IMG/VR virus record: IMGVR_UViG_3300007513_000001
Location: 1-64,000 of that record
Direction: 5' to 3' (one strand)
Length of the DNA stretch: 64,000 nt
The translations under genes were made by a program, and so were the position numbers. Below are positions 1 to 64,000 of the stretch, in pieces. Position 1 is the first letter of the stretch. Each line of letters begins with the position of its first letter. The notes below the pieces were generated by a model. That model had not been told where the DNA came from and made no database searches. It was given only the letters and a program-made list of their open reading frames with translations.

Positions 1-999
1 CAAACGAAACACACGAAACCCGACGGCATTCCGAAAGATGTCTATTACGATATGTACCAGCCAGAAGTTGTTGAAGAGTTCACAGCGGAAAAAGCTCTGA
101 TGAAGTGCATGTGGGAAGGCGGCGAGGGTCCATGGAATGATGACCTATACGCCCAGATGCAAGATCGCGATGCATGGATGAAAGAGTCTCGGGTACGTGA
201 GTATGTAAGGGCTTTACTTAAAGAAGATCCAATGGGATTTGTACATGATCTTGCCGCTGCATCGAGCGAATTCGGCGAAGAAGGTGAAACTTTTTTCGGC
301 GGTGATCCTGGAAAAGGTGGTGGAAAAGCGATTAAGCGCGCATTTAGCGCAAATGCAGACCATCAATGGCTTTCTACTCTAGACACCGTTCACTGGACTG
401 GTGAGATCTATGACATGGAAGCGCTGGCTGGTAAAGGAAAAGATGAACTTTCTACTACTATGACACTTTCAGGAGAAAACTTTGATGGCTTGATGGACTA
501 TGGCTTGTGGGTAAAGGGCCGGATTACTCTGGCAACTAATGACATGGACCAGCTTTATAGTGGTCACTGGGAGGATTATATCCCGGGTTTGACGAGTACC
601 GTGTCAGAAAAAGAATATGAACAACGGAAGAAGTCTTCTGGAATCAACAAGTTACCGACAACGTCAAAAGATTATAGTCGCTATGGAAAACTTAAGCGTG
701 GTAGTGAGTTTGGCGAAAAAATGGCGAGGAATATTCCTTATGTTTTAGATCAATCCACATGGGATAATAACGTGCCAGGTACAAACGAAGCTTTAGTTGA
801 TAACTGGAGCCCGGTTGGTATTATTCTCACCCGCGGTGATGAGATAAACGCGATATCAGGCCTGGATTATATTGAGGGAACAAAAGAAGACATTGAAGAG
901 TTTGCTCTTGGCGTGACCAAGCAGATAATGTTGACAGCTCTTGCATTCGGCGTTCCTATATACGATGAAGAGCGTGAAGTGTTATGGAGTCCGGAATGA
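1..999 (+). CDS. C-terminal part of a large acidic protein (5'-truncated), with internal leader-like motif RVREYVRALLKE
   Basis: Frame is open from base 1; internal motif resembles MNLLREYIRELL. Confidence 0.6.
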   Translation, partial: QTKHTKPDGIPKDVYYDMYQPEVVEEFTAEKALMKCMWEGGEGPWNDDLYAQMQDRDAWMKESRVREYVRALLKEDPMGFVHDLAAASSEFGEEGETFFGGDPGKGGGKAIKRAFSANADHQWLSTLDTVHWTGEIYDMEALAGKGKDELSTTMTLSGENFDGLMDYGLWVKGRITLATNDMDQLYSGHWEDYIPGLTSTVSEKEYEQRKKSSGINKLPTTSKDYSRYGKLKRGSEFGEKMARNIPYVLDQSTWDNNVPGTNEALVDNWSPVGIILTRGDEINAISGLDYIEGTKEDIEEFALGVTKQIMLTALAFGVPIYDEEREVLWSPE

Positions 1000-1343
1000 G
1001 TTCAGGTGGCGATTGCTATGAAGCAGCAGGCAAGTTCATAATGGAAGAATGTATGCTTGGGGGTGTGGATGACTGTCAATATATTCTTGTCCATGGTGAA
1101 GTTATGGGTCAAGGTCCCATCGCTGGAATACCGTTTGGACATGCTTGGGTGCTCGATGGTTCGACTGTCATTGACAGATCAAACGGAAGAGACATCTCAA
1201 TGCCAGCGCAGCTTTATTACGCGATCGGGCAGATTGATAGAATCGATAATGTTATTGAGTATCCGTGGGAAGAAGCCCGCACAAAGATATTGGATTACGG
1301 TCATTGGGGCCCGTGGGATCTTGAAACAGAAAGTGGATTATGA
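996..1343 (+). CDS. transglutaminase-like/papain-fold protein
   Basis: GDCYE...GHAWV...VID gives a Cys-His-Asp triad order. Confidence 0.5.
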   Translation: MSSGGDCYEAAGKFIMEECMLGGVDDCQYILVHGEVMGQGPIAGIPFGHAWVLDGSTVIDRSNGRDISMPAQLYYAIGQIDRIDNVIEYPWEEARTKILDYGHWGPWDLETESGL

Positions 1344-1954
1344 AAAAAAAGCCAGAAATCTTTACGCAATTCAACGCGCAGAACGTTCCTGTAAGCGCTG
1401 ACATTCTTGATACGCTAGAACAAGAAGTCGTGAATGAGTCTGCTCTTCGTAAATACATAAGAGAATTATTGATTGAGAAAGACAATTCTGCCGGACCAGG
1501 TGAACGTTATATCTATCGCGGTATGAAGATTGACTTGGGCTCTGCAGGCCTGGCATCTCAAATTAGAAAAGTGGCGCAAAAGAAACCTGCAGGAATATCT
1601 GATCAAGAAGCCGGCCGTTTTATTATGGGGAAACTGCAAAACGAAGAGATTGGTGAGTCTTGGACTACAAGCATGGACGTTGCGGCCAGTTTTGCAGACG
1701 TTTGGGAAGCTACAAATCGAGGCAGCACTCTTCACGTGATGTTTACTGGTAAGATTCCAAATGAGTTTGGTTATGATCCCACAACAACAGGTGAAGAACC
1801 ACCGATGTTCGAAGATGAGAGTGAAGTCCGGATACCGAAAGGTGAAGAAATTTTCATTTCAAATGTTGCAGTTTTTATTGCCGATAAAAAAGGTGGCAAG
1901 AACTGGATGAAATTCAAACCTGTTGCTTTTAGTCTTGGGAGTGTGAAAGCATGA
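1340..1954 (+). CDS. putative R-S-E class ADP-ribosyltransferase with LRKYIRELLIE leader motif
   Basis: YIYRG, GESWTTS and EDESEV motifs in ART order. Confidence 0.65.
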   Translation: MKKKPEIFTQFNAQNVPVSADILDTLEQEVVNESALRKYIRELLIEKDNSAGPGERYIYRGMKIDLGSAGLASQIRKVAQKKPAGISDQEAGRFIMGKLQNEEIGESWTTSMDVAASFADVWEATNRGSTLHVMFTGKIPNEFGYDPTTTGEEPPMFEDESEVRIPKGEEIFISNVAVFIADKKGGKNWMKFKPVAFSLGSVKA

Positions 1955-2493
1955 ACCTGCTCCGTGAATACATAAGAGAGTTGTTATCAGAAAGGTCTAC
2001 ATTTATGAACAAGGGATCTTCTGATTGGTTCCGTGTTGAACTACCCGGTATTGGATATGCTGAAGGAAGCCAACATTTACGCTTCAAAGAGTGTCAATCA
2101 GACGTTGATGCTATCATGAAAACTCCTGAATATTTAGCTGCAGAAAAGAAGCATCAAGAAACAGCGAAGCCAAGCACTGATATCGTTCGTAACGAAGAAA
2201 CAGGCGAGTGGGAAGAAGTCGAAGTCGGACCAGCAGCGTTTAGGCCGAGATTTTATGATGTTGAGAACGCTTGGATCTCCAACCCAGAAAACAGAGGTAA
2301 GGGGCACGGCAAAGAAATCTACAAGGCTTTTATCAATCAAGCTGTTGAATACTCAAAGAGTTACGGCGGCGTTTTCGTTGGCGCTCATCGATGTGTAATG
2401 GGGTCTGGGTCGTCTGAAGATGCCCAGCGTGTTTGGAAATCATTAGGAAGAGAATACACATCTTCTGGCATGGTTATCTTTATAGGGTTATGA
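1951..2493 (+). CDS. GNAT acetyltransferase with MNLLREYIRELLSE leader
   Basis: ENRGKGHGKEIY acetyl-CoA motif; SEDAQRVWKSL. Confidence 0.6.
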   Translation: MNLLREYIRELLSERSTFMNKGSSDWFRVELPGIGYAEGSQHLRFKECQSDVDAIMKTPEYLAAEKKHQETAKPSTDIVRNEETGEWEEVEVGPAAFRPRFYDVENAWISNPENRGKGHGKEIYKAFINQAVEYSKSYGGVFVGAHRCVMGSGSSEDAQRVWKSLGREYTSSGMVIFIGL

Positions 2494-2494
2494 A

Positions 2495-3184
2495 ATGAAC
2501 CTACTCCGCGAATACATAAGAGAGCTTTTGGCAGAAGCAGCAAAGGGCTTATCTGAATTTGAAGAGCGTGGAATGCATATTGCCATAGAAGATTCGGGTG
2601 ATGCATTTGAGATAAAGCTATATGATTTCGATCCGACATACCGCGAGCCGGGGACACCTGACGTGGCAAGCCCAGCTCCCAGTTCTAATTTTCCAGATGG
2701 CGCTCTTGGCATAATTTCAGCTATGAAAGAAGCAAGTACAGACAATGGTCCGTGTTTGGACGGATTTACTATTACGTGGGTAAGTGCAGAAGGCGGCTGG
2801 GGTCCGCTACTTTACGATTTGGCAATGGAGCTAGCTACGTCCAAAGGCTCCGGCTTAACGCCAGATCGAGAAAGTGTTTCATATGAAGCCAACAGGGTAT
2901 GGGATTATTACCTTGCTAATCGCAGCGATGTTGAAATGGTCCAGATGGATGATTTATCGAACCGCCTTACGCCCGGCACAAAAGAAGATAACTGCGCGAT
3001 GACACTAGCATACGAAAGAGGACTTGAGGGCGGAACGTTTTGGGATGAAGACAATCAAGAGACCCCATGGGATCCGTATGGCAAAGACGTGCTGCAACGA
3101 AGTCCTCTCTCGAAGATGGGTGTATGGAAAGGCGCTTCTAATATTGGTGCCATCAAGGCCATGGATAGATGGACAGAAATATGA
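2495..3184 (+). CDS. GNAT-like protein with MNLLREYIRELLAE leader
   Basis: GWGPLLYDLAM...VSYEANRVWDYY parallels the neighbouring GNAT. Confidence 0.45.
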   Translation: MNLLREYIRELLAEAAKGLSEFEERGMHIAIEDSGDAFEIKLYDFDPTYREPGTPDVASPAPSSNFPDGALGIISAMKEASTDNGPCLDGFTITWVSAEGGWGPLLYDLAMELATSKGSGLTPDRESVSYEANRVWDYYLANRSDVEMVQMDDLSNRLTPGTKEDNCAMTLAYERGLEGGTFWDEDNQETPWDPYGKDVLQRSPLSKMGVWKGASNIGAIKAMDRWTEI

Positions 3185-3792
3185 ACCTGCTACGTGAATA
3201 CATAAGAGAGCTAATATCTGAAAAAAGATATGATCCGCCAATAGAACAGGATGTCGTCCATGGATTGAGCTTTGACGAGATGCGAGCTCATCTTTCCAGA
3301 CATTTTGGTAAAGCAAAGATAACCTTAACGAATTCTCCGCTCATGCTAGAACAATCTCACAACCCAGGTCAAGGTTTGAAGCCAGAAGGGATTTGGTATG
3401 CGTGCGGAACTGATTGGTTAGATTTTCTGCAGACAGAAATGGGAGGACCATCCGCTGAAGAATATCAGGTTTGGGCTCTCAAAATTGATATGTCGAAAGT
3501 CAAATCTTTAACAACTTCAAAAGAGATCTCACGATTCTCTTGGAAATATAGAAACACTGATGAATATTTGAAAAACCCTGTAGTTAAAATTGTAGATTGG
3601 TCACTTGCGTCTAAAGAATTTGCTGGCGTAGAGTTTTGCCCCTATCCGGTTGGCGGTATGGATATTTCTGTTAAAAATGTTTGGTACGCCGGTATCGATG
3701 TCCCCTCAGGCTGTGTTTGGAACCCTTCAGCTATTACTAACTCTACTTTAGTAGCTGAGCTTAAAGACGACGGTTGGGAGGTATACGTATGA
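3181..3792 (+). CDS. hypothetical protein with MNLLREYIRELISE leader
   Basis: Leader repeat; Trp-rich body (KPEGIWY, VDW, SGCVWN). Confidence 0.6.
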   Translation: MNLLREYIRELISEKRYDPPIEQDVVHGLSFDEMRAHLSRHFGKAKITLTNSPLMLEQSHNPGQGLKPEGIWYACGTDWLDFLQTEMGGPSAEEYQVWALKIDMSKVKSLTTSKEISRFSWKYRNTDEYLKNPVVKIVDWSLASKEFAGVEFCPYPVGGMDISVKNVWYAGIDVPSGCVWNPSAITNSTLVAELKDDGWEVYV

Positions 3793-4313
3793 AAATTTTA
3801 CGAGAATATATAAGAGAGCTATTGAGTGAAGGTGTTGAGTTTCGCGAAGTTGATTCCCCGCTGAAATACAGTCGCTCTTCAAACGTCAAACGAATTGCGT
3901 ATTGCGATTCTGGTGTGACCGAGCTTCCTGGTAAACATGACACGTATTTTGATGAGATTGAAAGGTGGCGAAAGCGTACGAGTAGAGGTAAACTACTCAA
4001 AAAGCCAAAGCTTGAAGAAATCATCCCAGGCGTTAGCGACGCATGTATTATTGGGTTTTTAGACTACCACGTTCAGGGCCAGACCATAGATGGGAAAAAT
4101 ACCATGTGGTATATCGATTACATGAAAACTCGCACCGACTCTCGGGGCGCTGGCGTTGCTAGCAAGTTGGTTGACAACTTTTATGAAACCGTTGTAAAGC
4201 CGGGTGATCATGTCCATTTTGGTAAAATGATGCATCCGGGAATTGGCCACCTTAAAGATAAGATGGTAAAAAAATACCCGGATGTCAAAACAATCGGAGC
4301 GGTAAATTACTAA
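3789..4313 (+). CDS. GNAT acetyltransferase with MKILREYIRELLSE leader
   Basis: YIDYMKTRTDSRGAGVASKLV motif. Confidence 0.6.
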   Translation: MKILREYIRELLSEGVEFREVDSPLKYSRSSNVKRIAYCDSGVTELPGKHDTYFDEIERWRKRTSRGKLLKKPKLEEIIPGVSDACIIGFLDYHVQGQTIDGKNTMWYIDYMKTRTDSRGAGVASKLVDNFYETVVKPGDHVHFGKMMHPGIGHLKDKMVKKYPDVKTIGAVNY

Positions 4314-5182
4314 TGAACTTAGATGAATATAAGCAGCTATGCGGTAAAACGCCGCTTATCAAAATTAGCGATAAGATCTATGGAAAGCTAGAGACTTATA
4401 ATCCAACAGGTTCAGTTAAAGATCGAATGATTTCGTACGTTGTTGATCAAGCTATTTGCGGAGGTTTAATAACTGACGAAACGATTCTTTGCGAAGCGAC
4501 TAGCGGGAACACTGGCATTGCATTAAGCTCAGTGGCTGCTAACCTCGGATTAGAGTGCCGTATTTTTATGCCCGGCAATATGTCTATAGAGAGAAAACAA
4601 ATGATGTCAGCTTTTGGAGCGACATTTGTTGACGCTCCTGCTGATGATTTTGAGCGAGCAATTGAGATGAGAGATGAATTCATGTCAAAAAATCCCAATG
4701 CTTGGTCGCCAATGCAGTTTAGTAATCCAGCAAATGTGGAGTGCCACAAGCAGACTACAGCTTTAGAAATACTCAAGCAAGTTAACAGCATTGGATTAAA
4801 GTGGTCGGTATTCGTTCATGGTTCGGGGACTGGAGGGACTATTGAAGGCGTACGTCAGTTTTGCGCTGAAAATTTACCACGCACTAAAATAGTGATGGCT
4901 GTGCCCGCTGAGTCGCCCCACGGAATACAGGGAATCGGAGACGGTCGAGATTTCCTCGCTGATCCAGATGTTATGGACGATGTAGTCGTTATAAAAACTC
5001 AAGATGCGATCGAAAGAGCAAAGAATTTTGCTGAAGAAACTGGTTTATTTGTGGGCATAAGTTCCGGCGCGAATATTCTAGCTTCAGAAAGATTTGCTGC
5101 AGATAATGAAATTGCTGGCATAATTATAACGATGCTTTGCGATCGCGGAGAAAGATATTTATCTGTGTATGGTGAAAAATGA
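4313..5182 (+). CDS. cysK: cysteine synthase (PLP-dependent, CysK/CysM family)
   Basis: GKTPL, KLETYNPTGSVKDR, EATSGNTGIAL, GSGTGGT, GISSGAN. Confidence 0.9.
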   Translation: MNLDEYKQLCGKTPLIKISDKIYGKLETYNPTGSVKDRMISYVVDQAICGGLITDETILCEATSGNTGIALSSVAANLGLECRIFMPGNMSIERKQMMSAFGATFVDAPADDFERAIEMRDEFMSKNPNAWSPMQFSNPANVECHKQTTALEILKQVNSIGLKWSVFVHGSGTGGTIEGVRQFCAENLPRTKIVMAVPAESPHGIQGIGDGRDFLADPDVMDDVVVIKTQDAIERAKNFAEETGLFVGISSGANILASERFAADNEIAGIIITMLCDRGERYLSVYGEK

Positions 5183-5541
5183 CGTTAGCGCTTTCAAGAC
5201 CAATCTTTATTGAAAACAGTAGGATCCCAGTGTGGCTTTCTCATTTTTCTCCTATTACTATAAACGCTATTACTCTCGGACCATTCGTTTTATCGAGGGG
5301 GAAAATATCCGAAATCACAAGAGCTCACGAGACTATACATTGGCAACAATACATTGACCTCGCGATTCTCGGATTCCCTATTTTATACTTTGCTTATTGG
5401 ATAGCTGGTTTAATTAAATATAGAGACGGCAATAAAGCGTATTATCAGATTCCTTTTGAGCAAGAAGCTTATAAAAACGAAGACAACCCCTATTATTTTA
5501 TTGCTAGAAAGAGATGGGCGTGGAGAAAATTAAAAATATGA
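5179..5541 (+). CDS. HExxH-motif hypothetical protein
   Basis: AITLGPF...AHETIHWQQ...IPFEQEAY. Confidence 0.5.
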   Translation: MTLALSRPIFIENSRIPVWLSHFSPITINAITLGPFVLSRGKISEITRAHETIHWQQYIDLAILGFPILYFAYWIAGLIKYRDGNKAYYQIPFEQEAYKNEDNPYYFIARKRWAWRKLKI

Positions 5542-5678
5542 AAAAGATAATAGAGAAGCTTAAGTGGCGAGGAATTACTTTTAAAGATATAGTTTATTCT
5601 GTTTTTTGTTTGGGTTTAATAATTGCAGTGACTGGCGTAATGGCTTATAGTTTGGTGTTTTCTCTAGCTTCTCAGTAA
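5538..5678 (+). CDS. small membrane peptide (46 aa)
   Basis: ATGA overlap with upstream gene; one hydrophobic stretch. Confidence 0.45.
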   Translation: MKKIIEKLKWRGITFKDIVYSVFCLGLIIAVTGVMAYSLVFSLASQ

Positions 5679-5783
5679 ATTTTATTCGCAAAAATGCTAA
5701 TTTAGCAACTTAGCTGTTGAATAACGTCTTCTTAATTTATACTTTATAATATAGGGCGAAAGCTTTTTTTATTGGTCGTTGAG

Positions 5784-6266
5784 ATGCGTATTAGAGTGGC
5801 TTTTTTTAAGGGCAAAGGTAATTTTTGGAACTGGGTAGTGAGGTGGTGGACTGAAAGTCCATATAGCCACGCTGAATTAGTTATGCCCAATGAAACCACT
5901 TGGATAAGCATTAGTCCATTTCTCGCTTCTAAAGTAGCAGCAAGAGAGAAAAAAGAGTGGGATGAAAATCAGTGGGATTTTATTGATTTTTTCATCTCTG
6001 AAAAAGAATATCATGAACTAGAAGACTTTTACGACGCTACGAAAGGCTTGAAATATGACTGGGTTGGAATGATAGGATCTCAGTTGATGCCTTTTAGCTG
6101 GAGAATTAAAAGCACTAAAAAATGGTATTGTAGTGAGTGGATAGCTCACGCTTTAAGAGCTGCAGATATTATTCCGTGGAAAAAGCTTAAAATATATGAG
6201 AAAAAAGATATCAGTCCAGGAACCCTTTACAGCTTAATCTCAAATTCTTTAGACAACAATTTATAA
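5784..6266 (+). CDS. permuted papain-like amidase (NlpC/P60, YiiX/YaeF-like)
   Basis: YSHAELV precedes KYDW and WYCSEWIA (His before Cys). Confidence 0.65.
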   Translation: MRIRVAFFKGKGNFWNWVVRWWTESPYSHAELVMPNETTWISISPFLASKVAAREKKEWDENQWDFIDFFISEKEYHELEDFYDATKGLKYDWVGMIGSQLMPFSWRIKSTKKWYCSEWIAHALRAADIIPWKKLKIYEKKDISPGTLYSLISNSLDNNL

Positions 6267-6314
6267 ATCTTCTTGCTTAGTAATATAATCTATTTAACGA
6301 TGGAGATTAACTAC

Positions 6315-7325
6315 ATGAAGAAGACGATTTCTTTTGAAGACGTTCTATTAACACCTCAATATTCTGATATTATGTCGAGGAAAGAAATAGATCTCAGTGT
6401 TGCTTTAACTAAAGAGATTAATTTAAAAATTCCAATTATTTCTTCTCCGATGGACACAGTCACAGAAGACCAAATGGCTGTAGCTATGTCGAATCGTGGT
6501 GGACTTGGTATCATTCACCGATATAATTCTCCAAAAGAACAGCGAAAAGTGGTGGAAGATTCTCTAAAGGAAAGTTTTTACGTGGCGGCAGCAGTAGGTG
6601 TTACTGGCGATTATCTTGAAAGAGCACGAATGCTAGTAAAATCGGGCGTGTCAGTTCTTTGTTTGGACATTGCGCATGGCCACCATGCACTAATGAGGCA
6701 TGCTTTAAAAGTATTAAGAAACACGTTTGGTCAAGATATTCACTTGATGGCTGGCAATGTTGCGACGCTAGATGGATTTAATGATCTTTCAGACTGGGGC
6801 GCAGATTCAATCCGTGTAGGAATAGGGGGCGGCTCGATTTGTTCTACAAGAATTCAGACGGGCCACGGAGTTCCAACACTTCAATCTATTATTGACTGTT
6901 CTTATTCTGATCGTAATGCTCTTCTTATTGCCGATGGCGGAATTAGAAACTCTGGAGATATTGTTAAAGCTCTTGCAGCCGGAGCTGACGCGGTAATGAT
7001 TGGATCTCTTTTGGCTGGTTCAAATGAATCCCCGGGAGAAATGTTCCATAAAAACGGAGAAAGGTATAAGGTTTATCGTGGCATGGCTAGTAAAGAAGCA
7101 CAAATCCAGTGGCGCGGCCATTTTGCTTCTGTTGAGGGTGTATCCTCAGCAGTTCCGTGTAGAGGAAGCGCAGAAGATGTGTTAAGAGAGCTTGAAACTG
7201 GAATCCGCTCTGGTCTATCTTACACTGGAGCAAAAAATATTTTAGAGCTTCAAAGCAAGTCTACGTTTATAGAGCAAACATCAGCTGGACAGCTGGAAAG
7301 CTCAACTCATATTAACAAGAATTAA
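6315..7325 (+). CDS. guaB: IMP dehydrogenase / GMP reductase family, no CBS domains
   Basis: [40 protein letters not shown]. Confidence 0.88.
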
Positions 7326-7335
7326 TTTTAGATTC

Positions 7336-7365
7336 TGTAAAAAAAGCACCCCAATGTGTTATAAT
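7336..7365 (+). promoter_or_regulatory. early-type promoter TGTAAA-N18-TATAAT
   Basis: Matches the 10-copy motif. Confidence 0.75.
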
Positions 7366-7386
7366 AAGACAGTAAAGGAAGGATTG

Positions 7387-7599
7387 ATGGAAACTCAACT
7401 TACAACTTCTGGATCTCAACTTAGCAAACTTACTCCATTTGAAGAAGCTGCTTTGAGAGCGTTTCATTTCGGGCTTGCGTTAGATAATTGCGTACAGCTT
7501 CAAGCTTATATCGACACTAGTGAAGCCAGCTCTTCGAAAGAATCAACTTGGCTAGACAAAGTGTACATTGCTGAAATTATGGATTCTGAATTTAATTAA
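7387..7599 (+). CDS. hypothetical protein
   Basis: GGAAGG RBS downstream of the promoter. Confidence 0.6.
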   Translation: METQLTTSGSQLSKLTPFEEAALRAFHFGLALDNCVQLQAYIDTSEASSSKESTWLDKVYIAEIMDSEFN

Positions 7600-7606
7600 A
7601 TTTTTT

Positions 7607-7692
7607 GGCTGAGTGGTGGAATCGGTATACACAGGAGACTTAAAATCTCCCGGCCACAGGCCTTGCGGGTTCGAGTCCCGCCTCAGCTACCA
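7607..7692 (+). tRNA. tRNA-Leu(TAA)
   Basis: Cloverleaf, GGAGA-CTTAAAA-TCTCC anticodon arm, long variable arm, GTTCGA, CCA. Confidence 0.95.
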
Positions 7693-8128
7693 TTTCTTGG
7701 ATCATCAAGAATATACTGCGTTGTAGAATATAGTGCGCAGTATTTTAAGTTAAGCTAAGTGAACGAGAGATGAATCCTCTTTAGTAACAACTCTATTACA
7801 ATCTTTGAAATTTTATATTGAGGCCTTGGATTTAGCGGTCCGAGGAGCCGGTGGGGATACCGGTCGTAGTGACCAAAAAACTGACGGTGAGCGACGCATT
7901 GGTGGTCGCAAGAAGTCCGCAGGGAATGAGAGGTATGTACACCAACTGCATACTTCGTACCGTACGACGGATCCCCACCCCCTCTACCTTTTATGTGGGA
8001 GACACAGGCCAGAGTAGATGGTGGGTAAGTCTTACGAGCAGTAAGCCATCTCGTGGTTGCGTAAGCGTGGTCGAAGTACTGACTTTACAGGCTGTGTCTA
8101 GATAGAGAAGCTGGGAACTCTATCATAC
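7693..8128 (+). ncRNA. putative large structured ncRNA between tRNAs
   Basis: Nested helices e.g. 7850-7858/7971-7979, 8000-8007/8092-8099, 8016-8021/8046-8051, 8101-8107/8118-8124. Confidence 0.6.
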
Positions 8129-8204
8129 GGGACCGTAGCTCAGTTGGCAGAGCACCGGCCTTTTAAGCCGAGAGTCGTGGGTTCGAGCCCCACCGGTCCC
8201 ACCA
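8129..8204 (+). tRNA. tRNA-Lys(TTT)
   Basis: Cloverleaf, CTTTTAA loop, GTTCGA, CCA. Confidence 0.93.
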
Positions 8205-8211
8205 TTTTTTT

Positions 8212-8287
8212 GCCGAGATAGCTCAGCTGGCAGAGCTTCTGATTTGTAATCAGATGGTCGCAGGTTCGACTCCTGTTCTCGGCTCCA
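8212..8287 (+). tRNA. tRNA-Thr(TGT)
   Basis: Cloverleaf, TCTGA-TTTGTAA-TCAGA, GTTCGA, CCA. Confidence 0.95.
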
Positions 8288-8317
8288 TTTAAATTTTATT
8301 CTCGTATATGTATTTTT

Positions 8318-8572
8318 ATGCAGTACGAGTTTTCTTATTACAAATGTCCACTTTGCAAAGGATCGATTAATTGGTCTTTGAATAGCTCGGTTCCGGGAGC
8401 TTCATCACAAGCGTGGTGTTCAAACAGTCTTACATCTTCTAGAGCTAATTGGGATCGAAAATTATCTAAAGTTTGTTTTTGGAAAGGTAAAGTAGAAAGA
8501 AAGAAAAATGGAGAAGTACGATTATTAGACGCTAGCGGCCGTCTTCTAAATCCAGTTTTGTACAAGAAATAA
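8318..8572 (+). CDS. small Cys-containing hypothetical protein
   Basis: CPLC plus two further Cys. Confidence 0.5.
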   Translation: MQYEFSYYKCPLCKGSINWSLNSSVPGASSQAWCSNSLTSSRANWDRKLSKVCFWKGKVERKKNGEVRLLDASGRLLNPVLYKK

Positions 8573-8592
8573 ATTTGAAATAAAATATAGAT

Positions 8593-9792
8593 ATGAAAAT
8601 TAAATCTATTATTTTAGGATTAGCTTTAGCAGGAAATGCATCAGCCCAAGAGCTTAGTTCTAGTGAAACATCTTATACCGGTGCGACTATTTTAGAGGGA
8701 GACTGGGATGTAACTTTCCAGGAAAGCGTTGCAATTGCTGACAGTGATGATACGTTTCCATATGCTTTCTTTGAAGGCAACACGCTCTATGTTGGTAATT
8801 CCGATATTTATGAGAATACAGTTGATGCCATCGTGGAGTTTTTCTGGTTCCAATCTTCGATTGATAGAGGTACAGATTTTTATGTTGCCGTCATCAAGAC
8901 ACGCGCCACTCCAGGACACGACTGTTACTATGCGCCCTGGGATTGGGCACGTGGAGCACAGTGCAAACTTTGGGCAGATGAGTGGTCAGATTGGGGTGAG
9001 TATCCGGTTCTAAGCGTCGAAGCTATGACTGACGTAGAGCGCGAGCAAGGCGCTTTTCGATGGGACTGGTCAGTACCATTTGAAAGTTATGGTATTGATG
9101 CTTATGGGCAAGTAACATTTCAAAGCATATATGGAATTGGTTCTACTTCTGAGGGTGCTGCCATGGCTCATGGCGAATACCAAATGAACGAAGATGGTGA
9201 AATGAAAGCCGAAGGAAGCGTGCAAGTAAAAGGATATCACTCCTCAGAATACAGTGTACAAACCCAATACGAAGTGACACTATATGAATGGGATGTTTTT
9301 GTAGACGGAAGAGCTGATTTGATGGCTTGGGATATGTATCTTAACCTTGGAGCTAGAGAAACGCAATCTGCTTATCACGAATATTTTTTAGCGGTGCAAG
9401 TAGAATCAGGCCAACCATTCACTATAGATCAATTTAACTTTATAAGTAATTTTGATACTGGTTGGTATGATCCATTTCGACACGAGCTTGGAATTTCATT
9501 AGAGGGGATGACAATTAGCCAGCCTTATTATGAGCCAGTGGCTGATACAGAAGATCCGGATTCTAATGAAGAAGATACGGGATCCTCCGCGGGATATCAA
9601 GACACCGGAGTAGAGCAAAACTCTGACAAAGATACGGCATCATCGTTTGAGTTCGGAGATAGCTCGCAAGAGCCGGGGAGCAAATCATCTAGTGGGTGTT
9701 CTTGTTCTACCAGCTCAACTAATAGAGCTGGTCTCTTATTTGGATTATTAGCTTTATTTTCTCGTAGAAAAGAAAATCATGTCGGGGCGTAG
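8593..9792 (+). CDS. secreted/surface protein with MYXO-CTERM-like C-terminal sorting signal
   Basis: Signal peptide; acidic linker; GCSCS...[13 protein letters not shown] tail. Confidence 0.7.
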
Positions 9793-9859
9793 CGCAGTCT
9801 GGCAGCGCATCTGCTTTGGGAGCAGAGGGTCGTAGGTTCGAATCCTGCCGCCCCGACCA
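9783..9859 (+). tRNA. tRNA-Pro(TGG)
   Basis: CGGGGCG/CGCCCCG acceptor, TCTGC-TTTGGGA-GCAGA, CCA. Confidence 0.95.
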
Positions 9860-9889
9860 CTTATAAAATTAAAGTTCGCAGCTATAACC

Positions 9890-10615
9890 ATGTTGATTTC
9901 TCCTAACCATAAATTTATCTTTTTTAAACCAATGAAATGCGCTGGTTCTTCAGTGGAGTTTGCGCTTTATCAGAATTGTGGTGAAGAAGCTTTGTGCACT
10001 GGTGGAATCGATGATGAAACAGACCGCGGCTTTGTTCAACGAAATAACGTTTTTTATGAAGGCGAAGAATTAAAATATAGATTTCATTCACACACCTGGC
10101 CAGCTTTATTTTATGAAAGAATTGCTGATCAGTCTATTTGGGAAGAATATAAGAAAATTACTATAGTAAGAAACCCATGGGACATGCTAGTGTCTTATTA
10201 TTGGCACTTTAGACATCAACGCGCAAACTGTAATCAATGGCTAGATATAAAAGAAGATGATTCTCCCGACCAGATAAAGTGGAAGTTCGAAAGTTTTTTG
10301 ACATTATTATCTAAAATGGACAGCATATTTCCAGGAGCAGTATACACTAATGATTCGCCAATAAATTACGCATCAACAATAAGCGAAGCCTTTATAGATG
10401 ATAATATAGATTTTTATTTATCGTTTGAAAACATTCAAGAAGACTATATCGAGCTTTGTGATAAACTCTCTATTCCAACTACAAAATTGCCACGATTCAA
10501 AACGCGATATAGAAAAATAGAGATGTCCTACAAAAACTATTACAACAAAACAACTCAAGAAGCAGTATACATGAGATTTCCTAAAACAATAGAAAAGTTC
10601 GGTTATAAGTTCTAA
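9890..10615 (+). CDS. sulfotransferase family 2 protein
   Basis: FIFFKPMKCAGSS and TIVRNPWDMLVSYY PAPS-binding motifs. Confidence 0.8.
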   Translation: MLISPNHKFIFFKPMKCAGSSVEFALYQNCGEEALCTGGIDDETDRGFVQRNNVFYEGEELKYRFHSHTWPALFYERIADQSIWEEYKKITIVRNPWDMLVSYYWHFRHQRANCNQWLDIKEDDSPDQIKWKFESFLTLLSKMDSIFPGAVYTNDSPINYASTISEAFIDDNIDFYLSFENIQEDYIELCDKLSIPTTKLPRFKTRYRKIEMSYKNYYNKTTQEAVYMRFPKTIEKFGYKF

Positions 10616-10631
10616 CGTTATACTTATTTTT

Positions 10632-10814
10632 GTGGAATCCATAGAAGAGTGTATAGAATTATCAATAGTTTCAATGTTGGCAGGAGCATTGTTTTCTCTT
10701 TTTTTTATGAAAAAATGTTTAGTGCCTGAAGATGTAAATTTGTTTTTATTACATGAGCAACTTTCTTATGAAGAATTAAATCTAGAAGATTTAAAATCAG
10801 AATCAGTTGATTAA
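10632..10814 (+). CDS. small membrane protein
   Basis: ORF with hydrophobic segment. Confidence 0.4.
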   Translation: MESIEECIELSIVSMLAGALFSLFFMKKCLVPEDVNLFLLHEQLSYEELNLEDLKSESVD

Positions 10815-10834
10815 ATTTAATCAATGGAGGCCAA

Positions 10835-11182
10835 ATGGGAGAATTAGTAGATTTAGAAGAATATCGTCTTAAAAAAGAAGCTGAAGAAAAAATTAAAACT
10901 GAAGAAGAAATTGAGCTCTTGCGCGAAGAACTCGAAGAAATAATGGCACGCCTCAGTCTTTCTCCGAATCTTGATTCTTGTCCAGTTTATCCAGAAGATT
11001 ATTACAGTTCAATATCTTCTGAAGGTTTTTACTTTTCTACAGTTTGGCCTCCGTATAGCGAATATCGAAAAGATATTCAAGATGAAGAAGATTTATACAG
11101 TCTTGCTTGGACGCCGGATATTCCTAAGTGGTGCATAGATTTGAAAATTTACGATGAGGAACACACCCCGCGTGAAGATTAA
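10835..11182 (+). CDS. hypothetical protein
   Basis: GGAGG RBS. Confidence 0.6.
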   Translation: MGELVDLEEYRLKKEAEEKIKTEEEIELLREELEEIMARLSLSPNLDSCPVYPEDYYSSISSEGFYFSTVWPPYSEYRKDIQDEEDLYSLAWTPDIPKWCIDLKIYDEEHTPRED

Positions 11183-11372
11183 ATTTATTAAACTCTAGTT
11201 TGGATTCGACCCACCTACTTTTTAAAAGAGAGAAAACAATGAAAAAAAATATATTCTTTCAGGCCGGAGGCCGTTCGACCCACCTGGTTTTTAATTTAAG
11301 CGATGTGATAGTCGTAAACCACGATGGTGGTTTCCTCCATCCCACGGCTCCGTCAACACAGGGGGCCCAGAT

Positions 11373-11711
11373 ATGACCCGTATTATACCGATAATAGTGG
11401 TATTATGTTCCATAGGTTGTGCCAAGCACCGAACAACTCAGGCCCTAGAGATGCATCCTTCCGCGTGGTGGCAGTCTACTGGATCGCCATGTACCGATGC
11501 GTTACAGATTAATACTGTCGCCGAGGGATGCAGCACAGTGAACACTTCAATAATCAATAACACGTGGCTCGAGCTTCGATGCGAAGACGAAATAGAGGGT
11601 CCATGGTCTCAATCATGGTGGCTCTTCACCCCCGCCGGAATCGAACCCCTGCCGGGGTATACGCCAGTATGCGTCGATCCGTCTGGAACGCTAAGTATTC
11701 GTGACCAATAA
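11373..11711 (+). CDS. putative lipoprotein
   Basis: Signal ending SIGC; Cys-rich mature part. Confidence 0.55.
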   Translation: MTRIIPIIVVLCSIGCAKHRTTQALEMHPSAWWQSTGSPCTDALQINTVAEGCSTVNTSIINNTWLELRCEDEIEGPWSQSWWLFTPAGIEPLPGYTPVCVDPSGTLSIRDQ

Positions 11712-11768
11712 TAATTTTTTTTAGAGATCTGTGACGGATCATGCGCTGGGTGCATATGTAATTAATGA

Positions 11769-11990
11769 GTGTACCCAATGCGCCCCTCTCTCCGTCCTCA
11801 TGTCTCGATTCCCCTGCTCCTCGCCAGTGCTGCGCTGGCGGGGTGCTTCGGAAAAAATCAACGCGTGGAAGATCCCGCCTCGCTCGTTCACGAGCGATAC
11901 AGCGTAGAATTCCTCGAAGATGATGAATTCGAATTAGACGACCTGCCAGAAGCAGGCGACACCGGAGCTGAGGGAGAGGACATCGAGTAG
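11769..11990 (+). CDS. putative small lipoprotein
   Basis: LAGC lipobox; acidic tail with DTG. Confidence 0.55.
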   Translation: MYPMRPSLRPHVSIPLLLASAALAGCFGKNQRVEDPASLVHERYSVEFLEDDEFELDDLPEAGDTGAEGEDIE

Positions 11991-11993
11991 ATT

Positions 11994-12629
11994 ATGCGCC
12001 AGTGCGTTCGCTGGATATGCATGTCCGCGATAGCGCTGCTATGCATGGCAAATGGACCGGTCCCTGCGCCCATGATTTACGACGCTGAAGATCTAGTGTC
12101 GATGCACCCAGATACTCAAGAGGCGATCCGGTTTCGTAGGCGGCCAATTTTATCTGCGTGGTGGGCCGAAACACCCGCGGTGCGGGTGTGCGCATCGAGT
12201 GGAGTCTCTGAAGCCAGGATGAATCGCGCCCTGGATTATTGGCGCCGGCTTGGATATAATCTAGATCGAGTGTGGTACGACGATGGATCGGCGCTCTGCA
12301 CTGGACCAGGCGTGAGCGGCGAAATTACGATTGCGATCGTCAACTCGGACGTGCCGGTTGGGAACAACCTGGCCGTGACGCAGAATTTCCACAACCGGCA
12401 TACGCATGAGATGATTCGAGCAAGAATCTGGGTCTTTCCTGCGACTGTCGGAAAAGAATTACTGCTTGAGCACGAGCTGGGGCATGCCCTGGGGTGGGCC
12501 CACTATAACAGGTACTTACACGTTATGAATGCCGACTATGCTGAGATTGGACACGACTCCACCGGGCTTCGGTCAAGAGAGTACCAGGCTGAAAAACAGC
12601 GGATTCAAGAGAGTATACGCAAGGATTAA
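11994..12629 (+). CDS. matrixin-like zinc metalloprotease (metzincin)
   Basis: HELGHALGWAH plus Met-turn VMN; signal peptide. Confidence 0.8.
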   Translation: MRQCVRWICMSAIALLCMANGPVPAPMIYDAEDLVSMHPDTQEAIRFRRRPILSAWWAETPAVRVCASSGVSEARMNRALDYWRRLGYNLDRVWYDDGSALCTGPGVSGEITIAIVNSDVPVGNNLAVTQNFHNRHTHEMIRARIWVFPATVGKELLLEHELGHALGWAHYNRYLHVMNADYAEIGHDSTGLRSREYQAEKQRIQESIRKD

Positions 12630-12698
12630 CAGTGACTTGTAAAATTTATGTAACAAAAAAACGTAACAGAGTTGCGCTCAAGCGCCAGTTGGGCCGAA

Positions 12699-12968
12699 AT
12701 GCACAAAATTAATCCTCCGGCCGAAGAATTTGCTACTGGAGATCTAGTGAGCTGGACGGGAGAATGTTACCTGATGTCTGGTCGACTATCTGGAGAGATG
12801 GGAGCCCATGAGCTGACACAAGTGACTTATAGAGAGACTCGTACTGGACTGGTTATTAATAGGGTCGGCGATCATATTGAAGTGATGCACGGTAAACGAT
12901 TTTATATCTTGCAGCTAATGCTTCCGATAGAAAAATTGGTAGTGTGGAAGGAGGAGATGTGGTCTTAG
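12699..12968 (+). CDS. SH3/KOW-like protein (MKVGDLV family)
   Basis: FATGDLVSW...LVVW. Confidence 0.5.
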   Translation: MHKINPPAEEFATGDLVSWTGECYLMSGRLSGEMGAHELTQVTYRETRTGLVINRVGDHIEVMHGKRFYILQLMLPIEKLVVWKEEMWS

Positions 12969-13405
12969 CAATGGGATTATTGATGGGGTGTTTTCAGAGC
13001 GCCGCACCAGAAGAGACGCTCCCTGGTTCGTGGAGCACTTGGGTAAATCAAGAGATTACAGGCTTGATCGATGTGAACACTCAGATCCACACGCAGCTCT
13101 GGCTTGAAGACGATGAAATTGTGGGTTGGCTCTATCATACCAAGGGAACGTGGGAGCTACAAGACCAATATATTACGCCTCCCTGTGACCCAGAGTGGGT
13201 TCACGGCACCTACCGTGAAGATACTTGGGGTTACCATATATCTTGCATGTACGTAGGTGATAAGTGTCTTTCTACTCGGGTGCACCCAGAGAGCGTAGAA
13301 GTAGACTTGGGAGATCTATCTTACGGAATGCTGGGCTGGATTAAGCTAGAAGATCGAATCGATCCTCCTGAAAATGGTAAAGAAGAATTCGAGTGCCAAA
13401 AATAA
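12944..13405 (+). CDS. putative lipoprotein
   Basis: LLMGC lipobox. Confidence 0.5.
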   Translation: MEGGDVVLAMGLLMGCFQSAAPEETLPGSWSTWVNQEITGLIDVNTQIHTQLWLEDDEIVGWLYHTKGTWELQDQYITPPCDPEWVHGTYREDTWGYHISCMYVGDKCLSTRVHPESVEVDLGDLSYGMLGWIKLEDRIDPPENGKEEFECQK

Positions 13406-13426
13406 CTTAAGTTTTTTGGTTCGTTC

Positions 13427-13456
13427 TGTAAAAAAAGGCCTCAGATTTGGTATAAT
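13427..13456 (+). promoter_or_regulatory. early-type promoter TGTAAA-N18-TATAAT
   Basis: Motif match, TGG extended -10. Confidence 0.8.
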
Positions 13457-13495
13457 ACTAATATAAGGAAGGAACCTCTCAATCCAGGAGAACAC

Positions 13496-14344
13496 ATGCC
13501 TCGCAAGTCAGCTAAACTTCGACTCTCTCAAGCTGAAGAGCTCTACAAGAGTTATAGCGATGAGGGAATGACCGAATCCAAAGGTGGTCGCTTCATTCGT
13601 GACATGATTGCTCGTCTCTCTCGAGGCCGTGGTCTCTCTAAGGGACAGCGAAACTGGCTTGATAGCCTCATCGAAGAAGGAGTCCCCCAGCCCAAGGGTG
13701 ACCAGGTGCTGCTCGCCAAAATCGACCAAGCGATTGAAACTCCGGGAATGGAGCGTCGACGCGACATCCTCTCCGATTTCCGTCGGAAGGTGTTCAATGG
13801 TTGGAATCTCTCTCCCAAGCAGACTCAGTGGCTCAGTTCGATGATTGCTGATGCTGAGACTCTCCGAATCGAAGGTCCATGGACTCCGAACGAAGAGCAG
13901 CTCCAAGACATGCGCGATATCGCCGCACTGTCTCGTGGATACAATTCGGTATACTGGTCTACGCATGGCGGCACTTGGCGAGCTGTGGAGAAGATTCGAG
14001 CTTACCTCGAGGTCCTGGATAAAGGAACCCTAGAAGCCCGGGTTGAATTGGCCCCCATTGCACTCGATGAGTGGTGCATCAACAAGGCGAAGAAGGCTAT
14101 GGCTGGCCGGATTCGCGAACTCCGCGAGAAGCCGTACGTTGTTATGGGCGACCTGGTCTGGACCCGGTATCGCGACCCAGGAGCGCTCTGGAATGAACCG
14201 TACCAGTGGTTCCGCGCTCCAGTCTGCGGAAGCCCTGAAATCTCTGAAAAGGGAGAGGTCGTCTATCCGGTGCTCAACCCAGTTCTCGGGCTCATTATGG
14301 TCACAAACCAACAGATTGCCAAGCGCAAGCCGAAAGGAGCATAA
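13496..14344 (+). CDS. hypothetical early protein with two LSxxQ helical modules
   Basis: GGAG RBS after promoter; GC-rich codons. Confidence 0.7.
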   Translation: MPRKSAKLRLSQAEELYKSYSDEGMTESKGGRFIRDMIARLSRGRGLSKGQRNWLDSLIEEGVPQPKGDQVLLAKIDQAIETPGMERRRDILSDFRRKVFNGWNLSPKQTQWLSSMIADAETLRIEGPWTPNEEQLQDMRDIAALSRGYNSVYWSTHGGTWRAVEKIRAYLEVLDKGTLEARVELAPIALDEWCINKAKKAMAGRIRELREKPYVVMGDLVWTRYRDPGALWNEPYQWFRAPVCGSPEISEKGEVVYPVLNPVLGLIMVTNQQIAKRKPKGA

Positions 14345-14584
14345 ATGAAAAGTGTAGCAGAAGTAGTAATGAACTACAAGATGATGGAGCGCTTCGGCGG
14401 CTCTATGCTTCGCGAAGTGAAGTGGCAATATGCTGAAATGGCCGAAGGGCGTGACGGCGGTTCACTTGGCTTTGTTCCGGATGACTGGCCAGGTGACAAC
14501 CAGCCAACTTGCCGAGAATACAACTACCCTGGTTATTCAGATAGCTTCTTTCAGGAAGTACGTGATCTCATGGGATGGAAATAA
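14345..14584 (+). CDS. hypothetical protein
   Basis: GGAG RBS. Confidence 0.6.
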   Translation: MKSVAEVVMNYKMMERFGGSMLREVKWQYAEMAEGRDGGSLGFVPDDWPGDNQPTCREYNYPGYSDSFFQEVRDLMGWK

Positions 14585-14585
14585 T

Positions 14586-14897
14586 ATGCGCCGCAAGAAA
14601 GTTAGGTCTGGAGAGAATATCTCTTTCATCGCTAAATATCTGTTTGATAATCCTGGCGCGAGGCAAGGGGAAATCCGGCAGGCGCTTTGCCAGCAAAACG
14701 GCGTAGAGTGGACTACCCCCACTGAAATGAGAGGGCAATATACAACATATTTTTGCAGTGGCTGGATTGGAGGTTCATCTTGGCCGCGTAATCCGTGCGG
14801 CAGATACTGGACTCGAATGATACGTCCGGACGGAAAGACGGGATACATGCTGACCATAGAGGGAATCTCAAAAGTTAACTTGGAGGAAACACAATGA
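14586..14897 (+). CDS. hypothetical protein
   Basis: ATG directly after upstream stop. Confidence 0.55.
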   Translation: MRRKKVRSGENISFIAKYLFDNPGARQGEIRQALCQQNGVEWTTPTEMRGQYTTYFCSGWIGGSSWPRNPCGRYWTRMIRPDGKTGYMLTIEGISKVNLEETQ

Positions 14898-15238
14898 ACA
14901 ACACACGAAATCTTATGGAGCAACTCCGTAACCACGACTGGTATTACGCGTATAGCGATGATCATCGAGTCTGGACACGCGGAGAACAAGAAAATAAACG
15001 CCTTCGAGCGCTACTGGCAGATTTTCAATGTCCTTACGAGATGAGTAAGCTGCGAATGGCAGTACACAACATGGTCGTTGAAGATTACGTAGAAGAAAAA
15101 CCAGGTCGGTGGTTTCGTCAAGGAAATAAGTATCCAAATATCGCCCCCACGAAACGCTCAGAGTTGATGCATCGAGCAGACCAAGTTCAAATCTTGGCTT
15201 GGATTGAAGCTCAAGATAGGAAGTGGAATAATGTTTGA
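14894..15238 (+). CDS. hypothetical phage protein
   Basis: GGAGG RBS; HDWYYAYSDD motif. Confidence 0.65.
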   Translation: MNNTRNLMEQLRNHDWYYAYSDDHRVWTRGEQENKRLRALLADFQCPYEMSKLRMAVHNMVVEDYVEEKPGRWFRQGNKYPNIAPTKRSELMHRADQVQILAWIEAQDRKWNNV

Positions 15239-15376
15239 TTTTTTAATTGAATTGCAACCGGGAGCTGCGGTAATAGCAGCTTTGGCTGGACTCTTTGTTG
15301 CTGGCCACGTTCTCAATTACTTGCTTGAAACTGCCTATTGGGCTTTTATTGACTGGAAAAACAAGGAGAAAAAATA

Positions 15377-15598
15377 ATGCAACCTGGTGAAGTGAAGATG
15401 TGGCTGGATCAAGGGCCAGCAGTACTGCTAGAAGAATGTGAAGTCGAAGACCCAATTTCTATTGTTGATGCTGCTCTAGATGACACTGTCCCAGTAACAG
15501 AAACTGGTTGGATTATTCATTTGCTAGCTACTGGAGAAATCTTGAGCGTACACGAAGGCACACTACATAACAACCTTGATGGAGACGTCGACGAGTAA
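15377..15598 (+). CDS. hypothetical protein, possibly SH3-like
   Basis: AGGAG RBS; MQPGEV start. Confidence 0.55.
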   Translation: MQPGEVKMWLDQGPAVLLEECEVEDPISIVDAALDDTVPVTETGWIIHLLATGEILSVHEGTLHNNLDGDVDE

Positions 15599-15610
15599 AG
15601 CAGCTTATAG

Positions 15611-15889
15611 TTGATCATTTGCAGTCTAAGTTGCTATTTATTAGCTGTGATGAAGCTAAAAGACGTTGCAGAAATAATCAGGTGTGATATTCCAGACTTG
15701 ACCGAAGGACCCTTCGACGTCGAGATAGAATCTGACGATGGCGGAAGTCATATCGTCGTTAGAATAGAAGATCACGAAGATGGTAAAAGAATCTTGAAAC
15801 ACTTAACTACAGAATATTCAGGGACCCGATCATTAGTCATGCTAGTACCAGAAGGCTGGATTCAAGTTCACAATAATTTCAATAAATAA
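15611..15889 (+). CDS. hypothetical protein
   Basis: ORF; start uncertain. Confidence 0.45.
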   Translation: MIICSLSCYLLAVMKLKDVAEIIRCDIPDLTEGPFDVEIESDDGGSHIVVRIEDHEDGKRILKHLTTEYSGTRSLVMLVPEGWIQVHNNFNK

Positions 15890-15900
15890 TTTGTCGATTC

Positions 15901-15930
15901 TGTAAAAAAAGCCTCTCTGTATGGTATAAT
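15901..15930 (+). promoter_or_regulatory. early-type promoter TGTAAA-N18-TATAAT
   Basis: Motif match. Confidence 0.8.
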
Positions 15931-15958
15931 AGTACTATAAACAAGGAAAGGAGATTCC

Positions 15959-16339
15959 ATGCGAAAGAACGATCTAGTCAAGCTCAACGTTGCAAAGTGT
16001 TTCACGATGAAGTACGGGGGCAAGCGAACTTTCCCGCTCACGAATGGATTTAACGACGAAGAAGGTACTGTCGAGGGTTTCTTCAAGCTGACTCAAGAAG
16101 ACCGGGCTCGACTCCGGGCATCGGGTCGATATGACGGAATCGACAGCGGCGGAGAGTCAAAGCTCGTCCCTAGCGAGGGGCTTGCTAAGCTGAAGAGAGA
16201 TTATGTTTACCAAGTCCTTCGAGCTCGGACCGCTGCGGTTCGCAACTACCGACGCGAGGGTGGTCTTGCCCTGGTTCTCTGCACCAACACTGGACGAAAC
16301 ATTTACATTAAACGCGAACTTTTGGAGGTTGTGAGCTAA
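15959..16339 (+). CDS. SH3-like protein with insertion (MKVGDLV family)
   Basis: MRKNDLVK...LLEVVS; AGGAG RBS. Confidence 0.6.
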   Translation: MRKNDLVKLNVAKCFTMKYGGKRTFPLTNGFNDEEGTVEGFFKLTQEDRARLRASGRYDGIDSGGESKLVPSEGLAKLKRDYVYQVLRARTAAVRNYRREGGLALVLCTNTGRNIYIKRELLEVVS

Positions 16340-16472
16340 TGTTGCACGATTGGCAAATTGCACTACTGGACCAGGGTCTGTGGCTTTTGCCGACCCTTGG
16401 CGTTCTCGCTCTGGCTGTCTTCCCTTGGAAGCACTGGAACTCTCTCTTTGACGAAATTTTTGAGGTGGCAGA

Positions 16473-16682
16473 ATGAAAGTCGGTGACTATATCTATGATT
16501 GGGCTCTCGGTAGAAATGGCGTCATAGTCGGTGGCCCATGGGTTGAGCCAGCGGGCTCAGACTCCGAAGCGGCTCATGATTCGCATCGCGACATTGCGTG
16601 GGAATGGGCTATTCTCCAAGATGGTGGCGAGATCCTTGGCGCTGATACAAAAGATTTGAAGGTGATTGATGAATGTAGGTGA
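16473..16682 (+). CDS. SH3/KOW-like miniprotein (MKVGDLV family)
   Basis: MKVGDYIY...LKVIDECR. Confidence 0.65.
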   Translation: MKVGDYIYDWALGRNGVIVGGPWVEPAGSDSEAAHDSHRDIAWEWAILQDGGEILGADTKDLKVIDECR

Positions 16683-16866
16683 TGCAGTTAGGTTGAAACG
16701 TACCAACGAGGTTGGTATCGTTGTCAAAAAATACCGTAAGTCTATTCCTGACGGTAACCCTAATGGTGATTTCACGCTTGAATATCGTTGGAATGTACTT
16801 TTTGGTACTGAAACAAGAACGATTAACAATCGCTGGATGTGCGAGGTAGTTAGTGAAAGTCGGTGA
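16669..16866 (+). CDS. SH3/KOW-like miniprotein (MKVGDLV family)
   Basis: MNVGDAVR...EVVSESR; 14-nt overlap. Confidence 0.65.
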   Translation: MNVGDAVRLKRTNEVGIVVKKYRKSIPDGNPNGDFTLEYRWNVLFGTETRTINNRWMCEVVSESR

Positions 16867-17113
16867 CTTCATCGAAGTTTATCATCATCTTCCTCGTTAT
16901 GAAGCGGGAAATATTCCGCTTGGTCCGATGGGAAAAGGAATAGTGGTAGATGTAAAGAAGGACGAACCGCCGAGTCCCGTCTTCGATACGATCACTGCTG
17001 TTTCATATCTTACGACTAACGGCGAATTAAAGACAGACTGGATTAATAAAGAATACGGCGGAATTGTTGTGACTGTTAAGATTCTGCAAGAGGCAATTGA
17101 TGATTCTATCTAG
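16853..17113 (+). CDS. SH3/KOW-like miniprotein (MKVGDLV family)
   Basis: GTG start, MKVGDFIE; 14-nt overlap. Confidence 0.65.
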   Translation: MKVGDFIEVYHHLPRYEAGNIPLGPMGKGIVVDVKKDEPPSPVFDTITAVSYLTTNGELKTDWINKEYGGIVVTVKILQEAIDDSI

Positions 17114-17345
17114 GGTTAAGTGGGAAGTGCTCGACTTCATCGGATATGTTTTTTGCGAGGCGTCGTTTCGTTGGTGGAGTATAATGGATGACGGATCTGA
17201 TCTCGAGCAAAAAGTTTATGAGCCTACTTGGAAAGACCGGGTAGTATATTGGATCGGTGTTCCATCTTATAGAATTGGGTGCTTTTTCTACAACCTACAA
17301 GAACCGGACTCCGATCTCCCAAGTTCAACTCTAAAGAGGGATTGA
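17097..17345 (+). CDS. hypothetical protein
   Basis: ORF within the operon. Confidence 0.45.
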   Translation: MMILSRVKWEVLDFIGYVFCEASFRWWSIMDDGSDLEQKVYEPTWKDRVVYWIGVPSYRIGCFFYNLQEPDSDLPSSTLKRD

Positions 17346-17656
17346 TGAAACTAGTAAGAGACCATATACCTGAAATAATAGATGCGGCTGGAAACTGGTG
17401 TCTAACGAGACACGTCCATGGTGTAGACGAACATATAATCATGCTCAGAGAAAAGATAATAGAAGAAACTGACGAGTTTATTAAAGAGCCATCTTATGAA
17501 GAGGCTGCAGATATGTTAGAGGTTTTGCGCGCATTTTTTCACCTTCACGAACTTGATTTTAACATAGTTATTGATGCTGCTGATAAAAAACGAAAAGATA
17601 GAGGCGGTTTTCTAAAAGGTATTATTCTAAAAGAGGTAGGAACAAATGGAAACTAA
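17345..17656 (+). CDS. MazG-like nucleoside triphosphate pyrophosphohydrolase
   Basis: KLVRDHIPEII...KIIEETDEF...EEAADMLEV...RGGF. Confidence 0.8.
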   Translation: MKLVRDHIPEIIDAAGNWCLTRHVHGVDEHIIMLREKIIEETDEFIKEPSYEEAADMLEVLRAFFHLHELDFNIVIDAADKKRKDRGGFLKGIILKEVGTNGN

Positions 17657-17873
17657 CCAAGAAATTTTTGAGCTCGCTGGACTCACTCCAGAAGAAGTCA
17701 GTCTTATGCCGGCTTACATAGAAGAAGAAGTCGACTTTTATGGAACTTCAGCATACGAAAAGCTCTATGCGTATTTTGTGATGGAAACAGGTGAAATGCC
17801 GTACCTTACTGCAAAAGCTCGAGACGGAGATCCTGACTTCTGGATTATTGACTGGCTAGCATCGAACGTATGA
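17646..17873 (+). CDS. hypothetical protein
   Basis: GAGG RBS. Confidence 0.55.
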   Translation: METNQEIFELAGLTPEEVSLMPAYIEEEVDFYGTSAYEKLYAYFVMETGEMPYLTAKARDGDPDFWIIDWLASNV

Positions 17874-18079
17874 AGATTGGCGACTTAGTAAAGCTCAGGT
17901 CACCGTGGAAAGTCGGTGGAGCCAGCCCTTCTTGGAAGGAGACAGAAGAAGGAAGTTGGGTTGGGATCGTTATAGACTATCAACGAGGAGAGCCTGTGGT
18001 GTACTGGAATGAAAAATTTCCAAAAGAAATTGAGTACAAAGAGCAGCTCACAGTAGTTGAAGATTATTTTGCAAACTGA
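17870..18079 (+). CDS. SH3/KOW-like miniprotein (MKVGDLV family)
   Basis: MKIGDLVK...GIVI...VYW...LTVV. Confidence 0.65.
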   Translation: MKIGDLVKLRSPWKVGGASPSWKETEEGSWVGIVIDYQRGEPVVYWNEKFPKEIEYKEQLTVVEDYFAN

Positions 18080-18127
18080 AATACAATCTTAATATCAAGA
18101 TTATGATTTTAATATAGGGAGATTTAA

Positions 18128-18322
18128 ATGGGGTCAAAACTTCAAAGACAAAACCAGCATGTTAAGCGACTAGAATCTAAGATTCGTCGATGGAAGAAAA
18201 AGAATAAGAATACTGACGGTTTAGAAAAAGAGCTTGATTACTGTACGGGCGGTACAGATCGTCCAGAATTTGCCACTGGCAGAGACTGCGATCCAAGACT
18301 AAAGAAACACTATAAAAAGTAG
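18128..18322 (+). CDS. small basic hypothetical protein
   Basis: GGGAG RBS. Confidence 0.6.
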   Translation: MGSKLQRQNQHVKRLESKIRRWKKKNKNTDGLEKELDYCTGGTDRPEFATGRDCDPRLKKHYKK

Positions 18323-18331
18323 GAGATTATT

Positions 18332-18508
18332 TTGGAACACAAGATTGGAGATAAGGTAACTCATGTTGATTATCCAAATAAGCCTGGAGTCGTAGTAGCG
18401 AAGACCAGCAGGTGGCAAGCTTCTTTGCCATTTTTTCTTGTTAGGTGGGAAGAATCTATGCACTGCTCTCGACATATTTCTCACGCTTTGAAAAAAGTCA
18501 AGAAATAA
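18332..18508 (+). CDS. SH3/KOW-like miniprotein (MKVGDLV family)
   Basis: TTG start after AGGAG; HKIGDKV...GVVV...VRW. Confidence 0.6.
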   Translation: MEHKIGDKVTHVDYPNKPGVVVAKTSRWQASLPFFLVRWEESMHCSRHISHALKKVKK

Positions 18509-18510
18509 TT

Positions 18511-18714
18511 TTGAAATCTGGAGATTTAGTCAGGTTTCGCGCGCCACACTGGTTGGGCGGAGCAGGCCTCCAAGAAGAAGAACGTCCGTGGCTTGTTGGA
18601 CTACTTGTCGAGTATCATAAGTGGGAAAAGATAGCTACGATTTTATATAACGATGAGATTTTAAGATTAGCAGCACGCAACGTGCAGAAATACGGAAGGA
18701 GATATTTAGCATGA
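18511..18714 (+). CDS. SH3/KOW-like miniprotein (MKVGDLV family)
   Basis: TTG start, KSGDLVRF. Confidence 0.6.
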   Translation: MKSGDLVRFRAPHWLGGAGLQEEERPWLVGLLVEYHKWEKIATILYNDEILRLAARNVQKYGRRYLA

Positions 18715-18941
18715 CCCCATTAGAAACTTTTGTATTGGTGGGAATTATCATGTCTCACGACACTCTTTTCTCTACTGTTGAGTTTAATCTTAACCCTCAG
18801 ACTAATGGAGGGCCATCTATCGCGGTGTTGCCAAATTCTGCTATTCCTTGTGCAGTAGAAATAGGCAAAACTATTTACGTAATAAAAGAAGAGAACCAAG
18901 ATTTTCCGATTATCTCTTGCGAGAGAGAAGATGGAAAATAG
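18711..18941 (+). CDS. hypothetical protein
   Basis: AGGAG RBS. Confidence 0.5.
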   Translation: MTPLETFVLVGIIMSHDTLFSTVEFNLNPQTNGGPSIAVLPNSAIPCAVEIGKTIYVIKEENQDFPIISCEREDGK

Positions 18942-19033
18942 AAAGTGTTCTTCATGTGGCTGTGATTTACCTCCAGGAGATTCGAGCCAAATTTATTGTT
19001 CTTTAAAATGTCAGGTAAAAAAGGATCCGATCG

Positions 19034-19315
19034 ATGAAGCTAAATGATTTAGTAAAGATTAAAGACAATGATTCTGACAAAATGGAAAGAACAACGGGAA
19101 TCGTACTCAAATTAGATTGGCACCACCCAGATAGCAGCGATTCTAGAATGAGAATCGCGGAAGTACTCTGGGACACCGGTCCGGAATGGATAGACGCGTC
19201 TCGTATTGAACTCGTAGATCGCGAACTGAGCATGGATCAACTAGAAAATGTTATAGGGGGGATGAGTTCTGAGAGGTTTGAGATGTGGAAAGTTAATGCA
19301 ATAAATAATGGTTGA
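19034..19315 (+). CDS. SH3/KOW-like miniprotein (MKVGDLV family)
   Basis: MKLNDLVK...GIVL...VLW...IELV. Confidence 0.65.
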   Translation: MKLNDLVKIKDNDSDKMERTTGIVLKLDWHHPDSSDSRMRIAEVLWDTGPEWIDASRIELVDRELSMDQLENVIGGMSSERFEMWKVNAINNG

Positions 19316-19318
19316 TTC

Positions 19319-19348
19319 TGTAAAAAACCTTGCGTAATATGGTATAAT
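19319..19348 (+). promoter_or_regulatory. early-type promoter TGTAAA-N18-TATAAT
   Basis: Motif match; identical to the copy at 29569. Confidence 0.8.
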
Positions 19349-19368
19349 ACTACTATAAGGTAAGGAGG

Positions 19369-19644
19369 ATGATTATGGAAATCGTCATTGGCACTAAGGT
19401 TCGTTCTTTTGACTTTCACTACATGCGCGACCTTGAAGGTCCCCGCAGCTGCTACATGGAGGGTATCGTCACCGGAATCGAAAAGATTCGAGGATGCGAT
19501 CGTTACATCATCGCAGTTGACCGCTGCGTATCTGGCGGTAAGGAACTGCCGGCTCAAGAATATCCACCAACCATTATTCCTCCGGTTAATGGAACCCGCA
19601 CTACGATGGGTCGGGTCACAGACGGTGTCGAGGTGATTGCATAA
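19369..19644 (+). CDS. SH3-like hypothetical protein
   Basis: IVIGTKVR...EGIV...VEVI; AGGAGG RBS. Confidence 0.6.
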   Translation: MIMEIVIGTKVRSFDFHYMRDLEGPRSCYMEGIVTGIEKIRGCDRYIIAVDRCVSGGKELPAQEYPPTIIPPVNGTRTTMGRVTDGVEVIA

Positions 19645-19808
19645 TGAAAGTCGGCGATTTGGTAAAAGTACAAACAAAGTTTTATGGCACAAAAATCGGC
19701 TTGGTTGTCAAGCACGGAATGGATGGATATTTTATCCAGCCATCTGACCACCCTCGGATGATTATTGCTGGGGCAGAAGATTGTGAGGTGATCAATGAAA
19801 ATCGGTGA
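19644..19808 (+). CDS. SH3/KOW-like miniprotein (54 aa, not in ORF track)
   Basis: MKVGDLVKV...EVINENR. Confidence 0.65.
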   Translation: MKVGDLVKVQTKFYGTKIGLVVKHGMDGYFIQPSDHPRMIIAGAEDCEVINENR

Positions 19809-19989
19809 TTTGGTAAAGTGGACTAACGAGTTCAATCCAGACTATTATTCGCATAGTGGAGATGGGCTTGTCATGGACGTCACTCATTATAACGATTCTG
19901 TTGGCACTATTGTAGTCGATGTTTTGGTGAAAGGTAACATACTCCGCTGGAACAGCAAAAGCTGCGAGGTGGTCAATGAAAGTCGGTGA
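19795..19989 (+). CDS. SH3/KOW-like miniprotein (MKVGDLV family)
   Basis: MKIGDLVKW...EVVNESR. Confidence 0.65.
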   Translation: MKIGDLVKWTNEFNPDYYSHSGDGLVMDVTHYNDSVGTIVVDVLVKGNILRWNSKSCEVVNESR

Positions 19990-20209
19990 TATAGTCAGAC
20001 TTGCGGTGCCGGTGTCTGGGCAAACAGGCCCGATAAACACTGGAGTCGTTTTGAAAACGTTTAAAAAGAAGTGCTGGCGCACTTCCGAGTACGGCCGAAA
20101 GATTGATTGGAATATAATTGAACCTGAGCTGCATGCAGAAGTTTTGATCAACGAAAACATTTTGTCGGTTCCAGCGGTAGAGCTTGAGGTGGTCAATGAA
20201 AGTCGGTGA
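19976..20209 (+). CDS. SH3/KOW-like miniprotein (MKVGDLV family)
   Basis: MKVGDIVR...LEVVNESR. Confidence 0.65.
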   Translation: MKVGDIVRLAVPVSGQTGPINTGVVLKTFKKKCWRTSEYGRKIDWNIIEPELHAEVLINENILSVPAVELEVVNESR

Positions 20210-20372
20210 TTTGGTGAAACATCTATATTCAGAACGCGGCATGACGGGGGTCATTGTAGAAATCGTGTCATGGAAGCATACTGAAAGCAAAACACCCTTT
20301 GTCTTGTGGGATGATGGTAGAATAGCAAAGGTCCAATGGGGACTTATCGAGGCAGTCAATGAAAGTCGGTGA
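20196..20372 (+). CDS. SH3/KOW-like miniprotein (MKVGDLV family)
   Basis: MKVGDLVKH...EAVNESR. Confidence 0.65.
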   Translation: MKVGDLVKHLYSERGMTGVIVEIVSWKHTESKTPFVLWDDGRIAKVQWGLIEAVNESR

Positions 20373-20541
20373 TTTGGTAAAGTTTACTGCCGGGGCCGCA
20401 TCTGTTGTGAATGCTGGCGTTGTTGTGAATGTTTGGACTATAGCTCATAAGAACAGAGTTCAGTCAGTTGATATTTTATGGGAAGGTAAAATTATCCCAA
20501 GGCTAGTCAACGCAGTTGAGGTGATCAATGAAAGTCGGTGA
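20359..20541 (+). CDS. SH3/KOW-like miniprotein (MKVGDLV family)
   Basis: MKVGDLVKF...EVINESR. Confidence 0.65.
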   Translation: MKVGDLVKFTAGAASVVNAGVVVNVWTIAHKNRVQSVDILWEGKIIPRLVNAVEVINESR

Positions 20542-20716
20542 TAAATGCAAATACAGAGATTACGATAGCAATGAATGGAAGAACGGAATCATATTGGATA
20601 TTCGCGGTCCGTTTAGTGCAAAAACATATGTTATCACTGGGACCGGTCACTTTACTGGTGAACTAGAAACAAGAACAAGCCACTATGTTACGAGAGCAAA
20701 AAATGAAAGTCGGTGA
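20528..20716 (+). CDS. SH3/KOW-like miniprotein (MKVGDLV family)
   Basis: MKVGDKCKY...NESR. Confidence 0.65.
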   Translation: MKVGDKCKYRDYDSNEWKNGIILDIRGPFSAKTYVITGTGHFTGELETRTSHYVTRAKNESR

Positions 20717-20939
20717 CCTGATTCGGTATAACGCTGCCGATTCTCGTAATAAAACTCTTGGGCTTGTTATCGAGCTGAAGCCTGGATGGCTATTTAATGA
20801 ACCCACGGCTACGATTCAGTGGCTACGAGTAGCGCGATATATGCCTAGAGCGTGTTCAAGAGGCTGGGATGCATCAAAACCAACCCCGGGTGACATATGT
20901 TCTCATCCACAAGGCAGCTGGTTTGAGGTGGTTTCGTGA
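20703..20939 (+). CDS. SH3/KOW-like miniprotein (MKVGDLV family)
   Basis: MKVGDLIRY...FEVVS. Confidence 0.65.
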   Translation: MKVGDLIRYNAADSRNKTLGLVIELKPGWLFNEPTATIQWLRVARYMPRACSRGWDASKPTPGDICSHPQGSWFEVVS

Positions 20940-21133
20940 AAATCGGTGATTTAGTAATATACCAGTGGGGAGCTGCGCACGAGCCAAAACACCCAGATGT
21001 AGTTGGGACTGTTTTGAGCTTTCCAGCAGCTTCTCACCCTAAAGAATTTCAAAAAATTGAAGTGTTAACAGAGCATGGAGTGATAGAAAAGTGGGTCATG
21101 CAGTTTTGTAAGGTGATTAATGAATCCAGGTGA
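20936..21133 (+). CDS. SH3/KOW-like miniprotein (MKVGDLV family)
   Basis: MKIGDLVIY...KVINESR. Confidence 0.65.
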   Translation: MKIGDLVIYQWGAAHEPKHPDVVGTVLSFPAASHPKEFQKIEVLTEHGVIEKWVMQFCKVINESR

Positions 21134-21323
21134 TCTTGTAAGAAATAAAAACTCTGAAGGCGGAGAACTTGGGATCTTCATAGGCATGCGTACGTTTAAA
21201 CACAACGCTCCCTCAAATCCAGGCGCAGAAGACTACACTTGCGCTGAAGTTTATTGGCCAGAGCGTTCTGGAAAATACGCCGTCGGGACAATCCAAACTA
21301 ATTTGATTGAGGTGGTTTCGTGA
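21120..21323 (+). CDS. SH3/KOW-like miniprotein (MKVGDLV family)
   Basis: MNPGDLVRN...IEVVS. Confidence 0.65.
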   Translation: MNPGDLVRNKNSEGGELGIFIGMRTFKHNAPSNPGAEDYTCAEVYWPERSGKYAVGTIQTNLIEVVS

Positions 21324-21550
21324 AAATCGGTGATTTGGTGCAAGTTTCTGATTGTGGAAACGAAAAAACAAGAGATCTTGATTGGGACTGTAATTGTTTC
21401 TTTTGCAAGGGAAACTCAAACCGCATAGGATGTGTTCTTGACGTTGCGACTCGAAATGGTTGGGTGGTTATGTTCGACATCGGAGACTGTAGGCTTGATG
21501 CCTTTGACGAAGCTAACGGAAGAGTGAGGGTGATTAATGAAAGTAGGTGA
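21320..21550 (+). CDS. SH3/KOW-like miniprotein with CxCxxC insert
   Basis: MKIGDLVQV...CNCFFC...RVINESR. Confidence 0.65.
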   Translation: MKIGDLVQVSDCGNEKTRDLDWDCNCFFCKGNSNRIGCVLDVATRNGWVVMFDIGDCRLDAFDEANGRVRVINESR

Positions 21551-21737
21551 CTTGGTTCGCAACAGTTGTGACAGTGGGTATCCACCACAAGAGACTGGTA
21601 TTATTACCAAGTATGTCGAATGGAAAGATGGCGAGACGAGAGATCACCCATATGTTCTATTTGAAGTGCTTTGGGATTCTGGTATTATTAAAAAATGTTC
21701 CGAAAATCAACTTGAGGTCGCCAATGAAGGTCGGTGA
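21537..21737 (+). CDS. SH3/KOW-like miniprotein (MKVGDLV family)
   Basis: MKVGDLVRN...LEVANEGR. Confidence 0.65.
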   Translation: MKVGDLVRNSCDSGYPPQETGIITKYVEWKDGETRDHPYVLFEVLWDSGIIKKCSENQLEVANEGR

Positions 21738-21912
21738 TTTGGTAAAAGTTACGCTCCCAAGCAACAGCTTTTTAGATGGAAAAATCGGAACAGTTGTATT
21801 ATCTGAAAAATATCAAGATCCCATATATGGTATTTGTATTTTAATCGATGAAAAAGTGTACGGGTTTAAAGAAAATGAAATAAAGACAATCAATGAAAAG
21901 GAGTTAAAATGA
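21724..21912 (+). CDS. SH3/KOW-like miniprotein (MKVGDLV family)
   Basis: MKVGDLVKV...IKTINEKELK. Confidence 0.65.
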   Translation: MKVGDLVKVTLPSNSFLDGKIGTVVLSEKYQDPIYGICILIDEKVYGFKENEIKTINEKELK

Positions 21913-22352
21913 AATATTGTATTGAGTCTGTGGCTGACAAGCCCGAACTTTGGAAAGATGGAGACCCAGTTCGCCCAGAGCTCAACGTCATATATAAAAC
22001 TAAGCCGGGTCGTTATGTCTATGGTTTGAAGGACGAAAACGGAGAATACGTTTCCTTTTGTTGCGTTGCACGAACAAAGGGGATACCTCAAGACATTATG
22101 TCTCTCAGCAATTTAACTTCAGTAGAAGGTACAATCTATGTACCTTATACAGTTTGGAGCTTACGAAAAGGAGCTGGAAAGGCGATTATCAATGCGCTGC
22201 TCGGTTTAGCGCGTGAAGAAAATTCTGGAATCGAAAGAGTGGTGACACTATCTCCTAGAACCGAAATGGCTAGAAACTTTCATTTGAGAAATGGAGCTAT
22301 TGAACTGGCAGTAAACGTTGTTTCTATGAATTTTGAATATAAGGTCTATTAA
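21909..22352 (+). CDS. GNAT-like phage protein
   Basis: YTVWSLRKGAGKAII...VTLSP...FHLRNGA. Confidence 0.55.
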   Translation: MKYCIESVADKPELWKDGDPVRPELNVIYKTKPGRYVYGLKDENGEYVSFCCVARTKGIPQDIMSLSNLTSVEGTIYVPYTVWSLRKGAGKAIINALLGLAREENSGIERVVTLSPRTEMARNFHLRNGAIELAVNVVSMNFEYKVY

Positions 22353-22354
22353 TC

Positions 22355-22555
22355 ATGAAAACCGGAGATCTAGTTCAGCACCACCCTTTCGGCAGTAAAG
22401 ATGAACACATCAAAGCTATTTACGAAGAGCACGATGCAGACTTTAGAATCGGGCTAATCATAAAAGAGCGAGAATCATTTCGTTTAGTCTCTCCCGAGAA
22501 AGGAAAACCCGCGTGGTATCAAGTAGAAGAACTAAAAATAATTAGTAAATCTTAA
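22355..22555 (+). CDS. SH3/KOW-like miniprotein (MKVGDLV family)
   Basis: MKTGDLVQH...LKII. Confidence 0.6.
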   Translation: MKTGDLVQHHPFGSKDEHIKAIYEEHDADFRIGLIIKERESFRLVSPEKGKPAWYQVEELKIISKS

Positions 22556-22664
22556 ATTTAACCATGTACACCTGGGCATTCGTGATTATCTTTTAATAGC
22601 TGGAAGAATTGCCTAATGGGATTCTAACAGCGCAGTTACTCGCTTACAAAAAAAGGAGGAAAGC

Positions 22665-23099
22665 ATGACTACTGCAATTACACGCGTTGGCCCGGGACTT
22701 TTGGGCAGCAACGTTTTTGATACAATTTTTGACAGCTTCGTCACTGACATGCCACAATATGTACGGCAGTCTACCCAAGGTTACCCTGTTGCTGACATCT
22801 ATACTAATGAAGATGGGATGACAGTAATGGAATTTGCCTTGGCTGGATTCTCGCGGAGCGAACTTAACGTAGAAGTTAAACCAGAAGTTCGCAGCATTAC
22901 TATTTCAGCGCAAGCCGAAGGTGATAGCTCGAGTCCGTCTGGTCGGCGCATCGCTCGTCGATCTTTCACGAAAACTTTTGTGAATTATGATGATGATCTA
23001 GATCTCACGAGCGCTGAAGCTACGTTTGAAAACGGGTTGCTGTCGATCGTTGTTCCCCGTAGACCCGAAACGCAACCGGTTAAAATTAAGATTTTTTAG
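22665..23099 (+). CDS. small heat shock protein (Hsp20)
   Basis: YPVADI...EFALAGF...RSFTKTF...ATFENGLLSI. Confidence 0.9.
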   Translation: MTTAITRVGPGLLGSNVFDTIFDSFVTDMPQYVRQSTQGYPVADIYTNEDGMTVMEFALAGFSRSELNVEVKPEVRSITISAQAEGDSSSPSGRRIARRSFTKTFVNYDDDLDLTSAEATFENGLLSIVVPRRPETQPVKIKIF

Positions 23100-23123
23100 T
23101 AATCTTTTCTCTGGTTTAAATTG

Positions 23124-23152
23124 CAAGCGGGTTTAAAAAGCCCGCTTGTTTT
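23124..23152 (+). terminator. intrinsic terminator
   Basis: CAAGCGGG/CCCGCTTG stem followed by T run. Confidence 0.75.
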
Positions 23153-23220
23153 GTATATAATGATTATGACCGTGGCGAATGCCTCAAAGACATTGATATG
23201 CGTTTAATAAAGGAGAGTGA

Positions 23221-23532
23221 ATGTCTAGAAAAAATATCCACCGTGCTGGACCGTATAAGAGAGAAGAAGTTATTGTTGGTTTTAGAAAAGAAGAAGATGA
23301 AACTTTTACAAAGATAACAAAAATCATGTCTCGTGATTGGAAAACTGGGGGGATTAAAAACCAGAAAAAGAAAAAGCCAGTCGAAGAGGGTCCATATGAA
23401 CTAGCGACCGTTGAAGATTATGATGAGAAAATGAACTATCAAGACATAGACGGCACTGAGCTATCGATATATTTTAAAAAGGTTGGCGATTTTAAAAGAG
23501 TAGAGATTGATGAGCCAGAGGAAGATGAGTGA
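23221..23532 (+). CDS. hypothetical protein
   Basis: AGGAG RBS. Confidence 0.65.
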   Translation: MSRKNIHRAGPYKREEVIVGFRKEEDETFTKITKIMSRDWKTGGIKNQKKKKPVEEGPYELATVEDYDEKMNYQDIDGTELSIYFKKVGDFKRVEIDEPEEDE

Positions 23533-23786
23533 AAGTAGGAGATTTAGTTAAATACAGAGGCTGGTCTCATAATGCTAGTTTCGAGCATGTTTCACGAAGT
23601 CGCGACCCTTTGGCAATAGTGGTCCAGACTCGTGCAGAAGATTCAGAATATCATAAAAGAATTAGGGTTATGTGGGTGGGAGAAGAAATCCCGATTCAAG
23701 CTCAAGTAGTTTCTACAAACGGAAATAGGTTTAGTAGCTGGTGCTCCCCTAAATATTTCCACGTTGTTAGTAAAAAAGGAGATTAA
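23529..23786 (+). CDS. SH3/KOW-like miniprotein (MKVGDLV family)
   Basis: MKVGDLVKY...VMW...FHVV. Confidence 0.65.
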   Translation: MKVGDLVKYRGWSHNASFEHVSRSRDPLAIVVQTRAEDSEYHKRIRVMWVGEEIPIQAQVVSTNGNRFSSWCSPKYFHVVSKKGD

Positions 23787-23945
23787 AATGAGAGATTTTA
23801 TTTATTCTAAGCACTTTAGTGCTGGTTTAGCTTTGCTAAATGGTTATTTTTGCATTCAATCTCTAAACCATAGCCAGTGGGGTTGGGCTTTTTTAAGCGG
23901 CGCGTTCTGTTGGCTGTGCATAGACAATTGGCGGCGGTCGGGATA

Positions 23946-24248
23946 ATGTTTAAGTGGATTAAACATCGACTAATGCATAAGTTGCAGCATGTGAGCTGGT
24001 CATCAATTAAGAAAACTTTTAAAGAGCATGGATTGGCTCTTGTTGTCATCATAGTTGGGTGGGAAATTATTGAAGATGTTGGATTTCCACTGCTTTTTAT
24101 ATTTCTTGGAAACCACGTTCACCCTGTTTTTTATACTGGCGCGCCGGCAGCATGGCTACTCTGCCTTCATTGGTTGATGGTGCCCTTAACGTGGAAATGG
24201 TGGATTAAAATCAGCGGTGAAAAAAATGAATCTAGGCGACTTAGTTAA
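23946..24248 (+). CDS. membrane protein
   Basis: Two hydrophobic helices. Confidence 0.55.
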   Translation: MFKWIKHRLMHKLQHVSWSSIKKTFKEHGLALVVIIVGWEIIEDVGFPLLFIFLGNHVHPVFYTGAPAAWLLCLHWLMVPLTWKWWIKISGEKNESRRLS

Positions 24249-24426
24249 TCTTTACGCTTATTCTCCTCACGACGCAGAATTAGCTAATACAGTGCTACAC
24301 ACTGGCATCCTCGTCGACTGGGAATACGAAGAGCCCGATGGCGGGTGGAAAGTTTTAGTTGATGGAAAAATAGAGACTTTTACTAAGATGTGGTGGGTTT
24401 GTAGAGCCACGAGAGAAAATCAATGA
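24226..24426 (+). CDS. SH3/KOW-like miniprotein (MKVGDLV family)
   Basis: MNLGDLVNL...GILV. Confidence 0.6.
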   Translation: MNLGDLVNLYAYSPHDAELANTVLHTGILVDWEYEEPDGGWKVLVDGKIETFTKMWWVCRATRENQ

Positions 24427-24635
24427 ATGCGATAATCGACCTTCACGGAATAAAGCACGAAGATGTTACAAGCGTTATGATTGATGCGTGTTCTAAGTAC
24501 GATATTCCTTTTGTGGTGATAACAGGACAATCCTCTAGAATGAAAAGGATTGTTCGTTTCGCAGTGGCAAAGTTCAATCTTTCGGCGAGAGACGCTATTG
24601 ACAATCCAGGCAGGTTGATAGTGGAGGATCGATGA
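24423..24635 (+). CDS. stand-alone Smr domain protein
   Basis: IIDLHG...VVITG motifs. Confidence 0.7.
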   Translation: MNAIIDLHGIKHEDVTSVMIDACSKYDIPFVVITGQSSRMKRIVRFAVAKFNLSARDAIDNPGRLIVEDR

Positions 24636-24868
24636 AGACCGGCGATTATGTTCAAGTCCGCGAAGGAGTCCATGATGATCAAATGCCCAATAAGCGCCGA
24701 GATGGGCTAATTGTAGAAATGGTAGGTCAATATGGGTGGAATAGAGATCCAGATCAAGTGATGGTTATGTTCTCCAATGGAGCTTTTCTTAAATTTCACG
24801 TTTCACAAATCGAAGTGATTAGCGAAGGTCAGCAACAACTACCAAAGAACAAAAAAAGAGAAGATTGA
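24632..24868 (+). CDS. SH3/KOW-like miniprotein (MKVGDLV family)
   Basis: MKTGDYVQV...IEVISE. Confidence 0.65.
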   Translation: MKTGDYVQVREGVHDDQMPNKRRDGLIVEMVGQYGWNRDPDQVMVMFSNGAFLKFHVSQIEVISEGQQQLPKNKKRED

Positions 24869-24876
24869 GTTAATTC

Positions 24877-24906
24877 TGTAAAAAAGTGCTTCCGATATGG
24901 TATAAT
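24877..24906 (+). promoter_or_regulatory. early-type promoter TGTAAA-N18-TATAAT
   Basis: Motif match. Confidence 0.8.
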
Positions 24907-24930
24907 AATAATATAATCAAGGAAGAAACA

Positions 24931-25098
24931 ATGGAAGAAAAAGAATGGGGATCAATCGAATACCCAATCATTCTAGGCTATACCAAGCCTAATGGTGAGA
25001 AGTATAAAGTGGTAATTCATAACTCAGATCAGTCCGAATATGAATATGATAAGATGTTTGAGTTGTGTGGTGAAGATGTACCATTCAGTGTAGATTAA
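24931..25098 (+). CDS. hypothetical protein
   Basis: AAGGA RBS after promoter. Confidence 0.55.
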   Translation: MEEKEWGSIEYPIILGYTKPNGEKYKVVIHNSDQSEYEYDKMFELCGEDVPFSVD

Positions 25099-25106
25099 GG
25101 TGATCA

Positions 25107-25286
25107 ATGAAAATCGGTGATTTGGTTCGCACCCCGGAGGGTAAGCTTGGCATTATTGACAAGTACTACCCAAACTGGGATGACTCTAGCAAAGCCAGTT
25201 ACCCATGGTATGTGAGTATCATGCCTGACTGGAGTGTTGAATACTTCAGAACAGGACAACTCGAGGTGATCAATGAAAATCGGTGA
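25107..25286 (+). CDS. SH3/KOW-like miniprotein (59 aa, not in ORF track)
   Basis: MKIGDLVRT...LEVINENR. Confidence 0.65.
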   Translation: MKIGDLVRTPEGKLGIIDKYYPNWDDSSKASYPWYVSIMPDWSVEYFRTGQLEVINENR

Positions 25287-25428
25287 CATGGTTAGGTTTA
25301 AGGACCTGGAGAAAAGAACTGGCGTATTACTCGAATACGGCGCGTTTTCTGATGGTTGGTGGTCTATTCTGGATTCTGATGGACAGATGGTTGTCTGGCC
25401 AGAATCCCAACTTGAGGTTATCATATGA
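25273..25428 (+). CDS. SH3/KOW-like miniprotein (51 aa, not in ORF track)
   Basis: MKIGDMVRF...LEVII. Confidence 0.65.
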   Translation: MKIGDMVRFKDLEKRTGVLLEYGAFSDGWWSILDSDGQMVVWPESQLEVII

Positions 25429-25637
25429 GACTCGGTGATGCAGTAAAAATAACAAAGCCAAAGCTTTATCAGCAGAATCTGATAGACGTGGTCGGAATTA
25501 TCGTAGAGCATTTCCCTCAAAGAGATCCACCTTACCCTCCTGGAAAAGCTATTTGTAGAGTCTTTTGGCCAGATGGAAGCGTCGATAAAACTTGGCGCCT
25601 GTGTAAAGAGCTGGAGGTAATCAATGAAAGTCGGTGA
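25425..25637 (+). CDS. SH3/KOW-like miniprotein (MKVGDLV family)
   Basis: MRLGDAVK...LEVINESR. Confidence 0.65.
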   Translation: MRLGDAVKITKPKLYQQNLIDVVGIIVEHFPQRDPPYPPGKAICRVFWPDGSVDKTWRLCKELEVINESR

Positions 25638-25848
25638 TCTAGTCATAATGCCAGGAGAAACACTTGCAAAGGTTTCCGGAAAACATAGCATAGGGCTTGT
25701 TGTTGCTGATGATTATGACAAAGTTGCGCCTAGTCGCGTTGCTGGTCGAAAGAAGTCAAGAATCGGTATCATGTGGACAGACGGCAGTGGACGTGTGGAT
25801 TATGAGCCCAGAGATTGGCTGGAGGTGATTAGTGAAGAAAAACTATAA
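25624..25848 (+). CDS. SH3/KOW-like miniprotein (MKVGDLV family)
   Basis: MKVGDLVIM...LEVISE. Confidence 0.65.
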   Translation: MKVGDLVIMPGETLAKVSGKHSIGLVVADDYDKVAPSRVAGRKKSRIGIMWTDGSGRVDYEPRDWLEVISEEKL

Positions 25849-26161
25849 ATTTGTAGAATTTAAATCTGGTTTTGGAGTTAGCATTCAAGCTAACTCTAGT
25901 AACTATTGCGAGCCTCGAAACGACGAGGGTCCCTACACCGCGGTGGAGCTCGGTTTTCCAAGCGCTGAGGACTCTTTAATTATCAAATATGCTGAAAATA
26001 AAAGTGAGCCGACAGAAACAGTTTATGGCTGGGTGCCTGTTGGTGTAGTGAAAGCGCTCATGATTAAACACGGCGAAGTTATAGCAGGCACGATGCCGCC
26101 ATTTAACATGAACATAGAGCAATCAGCAATTTTGGCGGAGGCTTTACTAGATGAAAATTAG
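25832..26161 (+). CDS. hypothetical phage protein
   Basis: GFGVSIQA...YCEPR...VELGFPS...VYGWVP. Confidence 0.6.
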   Translation: MKKNYKFVEFKSGFGVSIQANSSNYCEPRNDEGPYTAVELGFPSAEDSLIIKYAENKSEPTETVYGWVPVGVVKALMIKHGEVIAGTMPPFNMNIEQSAILAEALLDEN

Positions 26162-26489
26162 AAACTCTATTTTAGATAATCAGACTATCGTTGTTGAAAT
26201 TGAAAATGGAGACACGGGAGAAGCAGTAGATTTGTTGAATATTAAAAAGAATGGCTATGCAGTTTTTGGCGACAACGTAGAGTTGCCGATAGCAGTAATT
26301 GATGGAAGACTTCGAAACGAAGATTGGTTTACCGATAATCACCTCTTAGCAATCGAAGCTCATGAGCTCGGACATATTCTTACAAATTCAGAAAAAGAAC
26401 CCGTGGCTGAACGAAAAGGTATTCGCTTGCTTGACTCCGCGGGTTATATTATTGCTGCAAACATTTTACGCGATAGAGGCATTGCATGA
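26151..26489 (+). CDS. HExxH metallopeptidase-like protein
   Basis: AHELGHIL followed by E..AE. Confidence 0.55.
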   Translation: MKIRNSILDNQTIVVEIENGDTGEAVDLLNIKKNGYAVFGDNVELPIAVIDGRLRNEDWFTDNHLLAIEAHELGHILTNSEKEPVAERKGIRLLDSAGYIIAANILRDRGIA

Positions 26490-26665
26490 AGGTGGGTGAT
26501 TTGGTTACTGATAATCGCATCGCGCCATTTACGGTTGGTTTGATCGTTGGGTGGTATGATACACCCAAAGGCGTAGTGAATGTCGCTTGGTGGCAGCGTG
26601 GAAAGCTAATTTCTACCGCCCCGTGTCATATATCTAAATTAGAGGTGTTGAGTGAAAGTCGGTGA
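26486..26665 (+). CDS. SH3/KOW-like miniprotein (59 aa, not in ORF track)
   Basis: MKVGDLVTD...LEVLSESR. Confidence 0.65.
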   Translation: MKVGDLVTDNRIAPFTVGLIVGWYDTPKGVVNVAWWQRGKLISTAPCHISKLEVLSESR

Positions 26666-26828
26666 CCGAGTAAAAATAGCTCCTATGTGGAAGTACGAAG
26701 AAGCTCGGGGGAATATTATTAAGATAACGAAAGAATACACTGTGGTTTCTTGGGACGGGGTGAATGGTGAATGGCATTATACGAAGAAGCAAGCGGATAA
26801 AATCCAGGTGATTAATGAGCACGCTTAA
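26652..26828 (+). CDS. SH3/KOW-like miniprotein (58 aa, not in ORF track)
   Basis: GTG start, KVGDRVK...IQVINEHA. Confidence 0.65.
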   Translation: MKVGDRVKIAPMWKYEEARGNIIKITKEYTVVSWDGVNGEWHYTKKQADKIQVINEHA

Positions 26829-27135
26829 TAAAATCTGGGCTTGGATGAACGAGCACAAATATTTTTCAGTTTTTGGATCTGGAGTCATCATTGACTTTTG
26901 GGCAAACTGGTATTCCTATGCTATTGTTCACGATTGGATAGTGCTACAAGCGGTGTTGGGGTTTTTCTTGCCAATTATGAATTTTCCATTTATTCACTGG
27001 TTTATTGATGAAAAGGATATTGCGGAAAGGTTTAAATTGTGCCTTTGCAGCGCATTTGCAATGGTTCTTGGTTCGACATTGATGTTGCTGATGATTAGAG
27101 AAGGGATTGGATTGGGCACGGATGCAATTCCATGA
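26815..27135 (+). CDS. multi-pass membrane protein
   Basis: Three hydrophobic segments. Confidence 0.55.
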   Translation: MSTLNKIWAWMNEHKYFSVFGSGVIIDFWANWYSYAIVHDWIVLQAVLGFFLPIMNFPFIHWFIDEKDIAERFKLCLCSAFAMVLGSTLMLLMIREGIGLGTDAIP

Positions 27136-27326
27136 AAGTCGGCGATCTAGTAGTTAGAAAAAAATGGGATACTATAGAACACAATCCAACAAAGACAGAC
27201 GGTGAGATTGGTATCGTCATCGAATCTGGCGTTTACGTTGGAAGGAAAGATGTCAAGGTGGCATGGTCAACAGAGATCAGTACAGAAAAAAGCCACAAGC
27301 TAGAGGTGGTCAATGAAGTGCGGTGA
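27132..27326 (+). CDS. SH3/KOW-like miniprotein (MKVGDLV family)
   Basis: MKVGDLVVR...LEVVNEVR. Confidence 0.65.
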   Translation: MKVGDLVVRKKWDTIEHNPTKTDGEIGIVIESGVYVGRKDVKVAWSTEISTEKSHKLEVVNEVR

Positions 27327-27504
27327 TATGATAATGATTCGAGGAGAAAATATTTGGCGTGAAGTTTGTGGAGAAATATATAAGCCAATCTATTGCATAG
27401 GGTTTTATCCTGGCCCGAATCATCTGGCCGCTATAGAGGTTTATGATGGCGCCACAGCTAGAGAAGTTAACGTTGAAGAAATAATTAAATTGGAGAAAAA
27501 ATAA
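27313..27504 (+). CDS. SH3/KOW-like miniprotein (MKVGDLV family)
   Basis: MKCGDMIM; 14-nt overlap. Confidence 0.6.
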   Translation: MKCGDMIMIRGENIWREVCGEIYKPIYCIGFYPGPNHLAAIEVYDGATAREVNVEEIIKLEKK

Positions 27505-27701
27505 TGAAAGCGGGAGATCTTGTAATGTTTATTGACGAGGGCACATATGCTAAGTGGTTCTTTGGGAAGATGGCTATCGTTGAAAAAGCTACGCCAGGAA
27601 AAAGAAGTTGCCGTGTTCGGTGGCTTGAGCCTGTGAAATATTTTGATAGATATACCACCATATCAGATTTCGGGTGGGATAGCTTTGAGGTGTGCGATTG
27701 A
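27504..27701 (+). CDS. SH3/KOW-like miniprotein (MKVGDLV family)
   Basis: MKAGDLVMF...VRW...FEV. Confidence 0.65.
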   Translation: MKAGDLVMFIDEGTYAKWFFGKMAIVEKATPGKRSCRVRWLEPVKYFDRYTTISDFGWDSFEVCD

Positions 27702-27882
27702 ACTTCTTCTTAAGGTGGTAGTTTGGAGATTAATCTCTATTTTGATCACTCTAGCTGTGATGTTTGGACTAACTGGCGATATTAAATCTGCTACGGGTTT
27801 CACTATATTTTTGCATATTTTACTAACTGGGGCTAACTATGGATTTGAAAAATATTGGCAACGAAGATTTGAGGGTCGGTGA
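27643..27882 (+). CDS. DUF2061-like small membrane protein (start uncertain)
   Basis: KVVVWR...T...LTG...EKYW pattern. Confidence 0.4.
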   Translation: MIDIPPYQISGGIALRCAIELLLKVVVWRLISILITLAVMFGLTGDIKSATGFTIFLHILLTGANYGFEKYWQRRFEGR

Positions 27883-28072
27883 CCTGGTAATGTATACACC
27901 TGAAGCGGCCTATAACCTTGATAGGAGTGGCGAGACTGCTTTGGTTGTAGAGACTAATATAGATATGTGGGGAGAAGAGATGATTCCCTCTGGAGTAAAG
28001 CTGCTATGGTCCGATGGAGAGTTTGAGACAGCATATTCAGATGAAGTTTTTTCTGTGAACGATTCTCAATAA
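27869..28072 (+). CDS. SH3/KOW-like miniprotein (MKVGDLV family)
   Basis: TTG start, RVGDLVMY; 14-nt overlap. Confidence 0.6.
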   Translation: MRVGDLVMYTPEAAYNLDRSGETALVVETNIDMWGEEMIPSGVKLLWSDGEFETAYSDEVFSVNDSQ

Positions 28073-28101
28073 ACGTTATATGTAATTTATAGTGGTCTCT
28101 T

Positions 28102-28314
28102 TTGTCCCCCGGGAGGCGCCTTATGGATCTCATAACCGTAGCCATTGTTTTGTCTTTAGTGTATTTCTCGATATCTGCAGTCATGTGGGTAGCGTCAAAG
28201 AAAGAACTAAAAGAACTAGAAAGAAAAAAAGATGCAGAACTGCAGCATTTAAATAAAAAGCTCAAGCGTCTAGCAGATAAAGCTCGAAGAAGAAGAACTG
28301 GACGAAATCGATGA
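28102..28314 (+). CDS. small membrane-anchored coiled-coil protein
   Basis: N-terminal TM helix, basic tail. Confidence 0.5.
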   Translation: MSPGRRLMDLITVAIVLSLVYFSISAVMWVASKKELKELERKKDAELQHLNKKLKRLADKARRRRTGRNR

Positions 28315-29159
28315 GCAGAGAAATCCAACTACTACTCGACAGACTTTTTGAAGAATATGAAGAATTAAACCGAGATGCTTTGCAAGTCATATTAGATGGA
28401 CCATGTAAAATCAGTGAAAAAACCCTTAAAAGAGATTTAGTTATAGGTTCAAAAAAATACGGACTCGGAAGAATGCAAGAAGTTTCTCTCATTACTTCTG
28501 CATGCTCCAACCCCAAGTGGACTAGTGTATTAGAGGTTGGCGTTGGGTATGGTATTTCTACTGTTTCGTTTGCTGGCGCTTTAAAACGTAGAGAGTCTGC
28601 TCATGAAAACCCCAGTGCGCCGAAAATAGTATTTCAAACAGTCGATTTTGCGCGCTGTTTAATACCAGGGTCAAGGGGCCAGGCACCATCTCGACAAACC
28701 AACATAAAAAATCTTCAAAAGCGTATCAAACTAAAAAACTGGAATCATTCAGACGTTGGCTCAAATCAGTGGTTTAGAGAAAAACTATTAAATAAAAAAT
28801 CAGCCCAAAAATTTAATGTTGCTTTCATCGATGGAGATCATTCTTATGAACAAACACGCAAAGACTGGAATAACTTAGAAAAGCTACTAGAAGAAGATTT
28901 CATAGTATTCTTTCATGATCTCATGTGGCGAACCCAAGGCTTAAGATACCCCAACACAGCTCGGAAAGCTTTTGAAGAAATTTCAATAGAAAAATATAAC
29001 AAGCTAATTTTGAATACGCCATTTAGGGTAGGAGTCGTTTATCCAAAAAGCAACTCCAGCACAGAAGAATGGCTAACTAATATTCTAGAAGATTTACACA
29101 TATCGATTAGAGAAACTAATCCAATAAATTGCTCGGAAGCTGAGAAACACGGGTGGTAA
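28311..29159 (+). CDS. class I SAM-dependent methyltransferase (Methyltransf_24-like)
   Basis: VLEVGVGYGIST; FIDGDHSYE; VFFHD. Confidence 0.8.
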   Translation: MSREIQLLLDRLFEEYEELNRDALQVILDGPCKISEKTLKRDLVIGSKKYGLGRMQEVSLITSACSNPKWTSVLEVGVGYGISTVSFAGALKRRESAHENPSAPKIVFQTVDFARCLIPGSRGQAPSRQTNIKNLQKRIKLKNWNHSDVGSNQWFREKLLNKKSAQKFNVAFIDGDHSYEQTRKDWNNLEKLLEEDFIVFFHDLMWRTQGLRYPNTARKAFEEISIEKYNKLILNTPFRVGVVYPKSNSSTEEWLTNILEDLHISIRETNPINCSEAEKHGW

Positions 29160-29162
29160 CTA

Positions 29163-29354
29163 TTGACATATCTTCTTTTCGTTAATGGTAAGTTTTTTGA
29201 TTCTACGAGAAATTGTGATTTAGCATTTGCTTGGTGGAAAGATTGGCTAGATTTAGGACACCGAGCTGGACTGCGATTCGTAGGAGATGATGACAAAGAA
29301 GCTTTGAGGTGGTTAGTTCCTGCAGGGTGCTTGAGAACAGAGACACTGAGATGA
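29163..29354 (+). CDS. hypothetical protein
   Basis: ORF within the operon. Confidence 0.4.
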   Translation: MTYLLFVNGKFFDSTRNCDLAFAWWKDWLDLGHRAGLRFVGDDDKEALRWLVPAGCLRTETLR

Positions 29355-29530
29355 AAAAAGGCGCAAGAGTTAAGATTTTAAATACTTTCGAAAGAGGAAC
29401 TGTGGAACATGTTCATTATATTAGCTCTGCCGGTAGCTGCTCTGTGTATATATCTCATATTGTCGTTTTACTAGACGATGGTAAAAAAATTCATATTGTT
29501 GACTCTAGACTTTTAGAAGTTCTTGAATAG
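29351..29530 (+). CDS. SH3/KOW-like miniprotein (MKVGDLV family)
   Basis: MKKGARVK...LEVLE. Confidence 0.6.
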   Translation: MKKGARVKILNTFERGTVEHVHYISSAGSCSVYISHIVVLLDDGKKIHIVDSRLLEVLE

Positions 29531-29568
29531 ACTAAAAGCCCTGTTATTCAAATAAAAATAATTTATTC

Positions 29569-29598
29569 TGTAAAAAACCTTGCGTAATATGGTATAAT
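29569..29598 (+). promoter_or_regulatory. early-type promoter TGTAAA-N18-TATAAT
   Basis: Motif match. Confidence 0.8.
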
Positions 29599-29624
29599 AC
29601 TACTATAAGGTAAGGAAAGAATCA

Positions 29625-29981
29625 ATGGCGCGCAAACGACGCAACGACAGAAATCACGTCATCTACCTCCTCACCGGTCCCACCGGTCAGAGATACGTGG
29701 GAGTTACCTTCGCACGAGGACGAGCTTGGAAACGATCTGCTAAGATTCGATGGGAAGCCCACGTTCGAAATGCTCTCGATTACGATCGTCAAAATCTCTT
29801 GAGCGTTGCAATCCGTGAGCATGGTGCTTCGAACTTCTCACGTGAAGTTTTAGAAATTGTTCGAGGAAAGCAGAACGCTCACAATCGAGAGAGGGAGCTC
29901 CTCCAACTCATCCAACCCGAGCTTAACATGGAAGGGATGGGACGTAAAGTTAACAGCGCACAGCGCGAGGCGGTAGCATGA
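29625..29981 (+). CDS. GIY-YIG domain protein
   Basis: VIYLL...RYVGVT...RWEAH...RE. Confidence 0.7.
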   Translation: MARKRRNDRNHVIYLLTGPTGQRYVGVTFARGRAWKRSAKIRWEAHVRNALDYDRQNLLSVAIREHGASNFSREVLEIVRGKQNAHNRERELLQLIQPELNMEGMGRKVNSAQREAVA

Positions 29982-30085
29982 AAGTCGGTGATTTGGCTCC
30001 TTGTTTGTCTCATTGCAGAAATACTACTCTGGTCTCTGGTTTTTGGCGGAATATTCGCCGCGGCTCTTCTCTTCTAGGAAAAAAA

Positions 30086-30475
30086 ATGGCTCTTCAATTT
30101 TCTGATCAATCTTTTCTCGCAGACGTTTCTTCTCCAGCAGCTACCTCTCAAGGTGATGGCGCTGTTCTGGTTCCTCTCTCGGTTTTTGGAGACTCTCCTC
30201 CAGATTCGGTTTCAGTTGTAGATTTTGCTGGTCGAGAAGTTTCGTTTGTTCTTTGTGGTCGTACGTATTTTACGGATTCGGCCGCAGGTACTGAGGTTTT
30301 CGCTGGTTGGTCTTATTGGGAAGATGAAGCCTCGGATTATCCTGGCTCTCCAGCCGTTCAGTTGTTTGTTCTTTCTCCTGATTTCGCGGAAGCTGATTAT
30401 CGTGAGGTTTATGATGGCTGGGAAGAAGCTAAAGAGTTTGAGGTCGTCGAACCCGCGGGAGAGGTAGCGTCATGA
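30086..30475 (+). CDS. hypothetical protein in an A-depleted insert
   Basis: AGGA RBS then ATG; lacks Asn, Ile and His. Confidence 0.5.
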   Translation: MALQFSDQSFLADVSSPAATSQGDGAVLVPLSVFGDSPPDSVSVVDFAGREVSFVLCGRTYFTDSAAGTEVFAGWSYWEDEASDYPGSPAVQLFVLSPDFAEADYREVYDGWEEAKEFEVVEPAGEVAS

Positions 30476-30660
30476 AAGTCGGAGATTTGGTAAAGTTCAG
30501 ATGCAACAAGGCGCATTTTGACCGTGCGTACCTGATAATAGAAATCGAAGTTCTTCCCGAAAGAGGAACATTTGTTCGCCTTGTCGGTGATGGACCATCG
30601 GCTTCCGCGCCGATGCCAGTTCAACAATTTCCCTCTTGGCGCTTGGAGCGTGTAGCATGA
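30472..30660 (+). CDS. SH3/KOW-like miniprotein (MKVGDLV family)
   Basis: MKVGDLVKF...LERVA. Confidence 0.65.
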   Translation: MKVGDLVKFRCNKAHFDRAYLIIEIEVLPERGTFVRLVGDGPSASAPMPVQQFPSWRLERVA

Positions 30661-30857
30661 CAGCCGCCGATTGGATCAAGGCAATTAACGAAGCAGAGGG
30701 CAACGAGGTTCTGCGCTTGTGGAATGAATGCCTTAATAGATGTTGTGACAATGAAGCCGACGAGATTACACTCGCGGTTCACAAGGCTTGCGTTGATAAA
30801 GTCTTGAATACAATTGGATTTCCAAGAGACGCGGAGGCTATCAATGAAAGTCGGTGA
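30657..30857 (+). CDS. hypothetical helical protein ending in the junction peptide
   Basis: MTAADW...EAINESR. Confidence 0.55.
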   Translation: MTAADWIKAINEAEGNEVLRLWNECLNRCCDNEADEITLAVHKACVDKVLNTIGFPRDAEAINESR

Positions 30858-31020
30858 TGTAGTCAGACTCTGCTCAAACAATTATCCTCAATACAAGGAT
30901 AAAATCGCTATGCTTATGTGGACACACACTCCGCAGGCGTGGGTGGTGCTAGTAAACCAGAAGCTCCATCCTTACGTTGTTCATGAAGATGACATGCGAG
31001 GACTCAATGAAAGTCGGTGA
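30844..31020 (+). CDS. SH3/KOW-like miniprotein (MKVGDLV family)
   Basis: MKVGDVVRL...LNESR. Confidence 0.65.
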   Translation: MKVGDVVRLCSNNYPQYKDKIAMLMWTHTPQAWVVLVNQKLHPYVVHEDDMRGLNESR

Positions 31021-31228
31021 TTTGGTAATTGTTAATGTGCCTATCGACTGGAACACCGTCCACCCAGAGTCATGTCACGGCGTGATTGTAGACAAGAAAG
31101 TCGTCCGCGAGAACGACGGTATCGACGTAAAAAATCGGACTTGGTTTTATGTCTTGCGTAGTGATACGGGAACTATTGAAAATTTTCACGAAGACTGGCT
31201 GGAGGCAGGAAAAAATGAAAGTTGGTGA
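31007..31228 (+). CDS. SH3/KOW-like miniprotein (MKVGDLV family)
   Basis: MKVGDLVIV...NESW. Confidence 0.65.
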   Translation: MKVGDLVIVNVPIDWNTVHPESCHGVIVDKKVVRENDGIDVKNRTWFYVLRSDTGTIENFHEDWLEAGKNESW

Positions 31229-31403
31229 TATGATTAAGATGGCAACATCCTACCGAAATGACCTGAACCGTCTTGGACTGCTAGTTAGAATCGGTAGACG
31301 ACATAATAACCGACGCGTTGGCACGGTCTTGACAGCCACCGGTATTGAAACGTGGCCACTAGATTCTCATTACGAATACGAGGTGATTAGTGAAAAAAGG
31401 TGA
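31215..31403 (+). CDS. SH3/KOW-like miniprotein (MKVGDLV family)
   Basis: MKVGDMIK...EVISEKR. Confidence 0.65.
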   Translation: MKVGDMIKMATSYRNDLNRLGLLVRIGRRHNNRRVGTVLTATGIETWPLDSHYEYEVISEKR

Positions 31404-31692
31404 TCTGATATCTCAGACCCGGCGACCGGGTGGCTTTTGTACCTTAGTAGAGATATTCAAATCGGAAGAAAGCTACGACGAATCAGACCATGGTTGGACA
31501 GAATATTGTTGGCCAATCTTCCGAGTTGTTCACCCAGCTGAAGGTTTGATCGATGACCCCTCTTATTATTACTGCACTTTAGAAGAACAAGAAGCTTTTG
31601 AAAGGAGACACTTGAAATATTTGTTGCAAAAAGAAGGAGCTGCAGTTCCTGATTGGCTAGAAGAGGAGATTGAAAACGATGCAAATCGGTGA
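31390..31692 (+). CDS. SH3/KOW-like protein with C-terminal extension
   Basis: GTG start, KKGDLI; 14-nt overlap. Confidence 0.6.
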   Translation: MKKGDLISQTRRPGGFCTLVEIFKSEESYDESDHGWTEYCWPIFRVVHPAEGLIDDPSYYYCTLEEQEAFERRHLKYLLQKEGAAVPDWLEEEIENDANR

Positions 31693-31837
31693 TTTGGTAA
31701 AATTTAGAGCGTCCGGACAAACCGTCCTCTACCTTGGATTAATAGACGAGATGTACACATTTTATCATGCTAAGTTCGGCCTTGTGGAACTCTGGGAGCA
31801 GAGGTTTGATATTAGCAAAGTAGAGACAGTAAAATGA
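31679..31837 (+). CDS. SH3/KOW-like miniprotein (52 aa, not in ORF track)
   Basis: MQIGDLVKF. Confidence 0.6.
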   Translation: MQIGDLVKFRASGQTVLYLGLIDEMYTFYHAKFGLVELWEQRFDISKVETVK

Positions 31838-32007
31838 AAGTCGGTGATCTAGTCCAAATAGTCAAAACTAGCAAACTAGAAATGGGCGTTCTCATTGAAA
31901 GATATATTCTACACGCTGAATATCGATTTGATGTTTTGCTAGAAAGTGGAAAGATAGCTAAAGGGTTGCCTATAACTTACATAAAGGTAATCAATGAAAG
32001 TCGGTGA
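31834..32007 (+). CDS. SH3/KOW-like miniprotein (57 aa, not in ORF track)
   Basis: MKVGDLVQI...IKVINESR. Confidence 0.65.
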   Translation: MKVGDLVQIVKTSKLEMGVLIERYILHAEYRFDVLLESGKIAKGLPITYIKVINESR

Positions 32008-32254
32008 TTTGGTAAAAATGAAAAAAGGGCACTCTCCGCCAGGCGTCATCGTAAAAATCGATAAAGATTTCTACGGCGCTCGACAAGCATTTAAAGTTTC
32101 AAAAGTAGATCGTGGCAAGTGTATTCGACCAAACATGGTTAATATTATTGCGCCGACAAAAGATGGGATTCGACATCGTCTTTTAATCTGCTGGCCAGAC
32201 GTCGGATTTTCTTATGAATATAGCTCCGATGTAGATGTGATAAATGTTCAATAA
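31994..32254 (+). CDS. SH3/KOW-like miniprotein (MKVGDLV family)
   Basis: MKVGDLVKM...VDVIN. Confidence 0.65.
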   Translation: MKVGDLVKMKKGHSPPGVIVKIDKDFYGARQAFKVSKVDRGKCIRPNMVNIIAPTKDGIRHRLLICWPDVGFSYEYSSDVDVINVQ

Positions 32255-32268
32255 AAAAGTGTTGTTTT

Positions 32269-32298
32269 TGTAAAAAACCTTGCGTATTATGGTATAAT
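32269..32298 (+). promoter_or_regulatory. early-type promoter TGTAAA-N18-TATAAT
   Basis: Motif match. Confidence 0.8.
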
Positions 32299-32343
32299 AC
32301 TATTATAAGGAACAAGGAATAACCCTCACACCTCGGAGCTCTA

Positions 32344-32805
32344 ATGACTCTCACCACTCGCGAACAGGCCCTCCTCACCAACACTGACGTCCTGGGTTAC
32401 ATCCAGGCGGAGAACGCCAAGCGCGACGCGCAGGCGAAGGCTGAGGGCTGGCAGTTCTGGACCCTCATGGCTGAGAGCCTGGCGGATGAGCACGCCAACG
32501 TCTACGAGCTAGAGCACCGGCTTGCGTGGGGAACTTACAGCGACGTGTACAAGGATGCATATTTCATGCGCCCTCACATTGACCTTAGCGACTGGACCCT
32601 TAGCGAAATCGAGGCTAAGATTGAAGAGATTTGTGAAAGCGAAGCTCGTGCTGCAGAGCTAGAAGCTGAATGGCTCGCTGAGCAGAAGCAGATGGAGCGT
32701 GACCAGATCGCGCTTGGCCTGACGGACACAATGTCGTGCGGCGAAGAGGTAGAGCTGGAGGAATGGGAAATCTACGAGGCGAGAGCCGAAGCAATGGGAT
32801 ACTAA
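32344..32805 (+). CDS. hypothetical early protein
   Basis: GGAG RBS; GC-rich codons. Confidence 0.7.
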   Translation: MTLTTREQALLTNTDVLGYIQAENAKRDAQAKAEGWQFWTLMAESLADEHANVYELEHRLAWGTYSDVYKDAYFMRPHIDLSDWTLSEIEAKIEEICESEARAAELEAEWLAEQKQMERDQIALGLTDTMSCGEEVELEEWEIYEARAEAMGY

Positions 32806-32894
32806 GATGAAATACGACTTCATTATCTGGACCGACTATAGCGGAAAGCTTAAGGGTGAATCCGTTCCACGCAAACGCAAGAGGCAAAAATAAT

Positions 32895-33269
32895 ATGGCA
32901 TACGTAAAGCCTGAAGACATAGTACTTATTAACGAGATGCATTTTCAAAACTTTATGGATTATCGAGAGAAGAAAAACCTCGCAACTCATTGGGATTGGA
33001 TGCATTTGCCTCTAGGTACTATGATGGAAGTCGAAGAACTCATCTTCCGAACCACATCTCGGTGGAAGAGCCGAAAGAAAACTGACGAAGATGGAGAAGA
33101 ATATTCCAAGCGCTCTAAGGGTCGGTCGTGTTGGGTAAAGTGCAAAGTTGTTACTCCTCTTCACTTATCTGGTACGTCGCATACAATTCCCTCTTGGCTA
33201 CTGAAAAAAGCAGTGGTCTCTCATATTATAGCAGAAAGAAACGATGAAAAAGAAGTCCAAGCAAAGTAA
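32895..33269 (+). CDS. hypothetical protein
   Basis: GAGG RBS. Confidence 0.55.
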   Translation: MAYVKPEDIVLINEMHFQNFMDYREKKNLATHWDWMHLPLGTMMEVEELIFRTTSRWKSRKKTDEDGEEYSKRSKGRSCWVKCKVVTPLHLSGTSHTIPSWLLKKAVVSHIIAERNDEKEVQAK

Positions 33270-33435
33270 ACGCGAACAGCAGATTTGGAATCAAATCAAA
33301 GCAGATCGCGCGATTGCTCGTAAAGAATATTTCGAAAAGGGTGGAGAAGCGTGCCGCTGGAATGGTGGCTTGCATTTGGTCACTCGAGTTAGAACATATT
33401 ATAAGCGTAAAAACAAGTGGGGCGATCGATACTGA
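33244..33435 (+). CDS. small basic hypothetical protein
   Basis: ORF within the operon. Confidence 0.5.
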   Translation: MKKKSKQSKREQQIWNQIKADRAIARKEYFEKGGEACRWNGGLHLVTRVRTYYKRKNKWGDRY

Positions 33436-33845
33436 TGAATGTAATTTCTATTTCACAAATAGTGATGAGAAAGATTGAGAATCATCTTGATTCGCCAAGC
33501 CCGGGCAAAATCGCAGCTATTAAGCTTTTGCGAGCAGAAGCACGCCTTGGACTTAAAGAAGCTAAATGGGCAATTGAAAAGCTTCAACACGAAAAGTTTG
33601 GCGCTAACTATCCCCAACAGGCCAGGGAGGGTATGACTATTATCGTCGGCCCGCGCATTAAAAAGCTTGTAGTTAATATGGGAGAAGGCGATGTTGAACT
33701 GGATTTAGAAGAAATGCAAATGAAAGTCTTGTCGAAACTTCAGCTCATCGGCCTCGATGCGTGCGGAGAGCTTTTGGATTTGGTACAAGCCCTCAAGGCT
33801 TTTTCTGACGGAAAGAAGATTGGAGTAATCGAAAATGATACTTGA
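33435..33845 (+). CDS. ribosomal protein bL12 C-terminal-domain-like protein
   Basis: KIAAIKLLRAEARLGLKEAKWAIE resembles KIxVIKxVRxxTGLGLKEAK. Confidence 0.6.
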   Translation: MNVISISQIVMRKIENHLDSPSPGKIAAIKLLRAEARLGLKEAKWAIEKLQHEKFGANYPQQAREGMTIIVGPRIKKLVVNMGEGDVELDLEEMQMKVLSKLQLIGLDACGELLDLVQALKAFSDGKKIGVIENDT

Positions 33846-34065
33846 CACTGACCACATTGTTATTGTAAAGAAACTTGTAAAAGACGAACTAATTCGCGAG
33901 CAAACTCAGGGAGATCGTAAAAACACACGTTCACGAGTCAAAAAGCTCGAAGCAATCTTAGAGTCGATTCGCATTCATGAAGAATGGCAAGAGAAGAAGA
34001 AGACTCTAAACACACGCCACATGACCGTCCGGCCCGGGCTATCAACCGATCCTGTGGATTGGTGA
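33835..34065 (+). CDS. hypothetical protein
   Basis: ORF within the operon. Confidence 0.5.
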   Translation: MILDTDHIVIVKKLVKDELIREQTQGDRKNTRSRVKKLEAILESIRIHEEWQEKKKTLNTRHMTVRPGLSTDPVDW

Positions 34066-34066
34066 T

Positions 34067-34498
34067 TTATTTTTTGAGAGACCCGCAAAGAAAATCAGCA
34101 ACTGGAGAAACAACGCCCCAATTTTCATTGGGGTTTTCCATGTGGTGATTCCAGTGCCACCACATATATTTTTTAGTGAAGGTAGGGTTTCGATGTTGAA
34201 GATTGTGTATTAATAAAAACAGCGCCCCGTAAAAACAAATTGCAACATAAGAAGCGACTGAAACTTTGAGAAGAGGGAGATGAAGAATTGCGAGAAATAA
34301 AATACCAAACTTTTCTCTAGCAGTAGTTCGAGGATCAGAAAAATTTTCTCTTTTTGCCGCTACGTGGTGGTCTCTTAAGTGAAAAGCAAAAACGCTGTTT
34401 TTCTTTTTCCCCAGCTTGTGAAACAAGTATTTATGAACTAACAATTCAACAAAGTTTGCGTATAATAAAGACCCAAGGACGATCGCGACAGTAAGCAT
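34067..34498 (-). CDS. fatty acid hydroxylase/sterol desaturase family
   Basis: His boxes HKYLFH, HLRDHH, HNLQH, HWNHH; NWGV; TM helices. Confidence 0.8.
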   Translation of the reverse strand: MLTVAIVLGSLLYANFVELLVHKYLFHKLGKKKNSVFAFHLRDHHVAAKRENFSDPRTTAREKFGILFLAILHLPLLKVSVASYVAICFYGALFLLIHNLQHRNPTFTKKYMWWHWNHHMENPNENWGVVSPVADFLCGSLKK

Positions 34499-34585
34499 AA
34501 TTTGTTCCCTATTAATAGATATACGAATTTAACTTTTGCTTGTAAATTTCTTATCATAAAAATATAGTTTATTAGGAGGAAACTT

Positions 34586-34777
34586 ATGGAAACCCCAACA
34601 AGAACTACGCGTTTAGACATTTTAAAAGAGCGCCACCAATCGCTGGATGATGAAGCAGATGCATTGTCATCTCAAAACTATCTTTCTGCTACTGAAAAAA
34701 TGAAGCTTAAGAGTCTAAAGGTTTTGCGCCTCAGAGTAAAAGACGCAATAACACAACTTGAAAGCGAGAATGAATGA
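34586..34777 (+). CDS. DUF465/YdcH-like protein
   Basis: LKERHQSLD...LKSLKVLRLRVKDAI; AGGAGG RBS. Confidence 0.7.
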   Translation: METPTRTTRLDILKERHQSLDDEADALSSQNYLSATEKMKLKSLKVLRLRVKDAITQLESENE

Positions 34778-34982
34778 AGGAGATGCTGTACTTTATCCTC
34801 GGGCTTCTTGGATAACAGCAACAAAATCATTTGAAACAATCCCCATGGAACCTAGTGAAGTTGGAGTAATAATCAGAAAACTATCCTCTGACAAGAGTGG
34901 AGAAGTTATCTTTTCTGTTTTGTGCAAAAACGGAGAGATTAAAGATTATTATGATTTTGAACTAAAGCATTTAGACGAGTAA
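34770..34982 (+). CDS. SH3/KOW-like miniprotein (MKVGDLV family)
   Basis: MNEGDAVL...GVII...LKHL. Confidence 0.55.
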   Translation: MNEGDAVLYPRASWITATKSFETIPMEPSEVGVIIRKLSSDKSGEVIFSVLCKNGEIKDYYDFELKHLDE

Positions 34983-34984
34983 CA

Positions 34985-35344
34985 ATGAACGAATATTATC
35001 AAACAAAAGCATCGCTTCCAAGGCAGGTAAAACATTCTGTTACTTTGACAGAAGCTTTGGAAAACTGGAGAGATCACAGACTTTTGCATGTTGCTAGTCT
35101 GTGCTCAGAATTAAACGATCCATTTAGGACAGAGTTTGGAAAAGTTCACTTAGAGTTTGCCCAAGCAGTAAATCTTATTTTGGAAGATGAAAGAAACATC
35201 CCCGCTGCAATTTTTAATTGGTTTACTGAATTGAAGACACACTTTAATAGCACCCAAGCTTTCAACAAGGGCGGAGGCCGGAGAGGTGGATTGGGTATTT
35301 GCGGTGCAGAACTAGAACAAATAATCAATCTTGGTTTGCAGTGA
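34985..35344 (+). CDS. hypothetical protein
   Basis: ORF. Confidence 0.55.
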   Translation: MNEYYQTKASLPRQVKHSVTLTEALENWRDHRLLHVASLCSELNDPFRTEFGKVHLEFAQAVNLILEDERNIPAAIFNWFTELKTHFNSTQAFNKGGGRRGGLGICGAELEQIINLGLQ

Positions 35345-35529
35345 TGGATTTTACTAATCTTTGGCTAAAAGTCATAAAAGAAAACAGTCTTTTACCTGTT
35401 GGAGAAGTAGTCTACTGCATTGTAGACGAAGGTTTTCAATTTAGAGTTAAGACGAGCGGAGATTTCCACGGAGTACGCGAGTTTATATTTGCGGAAGAAC
35501 ATAAAGAAAAATTTGGAATTTTAAATTGA
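35344..35529 (+). CDS. hypothetical protein
   Basis: TGATG overlap. Confidence 0.5.
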   Translation: MDFTNLWLKVIKENSLLPVGEVVYCIVDEGFQFRVKTSGDFHGVREFIFAEEHKEKFGILN

Positions 35530-35535
35530 GGGAAA

Positions 35536-35877
35536 ATGGACAACATTATTAAAATTGTAGAAATCAAGGGCGAAGATCCTATTCTTCGCAAGGGAAATTT
35601 GGTAAGGCTCGTAATAGCAGAACCTAACGATGACCCCGATTATAATCTAGACCTAGCCGAACACTGCTTAGGCTATTGCGGTTTCGTAACAGAGGTTCAT
35701 CAACGCTATGGCGAAGATTCTGTAGCTCCGAATCAAGCCATGATATTTTCAGTCGCGTTCCCTTTTGAAGAGGGTTGGGAAGAGTTAGCGAACATTGAGC
35801 TCCCAGCTATTCATCGAATCTTAGGCCAAGATTTAGAAGCGGGTTATGGCGCGGAAGAAGCTCATGGAAATGAATAA
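35536..35877 (+). CDS. hypothetical protein (SH3-like core)
   Basis: LRKGNLVR...GFVT; GAGG RBS. Confidence 0.55.
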   Translation: MDNIIKIVEIKGEDPILRKGNLVRLVIAEPNDDPDYNLDLAEHCLGYCGFVTEVHQRYGEDSVAPNQAMIFSVAFPFEEGWEELANIELPAIHRILGQDLEAGYGAEEAHGNE

Positions 35878-36097
35878 AGAAAAATATAGCACCCTTTTAA
35901 AGCGATTTGCACTTGAAATATCTGAGGTGGGTGTAAGCGATGAATTAGTTTCGCTTGTGAGAGACAAGACTAATACGCACCCAAACACAAGCGCAGCAGC
36001 TGGAGAAGAAACTACTGATCGTTTTGAATACAGGTACCAAGGTTATTCAATCACGGCTGTTCGAACCGTAAAGCTGAGCGTACAAAAGGTAAAATAG
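35870..36097 (+). CDS. hypothetical protein
   Basis: ORF. Confidence 0.5.
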   Translation: MNKEKYSTLLKRFALEISEVGVSDELVSLVRDKTNTHPNTSAAAGEETTDRFEYRYQGYSITAVRTVKLSVQKVK

Positions 36098-36292
36098 ATG
36101 TCTAAGAAAAGATTAGAGTGGGAAGTAAGAAAAATCAAAGAAGGCGCCGATAAAGGAAAATGGGGCGTATTTCTTTGCGAAAAGTATTGGAAATATAAAG
36201 ACAAGCCCGTTTGTTATGGCGCAGCTGTTACAAAAAAGGGAGCGCAAGCAGCCGTCGACAGAATGAACGATCCCGACTACTACATGGAATGA
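36098..36292 (+). CDS. hypothetical protein
   Basis: ORF. Confidence 0.55.
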   Translation: MSKKRLEWEVRKIKEGADKGKWGVFLCEKYWKYKDKPVCYGAAVTKKGAQAAVDRMNDPDYYME

Positions 36293-36561
36293 CGAATAAA
36301 TGGAGACATTATGTTTTAAAGTGCTCTGATGGATCTTTCTACTCAGGGTCCACTACAGACATAATCAGAAGAGTTTATGAGCACAACCAAGGAAAAGGAG
36401 CAAAATACACGAGGGCTCGTTTACCAGTGAGCATTGTGTATATTGAAAGCTATCCGGACCGGTCTGCTGCTCAGAAAGCTGAAGCTGCATTTAAAAAATT
36501 AAGCAGAAAACAAAAGGAAGAATTTCTAGAAAAATGGGGAAATAATGAAACCCGTAAATAG
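36289..36561 (+). CDS. GIY-YIG nuclease, UPF0213/YhbQ-like
   Basis: YVLKCSDGSFYSGSTTD..RRVYEHNQGKGAKYTRARLP. Confidence 0.85.
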   Translation: MTNKWRHYVLKCSDGSFYSGSTTDIIRRVYEHNQGKGAKYTRARLPVSIVYIESYPDRSAAQKAEAAFKKLSRKQKEEFLEKWGNNETRK

Positions 36562-36763
36562 AGATGAGTTTGGTACGGGGGATCTGGTAAGAGTGATCAA
36601 TAATATTGGCGAGCCAGGTCTTCCAGAAAACAGAACTGGCATAATCGTAGAAATGCTGATAAACCCCAGTCAAAACGTTGCAGACTGCGCCAATGTTTTA
36701 TTTCACAACCAAGAAATACTGAAGTTTCATGTGTGCCATTTAAGAAAAGTTGATTATTGTTAA
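36545..36763 (+). CDS. SH3/KOW-like miniprotein (MKVGDLV family)
   Basis: FGTGDLVRV...GIIV...LRKV. Confidence 0.6.
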   Translation: MKPVNRDEFGTGDLVRVINNIGEPGLPENRTGIIVEMLINPSQNVADCANVLFHNQEILKFHVCHLRKVDYC

Positions 36764-36822
36764 TTTTTTTTTATAAACTATACGCACAGGGTATAATATT
36801 AAACATCTTTAAAGGAGAAGAT

Positions 36823-37296
36823 ATGTCAATTTTGAAAAAATTAAACAGCTTAAATCTTCCACCAGAAACTATGGTGTCTCTTTCTTTCGAAGAGGGTTGT
36901 GATGTTTTCGTGCACAACGAATCCGAAGTAGAGACCGCTCTGTCTCAAACTGACGTAGTGGCTACTTTAGCTAGCTTGCTTTCTACGCCAGGAGTCAAAG
37001 TGTATTCTAATTGGGGATCCGAGCTTTTAGAAGAGATGAGAAGCCAAGACTTGCTTGAGGATTACGAAAGAGGGAGTTTTGGTTTTGAAGAATATCTTGC
37101 TGAGACGATTACTGATAATTTTTACGATCTAGAAATGGTAGATTATTCAATCGAAAAGTACGACTACAAGCGAGGATTTTGTACTTTGTCTGCTAGAGTT
37201 CAAATTCCATTGGCGAATCTTTTAGAACACGCTCCCTACATTGGCTGCTGGACAACCAAAGTATCCACTGAAAACGGTACACTAACTCTAGATTAA
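36823..37296 (+). CDS. hypothetical acidic protein
   Basis: AGGAG RBS; TATAAT upstream. Confidence 0.65.
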   Translation: MSILKKLNSLNLPPETMVSLSFEEGCDVFVHNESEVETALSQTDVVATLASLLSTPGVKVYSNWGSELLEEMRSQDLLEDYERGSFGFEEYLAETITDNFYDLEMVDYSIEKYDYKRGFCTLSARVQIPLANLLEHAPYIGCWTTKVSTENGTLTLD

Positions 37297-37299
37297 ATT

Positions 37300-37527
37300 A
37301 TGGAAGTTGGAGATTTGGTTTGCGATCCAGATATTAAGAAGTCTAAATATTCTTGGTGTGTAGATCGCAACCTCGGTCTTATTATTGGCGATGAAAACAC
37401 TGAAAACATGAGAGTTCCACCTTCATATTGTGATTGTTATAACGAAAAATTTGTCGTTTGGTGGATAAAAGCTAACATAGTTTTTGAACAGTGCGAATGT
37501 GAGCTGGAGGTTATAAACTGTGCTTGA
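37300..37527 (+). CDS. SH3/KOW-like miniprotein (MKVGDLV family)
   Basis: MEVGDLVCD...LEVIN. Confidence 0.65.
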   Translation: MEVGDLVCDPDIKKSKYSWCVDRNLGLIIGDENTENMRVPPSYCDCYNEKFVVWWIKANIVFEQCECELEVINCA

Positions 37528-37822
37528 ATATATCCCAGACGGGTTCACGTTTGGCGCTGTGGATAACGGTATCGTACTTGTTGGTATGTATATGGGGGTC
37601 GACATCGAAGGGTGGGTAGCTAAAAAGATGGGCAAGAAATCTAATCCTCTGCTTGGAGCAGTGATAGGAGCAACTGGATTTAACGCTATTTCTGATGGAG
37701 CCGCGGCTGCGATCGACCCTTCGATGCACGGAATGACTTTTGGGGTGATGCTGGGGTGCGTGGTAGTTATGTTTGCTATTCCGTTGATCGAAAAATTCCG
37801 AGGGCGTAAAAATGAAGATTAG
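37520..37822 (+). CDS. membrane protein
   Basis: Three hydrophobic segments. Confidence 0.6.
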   Translation: MLEYIPDGFTFGAVDNGIVLVGMYMGVDIEGWVAKKMGKKSNPLLGAVIGATGFNAISDGAAAAIDPSMHGMTFGVMLGCVVVMFAIPLIEKFRGRKNED

Positions 37823-38048
37823 CAGAGACGATGTTTTTGCTGATGGACGAAAAAGCAAAATCCGCGATGCAGTAAAAACGGCTCCAGAGCCTGGAAGCTT
37901 AGTTAACTATCTCGATGGGAAAGCTCTAGTAATGTCTGCTCCACGTTATGAAAATTTTATTGGAGCTTTAGTGGAGATTTGGGTAGATAGCAGAAGAATT
38001 AAAGTTCCCCTTGGGTTAATTTCTGTTATTAAGGAGAATGAAGAATGA
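37812..38048 (+). CDS. hypothetical protein (SH3-like core)
   Basis: PGSLVNY...ISVI. Confidence 0.5.
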   Translation: MKISRDDVFADGRKSKIRDAVKTAPEPGSLVNYLDGKALVMSAPRYENFIGALVEIWVDSRRIKVPLGLISVIKENEE

Positions 38049-38269
38049 AAATGATGTTTAGAGACCAAAAAAGAGTTTATGAAGTCGAAGTAAAAGAAAA
38101 CGAAGTTATAATTTGCGATAAATTTGAAGGTGAGAAAATATCAATGAGTCGATATGGATTTCGCAGATTCCTAGAATGGATGTCAGAAGAAACTCGACCA
38201 TGGCAAAGAGCAAGCTCAGAATCGCAGACAGTAGACGTTTGGGATTTATCGGCCACAGACAAAAAATAG
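38045..38269 (+). CDS. hypothetical protein
   Basis: AGGAG RBS. Confidence 0.55.
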   Translation: MKMMFRDQKRVYEVEVKENEVIICDKFEGEKISMSRYGFRRFLEWMSEETRPWQRASSESQTVDVWDLSATDKK

Positions 38270-38308
38270 ATGTACAAAATGTTGGGTGATATATAATAGC
38301 CTAACGAT

Positions 38309-38340
38309 AAGAGGTACCTTGAAGGGTACCTCTTGTTTTT
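38309..38340 (+). terminator. hairpin with T tail (terminator-like)
   Basis: AAGAGGTACC/GGTACCTCTT stem followed by GTTTTT. Confidence 0.45.
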
Positions 38341-38370
38341 AAGTTGAACAATTTAAAGGGAGGAGATAAA

Positions 38371-38490
38371 ATGAAGTATCTCATTACAATTATTGCGTGC
38401 GGTTTTCTTGCTGCATGTGGTGATAAAGATGATGCTGATACTGGTGCCGATACCGCAGAGGTTGTCGATACCAGCGAATCAGTCGAGTAG
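38371..38490 (+). CDS. 39-aa lipoprotein (not in ORF track)
   Basis: GGAGGAG RBS; MKYLITIIACGFLAAC lipobox; DTGADT tail. Confidence 0.7.
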   Translation: MKYLITIIACGFLAACGDKDDADTGADTAEVVDTSESVE

Positions 38491-38494
38491 TCGA

Positions 38495-38530
38495 AATCCG
38501 CAGGGAGGCATGGGATTATAGATGCCTCAC
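38495..38530 (+). repeat. intergenic hairpin repeat, copy 1
   Basis: AATCCGCAGGGAGGCAT...ATGCCTCAC. Confidence 0.7.
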
Positions 38531-38561
38531 ACTCAACACACACACATAAAGGAGATAAAAA

Positions 38562-38816
38562 ATGAGTGATTCAAAAAGAAGCGGGTATGCCATCCGCGCA
38601 GACATTCTTGGAATGGCAATTGGCATATTGGAAAGTCGTAATTCGCGGCAATTCGATAACGAAATGTTGAAAGAAGAAGTTGATCGTGAAGCGGTCACCC
38701 CCTACGCAACTGAAGATGTTATTCATGTAGCTGAAAAGCTTTATGCTTTTGTAGAGAATGGGTCTTCAAAACATAACCTTCGGAATCGTGTTGTCTTTAC
38801 GGGCGAAGAAGGCTGA
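38562..38816 (+). CDS. hypothetical phage protein
   Basis: AGGAG RBS; GYAIRADIL...EDVIHVAEKLYAFV. Confidence 0.7.
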   Translation: MSDSKRSGYAIRADILGMAIGILESRNSRQFDNEMLKEEVDREAVTPYATEDVIHVAEKLYAFVENGSSKHNLRNRVVFTGEEG

Positions 38817-38820
38817 TCCG

Positions 38821-38856
38821 AATCCGCAGGGAGGCACGGGGTTACAGGTGCCTCAC
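38821..38856 (+). repeat. intergenic hairpin repeat, copy 2
   Basis: AATCCGCAGGGAGGCAC...GTGCCTCAC. Confidence 0.7.
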
Positions 38857-39035
38857 ATTATAAGGGAACATACAATGGTAGAATTCATGGCAGCAGGAGT
38901 CCTCGTCGGGCTTTGGACAGTCGCTGGAGTTGCAATGGCAAATGCTTTGGTGCGTGGATAAAATGAAAATAATTGATTACGTTGAAGTAATTTCTTTAGT
39001 CGGAGCTGGTTTCGCGATCGGAGAAGTCTGCAGAA

Positions 39036-39677
39036 TTATTTGGTGTCTATAATCGGTAATATCTGAACTGTGTCTTGAACGACTTTTACGCGAGCTCGGC
39101 CTTTTACATCACGGACTTCTTTCACTAGCTCACCAATGGTGGGATAATCTCTAGTGCCCATTGATCTTGCGTCATCGATAATAATTGCATGTACCATCGA
39201 TTCGCCATCTCCAGAAGCTGGAATATTTGATGGGTGTCGAAGAATCATCTGAAGCTCTTGGAAAGCTACACAGTCTCGGTATGGCAGCCGAGTAGTGTCT
39301 CCTTTTGAATAGTGGGCATCTAACCAAAACACGCAAGGACCTTCAAGGGAGTTTAAAAAACTTGGAAGGACATCCAAACTATTTCCACATACCAGCTCGA
39401 CTTCAGCAGGCAGCTTACCCTGGAGTCTTCCAAAACCATTTTGTCTGTCAATTCGAACTCTTGCTACTTCTAAACATTTTTCAGACAACTCTACAGACAT
39501 GATGCGATCAAACTCTCGGATCATCATTTCTACAGTAGCTCCATCGTAAGTACCGGTTTCGATGAATTCTCTAGCTCCGATCATATCGCGGCAAGTCTTT
39601 AAGATTCCTCGCACTTCTTTTCGACGAGTTGTCATCAATTCGGGTCGGCTAAACTTTTCCACACTCTTACTACTCAT
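39036..39677 (-). CDS. class I SAM-dependent methyltransferase-like protein
   Basis: FIETGTYDG; SVEL; GNSLDVL; FWLDAH; IIIDD. Confidence 0.7.
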   Translation of the reverse strand: MSSKSVEKFSRPELMTTRRKEVRGILKTCRDMIGAREFIETGTYDGATVEMMIREFDRIMSVELSEKCLEVARVRIDRQNGFGRLQGKLPAEVELVCGNSLDVLPSFLNSLEGPCVFWLDAHYSKGDTTRLPYRDCVAFQELQMILRHPSNIPASGDGESMVHAIIIDDARSMGTRDYPTIGELVKEVRDVKGRARVKVVQDTVQILPIIDTK

Positions 39678-39764
39678 GTCATATCTCCACTACACTAAAT
39701 ATATTCAGAGACTCAGATCTTGAACGAATTTCAAACCACATTCGAGTGCAACACAAATCTAAAA

Positions 39765-39938
39765 CTATAGAATCCCCACCCACCACCACATCGCCAAGAT
39801 CGTTGTAGAACAGAAGATCAGCTGAAAGAGCAAGTAACTCACAATCGCCTTAGTGTCATCGTGCAACTCTTTAAAGTACGGAGTCGTAGACCACAGCCAA
39901 TCTATCAAGCGGTATAGCGGGTCGTCATGGTACAACAT
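39765..39938 (-). CDS. 57-aa membrane peptide (not in ORF track)
   Basis: MLYHDD...WWWVGIL; ATACTTA just upstream. Confidence 0.45.
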   Translation of the reverse strand: MLYHDDPLYRLIDWLWSTTPYFKELHDDTKAIVSYLLFQLIFCSTTILAMWWWVGIL

Positions 39939-40175
39939 TAACCTATAAGTATCTCATCTCTCGGTCCCTGTTCTCGATTTTTCTTTTTTGCTGGGTTCTT
40001 TTTATCTGTCGGTTCGCGAGTGAGGTCAAAATGTATATGGCAGACGGTGCAGCAGAGGCACAATGCCCAGCCGATCGACGTCCTGGAATCCTATCGTTTC
40101 TTTTTTCAGGGGCAAAACCGAGCAAAATCTAAAAGTACTCTGCCTTAGCCTACCCACGCGTAGGAGTACCCTATC

Positions 40176-40297
40176 TGTAACTGTATTTATTATTCTGCTG
40201 TGTTACTGTAACATATTAATGTATCATTTGTATCATTTAATTAATTGTAACACTGTAACACTATTTGTATCACGTTGTGTAACATATAAATGTATCA
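40176..40297. repeat. AT-rich array of TGTAAC (x5) and TGTATCA (x4)
   Basis: Counted directly; non-coding. Confidence 0.65.
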
Positions 40298-40305
40298 TCA
40301 GCTTC

Positions 40306-40611
40306 GCTGAGATTCAGTTTCACGTGGGCTGGAGTGAATTTTTTTCTATACATCCGACCCGGCAAGTTTAGATTTTAAATAGGAGGTGAAAACTTTGGAA
40401 CACATTCAAGTCGGGCTATTAACAGCCCGTGAGACCCTAGAGGTAAAATACGACGACGCACTGGTGCAGTTGAGTGAAGCACTAAAAGCCGACGATTCTT
40501 CGATGATTAACACATGGGAAGCTTACATTCGCGATATCGAGACACAGATGCGCCACTTGGAAAATATCCCAGCTGAAAGCTGAGATTTAGTTTCGCGTGG
40601 GCTGGAGTGAA
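40306..40611 (+). repeat. 33-bp direct repeats flanking a small ORF
   Basis: 40306-40338 and 40579-40611, 2 mismatches. Confidence 0.8.
40386..40583 (+). CDS. small helical hypothetical protein
   Basis: AGGAGG RBS, GTG start. Confidence 0.65.
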   Translation: MKTLEHIQVGLLTARETLEVKYDDALVQLSEALKADDSSMINTWEAYIRDIETQMRHLENIPAES

Positions 40612-40711
40612 AAATAGTTTATAAACGCTTGAACACCCTATGGTTCGGGTATATTATTCTATCAGGTTGCAGGAAATGCAGCCAATTGCTTTCAAAACAG
40701 GAGAAAAAAGC

Positions 40712-40951
40712 ATGCCATACTCTAACACTAAGTCCACCAAGCGCTTCAGCTTCGGTATCAGCCGCAACGACACCAGCCACAAGGCCGGCGCAAACAGTCT
40801 CACCATCGCCACTCTTCCTTACGAGGACAGCCAGTACAGCGTTGGCCAGACCCAGCTCCGCATGACGGTCCGTGAAGCACGCGCTCTTCAGAGCTTCCTC
40901 AACACTGAGCTAGCTAGCGTAGATATTTCGGATGACTCCGGCGTTATCTAG
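40712..40951 (+). CDS. hypothetical early protein
   Basis: AGGAG RBS; TTGAAC-N17-TATTAT upstream; GC-rich codons. Confidence 0.65.
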   Translation: MPYSNTKSTKRFSFGISRNDTSHKAGANSLTIATLPYEDSQYSVGQTQLRMTVREARALQSFLNTELASVDISDDSGVI

Positions 40952-40974
40952 TCCTGGTGGATTAGATTAGAAAT

Positions 40975-41020
40975 GAAGCCGGGTTGACAGGGGTTGGCCC
41001 GGTTTCTTTTTTGTTTTTTT
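40975..41020 (+). terminator. intrinsic terminator
   Basis: GAAGCCGGGTT/GGCCCGGTTTC stem plus long T run. Confidence 0.8.
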
Positions 41021-41029
41021 TGCGCAATC

Positions 41030-41059
41030 TGTAAAAAAAGGCCTCAGATTTGGTATAAT
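41030..41059 (+). promoter_or_regulatory. early-type promoter TGTAAA-N18-TATAAT
   Basis: Motif match; 36 bp identical to the 13425 copy. Confidence 0.8.
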
Positions 41060-41108
41060 ACTACTATAAGGACAGCAAATTAATCAACTCCCGCCCGGAG
41101 AAAAACAT

Positions 41109-41846
41109 ATGGCCCGTCGCCCGAAACTCATTACACTTGAAGCGGTTTCCGACACTACGCACAAAGATCACAAGCGACACACTGAGCACTTGATGATCGA
41201 CTTGCTCCGCAAATATCCACGCGGCGCAAATTGTAAGCTTACTCTAAGCGATTATCGTAGTCACTACTCTGGACATCCGCGGCTCGTCGACGAAGAAGTC
41301 CGTAATCACGGAAGCCACGAAGAAAACTGTGGCTATAATGATTTGCTTATCTATCGCTGGTGCTGCGCACTGAATATCGACGCTAGTGAATGGGATTGGC
41401 GACATGTCGTCCGGAAGTACTGGCCCGAACTTGGAAAGAACGGTGTTACTCGTCGGTCACGGCGACTCTCCGCACGGACTGAGGGAGCGTATCGTCGAAT
41501 TATGCGGGCAGGACGCCCCGGTATTTACAGCGTCAACTTCGGTCATGGATACAACTCTCGCAACAACGAGATGAAGGTCTACGCTGAAAATTCTGATATG
41601 GCGGTGATGACTGCTAAGATTAATCTTGGCGCCACCTTCGAAAACAAGGACGAAGCCAACGCAACCTTCGAACGTGAGGGTTGCCCTTCCGAGCTGATGG
41701 GATTGAACCACAGCCGCTGCGCGCAATTTGAACGGGCAGCCGCTCAGAAGAAAACGCAGATCGAATCACTCAAAAGAGAAATCGAACTGTTGGAGCTCCG
41801 ATCAGTTATGCTTAAGACTTACTCTATCGCAGCGGTGGCAGGATGA
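41109..41846 (+). CDS. hypothetical early protein
   Basis: GGAG RBS after promoter. Confidence 0.7.
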   Translation: MARRPKLITLEAVSDTTHKDHKRHTEHLMIDLLRKYPRGANCKLTLSDYRSHYSGHPRLVDEEVRNHGSHEENCGYNDLLIYRWCCALNIDASEWDWRHVVRKYWPELGKNGVTRRSRRLSARTEGAYRRIMRAGRPGIYSVNFGHGYNSRNNEMKVYAENSDMAVMTAKINLGATFENKDEANATFEREGCPSELMGLNHSRCAQFERAAAQKKTQIESLKREIELLELRSVMLKTYSIAAVAG

Positions 41847-42142
41847 GCGTTGAACTCTGTAAAACTCTAGCATCGACTATGTCTGATAGCGATCTTGCGC
41901 GAGGCTGGCGTATTCTTTACGAAGAGCACAAGAAGCGTGAGGAAGGAATCGCTATTAAGAACAAATATGCTCTCATTAGCGGCATGCGCGTTGAATGGCT
42001 TGGTCGTGGTGGAATCGTCATGACTGGTACTATCGATAGAGTTAAGCGAAAGAAAGCGCTTGTCTGGGCAGACCTCAATGGTCGACCCGATAAATCACAA
42101 CGGTGGGATATTCCGCTAGGTATGCTTACAAAGATTTCCTAA
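41843..42142 (+). CDS. hypothetical protein (SH3-like C-terminal part)
   Basis: SGMRVEW...GTIDRV...LTKI. Confidence 0.6.
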   Translation: MSVELCKTLASTMSDSDLARGWRILYEEHKKREEGIAIKNKYALISGMRVEWLGRGGIVMTGTIDRVKRKKALVWADLNGRPDKSQRWDIPLGMLTKIS

Positions 42143-42294
42143 GGAGGGAAAATGAGCAAGAAGACGTCATCCGTTCACTATAACGAAAATGTTAAGAATG
42201 CGACAATTGAATTGTTTCTAGCCGGCAGGTCGCACGATCAGATTGAGAGCGCTATCAGGAAGATGATCCGGGCCCACAAGACGCGTGGAGGTAA

Positions 42295-42483
42295 GTGATG
42301 TACATTTACAAGATTATTATTACGTACAGCGGCGGTGGAGTAAAGACTGAATGGCTTTGCCCCAATAAGGGAGAATCGCTGTCAGACTGCGAAACTCGGA
42401 TGAAGGGATATATTGACGATCTCGAAGCCAATGTTGATATCGTGCACGTAAAGTGTACACGGCGAACGATGCCAGGAATTTAA
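42295..42483 (+). CDS. hypothetical protein
   Basis: GGAGG RBS. Confidence 0.5.
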   Translation: MMYIYKIIITYSGGGVKTEWLCPNKGESLSDCETRMKGYIDDLEANVDIVHVKCTRRTMPGI

Positions 42484-42511
42484 AAAAAAAGATAAAAAAA
42501 GATGGGAGTTC

Positions 42512-42541
42512 TGTAAAAAATCCACCTATTTATGGTATAAT
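42512..42541 (+). promoter_or_regulatory. early-type promoter TGTAAA-N18-TATAAT
   Basis: Motif match. Confidence 0.8.
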
Positions 42542-42614
42542 ATTACTATAAGGTGGAAGGAACAAGGAACCCCACTTTTCAATCTCAAACCCCCAACTCC
42601 CCGGAGTCTCTCAC

Positions 42615-43694
42615 ATGGACATCAAAACTTTCAACTCCATCGCCCCCAATCTTCCTGCAGAGATCGCCATCCTGATGCGCGGTCCCACCGGAGTTGGTAA
42701 GTCCCATGTCGCCCGAGGTCTGGCTAAGAAGCTCGAACTCCCCTATATCGACGTCCGCGGTTCGACCATGGATGAGTCGGATATGGGTATCCCTGATATG
42801 GCGAAGTCTGCTGAGGTAGGCGCTTACACCAAGATGGTTCCCACCTGGTACCTCCGGGCTTGCCAAGAGCCGGTTGTCCTCATGCTGGACGAATTGAACC
42901 GCTCGATGCCGCAGGTTATGCAGAGCTTCTTCCAGATCGTTCTGGACCGTGAGCTTGGTAACCTCGCAGACGGTGAGGCACTCCGCCTTCACCCCGAAAC
43001 CCGCGTTATCGCGGCTGTCAACTGGGGCGCTGAGTACGATGTAAACGATATGGATCCCGCACTCCTCCGTCGGTTCTTCGTTGCTGACCTTGCTCCTTCT
43101 GCTGAAGATTGGATTGAGTGGGCTTCGACCGAAGGCTTGGATGAGATTCTGATCGACTTCATCCGTCAGAACTCTGCCCACTGGCGAGTTGATCCTTCGG
43201 CTGTCGAGCCGGGAACGGTTACTCCGACTCCCGCATCCTGGCACCGTCTGGATACTTCTCTCTCCCACATGGGTTGGGGACCTTCGAAGTTCGCTGGTAA
43301 GGACACCCCTGCCGGTTTCTACGGTACCCTGCTCGGCTTCGTTGGAGTCGAGGCTGCCATCGCCTTCAAGGGCTTCATCAAGGATTACGAGCGGCAGATC
43401 TCTGCAGAGGACATCGTCGAAGGACGCATTCACCCCTCTGAGTTCATGGACCTCCCTGCTGGTACGAAGAACTCGGTAATCGATAAGGTTTCCGACCACT
43501 GCAAGAACAACGAGTGGAGCATGGAGCAGGCTGATAACGTTGCTGCCTTTGGTAAGAACATCGGCGGTGAGAACACCGTTCAGCTCTGGAACAAGATTTC
43601 CAGCTCTAACAACCTCCCCAACATTCAGAAGCTCCACAAGCTGATGGGTGCCGAGGTGGTGCAGATCGTCCAAGCTTCTCGCAACCTTAAGTAA
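42615..43694 (+). CDS. MoxR-like AAA+ ATPase
   Basis: GPTGVGKS; MLDELNR; VIAAVN; DPALLRRF. Confidence 0.9.
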   Translation: MDIKTFNSIAPNLPAEIAILMRGPTGVGKSHVARGLAKKLELPYIDVRGSTMDESDMGIPDMAKSAEVGAYTKMVPTWYLRACQEPVVLMLDELNRSMPQVMQSFFQIVLDRELGNLADGEALRLHPETRVIAAVNWGAEYDVNDMDPALLRRFFVADLAPSAEDWIEWASTEGLDEILIDFIRQNSAHWRVDPSAVEPGTVTPTPASWHRLDTSLSHMGWGPSKFAGKDTPAGFYGTLLGFVGVEAAIAFKGFIKDYERQISAEDIVEGRIHPSEFMDLPAGTKNSVIDKVSDHCKNNEWSMEQADNVAAFGKNIGGENTVQLWNKISSSNNLPNIQKLHKLMGAEVVQIVQASRNLK

Positions 43695-43950
43695 TCCCAA
43701 CTGGGGAGAACACTGTTCGCGCTGTTAACACAGCCGTCTGGAGCCGAAGGGCTAGGTTCTCCCCAAAACCAATCAACGGAGTCCCACATGGTTTGGACAG
43801 CAATTTGTGCAAATGAACTAGTATTGTCTTTTAACACTTCGGCCAACTGCATTCGTGAAGCTACAGATCACGCTCGCGAAGAAGCCAGGATGGCTGGATC
43901 TTGGCTGATCTGCCTCGTCAAGGGAAAGGTTGAAAATAACGTATATTTCG

Positions 43951-43980
43951 TTTAAACATCGTCTATATCATTACTATAAT
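43951..43980 (+). promoter_or_regulatory. variant promoter TTTAAA-N18-TATAAT
   Basis: Same 18-bp spacing, one mismatch. Confidence 0.5.
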
Positions 43981-44143
43981 AGTATTATCGATTTCGCCGA
44001 GGGATAGGGGAGAAAAACTGCCGCGCCGAACATTATGAGAGACATGAGACGGGGAGCGCTGAGTAGTGATAATCGCTCGCTGGGACCAACACATTAACGA
44101 TTCTCTTCTCTATCCCTCGGCCTTTTCTTTAATGGAAACAAAC

Positions 44144-44338
44144 ATGAACATCGATCCTAATTTTGTCCCGCAAGAACAAACCCTCCGTGAGAGGGAATCC
44201 ATGTACAGGGCAGTTAACTACAAGTATACTAAGCTCGATTACGCCAAGGATGCACTCGCAGCACTGTTTCTTACAAGCGCAGTTATCACTATGGTGTACT
44301 TCGCGTTTGCTCTAGACGCAATTTTTGCCAGTATGTAA
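44144..44338 (+). CDS. small membrane protein
   Basis: C-terminal TM helix. Confidence 0.5.
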   Translation: MNIDPNFVPQEQTLRERESMYRAVNYKYTKLDYAKDALAALFLTSAVITMVYFAFALDAIFASM

Positions 44339-44356
44339 AAAAATAATTGTTGATTC

Positions 44357-44386
44357 TGTAAAATTTCACCCTATTTATGGTATAAT
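44357..44386 (+). promoter_or_regulatory. early-type promoter TGTAAA-N18-TATAAT
   Basis: Motif match. Confidence 0.8.
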
Positions 44387-44412
44387 AGTACTATAAGGTA
44401 AGGAGCAGTTCA

Positions 44413-45831
44413 ATGGCCGCGAAAGCAAAAAACACCACTTCCGCAGACGTCCCCACCAACGAGCGCTATAGCGCGACTCAAGCTGAGGCTGATGCATTCG
44501 ACATGGACCGATACATGGTCCGCCTGATGTGGGACGAGCCGTTCTACGCCAAGGTTCTTCGAGGTATCAATAAGAAGCGTTCAATGGAGATCCCCACTGC
44601 AGGAGTCGGCGTCCAGGACGGACGTACTTACTACTACTGGAATCCCCGCTTCGTTGCCAGCTTGGAGAAGGACGAAGGCCCTGAGAAGATTATCGGCCTC
44701 GGGATTCACGAATGCCTCCACCTTGCATACGGTCACTGCACCACGCGGCGCTACAAGGACCATCCTCGGATTAGCAACTACGCTGCTGACCTGGCGATTA
44801 ACTGCCAGATCCCAGTGGAAAAGCTTCCTTCCTGCGGCATCTGGCCTGGCAAGACTTTCGAACCGGTGTCGGATGAGATTCGAGAGAAGATCGGTGACAA
44901 GCGCGCAGACAAGTTTGATAAGCTGTCGAAGTTCATCGAAGATCTTCCCCTCTTTCTCTCCATGGAAGAATATTATTCTCTCCTCATGCAGGACAAGGAC
45001 CTCCAGGATGCTATTGAAGGCGAGCCTGGGGAAGGACAAGGCGGAACCGGTCGTCCCGGTGAAGGTGCTCCTGGTGATGGTTCTGGTGATGATGGATTCG
45101 GTTCCGGAATGCCCGGTGGAATGGATGACCACGACGCTTGGGGCGACATGTCTGAAGAGGACCGCGCAGTAGCAGAAGCGGAAGTCAAGCAGGCCATGGC
45201 TGATGCAGCTAAGGAATGCGATCAAAAGGGTTCCTGGGGTTCGGTCCCTGCAGAGACCCGCGCTGAAATCCGTCGGATGATTGCCAACGAGATTCCATGG
45301 CAGTCGGTCCTTAAGAAGTTCGTCGGAATGAGCCGCCGTTCGGTTCGCCGGACATCCTGGAGCAAGATTAATAAAAAGAATCCTATGCTGACACCAGGAA
45401 GTAAGCGTTCGATGACCGCTTCAATCGCAGTCTACATCGATCAGTCGGGTTCGGTTGGTAACGATGAGTTGGAGATGCTGTTCGCTGAATTGGGTGGGCT
45501 GGCTAAGAAGACTGAGTTTACCACCTTCCACTTCGATACCTCTATCGATACAGATAGCGAGACAGTATGGAAGAAGGGTCGCACTCCCCAGGCACACCGG
45601 ACACGGTGCGGCGGAACCTGCTTCAACGCAGTAGTTAAGCATGCCAACAAGAACAAGCACCGCTTCGACGGTATCCTCATCCTTACCGATGGTTACGCTC
45701 CGGCACCGAAGCCCTGCCGCCTGAAGGTTGGTTGGGTTATCACTCCCAGCGGAACTACCGAGCCCTGGATGCAGGGTACCCGGAACTTCGTCATTCCGAT
45801 GAAGGAGCCCAAGGTTTCGCGGGCGGCATAA
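44413..45831 (+). CDS. DUF2201-type metallopeptidase-like + VWA domain protein (MoxR partner)
   Basis: IHECLH; Gly/Asp linker; IDQSGS MIDAS; GGT; ILTDG. Confidence 0.85.
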   Translation: MAAKAKNTTSADVPTNERYSATQAEADAFDMDRYMVRLMWDEPFYAKVLRGINKKRSMEIPTAGVGVQDGRTYYYWNPRFVASLEKDEGPEKIIGLGIHECLHLAYGHCTTRRYKDHPRISNYAADLAINCQIPVEKLPSCGIWPGKTFEPVSDEIREKIGDKRADKFDKLSKFIEDLPLFLSMEEYYSLLMQDKDLQDAIEGEPGEGQGGTGRPGEGAPGDGSGDDGFGSGMPGGMDDHDAWGDMSEEDRAVAEAEVKQAMADAAKECDQKGSWGSVPAETRAEIRRMIANEIPWQSVLKKFVGMSRRSVRRTSWSKINKKNPMLTPGSKRSMTASIAVYIDQSGSVGNDELEMLFAELGGLAKKTEFTTFHFDTSIDTDSETVWKKGRTPQAHRTRCGGTCFNAVVKHANKNKHRFDGILILTDGYAPAPKPCRLKVGWVITPSGTTEPWMQGTRNFVIPMKEPKVSRAA

Positions 45832-45908
45832 AATAGAAATAACTCCGTTAGCTGCATACTTATAACTGTCTAATACAGACATGACATAACAGCTTTCGGA
45901 GGTAACCC

Positions 45909-46085
45909 ATGCACCTATATCAAGAAGGGCAAGTCTGGAGAAACAGACTCAGACCAGAACAATGGTTTTTAGTAGTAGATACGGAGGGCGAACACGTACA
46001 GATCAGTGAAGCTAATAAGCAGACTAAATGGCTACATCATTCCCTGCTCGGGAACTGCTATGAGTTATTAAAGGAAGCTGAATAG
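45909..46085 (+). CDS. 58-aa hypothetical protein (not in ORF track)
   Basis: GGAGG RBS; EGQVW...LVVD. Confidence 0.55.
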   Translation: MHLYQEGQVWRNRLRPEQWFLVVDTEGEHVQISEANKQTKWLHHSLLGNCYELLKEAE

Positions 46086-46087
46086 AG

Positions 46088-46300
46088 GTTACTGTTACTT
46101 AATACAGACTATTCTGTTACTGTTACTTTATTATTTTATTTAATGTAACACTATAAATGTATCAGATGGGGGCCCATATATGGGGGCCTCATTTCACCCC
46201 TGCTGGGGCCCCATCGAAGGCCCCCATTTTTGCTTCTGAGGGCCCCATCTGAGGCCCCTCTGCGGCTCAATCGGGCTTCTCCGCCGGGCGGTTGCCTAAG
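46088..46300. repeat. non-coding AT-rich repeats followed by six GGCC-core elements
   Basis: CTGTTAC repeats, TGTAACACTAT, then GGGGGCCC/GGCCCC clusters. Confidence 0.6.
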
Positions 46301-46643
46301 GTCGTGTATTTTTTTTTCTAGAAATTTTTTGAAACCAAACGCCTTTTTTCTCAGCGCAGTTAAAAATAGAAAGTACCCCCAAGTGAAAAAAACTTCCCGA
46401 GAAAATCTGAGAACTAAACCGGTTTGTGAGCGCGGTTAATATTTAAAAAGAGTAAGGACGTTAATGAATGCTCAATAAACTCAAGAAACGAATCAAGGAA
46501 AGGGTAAAAGCTAAGGGCAGTGCCATTGTCAGCAAAGTCGGTACCGAACTCCTACAGAACCCTACGGTCATAACCGCATACCTCATGTGGATCGAGTGGA
46601 CACAGGGTGTACACAGTACAAGTAAAGAATAGGATTAACAAGG

Positions 46644-46979
46644 ATGAGAGTAACGGTTAAGCAATTACAGGAATTGGTGGCGGATGCTCGGAGCGAACTT
46701 TCCGAGGCGCAAGCACAATCCCTCAATCCAGTCGGAGACCCTGTCTCCGACGTGCTGCTTGGCGAGTTTCTAGAAGACGTGGCTATCGAGTTAATGCATG
46801 TATACGACGAAGACCCCACCGTGCCAAAGAGGTTAGGAGGCCTAGATTCATATGAAGCCCAAGTGGCCGAGGTACTCGGCTTGGTAGAGGCTTATGTACG
46901 TAATCGCCTATTAGACCTTTGGGCAGGTGAGTATGCGGGTACTGTACCCTTTAATGAGGCTGATTATGTCGGTGAATAG
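46644..46979 (+). CDS. MKITKRQL-leader family protein (divergent leader)
   Basis: MRVTVKQLQELVAD; ends LWAGEY. Confidence 0.6.
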   Translation: MRVTVKQLQELVADARSELSEAQAQSLNPVGDPVSDVLLGEFLEDVAIELMHVYDEDPTVPKRLGGLDSYEAQVAEVLGLVEAYVRNRLLDLWAGEYAGTVPFNEADYVGE

Positions 46980-47273
46980 TGTATCTCGTTATAACTCTTA
47001 TCGAGTTCATCCCGTTAGTCACTCCGATGGTTCACCAACGAGAGACGACCGTTATCCGCGACATACACCGTTAAAAGAATATAAGACTGAACGGCAATTA
47101 ACTAATTCTGAAAATAAAGTGACTCAGCCATCGATGGTCGGTGTATTCTTAGATCGGTGGGCCTAACGCGGTTTTCTTCCGTATTCATTTTAATTTATTG
47201 TGCTCGCGAGTATAGTTATTGGTACTATCGACGATATACATATCTATAGTTTTGTCTAGGGAGGAGAATAGCA

Positions 47274-47585
47274 ATGCCTTTTATAATTCGCACATTACGC
47301 GCGTGGGCTTCTGTTATATCACACCGAGCGGCTTATATGTTCTATCATATAGTAGACCAAAGTACCATGAGAGATTACGGATTGATCGCTGTTAAAGGAA
47401 ATCGGGCCTGGAATCATTATTTAGTGGACCGGGATGATAGTCGCGATCCGCGACCGGAAGACCGGTCGCATTTTTTTAATTTTGGGGGCCTGTTTTTTCC
47501 GAACGAGGCGGGCCGAAACTGCCTCCCGGCAGTTTCTTGGACCGCTCATAAAAACCAATTGGTCCGGATAAAGCAAAAATATTAA
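47274..47585 (+). CDS. hypothetical protein
   Basis: GGAGGAG RBS. Confidence 0.5.
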   Translation: MPFIIRTLRAWASVISHRAAYMFYHIVDQSTMRDYGLIAVKGNRAWNHYLVDRDDSRDPRPEDRSHFFNFGGLFFPNEAGRNCLPAVSWTAHKNQLVRIKQKY

Positions 47586-47603
47586 TCGAAAAACGAGGTT
47601 ATT

Positions 47604-47936
47604 GTGAAAGTTACAAAGAGACAATTAAAAAGAATTATTGAACAAGCCACGGCGCTGCAGGAGCCAATGACTCCTAAATACGTTCATAATTCGCTGATGG
47701 GCAAGAGCGTTCTTAGCGGGGTCGCCTTTATGGATATCGCCATGAATGCAATTAGCGCCGGTGATTTTGTGGCGGCTGCTGATGCAGTTATGGATTCGCT
47801 AATGATAGACGACACCGCGCCAGGAGACGAAGAAGAACTAGCTGATTTACTTTCTACAGCCCAAACCGCAGAAGATGTCGCTATGATAGGTGCAGACTGG
47901 GGCACAAGAAAATTTAGAACGCATTTTGCAGGATAA
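47604..47936 (+). CDS. MKITKRQL-leader family protein
   Basis: MKVTKRQLKRIIEQ. Confidence 0.75.
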   Translation: MKVTKRQLKRIIEQATALQEPMTPKYVHNSLMGKSVLSGVAFMDIAMNAISAGDFVAAADAVMDSLMIDDTAPGDEEELADLLSTAQTAEDVAMIGADWGTRKFRTHFAG

Positions 47937-47939
47937 AAA

Positions 47940-48191
47940 ATGAGAGTTACGAAAAGACAACTTCGAAGCATTATTAAAGAGCAAATCCTCCAAGAGAAGA
48001 TGGGCACCGATGTTTATAAAGTCGTCATGCGAACTCTCAGCAAACAAGGTCCGAAGACTCATCAAGAATTATTGGCTACACTACTTAGCGATTACCCAGG
48101 CGCTTCTGATGAAGAATTAGATAGATATATTGACAGCTTTGAAGAGAGTGGTGATATTATTTACGATAGAAGAAGTCAAAAATATAGATAG
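47940..48191 (+). CDS. MKITKRQL-leader family protein (winged-helix-like body)
   Basis: MRVTKRQLRSIIKEQILQE. Confidence 0.75.
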   Translation: MRVTKRQLRSIIKEQILQEKMGTDVYKVVMRTLSKQGPKTHQELLATLLSDYPGASDEELDRYIDSFEESGDIIYDRRSQKYR

Positions 48192-48200
48192 GTAAACAAT

Positions 48201-48437
48201 ATGAAAATCACGAAACGACAGTTAAAGAGAATTATCAAAGAAGAGAAGGCAAAATCGATTAAAGAGTCGAGATATATGAGCTCTCATGAAGAAAAAGCTC
48301 TCCCCAGCCAAAATGCTGACAGCATCCTCCTTGATCTCGAGTCGCTTCTTGACATGAATTATCACATTTTTACAGACGCTGAAAGTAATATACTTGAACA
48401 GGCACTAGAGATCATGAATAAGCTTCGAGGCCAATAA
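48201..48437 (+). CDS. MKITKRQL-leader family protein
   Basis: MKITKRQLKRIIKEE. Confidence 0.75.
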   Translation: MKITKRQLKRIIKEEKAKSIKESRYMSSHEEKALPSQNADSILLDLESLLDMNYHIFTDAESNILEQALEIMNKLRGQ

Positions 48438-48781
48438 TGAAGATCCCAAGACGACAACTTAGAAGAATCATTCGAGAATCAATTGATGATTGGGGCATGG
48501 GTCCGGATGTTGTCGGAAGATCAGGTCGTTCTTACGGCGCTGACTCTAAAGACGACGGCAGTCATTTCAGGGATGTGATTGTCATGAGCCCTAATGGAGA
48601 TTCAGTTTTGGTTGACGGAAAAGAAACCTACATTCAAGATGTCCCAATGCAATTGGAGCTAATGGGTTTTCCAATGAGCGATATAGATGCAGATAATTTA
48701 ATATTCGCACTAGAAGAATCAATGGCCGATGGCTATGTAGAGCTTGAAGTTAAGTATGAAAATGGAGTATGGAGCTGGTAA
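48437..48781 (+). CDS. MKITKRQL-leader family protein
   Basis: MKIPRRQLRRIIRES. Confidence 0.75.
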   Translation: MKIPRRQLRRIIRESIDDWGMGPDVVGRSGRSYGADSKDDGSHFRDVIVMSPNGDSVLVDGKETYIQDVPMQLELMGFPMSDIDADNLIFALEESMADGYVELEVKYENGVWSW

Positions 48782-49104
48782 TGAAAATCACGAAACGACA
48801 ACTTAGAAAGATTATTAAAGAAGAGAAACTCATGCTTATTACTGAGCAGAGCGTTCCGCAAGGGTTAATAGAGAATCTAAATAATGCCATGATTGCTATT
48901 TTAGACCATTTAGAAAACAATGCGGATCAGCGCGTAGATCCTGAAGATATTCCTCTTCAAGCACTAGAGATAATAGAAGAAGAAGTTGCTGGGTTTAAAG
49001 AGTATTTGGGCTCCGGATATGATGCTGGTGGATGGGATGAAGCCGATCAGGATTATGCCGATCAACAGTATGCCGAACAACATGGCAACCCTTGGGATGA
49101 ATAA
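48781..49104 (+). CDS. MKITKRQL-leader family protein
   Basis: MKITKRQLRKIIKEE. Confidence 0.75.
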   Translation: MKITKRQLRKIIKEEKLMLITEQSVPQGLIENLNNAMIAILDHLENNADQRVDPEDIPLQALEIIEEEVAGFKEYLGSGYDAGGWDEADQDYADQQYAEQHGNPWDE

Positions 49105-49105
49105 A

Positions 49106-49897
49106 ATGAAAATTACAAAGAGACAGCTTAGAAGAATTATTCGAGAAGCCGGCCGGACCGAACACGACGCCGAAGCTCGTGGTATGGCGGCTGCATATCG
49201 CCAAGGTTACAATGATGCCTATCGTGGGCCCGGGTTTAAACGCCGCGGCGGCGGCGCTGAGTATCGTAGAGGATACGAAAAGGGAGTTGCTGATGTAGAA
49301 GAAGGTAAGCCCCCACCCGACGACTTTCGCCCAGCACGGCGCATTCGAGAAGCCGAAGGCTCTACCAAGAAATATGACGATGACTCTGCTCTGAAGGGCG
49401 GCCAAAGTAAGTTACCTGATGGACTTCAAAAGGGTATTATTGATAAGACTGTTGAAGACCGAGAGCAGCGCGAAGAAGAAGAGAGAAAAGAGAAGAACGA
49501 ATCTATCAGAATCACAAGAAGTCAGCTTAGAAGAATTATTAAAGAAGAGAAGCAAAAAATGCTTAATGAGTGGGGATCACGTCCTGAAACGGGCCTTCCA
49601 CTAATTGATTTTGCAAATGCTTATGCTGGCCTGGGAGATGCTGTACAATCACAAGTAGATGCTGTTGTTGCAGCCTACGTTAATGGGGGCGGTCCTGATA
49701 GTGAAAACTTTCGAGAGACTGTATATGAACAAAACCCAAACGCCATTGACATGGCAATGGAAAGGATTGGGCGTTTATACCTTGACGATTCAGATGATTA
49801 CCAACAAATCGTTGAAGCATTGGAATATGCTCAAAGTATTTATGAAGAAGGCGATGCAGAAGTTGAAGCTGATGCTATGGCGGCTGGAGATAGATAG
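49106..49897 (+). CDS. MKITKRQL-leader family protein with internal second leader
   Basis: MKITKRQLRRIIREA; internal IRITRSQLRRIIKEE. Confidence 0.75.
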   Translation: MKITKRQLRRIIREAGRTEHDAEARGMAAAYRQGYNDAYRGPGFKRRGGGAEYRRGYEKGVADVEEGKPPPDDFRPARRIREAEGSTKKYDDDSALKGGQSKLPDGLQKGIIDKTVEDREQREEEERKEKNESIRITRSQLRRIIKEEKQKMLNEWGSRPETGLPLIDFANAYAGLGDAVQSQVDAVVAAYVNGGGPDSENFRETVYEQNPNAIDMAMERIGRLYLDDSDDYQQIVEALEYAQSIYEEGDAEVEADAMAAGDR

Positions 49898-50371
49898 ATG
49901 AAAATCACAAGACGCCAACTCTGCAAAATCATTAAAGAAGCAACAAATTTAACGAGTGGGTTGTTTGCTAAGCCCATGGCGTATGGCGGCATGTATGTGG
50001 AGACATCAGATGGGGAACATATTGGTATAGGAGAAATGTTATTACATCTTGTTGACGCTGGTGACACCGCATTTTTTGATACTGATGATGGGCTCGACCC
50101 GGAAAATCTCGAGAAGATCCTGTCTCGAGACAACGAAGGAGTTCAGGGAGGCGCACGAAAGTGGGACTCGGATGTATTCGAGCAGTATTATGGCGTAAAT
50201 CTCGTCAAGCTCGTTAATCGTTATGCTTACAATAAAAAGCTCCGGCCCGTGCATTGGCTCGGCGAAGATGGTGAGATGCCATCAGACGTTGCTTGGCGGG
50301 AACAAAACAACCCTCCAGAGCCTGAGTACGAAGATGATGGCACAAACAAATTTGAGGAACAGTATTCATGA
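49898..50371 (+). CDS. MKITKRQL-leader family protein
   Basis: MKITRRQLCKIIKEA. Confidence 0.75.
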   Translation: MKITRRQLCKIIKEATNLTSGLFAKPMAYGGMYVETSDGEHIGIGEMLLHLVDAGDTAFFDTDDGLDPENLEKILSRDNEGVQGGARKWDSDVFEQYYGVNLVKLVNRYAYNKKLRPVHWLGEDGEMPSDVAWREQNNPPEPEYEDDGTNKFEEQYS

Positions 50372-50655
50372 AAATCACCAAACGTCAGCTTAGAAACATT
50401 ATTACCGAGCTTGGTATCGATCGCATGACGAGTGGTGATAATGATCCGCGTCTTGATGACCCCGATGATATGACCCTTAGCATTGAGCTTTGGGAAAAGA
50501 TTGTTGAGCACCTTCAAGCAATAAATGATATTTTTGATAGTGACGCGGGACGACAACTCATCGTTACCGGTGGAGACGATGCGTTACAAAAAGGCGCAAT
50601 CCAAGATGCATTACCCTGGGCCCAAGACTGGCTTCAGTACATGAAGGAAGAATAA
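50368..50655 (+). CDS. MKITKRQL-leader family protein
   Basis: MKITKRQLRNIITEL. Confidence 0.75.
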   Translation: MKITKRQLRNIITELGIDRMTSGDNDPRLDDPDDMTLSIELWEKIVEHLQAINDIFDSDAGRQLIVTGGDDALQKGAIQDALPWAQDWLQYMKEE

Positions 50656-50656
50656 A

Positions 50657-50977
50657 ATGAAAATCACAAAAAGACAACTTAGAAAAATCATTAAAGAATC
50701 TGTGACAGATACAATTCCCTACGAAGCCGCGGCAGAACAGTCGGCAGCTAAAGTAGCCGATCTTTTCTATAAAGATATGATGGCACTATTCGAAGAGACT
50801 CCCGAAGCTTTCGAGGGTCGTACGAATAGACTGGAGTGGGAAGAACAAGTCGTTTATGCTATACAAGAAATTGAGACCGGCATAACCGCAGCAATCGAAG
50901 AAGTTATACAAAGAATCGAAACTCAACTTCACGACGGTGAATATGATACCGGCGGTGAAACTGGAGCATACGGGTGA
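50657..50977 (+). CDS. MKITKRQL-leader family protein
   Basis: MKITKRQLRKIIKES; ends LHDGEY. Confidence 0.75.
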   Translation: MKITKRQLRKIIKESVTDTIPYEAAAEQSAAKVADLFYKDMMALFEETPEAFEGRTNRLEWEEQVVYAIQEIETGITAAIEEVIQRIETQLHDGEYDTGGETGAYG

Positions 50978-50980
50978 ATT

Positions 50981-51760
50981 ATGAAAATTAATAAAAACAA
51001 ATTAAAGCAAATAATCAAAGAAGTTCGAATGGTACATGCTCGTCCTTCGCCAATGAAATCTAGAGCTAACTCAGAAACTATAGAAGCTATAAAAAATCAG
51101 CGCTTAGTAGAATATGAACAGTATGTCGATGAAGATGGCAATGTCTACGATGACGAGGGCAATGTAAGTCGTCGAGGCCGGAGCTTTGGAAGACAATATG
51201 GTGGTCAAACATACACTGGAACTCGACCTCCATGGAGCGGAAGAAGCAAATATAAGTCTACAAGAAAAACTTCGTATGTTGGCGCTGATTCTAACGCAGA
51301 TCAAATTGCAGCTGTAGAAGCTGCTATAGCTGTTAAGCCAAACAATTTTCTAACTTCTATATTAAAACAACTCAAAAAAGGCCGAGGTTTGAGTGCAAAG
51401 CAAAAATCAATTGTAAAGAAAATTATTGTTAAAAATGACGCAGAAGCAGCAAAGCTTTTCGAAGGTCGTAGAATGAAAATCACCAAACGCCAACTTAGAA
51501 GAATTATTAAAGAAGAGAGGCAGACACTCCTTAAAGAATATTCTGACTATCCTTCGTGGCTAGATTTATCAGACCAAGTAGACGATATTTCGGAGATGTT
51601 AGACATGGCTGCTGACAAGTATGTTACAAGTGCCTGGTTGTTTAGTGGTGAGAACGAAGGAAATGCTATTGCTGATGGTGTAGCCGAAAAATTAGAGCAG
51701 CTTTATAGAGATGCTGAAGCTTTAGGCGGATTGATTCGTGGAAGCGGAGCAATTAAATAA
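50981..51760 (+). CDS. MKITKRQL-leader family fusion of two cassettes
   Basis: MKINKNKLKQIIKEV; in-frame MKITKRQLRRIIKEE at 51473. Confidence 0.75.
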   Translation: MKINKNKLKQIIKEVRMVHARPSPMKSRANSETIEAIKNQRLVEYEQYVDEDGNVYDDEGNVSRRGRSFGRQYGGQTYTGTRPPWSGRSKYKSTRKTSYVGADSNADQIAAVEAAIAVKPNNFLTSILKQLKKGRGLSAKQKSIVKKIIVKNDAEAAKLFEGRRMKITKRQLRRIIKEERQTLLKEYSDYPSWLDLSDQVDDISEMLDMAADKYVTSAWLFSGENEGNAIADGVAEKLEQLYRDAEALGGLIRGSGAIK

Positions 51761-52281
51761 TGAAAATCACAAAAAGACAACTTAAACAGATTATCAAGGA
51801 AGGTATTGATATCTTGAACTCCGAGACCGGCGAGCTTCTGGTATTTGAAGATGACTGGCAGGATGGCAGTGCTGACGCACCAGAGGCTGCTGCTAGAGAC
51901 ATAATGAAGCGCTTGAATATAACCGAGCTTCCATCGAACTGGGGCCGGGAGGATGGGGTTGAGACAATCGAGGTTACTCCCGATGACTGGGCGCTGATAG
52001 ATGTGGAGCTGCGCGGCAAACGACGCTATCGCAAAAATAAGAGAGAGCAGGAACGTTTGGATATTGATAATCTTCTTGCAAGAGCAGACCAGTGGGCAAT
52101 GGATGCTAGTGGTGATTATGGAGCCGACAACCCAGAAGTAGATATGCAAGATATAGCTTGGGATCTTGCTGCAGGCGCCAAGTATGAATTTAGAGAAGAT
52201 GAGTGGGATGAACTTATTTGGCACTTTGATAACAGCGAAGACGAGCTTCTAACTTTTATTGCGGACAGGATTGCAGGATAA
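51760..52281 (+). CDS. MKITKRQL-leader family protein
   Basis: MKITKRQLKQIIKEG. Confidence 0.75.
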   Translation: MKITKRQLKQIIKEGIDILNSETGELLVFEDDWQDGSADAPEAAARDIMKRLNITELPSNWGREDGVETIEVTPDDWALIDVELRGKRRYRKNKREQERLDIDNLLARADQWAMDASGDYGADNPEVDMQDIAWDLAAGAKYEFREDEWDELIWHFDNSEDELLTFIADRIAG

Positions 52282-52385
52282 CAATGAAATATTTAGATTT
52301 AATATTAGAAGACTTGGAATATGCTCTTGTAGTAGAACTCGAAGACTTATATGATATTTGGTCATGGCATCCAGGGATGGGATAA

Positions 52386-52715
52386 ATGAGAATCACAAAG
52401 AGACAGCTTAGAAGAATCGTTCATGAAGCCATGGTGACCAAAGGGACACCATATTCCAGAAATCCGAGTTTTAAACTCCCTTATCGAGGAACTGGATATG
52501 GCGGGCGAAGAATAATCTCTCGAGATAGAGCGTGGCTTGAATTTGTCCCTCGGGGGTCAGATCCCCTAACGCCAGAAGACATGTTTAGATCAGTGACACT
52601 TTTAGAAATCGATGATCCAGAAATTTTAAAAGCTCTCCAGTCAGGCGCACCAAAATCGATGGGGCCACTAGACAGCTATGATGTTTATAGCGTATACGCA
52701 ACTACTGCGGGGTAA
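52386..52715 (+). CDS. MKITKRQL-leader family protein
   Basis: MRITKRQLRRIVHEA. Confidence 0.75.
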   Translation: MRITKRQLRRIVHEAMVTKGTPYSRNPSFKLPYRGTGYGGRRIISRDRAWLEFVPRGSDPLTPEDMFRSVTLLEIDDPEILKALQSGAPKSMGPLDSYDVYSVYATTAG

Positions 52716-52717
52716 AA

Positions 52718-53074
52718 ATGAGAATCACAAGACGACAGCTTAAAAGAATTATCAAGGAATATGGAAGCGGCTATTCAAGTAATAGTCCACCCTCAAAACA
52801 ATCTAACTGGCGCGGGTTTGCAGATGCGTTGGATATCGGTGTACTCGATCTAGATGAAATTGCTTACGACTTAGGGTTTCAAGATTTCAGAGATATGGAT
52901 GCCAGTATAACCCCTGATCGTTTATCTAAGCGTGACCCGGGCTCATTCCTTGCCGCTGTTCGTAATTTTGCATTGTCCGTCGATGGACTAGATGACCGCG
53001 AGATTCTGCAGGTTGCAGGAACGCCATCCGATCTTTTAGATCGTGACTCACTTGTTAGAAGAACCACTTATTAG
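52718..53074 (+). CDS. MKITKRQL-leader family protein
   Basis: MRITRRQLKRIIKEY. Confidence 0.75.
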   Translation: MRITRRQLKRIIKEYGSGYSSNSPPSKQSNWRGFADALDIGVLDLDEIAYDLGFQDFRDMDASITPDRLSKRDPGSFLAAVRNFALSVDGLDDREILQVAGTPSDLLDRDSLVRRTTY

Positions 53075-53083
53075 GATATTCTC

Positions 53084-53602
53084 GTGAAAATAACTAAAAA
53101 ACAAATAAAAAGAATCATAAGAGAATTTTATTCAGTTGATGTTGAAAATTATCTTCGCGCTAACGCAGCAGAATATCATAAAGATCCTTCACTAGATTTT
53201 GCATCTATAAAAATGCTTTTAATGGACGATTTCATGGACAATGTTGGATACAGCGAAGATCCTTCTCAATATGAACAACTTATTAATCAACTTGCAGCTG
53301 GAGAAGATATTAGAGAATCTCTTTTAAAAGAAACACCTGTCGGCGCTTTTGAGAATTGGGAAGCTATAAGAGATTCCATCGCACACCAGCTCTGGGAACT
53401 TGGTACAATATCTGGAATGGAGTTAGTTTCTGCAGTTCAAGGAGGGTATAATTGGGCTTCACCCCCAGCACAAAATGACATATTTTCTGTATTAGACCAA
53501 ATGCTAGAAGAAGATGAAGTTGATTTTGATGTAGAAGAAGACGAATGGAGCCTAAGTGATCGTGGCAATTACTATGATTACATGAAAGGATTTAAGTCAT
53601 GA
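53084..53602 (+). CDS. MKITKRQL-leader family protein
   Basis: MKITKKQIKRIIREF; internal IRESLLKE. Confidence 0.75.
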   Translation: MKITKKQIKRIIREFYSVDVENYLRANAAEYHKDPSLDFASIKMLLMDDFMDNVGYSEDPSQYEQLINQLAAGEDIRESLLKETPVGAFENWEAIRDSIAHQLWELGTISGMELVSAVQGGYNWASPPAQNDIFSVLDQMLEEDEVDFDVEEDEWSLSDRGNYYDYMKGFKS

Positions 53603-54252
53603 AAATTACAAAATGCCAGCTTAGAAATATTATTAGAGAATCTCTTCTTACCGAAGGCGAAATGCAAGATATTATCGTCAACTCGTACGAAGATGTAGAG
53701 ATATACAACATTCTTGCAAATTATGCTCTCGTCAATGATATTCAAGGCGCGCTTGCCGACCCTGAAATAAAACCTTATGTTGAAAAGAATGAAGTGGGGT
53801 GGATATCTGATGAAGCCGGTGGGTGGTTCGAAAACGTTGGAGAGTACGATGAGATGCCGGCACCAGAAGGTTGGGACAGCCAAAAGGCGTACAAGTTCTT
53901 AAGAGATCTGGAGGATGCAGCTTGGAAAGTATACAACAAGCAGGCGAAGGCAGCCATTGCTGGTGATCCAGACAAGGAGTTCTTGGAATTCTTAGGTAAC
54001 GAGTGGACTAGCATGATCGAACCCAATGACTTGTCAGACATCAAGTGGAAAGAGTACAAAAAGTACATTCGACTTAAGCCGCCCCGTTCTATATCTCATG
54101 GTGTTGGAGAGATCAATGTTTCAAAAGAAAATATTAATGCTCTATATCCAGGTGCTTACGATGACTTTATAGACTTTTTAACTACACGTACAGGTGGACA
54201 GCTCGGAAGGCGCAAGCCATACAAGAGATCACCGGCGCCATACTACGATTGA
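53599..54252 (+). CDS. MKITKRQL-leader family protein
   Basis: MKITKCQLRNIIRESLLTE. Confidence 0.75.
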   Translation: MKITKCQLRNIIRESLLTEGEMQDIIVNSYEDVEIYNILANYALVNDIQGALADPEIKPYVEKNEVGWISDEAGGWFENVGEYDEMPAPEGWDSQKAYKFLRDLEDAAWKVYNKQAKAAIAGDPDKEFLEFLGNEWTSMIEPNDLSDIKWKEYKKYIRLKPPRSISHGVGEINVSKENINALYPGAYDDFIDFLTTRTGGQLGRRKPYKRSPAPYYD

Positions 54253-54259
54253 GATACAG

Positions 54260-54709
54260 ATGAAAATTACTAAAAGACAGCTTCGAGGAATCGTCAGAAA
54301 AACCTTATTAGAAAATGCTACAGCTGATGAGCTTCGAAAAATTGAACTGCTTTGGTGGAGTGATGAAGCTGGAGGGTATTCTAACAGAGATCAAGCCAGG
54401 ATGATTATCAACACCCTGGGTGTCAACCCTAGACTTTTAAAGATTTGGACTATAATACTTCCTTGGGGAGAGATTTATGAGCCATGGACATTTTACGGTG
54501 GACCAGAAGAGGGTGAAGCTGGATTTAGAGTAGATGATGTCAACAGAATTCTTGACTACTTTAATTCTGAAAACGAGATTCAATTAACTGCTACATTTCA
54601 CAACAAGACAGGTCATGTAGAGTTAGATACTCCATCCCATTTAGACCAGGGCACCAGCTATGATATTTCTGATGGGATAGAAAAAGCCGCTTTTGAGACT
54701 GCAGAATAA
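54260..54709 (+). CDS. MKITKRQL-leader family protein
   Basis: MKITKRQLRGIVRKTLLE. Confidence 0.75.
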   Translation: MKITKRQLRGIVRKTLLENATADELRKIELLWWSDEAGGYSNRDQARMIINTLGVNPRLLKIWTIILPWGEIYEPWTFYGGPEEGEAGFRVDDVNRILDYFNSENEIQLTATFHNKTGHVELDTPSHLDQGTSYDISDGIEKAAFETAE

Positions 54710-54950
54710 AGCCGTCAGAAGCTACTCGATATATTCTTTATTTTAATTGATGAGACTTACATTTATAATAGCGGAGAACAACGAAAGACATTCTGTTAAA
54801 CTATAAGGATATTCTGTGGATAGTTCCGCTAAAAAAGTATATTTATAAAAACGATATCTAGAATATCGCATTGTTCTAAATCGGTGTTCAATTTAAACTA
54901 AAAAAATAATAACGATAAAGAGACTTGATATATAGTCTCAGAGGTGTTAA

Positions 54951-55409
54951 ATGAAACTTTCTAAAAGACAATTAAGAAAATTAATTAAAGAAGCTTGCGG
55001 CGATGTTGTCGACGCAGCTACAGAGCCAGTTGCTTTAGATTTAGCCCTAGAGCCAACTCCAGCCGTAGTAGAATCTACAGCTCCAGAACAAGACTTAATG
55101 GTCGAGATGGAAGTCGCGCAAAGAGCGCTAGAGCAAGTTGTAGAATCTGTTCAAAATGCTGCTCACTTGTGCCATGATTGTGTTCCTGAAGTCGCAGCTC
55201 AAGCGCCGCTAATGGAAGCAATGGTTGCACAAGCTGTAGCGCTTCAAGAAACTCTTGAGGCACAGACACTAGTTGTTGCAGAGTCTGCTGAAGATACCCC
55301 TCTTTTGGACGCTGTTGGAGATGCTGCTGAAATTGTGGCAGATGCAATGGAAGAGACTCCAAGGAGAGCTGGCGTTACGCTTGGGTTCAACGGTCCAGGG
55401 TTTATGTAA
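54951..55409 (+). CDS. MKITKRQL-leader family protein
   Basis: MKLSKRQLRKLIKEA; very acidic, CHDC. Confidence 0.75.
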   Translation: MKLSKRQLRKLIKEACGDVVDAATEPVALDLALEPTPAVVESTAPEQDLMVEMEVAQRALEQVVESVQNAAHLCHDCVPEVAAQAPLMEAMVAQAVALQETLEAQTLVVAESAEDTPLLDAVGDAAEIVADAMEETPRRAGVTLGFNGPGFM

Positions 55410-55413
55410 AACA

Positions 55414-55629
55414 ATGAAAATTTCAAAGAGACAGCTTAAAAGAATTATTAGAGAAGAGAAAGCTCGCTTAAGCGAACTTGGTATTGACCGTCAGTCTGGT
55501 CAAGAACTGTATGCTGATCTAACCGACGCGCAACAGTTGGCATTAATTAATTTGCGGCGTGCAGTAGACGAATGTGTTGCCGTCGGAGTTTCTGAGGCTG
55601 ATATGATAGACACATTTAAATCGAGGTAG
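55414..55629 (+). CDS. MKITKRQL-leader family protein
   Basis: MKISKRQLKRIIREE. Confidence 0.75.
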   Translation: MKISKRQLKRIIREEKARLSELGIDRQSGQELYADLTDAQQLALINLRRAVDECVAVGVSEADMIDTFKSR

Positions 55630-55633
55630 TGTT

Positions 55634-56239
55634 GTGAAAATCACAAAAAGACAATTAAGAAGAATTATTAGAGAAGAATCACACGAGTTTGGCGGTGGAG
55701 CTCACGAATATAAGCGGGATGATGGTCACCGCACGGGAGATGTAGCTGGCCACTATAAAGATTATGAGGGCGACTGGGGCGGTGATGCAGGCGATGATTC
55801 AAAAACAGACCCTGGCCATAAAGATTATGACGATGTACACCACAAAGCAAAAGCCGCAGTTGCAGCGATTCAAGACCTGGCCGCATCGGCTGGAGTAAGC
55901 ATGGATATGGATGTTGACGGTAAAGATTTAGATCCCGCAGCTTCTGATGGCGACCTAGCGCTGGCTTTAGAACGACGCATTCGCACTCGTAGACTCGCAC
56001 GAAAGATGATTAGAGAAGAAAAGAGAAAGCTTAGAAGAAGACTCTATGAAGACAGCATAGATGATGAATTAGATAATCTTCATAAAAACATTGGAAATGA
56101 TATCGATCACATCAAAGATCTTAAAGATGATATCAAAGATGAAAAAGAAGAAGAGCACAGGGCTGAATTAGAAAAAGAACGCAAAGATGAATCGTTAAGA
56201 CGTTTTATTAGAAAAGAAGTAAAACGCATTAGAGGATAA
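55634..56239 (+). CDS. MKITKRQL-leader family protein with internal leader-like motifs
   Basis: MKITKRQLRRIIREE; LARKMIREE; LRRFIRKE. Confidence 0.75.
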   Translation: MKITKRQLRRIIREESHEFGGGAHEYKRDDGHRTGDVAGHYKDYEGDWGGDAGDDSKTDPGHKDYDDVHHKAKAAVAAIQDLAASAGVSMDMDVDGKDLDPAASDGDLALALERRIRTRRLARKMIREEKRKLRRRLYEDSIDDELDNLHKNIGNDIDHIKDLKDDIKDEKEEEHRAELEKERKDESLRRFIRKEVKRIRG

Positions 56240-56240
56240 T

Positions 56241-56582
56241 ATGTTCACCCAAAAAGACTTAGTTCGCATTATTCGTGAAGAGCTTGAAGCTGATCGTAAG
56301 ACTATTCCATCTGGTGAAATAGATGAAGAGGGCCCAGGATCGATTGAAGATGTCGAAGCGAGAGAAAATGTTTGGTCTGGCGGGGATAATCTTTCTATTG
56401 ATGTAGATCAGTCTGAAGCTTCCGGATCTGAGCCGACCACTAAAGAACCAGAAACTATGAAAATTTCTGAGGGTTTAAATAAAGTAGTAAAACAGCTAGA
56501 AATAGCCCAGAGAAAAGGAATCCCACCACAGCCAACGACTCTATTAGAGCTTTATAGACTGCAGGATAAGTTGAAAAAATGA
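56241..56582 (+). CDS. MKITKRQL-leader family protein (divergent leader)
   Basis: MFTQKDLVRIIREE. Confidence 0.7.
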   Translation: MFTQKDLVRIIREELEADRKTIPSGEIDEEGPGSIEDVEARENVWSGGDNLSIDVDQSEASGSEPTTKEPETMKISEGLNKVVKQLEIAQRKGIPPQPTTLLELYRLQDKLKK

Positions 56583-56953
56583 AAATCACAAGAAAACAAC
56601 TGAGAAGAATTATTCGAGAAAGTAAAATCTTGAAAGAGCAGCCCATATCGGGAGAACAAGCTGCTGAAATGCAGGCAGCGCAAGAGAGACATTGGCCAAG
56701 GGTGGAATGGAACGATGCTGCTGATTTAGCAGATAAATGGGCTGACATGGAAGAAAAGTCTTTTGATAAAGGTGACCCTTCGATGACAAAAAACGGAGAG
56801 TTGACAGCCGCTGAAGCTAAAGAGTGGTGGAATTCTCAAGTAGAAAACGCCATGATAGACATGGAGGCTGCGTTAACAGATAGAGTTCGTAAAATAGCTT
56901 TAGAAACTATGCAAGAATATAGCTTGATGTTAGATAATGGAGATTTTGCGTAA
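56579..56953 (+). CDS. MKITKRQL-leader family protein
   Basis: MKITRKQLRRIIRES; ends LDNGDF. Confidence 0.75.
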   Translation: MKITRKQLRRIIRESKILKEQPISGEQAAEMQAAQERHWPRVEWNDAADLADKWADMEEKSFDKGDPSMTKNGELTAAEAKEWWNSQVENAMIDMEAALTDRVRKIALETMQEYSLMLDNGDFA

Positions 56954-56990
56954 AGTTTAAAATTCATATTCTTGTATTATAATTGCAATT

Positions 56991-57491
56991 ATGAAGATTT
57001 TTACTGAAAAATTATCCCGTAAAAGCTACTATATGGGTCCAATTGAAATCAAAACCAGCACTATTGAAGGTGCTGGTTTTGGTGTTTTTGCTAAAGAAAA
57101 AATAAAAAAACGCCAACTTATTGAAAGGTGTCCGGTAATACTATTTGATAGATGGATTTTTCAGCTTTATGAACAAAGTAGAGAACACGGCCATATTTTA
57201 AGTGAATATATTTTTAGATGGCCCGGTGGAAGAAATGTAGCTTTGGCAATGGGGTATGGCGGAATGTTTAATCATTCCGAAGAGGCCAACGCTAAATGGA
57301 CATACACTGTAACAGAAGGAAAATTAGTTAAGGACGGCATATCAGAACTCGGGCCGTTTAACTGCTTGAATTTTTATACAAGAAAAGATATTGAAGCTGG
57401 CGAAGAATTATTCATAGATTATGGCATAAAAAGTGAGTTCGGCTTAAACGATAATATTAATCATGATTCTATAAGAAGAACTATATTTTAG
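56991..57491 (+). CDS. SET-domain protein (lysine methyltransferase-like)
   Basis: GAGFGVFA; MFNHS; GEELFIDYG. Confidence 0.85.
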   Translation: MKIFTEKLSRKSYYMGPIEIKTSTIEGAGFGVFAKEKIKKRQLIERCPVILFDRWIFQLYEQSREHGHILSEYIFRWPGGRNVALAMGYGGMFNHSEEANAKWTYTVTEGKLVKDGISELGPFNCLNFYTRKDIEAGEELFIDYGIKSEFGLNDNINHDSIRRTIF

Positions 57492-57536
57492 CATGTTGAG
57501 CCGCTGTATACTTAGTTACGGTACAGCGGTGAAAAT

Positions 57537-57761
57537 ATGTCTCTCAACAAAGCCCTTCAAGTGGGCGATTTAGTGTATGTGAAAAGTCAAGAAAATAGTG
57601 CTATAGCACCACTTTTACCTAATAAAGAAGGTGGATTTGGAATTGTAGTTAATATTAAACCGACTAGAATTTTTCCGTCTGAAAAGAAATCAGAGCTATA
57701 TGGAATTTTTATTAAAGGAAAAATTCAAGACTTACTAAGCGAAAGTATAAATAAAGTTTAA
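57537..57761 (+). CDS. SH3/KOW-like miniprotein (MKVGDLV family)
   Basis: LQVGDLVYV...GIVV. Confidence 0.6.
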   Translation: MSLNKALQVGDLVYVKSQENSAIAPLLPNKEGGFGIVVNIKPTRIFPSEKKSELYGIFIKGKIQDLLSESINKV

Positions 57762-57803
57762 CATAGATATTTAATAAAGAAGAACCACACGGAGTTTTAT
57801 TCT

Positions 57804-58076
57804 ATGCTTATCAAAAAGAAAAAATTAAAGAAAATAATTCGAGAATCAATGCAGTTTATAAAAGAATCTCATGAAGCTCCGTGCCCTATAGCCACCGCAA
57901 ACCAATTACATGCGGCTGGGTATAGCCAAGAAGAAGTAAATCAGTTTGTTAATTCTCTATTAAATCAATATCAATCTAATAAACAAAAAGATTTTGAACC
58001 AACCAGAAGTAAAGGTTATGTTTCTAGTCCCAACAGGGGCGGAATTATTGGCGGACTCGGGTTTGGGGGATTTTAA
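57804..58076 (+). CDS. MKITKRQL-leader family protein (divergent leader)
   Basis: MLIKKKKLKKIIRES...IKES. Confidence 0.7.
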   Translation: MLIKKKKLKKIIRESMQFIKESHEAPCPIATANQLHAAGYSQEEVNQFVNSLLNQYQSNKQKDFEPTRSKGYVSSPNRGGIIGGLGFGGF

Positions 58077-58077
58077 A

Positions 58078-58320
58078 ATGGCGGTGTTTTGGAGATCTAA
58101 ACTTATACCAGCGCAATATAGAAGTTGGATAGACCAGCAATTTACAAAAACCCTCAGCACTAAACCTGGAGTTGGTAATGGCACCGATGCAAAAGCAGCT
58201 ATTGAAGACATGGTAAAAGATTTTAAGAAAACTCATGCTATAGAAAACAACAAAGAAGTCGAAGAAGTCGAAGAAGTCGAAGAAGTCGAAGAAGTCGAAG
58301 AAGTCGAAGATAAAGAATAA
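58078..58320 (+). CDS. hypothetical protein with EVE tandem repeat
   Basis: ATG after upstream stop. Confidence 0.55.
   Translation: MAVFWRSKLIPAQYRSWIDQQFTKTLSTKPGVGNGTDAKAAIEDMVKDFKKTHAIENNKEVEEVEEVEEVEEVEEVEDKE
58255..58308 (+). repeat. 9-bp tandem repeat GAAGTCGAA x6
   Basis: Directly visible; encodes (EVE)6. Confidence 0.9.
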
Positions 58321-58641
58321 ATGTCTAACTCTTTATTATTGGTGAGAGATTATATTTCTTTTATTTTAAAAGAAGTTATCGGGCCCGAGCAGGAAGTCGG
58401 GTTTGGAAAAAACTACCACACTTTAGATCCAAAACCTATCACTTGGGAAAATTATCCTGGGCTAAATTTCGATATATCTGCAGATCCGGATGGCACTTAT
58501 TGGGCTTCTGTAAGCGTTGAAAAAAGACCAGAGCTATCGACACCCACTAGAAACTTTGCTGATGAGACCACAGCTATGGCTTGGATAAGAGGTCAATATG
58601 ACCAATTGCATCGAGTTTTAATGAACTCTGAAGCCAAATAG
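58321..58641 (+). CDS. protein with MNLLREYI-type leader
   Basis: LLVRDYISFILKEV. Confidence 0.6.
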   Translation: MSNSLLLVRDYISFILKEVIGPEQEVGFGKNYHTLDPKPITWENYPGLNFDISADPDGTYWASVSVEKRPELSTPTRNFADETTAMAWIRGQYDQLHRVLMNSEAK

Positions 58642-59370
58642 AACTTCCCAGCCGTATAAGAATTCAGCAACCTCTTCATGCGTAGTTGCTATCCCGATAT
58701 TGTCGTTTCCATAGACGGCTGAATGAATCAACCCTATTATTTCAAAGTTTTCATTAAGAATAGCTGCGCCCGATGACCCACTTTGAGTTGGAATTGTGTA
58801 TATATCATCTCTATCTAAAACATCGTTAATCTTTCCAGAATATACACCTTCAAAAATAGGAACCATCCCAGGAGAAAAGAATCCACCGGGTGCAGCTAAA
58901 GAATAAGCTCGGTCTCCAATTTCTGGAGGAGTTGACGAGATCTCTACTGGAGAAGTCCAAGAACCCTCAACTTTTAAAATACACAAATCTTTAGCTGGGT
59001 CGTTATAAATCATGTCAGCAGCCCTAGTTTCTCCAAAGTAGTCTATTATTGAATTTACTAATAGAGTTTCATCTCCATAAAGCTGTATTACGCTGTCGTA
59101 AAAAGGTGGTATACAAACATGATTAGCGGTTAACACATAAGTATAAGAGTTGTCGACATGAAACACTATTCCTGAACCCACAGCTCCAATAGTGTTGGAG
59201 TTGTTTTCTGCAAATAATAAAACTTCTGTTTCTACTTGCGCAAAAGCATCTACTGGCAGATAAGCAGCATCTAGTTTTTTTAAACTTCTAAGTTGTTTTC
59301 CGTGCATCCATATAATGCCGGTCATCATAAAAATCGTAGTCAGCCATAAGATGCGTGTAAGAGACTTCAT
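58618..59370 (-). CDS. trypsin-like serine protease
   Basis: LTANHV, DLCILKV, GSSG catalytic triad; N-terminal TM. Confidence 0.85.
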   Translation of the reverse strand: MKSLTRILWLTTIFMMTGIIWMHGKQLRSLKKLDAAYLPVDAFAQVETEVLLFAENNSNTIGAVGSGIVFHVDNSYTYVLTANHVCIPPFYDSVIQLYGDETLLVNSIIDYFGETRAADMIYNDPAKDLCILKVEGSWTSPVEISSTPPEIGDRAYSLAAPGGFFSPGMVPIFEGVYSGKINDVLDRDDIYTIPTQSGSSGAAILNENFEIIGLIHSAVYGNDNIGIATTHEEVAEFLYGWEVLFGFRVH

Positions 59371-59425
59371 AAAATTAAATATCAACTTAGATGCTTAAGG
59401 AGCAAAATTTTGTTTTTAGCGCATA

Positions 59426-60457
59426 TTAAAATGGTTTAACCTTATTATACTCGATAGACAAAAGCTGTCTATCGGCATCATGAGCGCTAGTCCAGCTTGT
59501 GCCGAGGTTCGAAGTATATGAAATTCCTGAATCTTTTCCACACACTACTGCTATAGTTCCATCTGTGGCAATACCCATTACTTGCCCTACGCCTGTGGGT
59601 CTTGTAACTTTTGACCATGAAGCACAGTTGTCTGTAGATTTCCAAACGTCAGACGCTCTTGAAAGTAACCAGTCGTTTCCAGACACGTGGCAAACTGCCC
59701 ACGTCGACTGGTTGCTGATAGTAATAGAGTTCCACGTATCTAGAGTATCGCTGTCTGAGATAGAGGTAGCATAATGGGGGTGGGTGCCATTGTTAGTTTT
59801 TAACCAGACACCGTTATTATATTCGATTCTATTCCCTCTCTCTTCATGGGAGACATACCACGTAAGTCCGTCGTCATGGGATTTTATAGTTTTAGAAGCG
59901 CCACCGATTAACCACAGGCCGGCGCCGTCCGTAGCTACGCTTAGGTTAACGCCAACGCCAGTTAGCCCAGTACTTATTTCAGTCCAAGTTACACCCCCAT
60001 TAGTTGATCTCTGAACTGTGCCACTTGGGTTTTTGTTTCTTGACGCTATCCATGTTCCATTAGCTCCGTATTCTGTGGCTCGAGTTTTATGCGTAGTAGT
60101 AAAATTAACTGCTGACCAGTCATCTGCATCGGTAGTGGGATCAGACGCAACATACAGCTCCGGATCAGCAATGCCTGTTGATATTACCCACATATCATCG
60201 TTGTTACCGTCCTTTCCGAATGATAGATCCCAATAATCTACTGACGTGCCAACTGGTACACGATACTCGCTCCAACTAACAGCATCTGTTGAGTGACAAA
60301 CAGTGCCATCTCTACCGATAGCAACCCAAAGTGGATCATGAGCTGGTCCCGCTTCGAGAGTTATGCTGTCAACCTTGGCTATATCTTCCTTGTTTTTACC
60401 GGTGAGCTTGACAATATCTGTAAGAGCTTTACCATTTCGCTTATCAATAATAGCCAT
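59426..60457 (-). CDS. BNR/Asp-box beta-propeller protein (likely virion)
   Basis: STNGGVTW, SHDDGLTW, STDNCASW, TSNLGTSW. Confidence 0.7.
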   Translation of the reverse strand: MAIIDKRNGKALTDIVKLTGKNKEDIAKVDSITLEAGPAHDPLWVAIGRDGTVCHSTDAVSWSEYRVPVGTSVDYWDLSFGKDGNNDDMWVISTGIADPELYVASDPTTDADDWSAVNFTTTHKTRATEYGANGTWIASRNKNPSGTVQRSTNGGVTWTEISTGLTGVGVNLSVATDGAGLWLIGGASKTIKSHDDGLTWYVSHEERGNRIEYNNGVWLKTNNGTHPHYATSISDSDTLDTWNSITISNQSTWAVCHVSGNDWLLSRASDVWKSTDNCASWSKVTRPTGVGQVMGIATDGTIAVVCGKDSGISYTSNLGTSWTSAHDADRQLLSIEYNKVKPF

Positions 60458-61701
60458 TATGCTAATTCAATCCAGTTGTTGCTTGGATTAAAATAGATAA
60501 CATTCGCGGTGTCTGTACAGTATCCCACAATACGAACAACTGCTCCAGCCGTGGTGGGAGCGACTGTTGTCATTGATGCCGCCGTTTCACTCATATAAAC
60601 AGCTTTACCTCCAGAAAAAGAGGATAAGTAAGTTGTTGCGTCAAAAAATCCACGAATTAGTATACCGTCTGCTGAGCTTGTACCTAGTGCAATGCCGACC
60701 ATTTGATCGGCACCGGTAGCAGGAGCTGATGCATCAATTTCTGCCCAAGCTGTTCCATTAAGGTAGTATAACTTACCAGCCACTGTTGTGCCCGTACCGA
60801 ATGTAACACATTCTCCGCCACCAGAATCATCGCCTAAAGAAGTAGGGTCGTGATGTACATCTAGACCAGTTTTTGGACTATCTGTCCAGATACCGACTGT
60901 TGATGCAGAACCATCTACTCTTAAAGCGTTAGTTGATCCAACTCTTAGGCATAAATCGTTACTTGCATTTTCTTGTCGAATAAATAAGTGCTCAGCAGAA
61001 TTTAGATAAATACTTGCCGCATCTACTCCTTCATTTTCAAGAACAATTTCTCTTGAATCTCCGTCAGCCTTAGCAATTCTCAGCACCTCTGTTCCAGCAG
61101 AACTAGACAAGTGGGTTGTACCAGCAACGTGAAAAGTGCTGTCAGGTGCAGTTGTTCCAATTCCTACATTCCCATTATTGTCTATGTGCATTCGATCGGC
61201 ACCATTTACGTAAAACCGCAAGTCAGATGTATTACCAGGTTGCCATACATATGCAGAAGCTTCGGTACCGGATTTAAGCTTAAGAGCTGCTTCATACCCA
61301 GCTTCACTTGCAATTTTTATATGTGTGGTACCCGCGCTTTCAACATGGAGGGTGTTGTCTGGCTGGGACGTTCCGATTCCGACTCTATTGTTAACATCAT
61401 CCCAATAAAAATTAGCAGCACCACCGGTGGCACCCCCGTTGTTATACTGAATTTGGGCATCGGAGCCAGCGGGGGCAGCTGTAATTCCTAAATTTCCGAT
61501 TGATACCTGTTTAAGCGCAGAGTCGGTAGCATCCCAAATAAGAAGTCTATCGTTGGTAGTATCGGTTGTCGTTATTGTTGCCTGGCCAGACACAGCTTGA
61601 GCATTAAGCTCTCCAGCTCTAATAGAGCCTGAAGCTATATCTACTGAATCTACTGATTCGTCTCTGATTCCATCTCCAGTAATGGATGTTTTTCTAGGCA
61701 T
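60457..61701 (-). CDS. tail fibre-like protein
   Basis: Repeated VGIGTxxPDxTxHV segments; Gly/Ala/Thr-rich. Confidence 0.7.
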   Translation of the reverse strand: MPRKTSITGDGIRDESVDSVDIASGSIRAGELNAQAVSGQATITTTDTTNDRLLIWDATDSALKQVSIGNLGITAAPAGSDAQIQYNNGGATGGAANFYWDDVNNRVGIGTSQPDNTLHVESAGTTHIKIASEAGYEAALKLKSGTEASAYVWQPGNTSDLRFYVNGADRMHIDNNGNVGIGTTAPDSTFHVAGTTHLSSSAGTEVLRIAKADGDSREIVLENEGVDAASIYLNSAEHLFIRQENASNDLCLRVGSTNALRVDGSASTVGIWTDSPKTGLDVHHDPTSLGDDSGGGECVTFGTGTTVAGKLYYLNGTAWAEIDASAPATGADQMVGIALGTSSADGILIRGFFDATTYLSSFSGGKAVYMSETAASMTTVAPTTAGAVVRIVGYCTDTANVIYFNPSNNWIELA

Positions 61702-61764
61702 TTTTGCTCCTATTGACTATTAAGTATTTGTGAAAAAATCAAATTATATAGTTAAAATATTCAT

Positions 61765-63384
61765 ATGAAAACTGAACAATTAAAAAAGTATTTTCCTCAT
61801 CCAGAAGTTAGAGAATCTCAGCAGCAAGCGATTGATTTTGCTATTTCTTCATTTGCCGCTGGAAAGAAATATGTTATACTCGAAGCTGGAACAGGAGTGG
61901 GCAAGAGTGCAATCGGAATTGCGATTGCAAGATACTTAGCCAATGAAGTTGCTGTTGAAGATTCTTATAAGTGCGGCGGGCTATTTTTAACCACTCAAAA
62001 AATTCTGCAAGATCAATACATTAAAGACTATTCTGCAGCCAAGGGCTTGATGGAGACAATTAAGTCATCTGCAAATTATTCATGCCGTCACCTCCGCGGG
62101 AGTTCGTGTGCAGAAGGTTTGAGAGCACTTAAGGCTGCTGATAAAAAATCTCAGTTTTTTAAAACTTGTGCTTTCCGGTGCACATATAAAAAAGCAAAAG
62201 AAAAATTTGTTGGAAGCAGTTATGGAATTACTAATTTTTCTTATTTTTTAGCAGAGACTCAATATGTCGGAAAAATTAAACCGCACCAACTCTTAGTTGT
62301 CGATGAAGCTCATAATTCAGAATTAGAATTAAGTAAATTTATTGAAATTGGAATCTCTAAAAGATTTTGTGTTAGAGTGCTTAAGCTTACAATGCCAGAT
62401 TTTTCTAGCCAAAAACAAGCTATAAACTGGGTAGAGCAAGTTTATGAACCAAGGTTGTCTTCGCACGTAAAGCATATCGAAAATATGCTAGAGAAATATG
62501 TTGGATTAAAAGAAAAGATTAAAGAATTTGCTAATATAGCTAATAAATTTGAGATGTTAGATAAACATGCATGCAAACTTAGAAGATTTCTATCTCACTA
62601 CTCTGAAGAAAATTGGGTCTTTAATTACGAAAAAGAGGGAGACAGCGCAAGACTAGAGTTTAAACCTGTGGATATATCTAAGTTTGCTCAAGAATATCTT
62701 CTCAAATATGGCAAACAAGTTTTGATGATGTCTGCAACAATATTAAATAAAGATGCATTCTGCGAGCTGATGGGGATAAAAAAAGAAGAAGCTGCTTTTA
62801 TTTCTATTCCATCTCCATTCCCAAAAGACAATCGCCCTATTATAGTCAGCCCTATTGGAAAAATGAGTTCGTCTTCTATTGATCAAACTCTGCCAAAGTT
62901 GGCCATTGCTATCAAAGAAATTATTGATAACCATGAAGATGAAAAGGGGATTATTCATTGCCACTCTTACAAAATAGCAAATTATTTGAAAAAAAATATT
63001 AAATCTAACAGGTTTTTAATTCACGATTCTTCAAATAGGGATATGATTCTTGAAAAACATATGAAATCAAAAAAACCAACCATACTACTAAGCCCATCTA
63101 TGACGGAAGGAGTAGATTTAAAAGGCGATATGAGTAGATTCCAAATTTTGTGTAAGGTGCCTTATCCGTATCTTGGAGATAAGCTAATCAAAAAGAAAAT
63201 GAATAAATGGAATTGGTGGTATCCAATGCAAACAGCTAAGACTATAGTTCAATCTGTTGGTAGAAGCATAAGAAATAAAGAAGATTATGCCGCAACTTAT
63301 ATCTTAGATTCGGATTGGAATTATTTTTATAAAAGAAATTCTGCATACTTACCTACAGATTTTTCTTCTTGCATTCTTCAATAG
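61765..63384 (+). CDS. DinG/XPD-family SF2 helicase
   Basis: AGTGVGKS; four Cys (Fe-S-like); VDEAH; EGVD...KVPYP; QSVGR. Confidence 0.88.
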   Translation: MKTEQLKKYFPHPEVRESQQQAIDFAISSFAAGKKYVILEAGTGVGKSAIGIAIARYLANEVAVEDSYKCGGLFLTTQKILQDQYIKDYSAAKGLMETIKSSANYSCRHLRGSSCAEGLRALKAADKKSQFFKTCAFRCTYKKAKEKFVGSSYGITNFSYFLAETQYVGKIKPHQLLVVDEAHNSELELSKFIEIGISKRFCVRVLKLTMPDFSSQKQAINWVEQVYEPRLSSHVKHIENMLEKYVGLKEKIKEFANIANKFEMLDKHACKLRRFLSHYSEENWVFNYEKEGDSARLEFKPVDISKFAQEYLLKYGKQVLMMSATILNKDAFCELMGIKKEEAAFISIPSPFPKDNRPIIVSPIGKMSSSSIDQTLPKLAIAIKEIIDNHEDEKGIIHCHSYKIANYLKKNIKSNRFLIHDSSNRDMILEKHMKSKKPTILLSPSMTEGVDLKGDMSRFQILCKVPYPYLGDKLIKKKMNKWNWWYPMQTAKTIVQSVGRSIRNKEDYAATYILDSDWNYFYKRNSAYLPTDFSSCILQ

Positions 63385-63393
63385 GACATAACG

Positions 63394-63930
63394 ATGCCAG
63401 GCTTAGTTTACAAAAATATACACGAGCTCAAGAAAGAGTTAGATAACTGGGGATATTCTATCTTTACAATATCTGGTGGTTTTGATCCTATTCACGTGGG
63501 TCATATTAGATATATAACTTCCGCAGCAGAGGCTGCTCAAGTAGGATCTCCCGATACTGGTTTCTGGAACCCGGGGGTGTTGGTGGTTATTGTTAATAGC
63601 GATGGTTTTCTAAAGAGAAAGAAAGGATATTCGTTTATGCCCTTAGAAGAAAGAATGGAAATAATCTCCTCTATTGAAGGCGTCGATTTTGTTACTTGCT
63701 GGGATGATGGCACTCAAACAGTAATAGGCGCATTAGAAATACTGAAACCTCAATTCTTTTTAAAGGGCGGCGACAGATGCGATCCAGAGAGTGTACCAGA
63801 ATTCTCGACATGCGATAAAATTGGTTGCGAAGTGCTTTTTGACATAGGGGGAAAAGAAAAGGTTCAAAGCTCTTCAGAGCTGGTGCGGCAATATGAAAAC
63901 ATTAGACTCAAAAAAGATAAAAAGAAATAA
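63394..63930 (+). CDS. cytidylyltransferase-like (RfaE/TagD-type HxGH)
   Basis: SGGFDPIHVGH; ERMEII; LKP...KGGD; QSSS. Confidence 0.85.
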   Translation: MPGLVYKNIHELKKELDNWGYSIFTISGGFDPIHVGHIRYITSAAEAAQVGSPDTGFWNPGVLVVIVNSDGFLKRKKGYSFMPLEERMEIISSIEGVDFVTCWDDGTQTVIGALEILKPQFFLKGGDRCDPESVPEFSTCDKIGCEVLFDIGGKEKVQSSSELVRQYENIRLKKDKKK

Positions 63931-64000
63931 AAAAACGACTGATATTCTAAGAGAATATATTAGATTCATACAAGAAGATGTAGGAGGAATCGACTCTGTT

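What the first reader, a model, noticed from the sequence alone, without database searches (positions are those of the whole stretch)
49106..56239. Leader motif recurs inside ORFs: cassette fusions or protease-processed polyproteins
Seen: 50981-51760 has a complete in-frame MKITKRQLRRIIKEE at 51473. 49106-49897 has IRITRSQLRRIIKEE. 55634-56239 has LARKMIREE and LRRFIRKE. The first ORF (1-999) has RVREYVRALLKE and 1340-1954 has LRKYIRELLIE. Inference: adjacent cassettes fused by stop-codon loss, and internal copies may be cleavage sites that release separate cargo domains, or internal starts (GAAGG precedes 51473).
Basis: partly seen in the sequence, partly recalled or inferred. Interest (0 to 1): 0.62.

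Follow-up and report, generated by a model that had tools for sequence, protein, structure and literature searches.

The report
Leader-tagged cargo cassettes, some fused
An uncultured 293-kb marine jumbo phage carries about 30 small genes that share only a 14-residue leader, MKITKRQLRRII[KR]E. Where the leader recurs inside an ORF it marks a junction between fused modules, and it is probably a T4-style capsid-targeting propeptide ending in a prohead-protease cut site.

Summary
The window is the first 64 kb of a circularly assembled 293,409-bp marine phage with a T4-type head. Between 47604 and 58076, 22 tandem genes start with the leader MKITKRQLRRII[KR]E; their cargos are unrelated and mostly acidic. 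Strong in-frame internal copies lie at 49505 (ATC, not a start codon) and 51473 (ATG). Decayed copies that keep only the tail lie at 49337, 53306 and 55994, and more weakly at 56195. The motifs in 1-999 and 1340-1954 belong to a second leader family, MNLLREYIRELLxE.

Fusion of modules is shown by comparison: the same modules occur alone, fused, or fused to other partners in related phages, and breakpoints fall at the end of the leader. Independent marine contigs reproduce both junctions. A leader profile finds 7,521 protein clusters; the 150 best listed each match in 2-3 places, and 142 checked carry 2-3 copies.

Cleavage is inferred, not shown. The leader ends in [ILV]-x-E, the T4 gp21 motif. 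The genome encodes an S77 prohead protease. A head-module protein has a leader-like N-terminus, and decayed junctions keep only the x-E tail. Internal initiation is possible at 51473 only. This looks like an expanded, combinatorial variant of T4 internal-protein cassettes.

The parts
47604..49104 (+). Five single-module leader genes: 47604-47936 (GTG start, degenerate leader VKVTKRQLKRIIEQ), 47940-48191, 48201-48437, 48437-48781, 48781-49104.
   Evidence: Leader weight-matrix scores of 23-47 bits. Gene starts and codons. Cargos are unrelated by blastp.
49106..49897 (+). Three-module ORF of 263 aa. It consists of the leader plus module a; a decayed junction RRIRE|AEGSTKKY (49337-49351) plus module b; and a full internal leader IRITRSQLRRIIKE (49505-49546, first codon ATC) plus module c.
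   Evidence: Module b stands alone behind a full leader in P0057, P0390 and P0367. Module c stands alone in L012, L042 and L020. L019 has the same a+b+leader but different later modules. Contigs X2 record 3 and X3 record 12 bridge the junction unchanged.
49898..50977 (+). Three single-module leader genes: 49898-50371, 50368-50655, 50657-50977.
50981..51760 (+). Two-module ORF of 259 aa. It has a degenerate leader MKINKNKLKQIIKE plus a basic N-module ending ..AAKLFEGRR, then a perfect internal leader MKITKRQLRRIIKE (51473-51514, ATG) plus an acidic helical C-module.
   Evidence: In the AF2 model both leaders are helices and pTM is 0.38, meaning no fixed orientation between the modules. Contigs from two studies bridge the junction.
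51760..53074 (+). Three single-module leader genes: 51760-52281, 52386-52715, 52718-53074.
   Evidence: Orthologues of 51760 are found in L025, L012, L009, L042 and L043.
53084..53602 (+). Leader gene (GTG start) with a cryptic junction, DIRESLLKE, at 53306-53332.
   Evidence: The two halves match different genes elsewhere: residues 2-82 match L030 and L022, and residues 75-155 match L029 and L042. The 25-nt stretch 53308-53332 repeats the leader end at 53631-53655 (family D13).
53599..55629 (+). Four leader genes: 53599-54252 (stand-alone here, fused behind a decayed leader in L012), 54260-54709, 54951-55409, 55414-55629.
55634..56239 (+). Leader gene (GTG start, 201 aa) with internal tail-only motifs LARKMIREE (55994-56020) and LRRFIRKE (56195-56218).
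   Evidence: The 201-aa orthologues in L012 and L042 keep LRRIVRE and IRRMVKE at the first site.
56241..58076 (+). Last members of the array: 56241-56582 (degenerate leader MFTQKDLVRIIREE), 56579-56953, and 57804-58076 (degenerate leader MLIKKKKLKKIIRE). The SET-domain gene 56991-57491 lies between them and is not a member.
1..4313 (+). Second leader family, MNLLREYIRELL[SA]E. ORF 1-999 is the C-terminal part of a protein of about 515 aa with three modules that starts at genome position 292823; its internal copy RVREYVRALLKE lies at 190-225. ORF 1340-1954 has a 33-aa pre-sequence, then the leader at 1442-1477, then an ADP-ribosyltransferase fold. ORFs 1951-2493, 2495-3184, 3181-3792 and 3789-4313 carry the leader at the N-terminus.

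Best explanation
**What it is.** The region is an array of cargo cassettes. Each module is a small, usually very acidic protein headed by a basic, amphipathic 14-residue leader, M-K-I-T-K-R-Q-L-R-R-I-I-[KR]-E. Leaders delimit the modules. Among related marine jumbo phages the modules are exchanged, split and fused at leader boundaries. A leader inside an ORF is therefore the junction of a multi-module protein.

**What is shown.**
- Leader conservation acts on the peptide, not on the DNA.
- Modules are shuffled between genomes.
- Split and fused forms of the same modules exist.
- The start codon decays at internal copies.
- Old junctions retain only the leader tail.

**What is inferred.**
- The leader works like the T4 capsid-targeting sequence. 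Its N-terminal half docks the protein onto the acidic scaffolding core of the prohead.
- Its end, [ILV]-x-E, is cut by the phage's gp21-type (S77) prohead protease.
- Multi-module ORFs would then be polyproteins, cut at each retained [ILV]-x-E junction into separate cargos that stay in the head and enter the host with the DNA.
- The 42-nt leader-coding repeat would also supply the homology for cassette exchange.
For: **The leader family**
- There are 32 strong copies in the genome against none in shuffled controls. Cargos are unrelated.
- Synonymous codons vary. Pairwise identity is 0.79 at codon positions 1+2 and 0.60 at position 3.
- Conservation drops sharply after E14, and E14 is invariant in 71 sequences.
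- A leader profile finds 7,521 clusters. Each of the 150 best listed matches in 2-3 stretches, and 142 checked carry 2-3 copies with a median spacing of 120 aa.

**Split, fused and swapped forms**
- G000 and L019 share the N-module plus the internal leader, then diverge straight after E14.

**Decay pattern at internal copies**
- The Met codon is a non-start codon in 13 of 22 internal copies, against 4 of 245 first copies.
- Old junctions keep only the tail abutting the next module: RRIRE|AEGSTKKY, MRE|ADGSTKKY, GIIRE|GN, SLIKE|QWGSE and LLSE|KDD.
- [ILVM][ILV]xE lies within 25 aa after the LFE module in 45 of 71 proteins, against 5.3% of background windows.

**Link to the head**
- An S77 prohead protease lies at 171474-172085 (84.7 bits; phrog_207).
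- There is a T4 gp23-type capsid protein (E 4e-29). It has [ILV]-x-E sites at LLE52 and LRE61, flanking the position (about residue 56) that aligns with the mature T4 N-terminus.
- A 143-aa head-module protein starts MAKISKSMLKGIVKE. It scores 14.9 bits here and up to 25.9 bits in relatives, and is present in 6 of 9 genomes.
- S77 is present in 8 of 9 large leader-bearing contigs.

**Literature**
- gp21 cuts after L/I-X-E. The 10-19-residue propeptides of the internal proteins (IPs) target them to the core, with targeting in the N-terminal part and processing at residues 8 and 10 (PMC9026906).
- T-even IPs share only the targeting sequence (PMC3012670).

**The sister leader family**
- Its leader, MNLLREYIRE.., resembles the T4 sequence MKTYQEFIAE.
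- It heads an ADP-ribosyltransferase fold with invariant R60, S107, E160 and E162 and VIA-align Z 7.5. This parallels T4 Alt, a packaged ADP-ribosyltransferase cut by gp21 (PMC5694885).
Against: - There is no proteomic or biochemical evidence that any of these proteins is in a virion or is cut.
- The protease-substrate co-fold gave no verdict.
- The leaders show no significant sequence homology to the T4 targeting sequence.
- Co-occurrence with S77 is not independent evidence, because the carriers are one phage lineage.
- Some fused junctions carry no leader or x-E motif, for example ..GIEQYAEGR|VLKEYSDYPSW. Those proteins would stay uncut.
- In the AF2 model the predicted cut site lies inside a continuous helix (169-187) that runs into the cargo.
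- The cargo is strongly acidic (median pI 4.35), unlike the basic T4 IPs.
- In the non-redundant top list, 101 of 153 internal copies keep Met. That list is biased towards Met, but it leaves internal starts possible.
Confidence: 0.5

Rival explanations
1. The leader is a general docking helix, and multi-module proteins act uncut. Its basic amphipathic face would bind a common partner, such as a host factor, nucleic acid or a phage hub protein, and has nothing to do with the capsid or with proteolysis.
For: Both leaders are predicted helices, and the internal one continues into the cargo. The leader has a net charge of +5 on acidic cargo. Some junctions lack any x-E motif. No family or fold points to a head role for the cargos.
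Against: This does not explain why decayed junctions lose the N-terminal half of the helix but keep [ILV]-x-E directly against the next module. It also does not explain why conservation stops exactly at E14, or why a head-module protein next to the protease shares the motif.
Confidence: 0.25
2. Internal leaders are internal translation starts. The long ORF and a nested short product are both made, so no protease is needed to obtain separate cargos.
For: 51473 is an ATG with AAGG 7 nt upstream, like the 4-6-nt Shine-Dalgarno matches of other array genes. In the non-redundant multi-copy set, 101 of 153 internal copies keep Met and 18 have Val. Co-occurring strains carry the same module behind a stop codon and GAGGA (loose ends at 51472).
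Against: 49505 is ATC with no Shine-Dalgarno match. 13 of 22 internal copies in the fetched loci have ATA, ATC, GTA, ACG, ACT, CAA or AAA. Tail-only junctions have no start at all. This can therefore add to another mechanism at some sites but cannot explain the class.
Confidence: 0.15
3. The repeat is conserved mainly as DNA or RNA, as a recombination site or a translation-initiation region. The peptide would be incidental.
For: The 39-57-nt repeats are 60-87% identical at every gene start. Breakpoints between genomes fall at the leader end. Metagenome contigs break at the leaders (joints and loose ends).
Against: Leu, Arg, Thr and Gln use several synonymous codons, and third positions are less conserved than first and second positions. 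Internal copies and tails are kept in frame as peptide in distant relatives. Recombination at the leader is compatible with a peptide function and is part of the main explanation.
Confidence: 0.07
4. The fused ORFs are assembly or sequencing artefacts.
For: The leader is a repeat at which assemblers can mis-join, and contigs do break there.
Against: Contigs from other samples, and for 51473 from a second study, cross both junctions with 0 differences and no indels. Fused orthologues exist in separate assemblies.
Confidence: 0.03

Closest known systems
T4 internal proteins IPI, IPII and IPIII (and Alt) with the capsid-targeting sequence, processed by prohead protease gp21
   Same: A short N-terminal propeptide is the only conserved part of otherwise unrelated small proteins. 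It ends in [IL]-x-E. The genome has a gp21-type S77 protease and a gp23-type capsid. The gene set is hypervariable between relatives. One member of the sister leader family has an ADP-ribosyltransferase fold, like Alt.
   Different: - The leader is 14 residues and strongly basic (MKITKRQLRRIIKE), against the 10-residue, slightly acidic MKTYQEFIAE, and shows no detectable homology to it.
- There are about 30 copies per genome rather than 3.
- The cargos are acidic rather than basic.
- Two leader classes are present.
- Multi-module ORFs with internal leaders are frequent; I know of no description of these for T4 IPs.
- Packaging and cleavage are not demonstrated here.
Propeptide-bearing ejection and inner-body proteins of phiKZ, 201phi2-1 and SPN3US, cut by gp175/gp245
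   Same: These are jumbo phages that load many proteins into the head. A gp21-related protease cuts after Glu in a three-residue motif, often at several sites per propeptide. Paralogues share identical N-terminal peptides (PMC5694885; PMC9026906).
   Different: Their motif is S/A/G-x-E and their propeptides are often longer than 100 residues. They have no tandem array of leader cassettes. This phage has a T4-type head module and is not a phiKZ relative by its helicase and terminase matches.
Modular shuffling of small genes in T4-type phages (hyperplastic regions, PeSL cassettes). Cited from my own knowledge of Arbiol et al. 2010 and Repoila et al. 1994, not read here.
   Same: Short conserved sequences at gene boundaries act as recombination points that swap unrelated small ORFs between related phages.
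   Different: Here the repeat is the coding leader itself, not a promoter-stem-loop. Neither sigma-70-like promoters nor the T4 late-promoter motif is enriched. Recombination also produces in-frame fusions.
Viral polyproteins and polymorphic-toxin cassette arrays
   Same: Independent modules are strung in one ORF with short recognisable linkers. Alternative modules are stored as tandem cassettes.
   Different: No protease domain lies in the ORFs. Most cassettes here have their own starts and are probably all expressed. The modules are very small (median spacing 120 aa).

Membership tests
T4-type capsid-targeting-sequence (CTS) head proteins | A short N-terminal propeptide (10-19 aa) shared by otherwise unrelated proteins | tested here: met
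   A 14-residue leader heads 22 genes in the window. Cargos are unrelated by blastp, and conservation collapses after residue 14.
T4-type capsid-targeting-sequence (CTS) head proteins | The propeptide ends in the gp21 cleavage motif L/I-x-E | tested here: met
   Positions 12-14 are I-[KR]-E, and E14 is invariant in 71 sequences. The motif definition comes from PMC9026906. This was tested on sequence only.
T4-type capsid-targeting-sequence (CTS) head proteins | The genome encodes a gp21-family prohead protease and a T4-type head | tested here: met
   PF03420 at 84.7 bits and phrog_207. The portal, large terminase subunit, a scaffold-like protein and two gp23-like capsid proteins are present.
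T4-type capsid-targeting-sequence (CTS) head proteins | Sequence homology to the T4 CTS (MKTYQEFIAE) | tested here: not met
   T4 ipII, ipIII and ipI were read from NC_000866. Leader 1 shows no significant similarity. Leader 2 (MNLLREYIRE) shares only the pattern xxxxxE[FY]IxE, which is too short to test.
T4-type capsid-targeting-sequence (CTS) head proteins | The proteins are incorporated into proheads and the propeptide is removed | not testable with these tools
   There is no cultured relative in GenBank phages and no RNA or proteome data. The co-fold gave no verdict.
Protease-processed polyprotein | One ORF holds modules that exist as separate genes elsewhere | tested here: met
Protease-processed polyprotein | A protease recognition motif at every module junction | tested here: inconclusive
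   A motif is present at the six junctions mapped in the window and at 45 of 71 junctions after the LFE module, against a 5.3% background. It is absent at some junctions.
Nested gene with internal translation start | A start codon with a ribosome-binding site at the internal copy | tested here: inconclusive
   Met at 51473 (ATG, with AAGG at a typical distance). Not met at 49505 (ATC), nor at 13 of 22 internal copies in related loci.
R-S-E ADP-ribosyltransferases (for ORF 1340-1954 only) | An ADP-ribosyltransferase fold with Arg, Ser and Glu-x-Glu catalytic signatures | tested here: met
   The AF2 model has pLDDT 76.9. The top 40 VIA-align rows are ADP-ribosyltransferases (Z 7.5 to 3.4, residues 53-202). 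R60, S107, E160 and E162 are invariant in 33 homologues. Pfam gave no hit, and activity was not tested.

The most novel reading that the evidence does not exclude
About a tenth of the genes of a cosmopolitan marine jumbo-phage lineage would form a combinatorial payload system. One 14-residue peptide would serve three roles at once: the address label for loading into the prohead, the cut site for the prohead protease, and (as DNA) the recombination site that swaps, splits and concatenates modules. The phage would then inject a rapidly re-assortable set of mostly acidic, possibly DNA-mimicking or enzyme effectors, some delivered as polyproteins.
Probability: 0.35. Interest if true: 0.8.

Novelty: new variant of a known kind. 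Interest (0 to 1): 0.62.

Why it matters
If the leader is a capsid-targeting and cleavage signal, it gives a simple sequence handle on the injected proteome of uncultured ocean phages. The handle already marks 7,521 protein clusters. It would show that T4's three internal proteins are the small end of a much larger strategy, with dozens of interchangeable payload modules per genome and polyprotein forms.

It would also offer a compact natural tag for loading foreign proteins into large capsids.

Even if cleavage proves wrong, the data document an unusually clear case of in-frame domain shuffling mediated by a short coding repeat.

Tried and rejected
- **Family scans.** Pfam and PHROGs scans of 30 leader proteins, and of 10 long relatives, gave nothing usable.
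- **Cultured relatives.** Megablast and tblastn against GenBank phages found none carrying the leader.
- **Syntenic loci.** Using the neighbouring SET protein as query gave only distant matches.
- **Literature.** A search for the motif string found no paper, and a jumbo-phage comparative review does not mention it.
- **Co-fold.** The co-fold of the S77 protease with the 51473 junction peptide gave no verdict. It is evidence neither for nor against.
- **Timing of expression.** The T4 late-promoter motif TATAAATA is not enriched (8 per strand against about 24 expected). Sigma-70-like sites are below the shuffled expectation in the array (17 against 27.9). I could therefore not assign early or late expression.
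- **RNA evidence.** No RNA run holds the region, so expression and transcript ends could not be examined.
- **ADP-ribosyltransferase idea for 1340-1954.** Pfam did not support it; only the fold and the invariant residues do.
- **Signal peptide.** Rejected on inspection, because the leader is charged rather than hydrophobic.

Full report
**Source.** The window is bases 1-64000 of an IMG/VR virus record of 293,409 bp. Its first 38 nt recur at the end, so it is a circular assembly. It has four tRNAs, and almost all genes are on one strand. Its helicase is only 31-36% identical to those of jumbo myophages such as Tunturi_5, XacN1, RsoM2USA and phage G. Near-identical DNA occurs in marine and seawater metagenomes of at least two studies. 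Outside the window the genome has a T4-type head module:
- the large terminase subunit and the portal;
- a Peptidase_S77 (gp21-type) prohead protease at 171474-172085 (84.7 bits, phrog_207);
- several small proteins and a very acidic scaffold-like protein;
- two gp23-type capsid proteins (E 4e-29 to T4 gp23 chains).

**The observation.** Twenty-two consecutive + strand genes between 47604 and 58076 begin with MKITKRQLRRII[KR]E or a degenerate form. Ten more copies lie at 267-268 kb and 284.5-286.5 kb. I built a weight matrix only from other contigs. It gives 32 hits above 17 bits in the genome, and none above 8 bits in reversed or shuffled ORFs. After residue 14 the proteins are unrelated and match no Pfam or PHROG family.
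- Contigs from other samples cross both junctions without a single difference, and for 51473 one comes from a second study. The fused frames are therefore not assembly errors.
- LARKMIREE and LRRFIRKE in 55634-56239 are weak by matrix score. However, their DNA is 80-85% identical to the leader tail, and the first is conserved in two 201-aa orthologues as LRRIVRE and IRRMVKE.

**A second leader.**
- Read across the circular junction, ORF 1-999 is the end of a protein of about 515 aa that starts with this leader at 292823. Its RVREYVRALLKE sits at an internal module junction.
- Most homologues of the 1340-1954 domain are 172-aa proteins that start directly with the leader. The 33-residue pre-sequence seen here recurs in front of the leader with five other cargos. 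Longer relatives keep an internal ..LREYIRELLTE|KDNSAGPG, or a decayed ..GLLSE|KDD, at the junction.
- That domain folds as an ADP-ribosyltransferase. The AF2 model has pLDDT 76.9, and the top 40 structural matches are all such enzymes (Z 7.5 down to 3.4). R60, S107, E160 and E162 are invariant.

**The peptide, not just the DNA, is conserved.** Leu, Arg, Thr and Gln positions use several synonymous codons. Pairwise identity is 0.79 at codon positions 1+2 and 0.60 at position 3. Conservation ends abruptly at E14, which is invariant in 71 aligned leaders.

**Fusion and shuffling are demonstrated.** A DNA pattern for the leader finds 25 stretches in IMG/VR contigs, most carrying arrays. One relative of 289 kb has about 38 copies in 17 kb, in a different order.
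- The C-module of 50981-51760 is a free-standing gene of about 95 aa in L042, L043, L044 and dozens of metagenomic proteins. Elsewhere it is fused behind other modules, with or without a leader.
- Its N-module, which ends ..AAKLFE, occurs in 106 protein clusters. It is followed by a stop, by a full leader (Met, Ile, Val or Ala at position 1) plus varied cargo, by a leader tail only (GIIRE|GN, LVLE|GN, SLIKE|QWGSE), or by a Zeta-toxin/AAA_33 domain. The in-frame arrangement in the window is thus an old, recurrent architecture and not a recent stop-codon loss. L012 carries a deletion derivative of the same junction.
- ORF 49106-49897 proves to have three modules. Module b (GSTKKYDDDSALKG..) is a stand-alone gene behind a full leader in six protein clusters. 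Here it abuts RRIRE|AEG, and in L042 it abuts MRE|ADG.
- Module c of 49106-49897 stands alone in L012, L042 and L020.
- L019 shares modules a and b and the internal leader at 86% identity, then continues with two different modules. The breakpoint falls straight after E14.
- Gene 53599 is free here but fused behind a decayed leader in L012. Gene 53084 has a cryptic junction at DIRESLLKE.
- A profile of the leader finds 7,521 clusters (50% identity) among 1.84 billion proteins, 222 of them at E below 1e-10. All 150 listed match in 2-3 stretches. Of these, the 142 checked carry 2-3 copies with a median spacing of 120 aa.

**What the internal copies do.**
- In the fetched loci, 13 of 22 internal copies have replaced the start codon with ATA, ATC, GTA, ACG, ACT, CAA or AAA, against 4 of 245 first copies. 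Residues 2-14 stay nearly as conserved (mean score 37.9 against 41.2). These copies cannot be starts and are still kept.
- In older junctions the N-terminal half of the leader is lost and only [ILV]-x-E remains, directly against the next module.
- After the LFE module, [ILVM][ILV]xE lies within 25 residues in 45 of 71 proteins, against 5.3% of control windows. The proteins are related, so the p-value overstates independence, but the downstream cargos differ.

This pattern is what a protease site requires, and it matches T4 biology:
- gp21 cuts after L/I-X-E;
- the 10-19-residue propeptides of the internal proteins target them to the core through their N-terminal part and are processed at residues 8 and 10;
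- the T-even internal proteins share nothing but this sequence (PMC9026906; PMC3012670).

Further links to the head:
- A 143-aa protein two genes after the protease begins MAKISKSMLKGIVKE|CLVE|ILAE. It scores 14.9 bits here and 25.9 bits in a relative, and is present in 6 of 9 genomes.
- The capsid protein has [ILV]-x-E sites at LLE52 and LRE61, on either side of the position (about residue 56) that aligns with the mature N-terminus of T4 gp23.
- The protease occurs in 8 of 9 large leader-bearing contigs. The exception is 32% complete.
- T4 IPII and IPIII begin MKTYQEFIAE|A, which leader 2 (MNLLREYIRE) resembles in length and pattern.
- Leader 2 heading an ADP-ribosyltransferase recalls T4 Alt, a packaged enzyme trimmed by gp21 (PMC5694885).

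**Cautions.**
- Nothing here shows packaging or cleavage.
- The carriers form one lineage, so co-occurrence with the protease is weak evidence.
- Some fused junctions have no motif.
- The AF2 model of 50981-51760 (pLDDT 77, pTM 0.38) shows both leaders as helices, and the internal one (169-187) runs on into the cargo bundle.
- The cargos are unusually acidic: median pI 4.35, against 5.8 for other ORFs. The leader is +5, the reverse of T4. This could fit docking on the acidic scaffold and DNA-mimic-type effectors, but that is speculation.
- In the non-redundant top list, 101 of 153 internal copies keep Met. That list is biased towards Met.
- 51473 has an AAGG placed as in other array genes. Co-occurring strains carry the same module behind a stop codon and GAGGA. 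Internal initiation at 51473 cannot be excluded.

**Verdict.** The fusion reading is supported by comparative data. The protease-processing reading is the best available mechanism (about 0.5) but is inferred. The internal-start reading applies at most to 51473. The system works like an enlarged, combinatorial version of the T4 internal-protein cassettes. Membership in that family fails on sequence homology and cannot be tested on the defining biochemical feature. I found no description of this leader in the searched literature.

Noticed in passing
window 1340-1954: Predicted ADP-ribosyltransferase (R-S-ExE type) behind a 33-aa pre-sequence and the second leader. Most homologues are 172 aa and start directly at the leader.
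   Followed up: yes
window 1-999 joined to genome 292823-293371: The record is a circular assembly with a 38-nt overlap. The first ORF of the window is the tail of a protein of about 515 aa with three modules that starts with leader 2 at the other end of the record.
   Followed up: yes
window 3789-4313: This leader-2 protein has sub-threshold GNAT acetyltransferase matches (E 0.002-0.006). Together with the ADP-ribosyltransferase, this hints at host-modifying enzymes in the family.
   Followed up: partly
window 47604-58076 and genome 284505-286543: Cargo modules are strongly acidic (median pI 4.35, 24 of 30 below 6), while other ORFs have a median of 5.8. The leader itself has a net charge of +5.
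   Followed up: partly
proteins P0183, P0211, P0221 (relatives, not in the window): The N-module of 50981 is fused, through EVRALVRE|ALLSE, to a Zeta_toxin/AAA_33 kinase-like domain in some relatives.
   Followed up: no
window 56991-57491: A SET-domain protein (PF00856, E 1.4e-15) sits inside the end of the array. A 15-bp-stem hairpin lies within it at 57048-57083.
   Followed up: no
window 58244-58324: Seven tandem copies of a 9-nt unit (AAGAAGTCG) lie at the 3' end of ORF 57994-58320 and encode an acidic repeat.
   Followed up: no
window 42615-45831: An AAA_5 (MoxR/CobS-like) ATPase at 42615-43694 is followed by a DUF2201 metallopeptidase/VWA protein at 44413-45831. The region has a higher GC content (about 0.51) than the rest of the window.
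   Followed up: no
window 4313-9859: Auxiliary metabolic genes (a PALP enzyme at 4313-5182 and an IMPDH/GMP-reductase at 6273-7325) and four tRNAs (Leu, Lys, Thr, Pro at 7607-9859).
   Followed up: no
genome 176269-178167 and 178261 onwards (L033): Two adjacent gp23-like capsid genes have identical first 120 residues, presumably the capsid and vertex paralogues.
   Followed up: partly
L017 (IMGVR_UViG_GVMAG-S-1030632-100_000001, 8 kb): A contig binned as a giant-virus MAG carries a perfect leader gene. It is probably a mis-binned fragment of this phage lineage.
   Followed up: no
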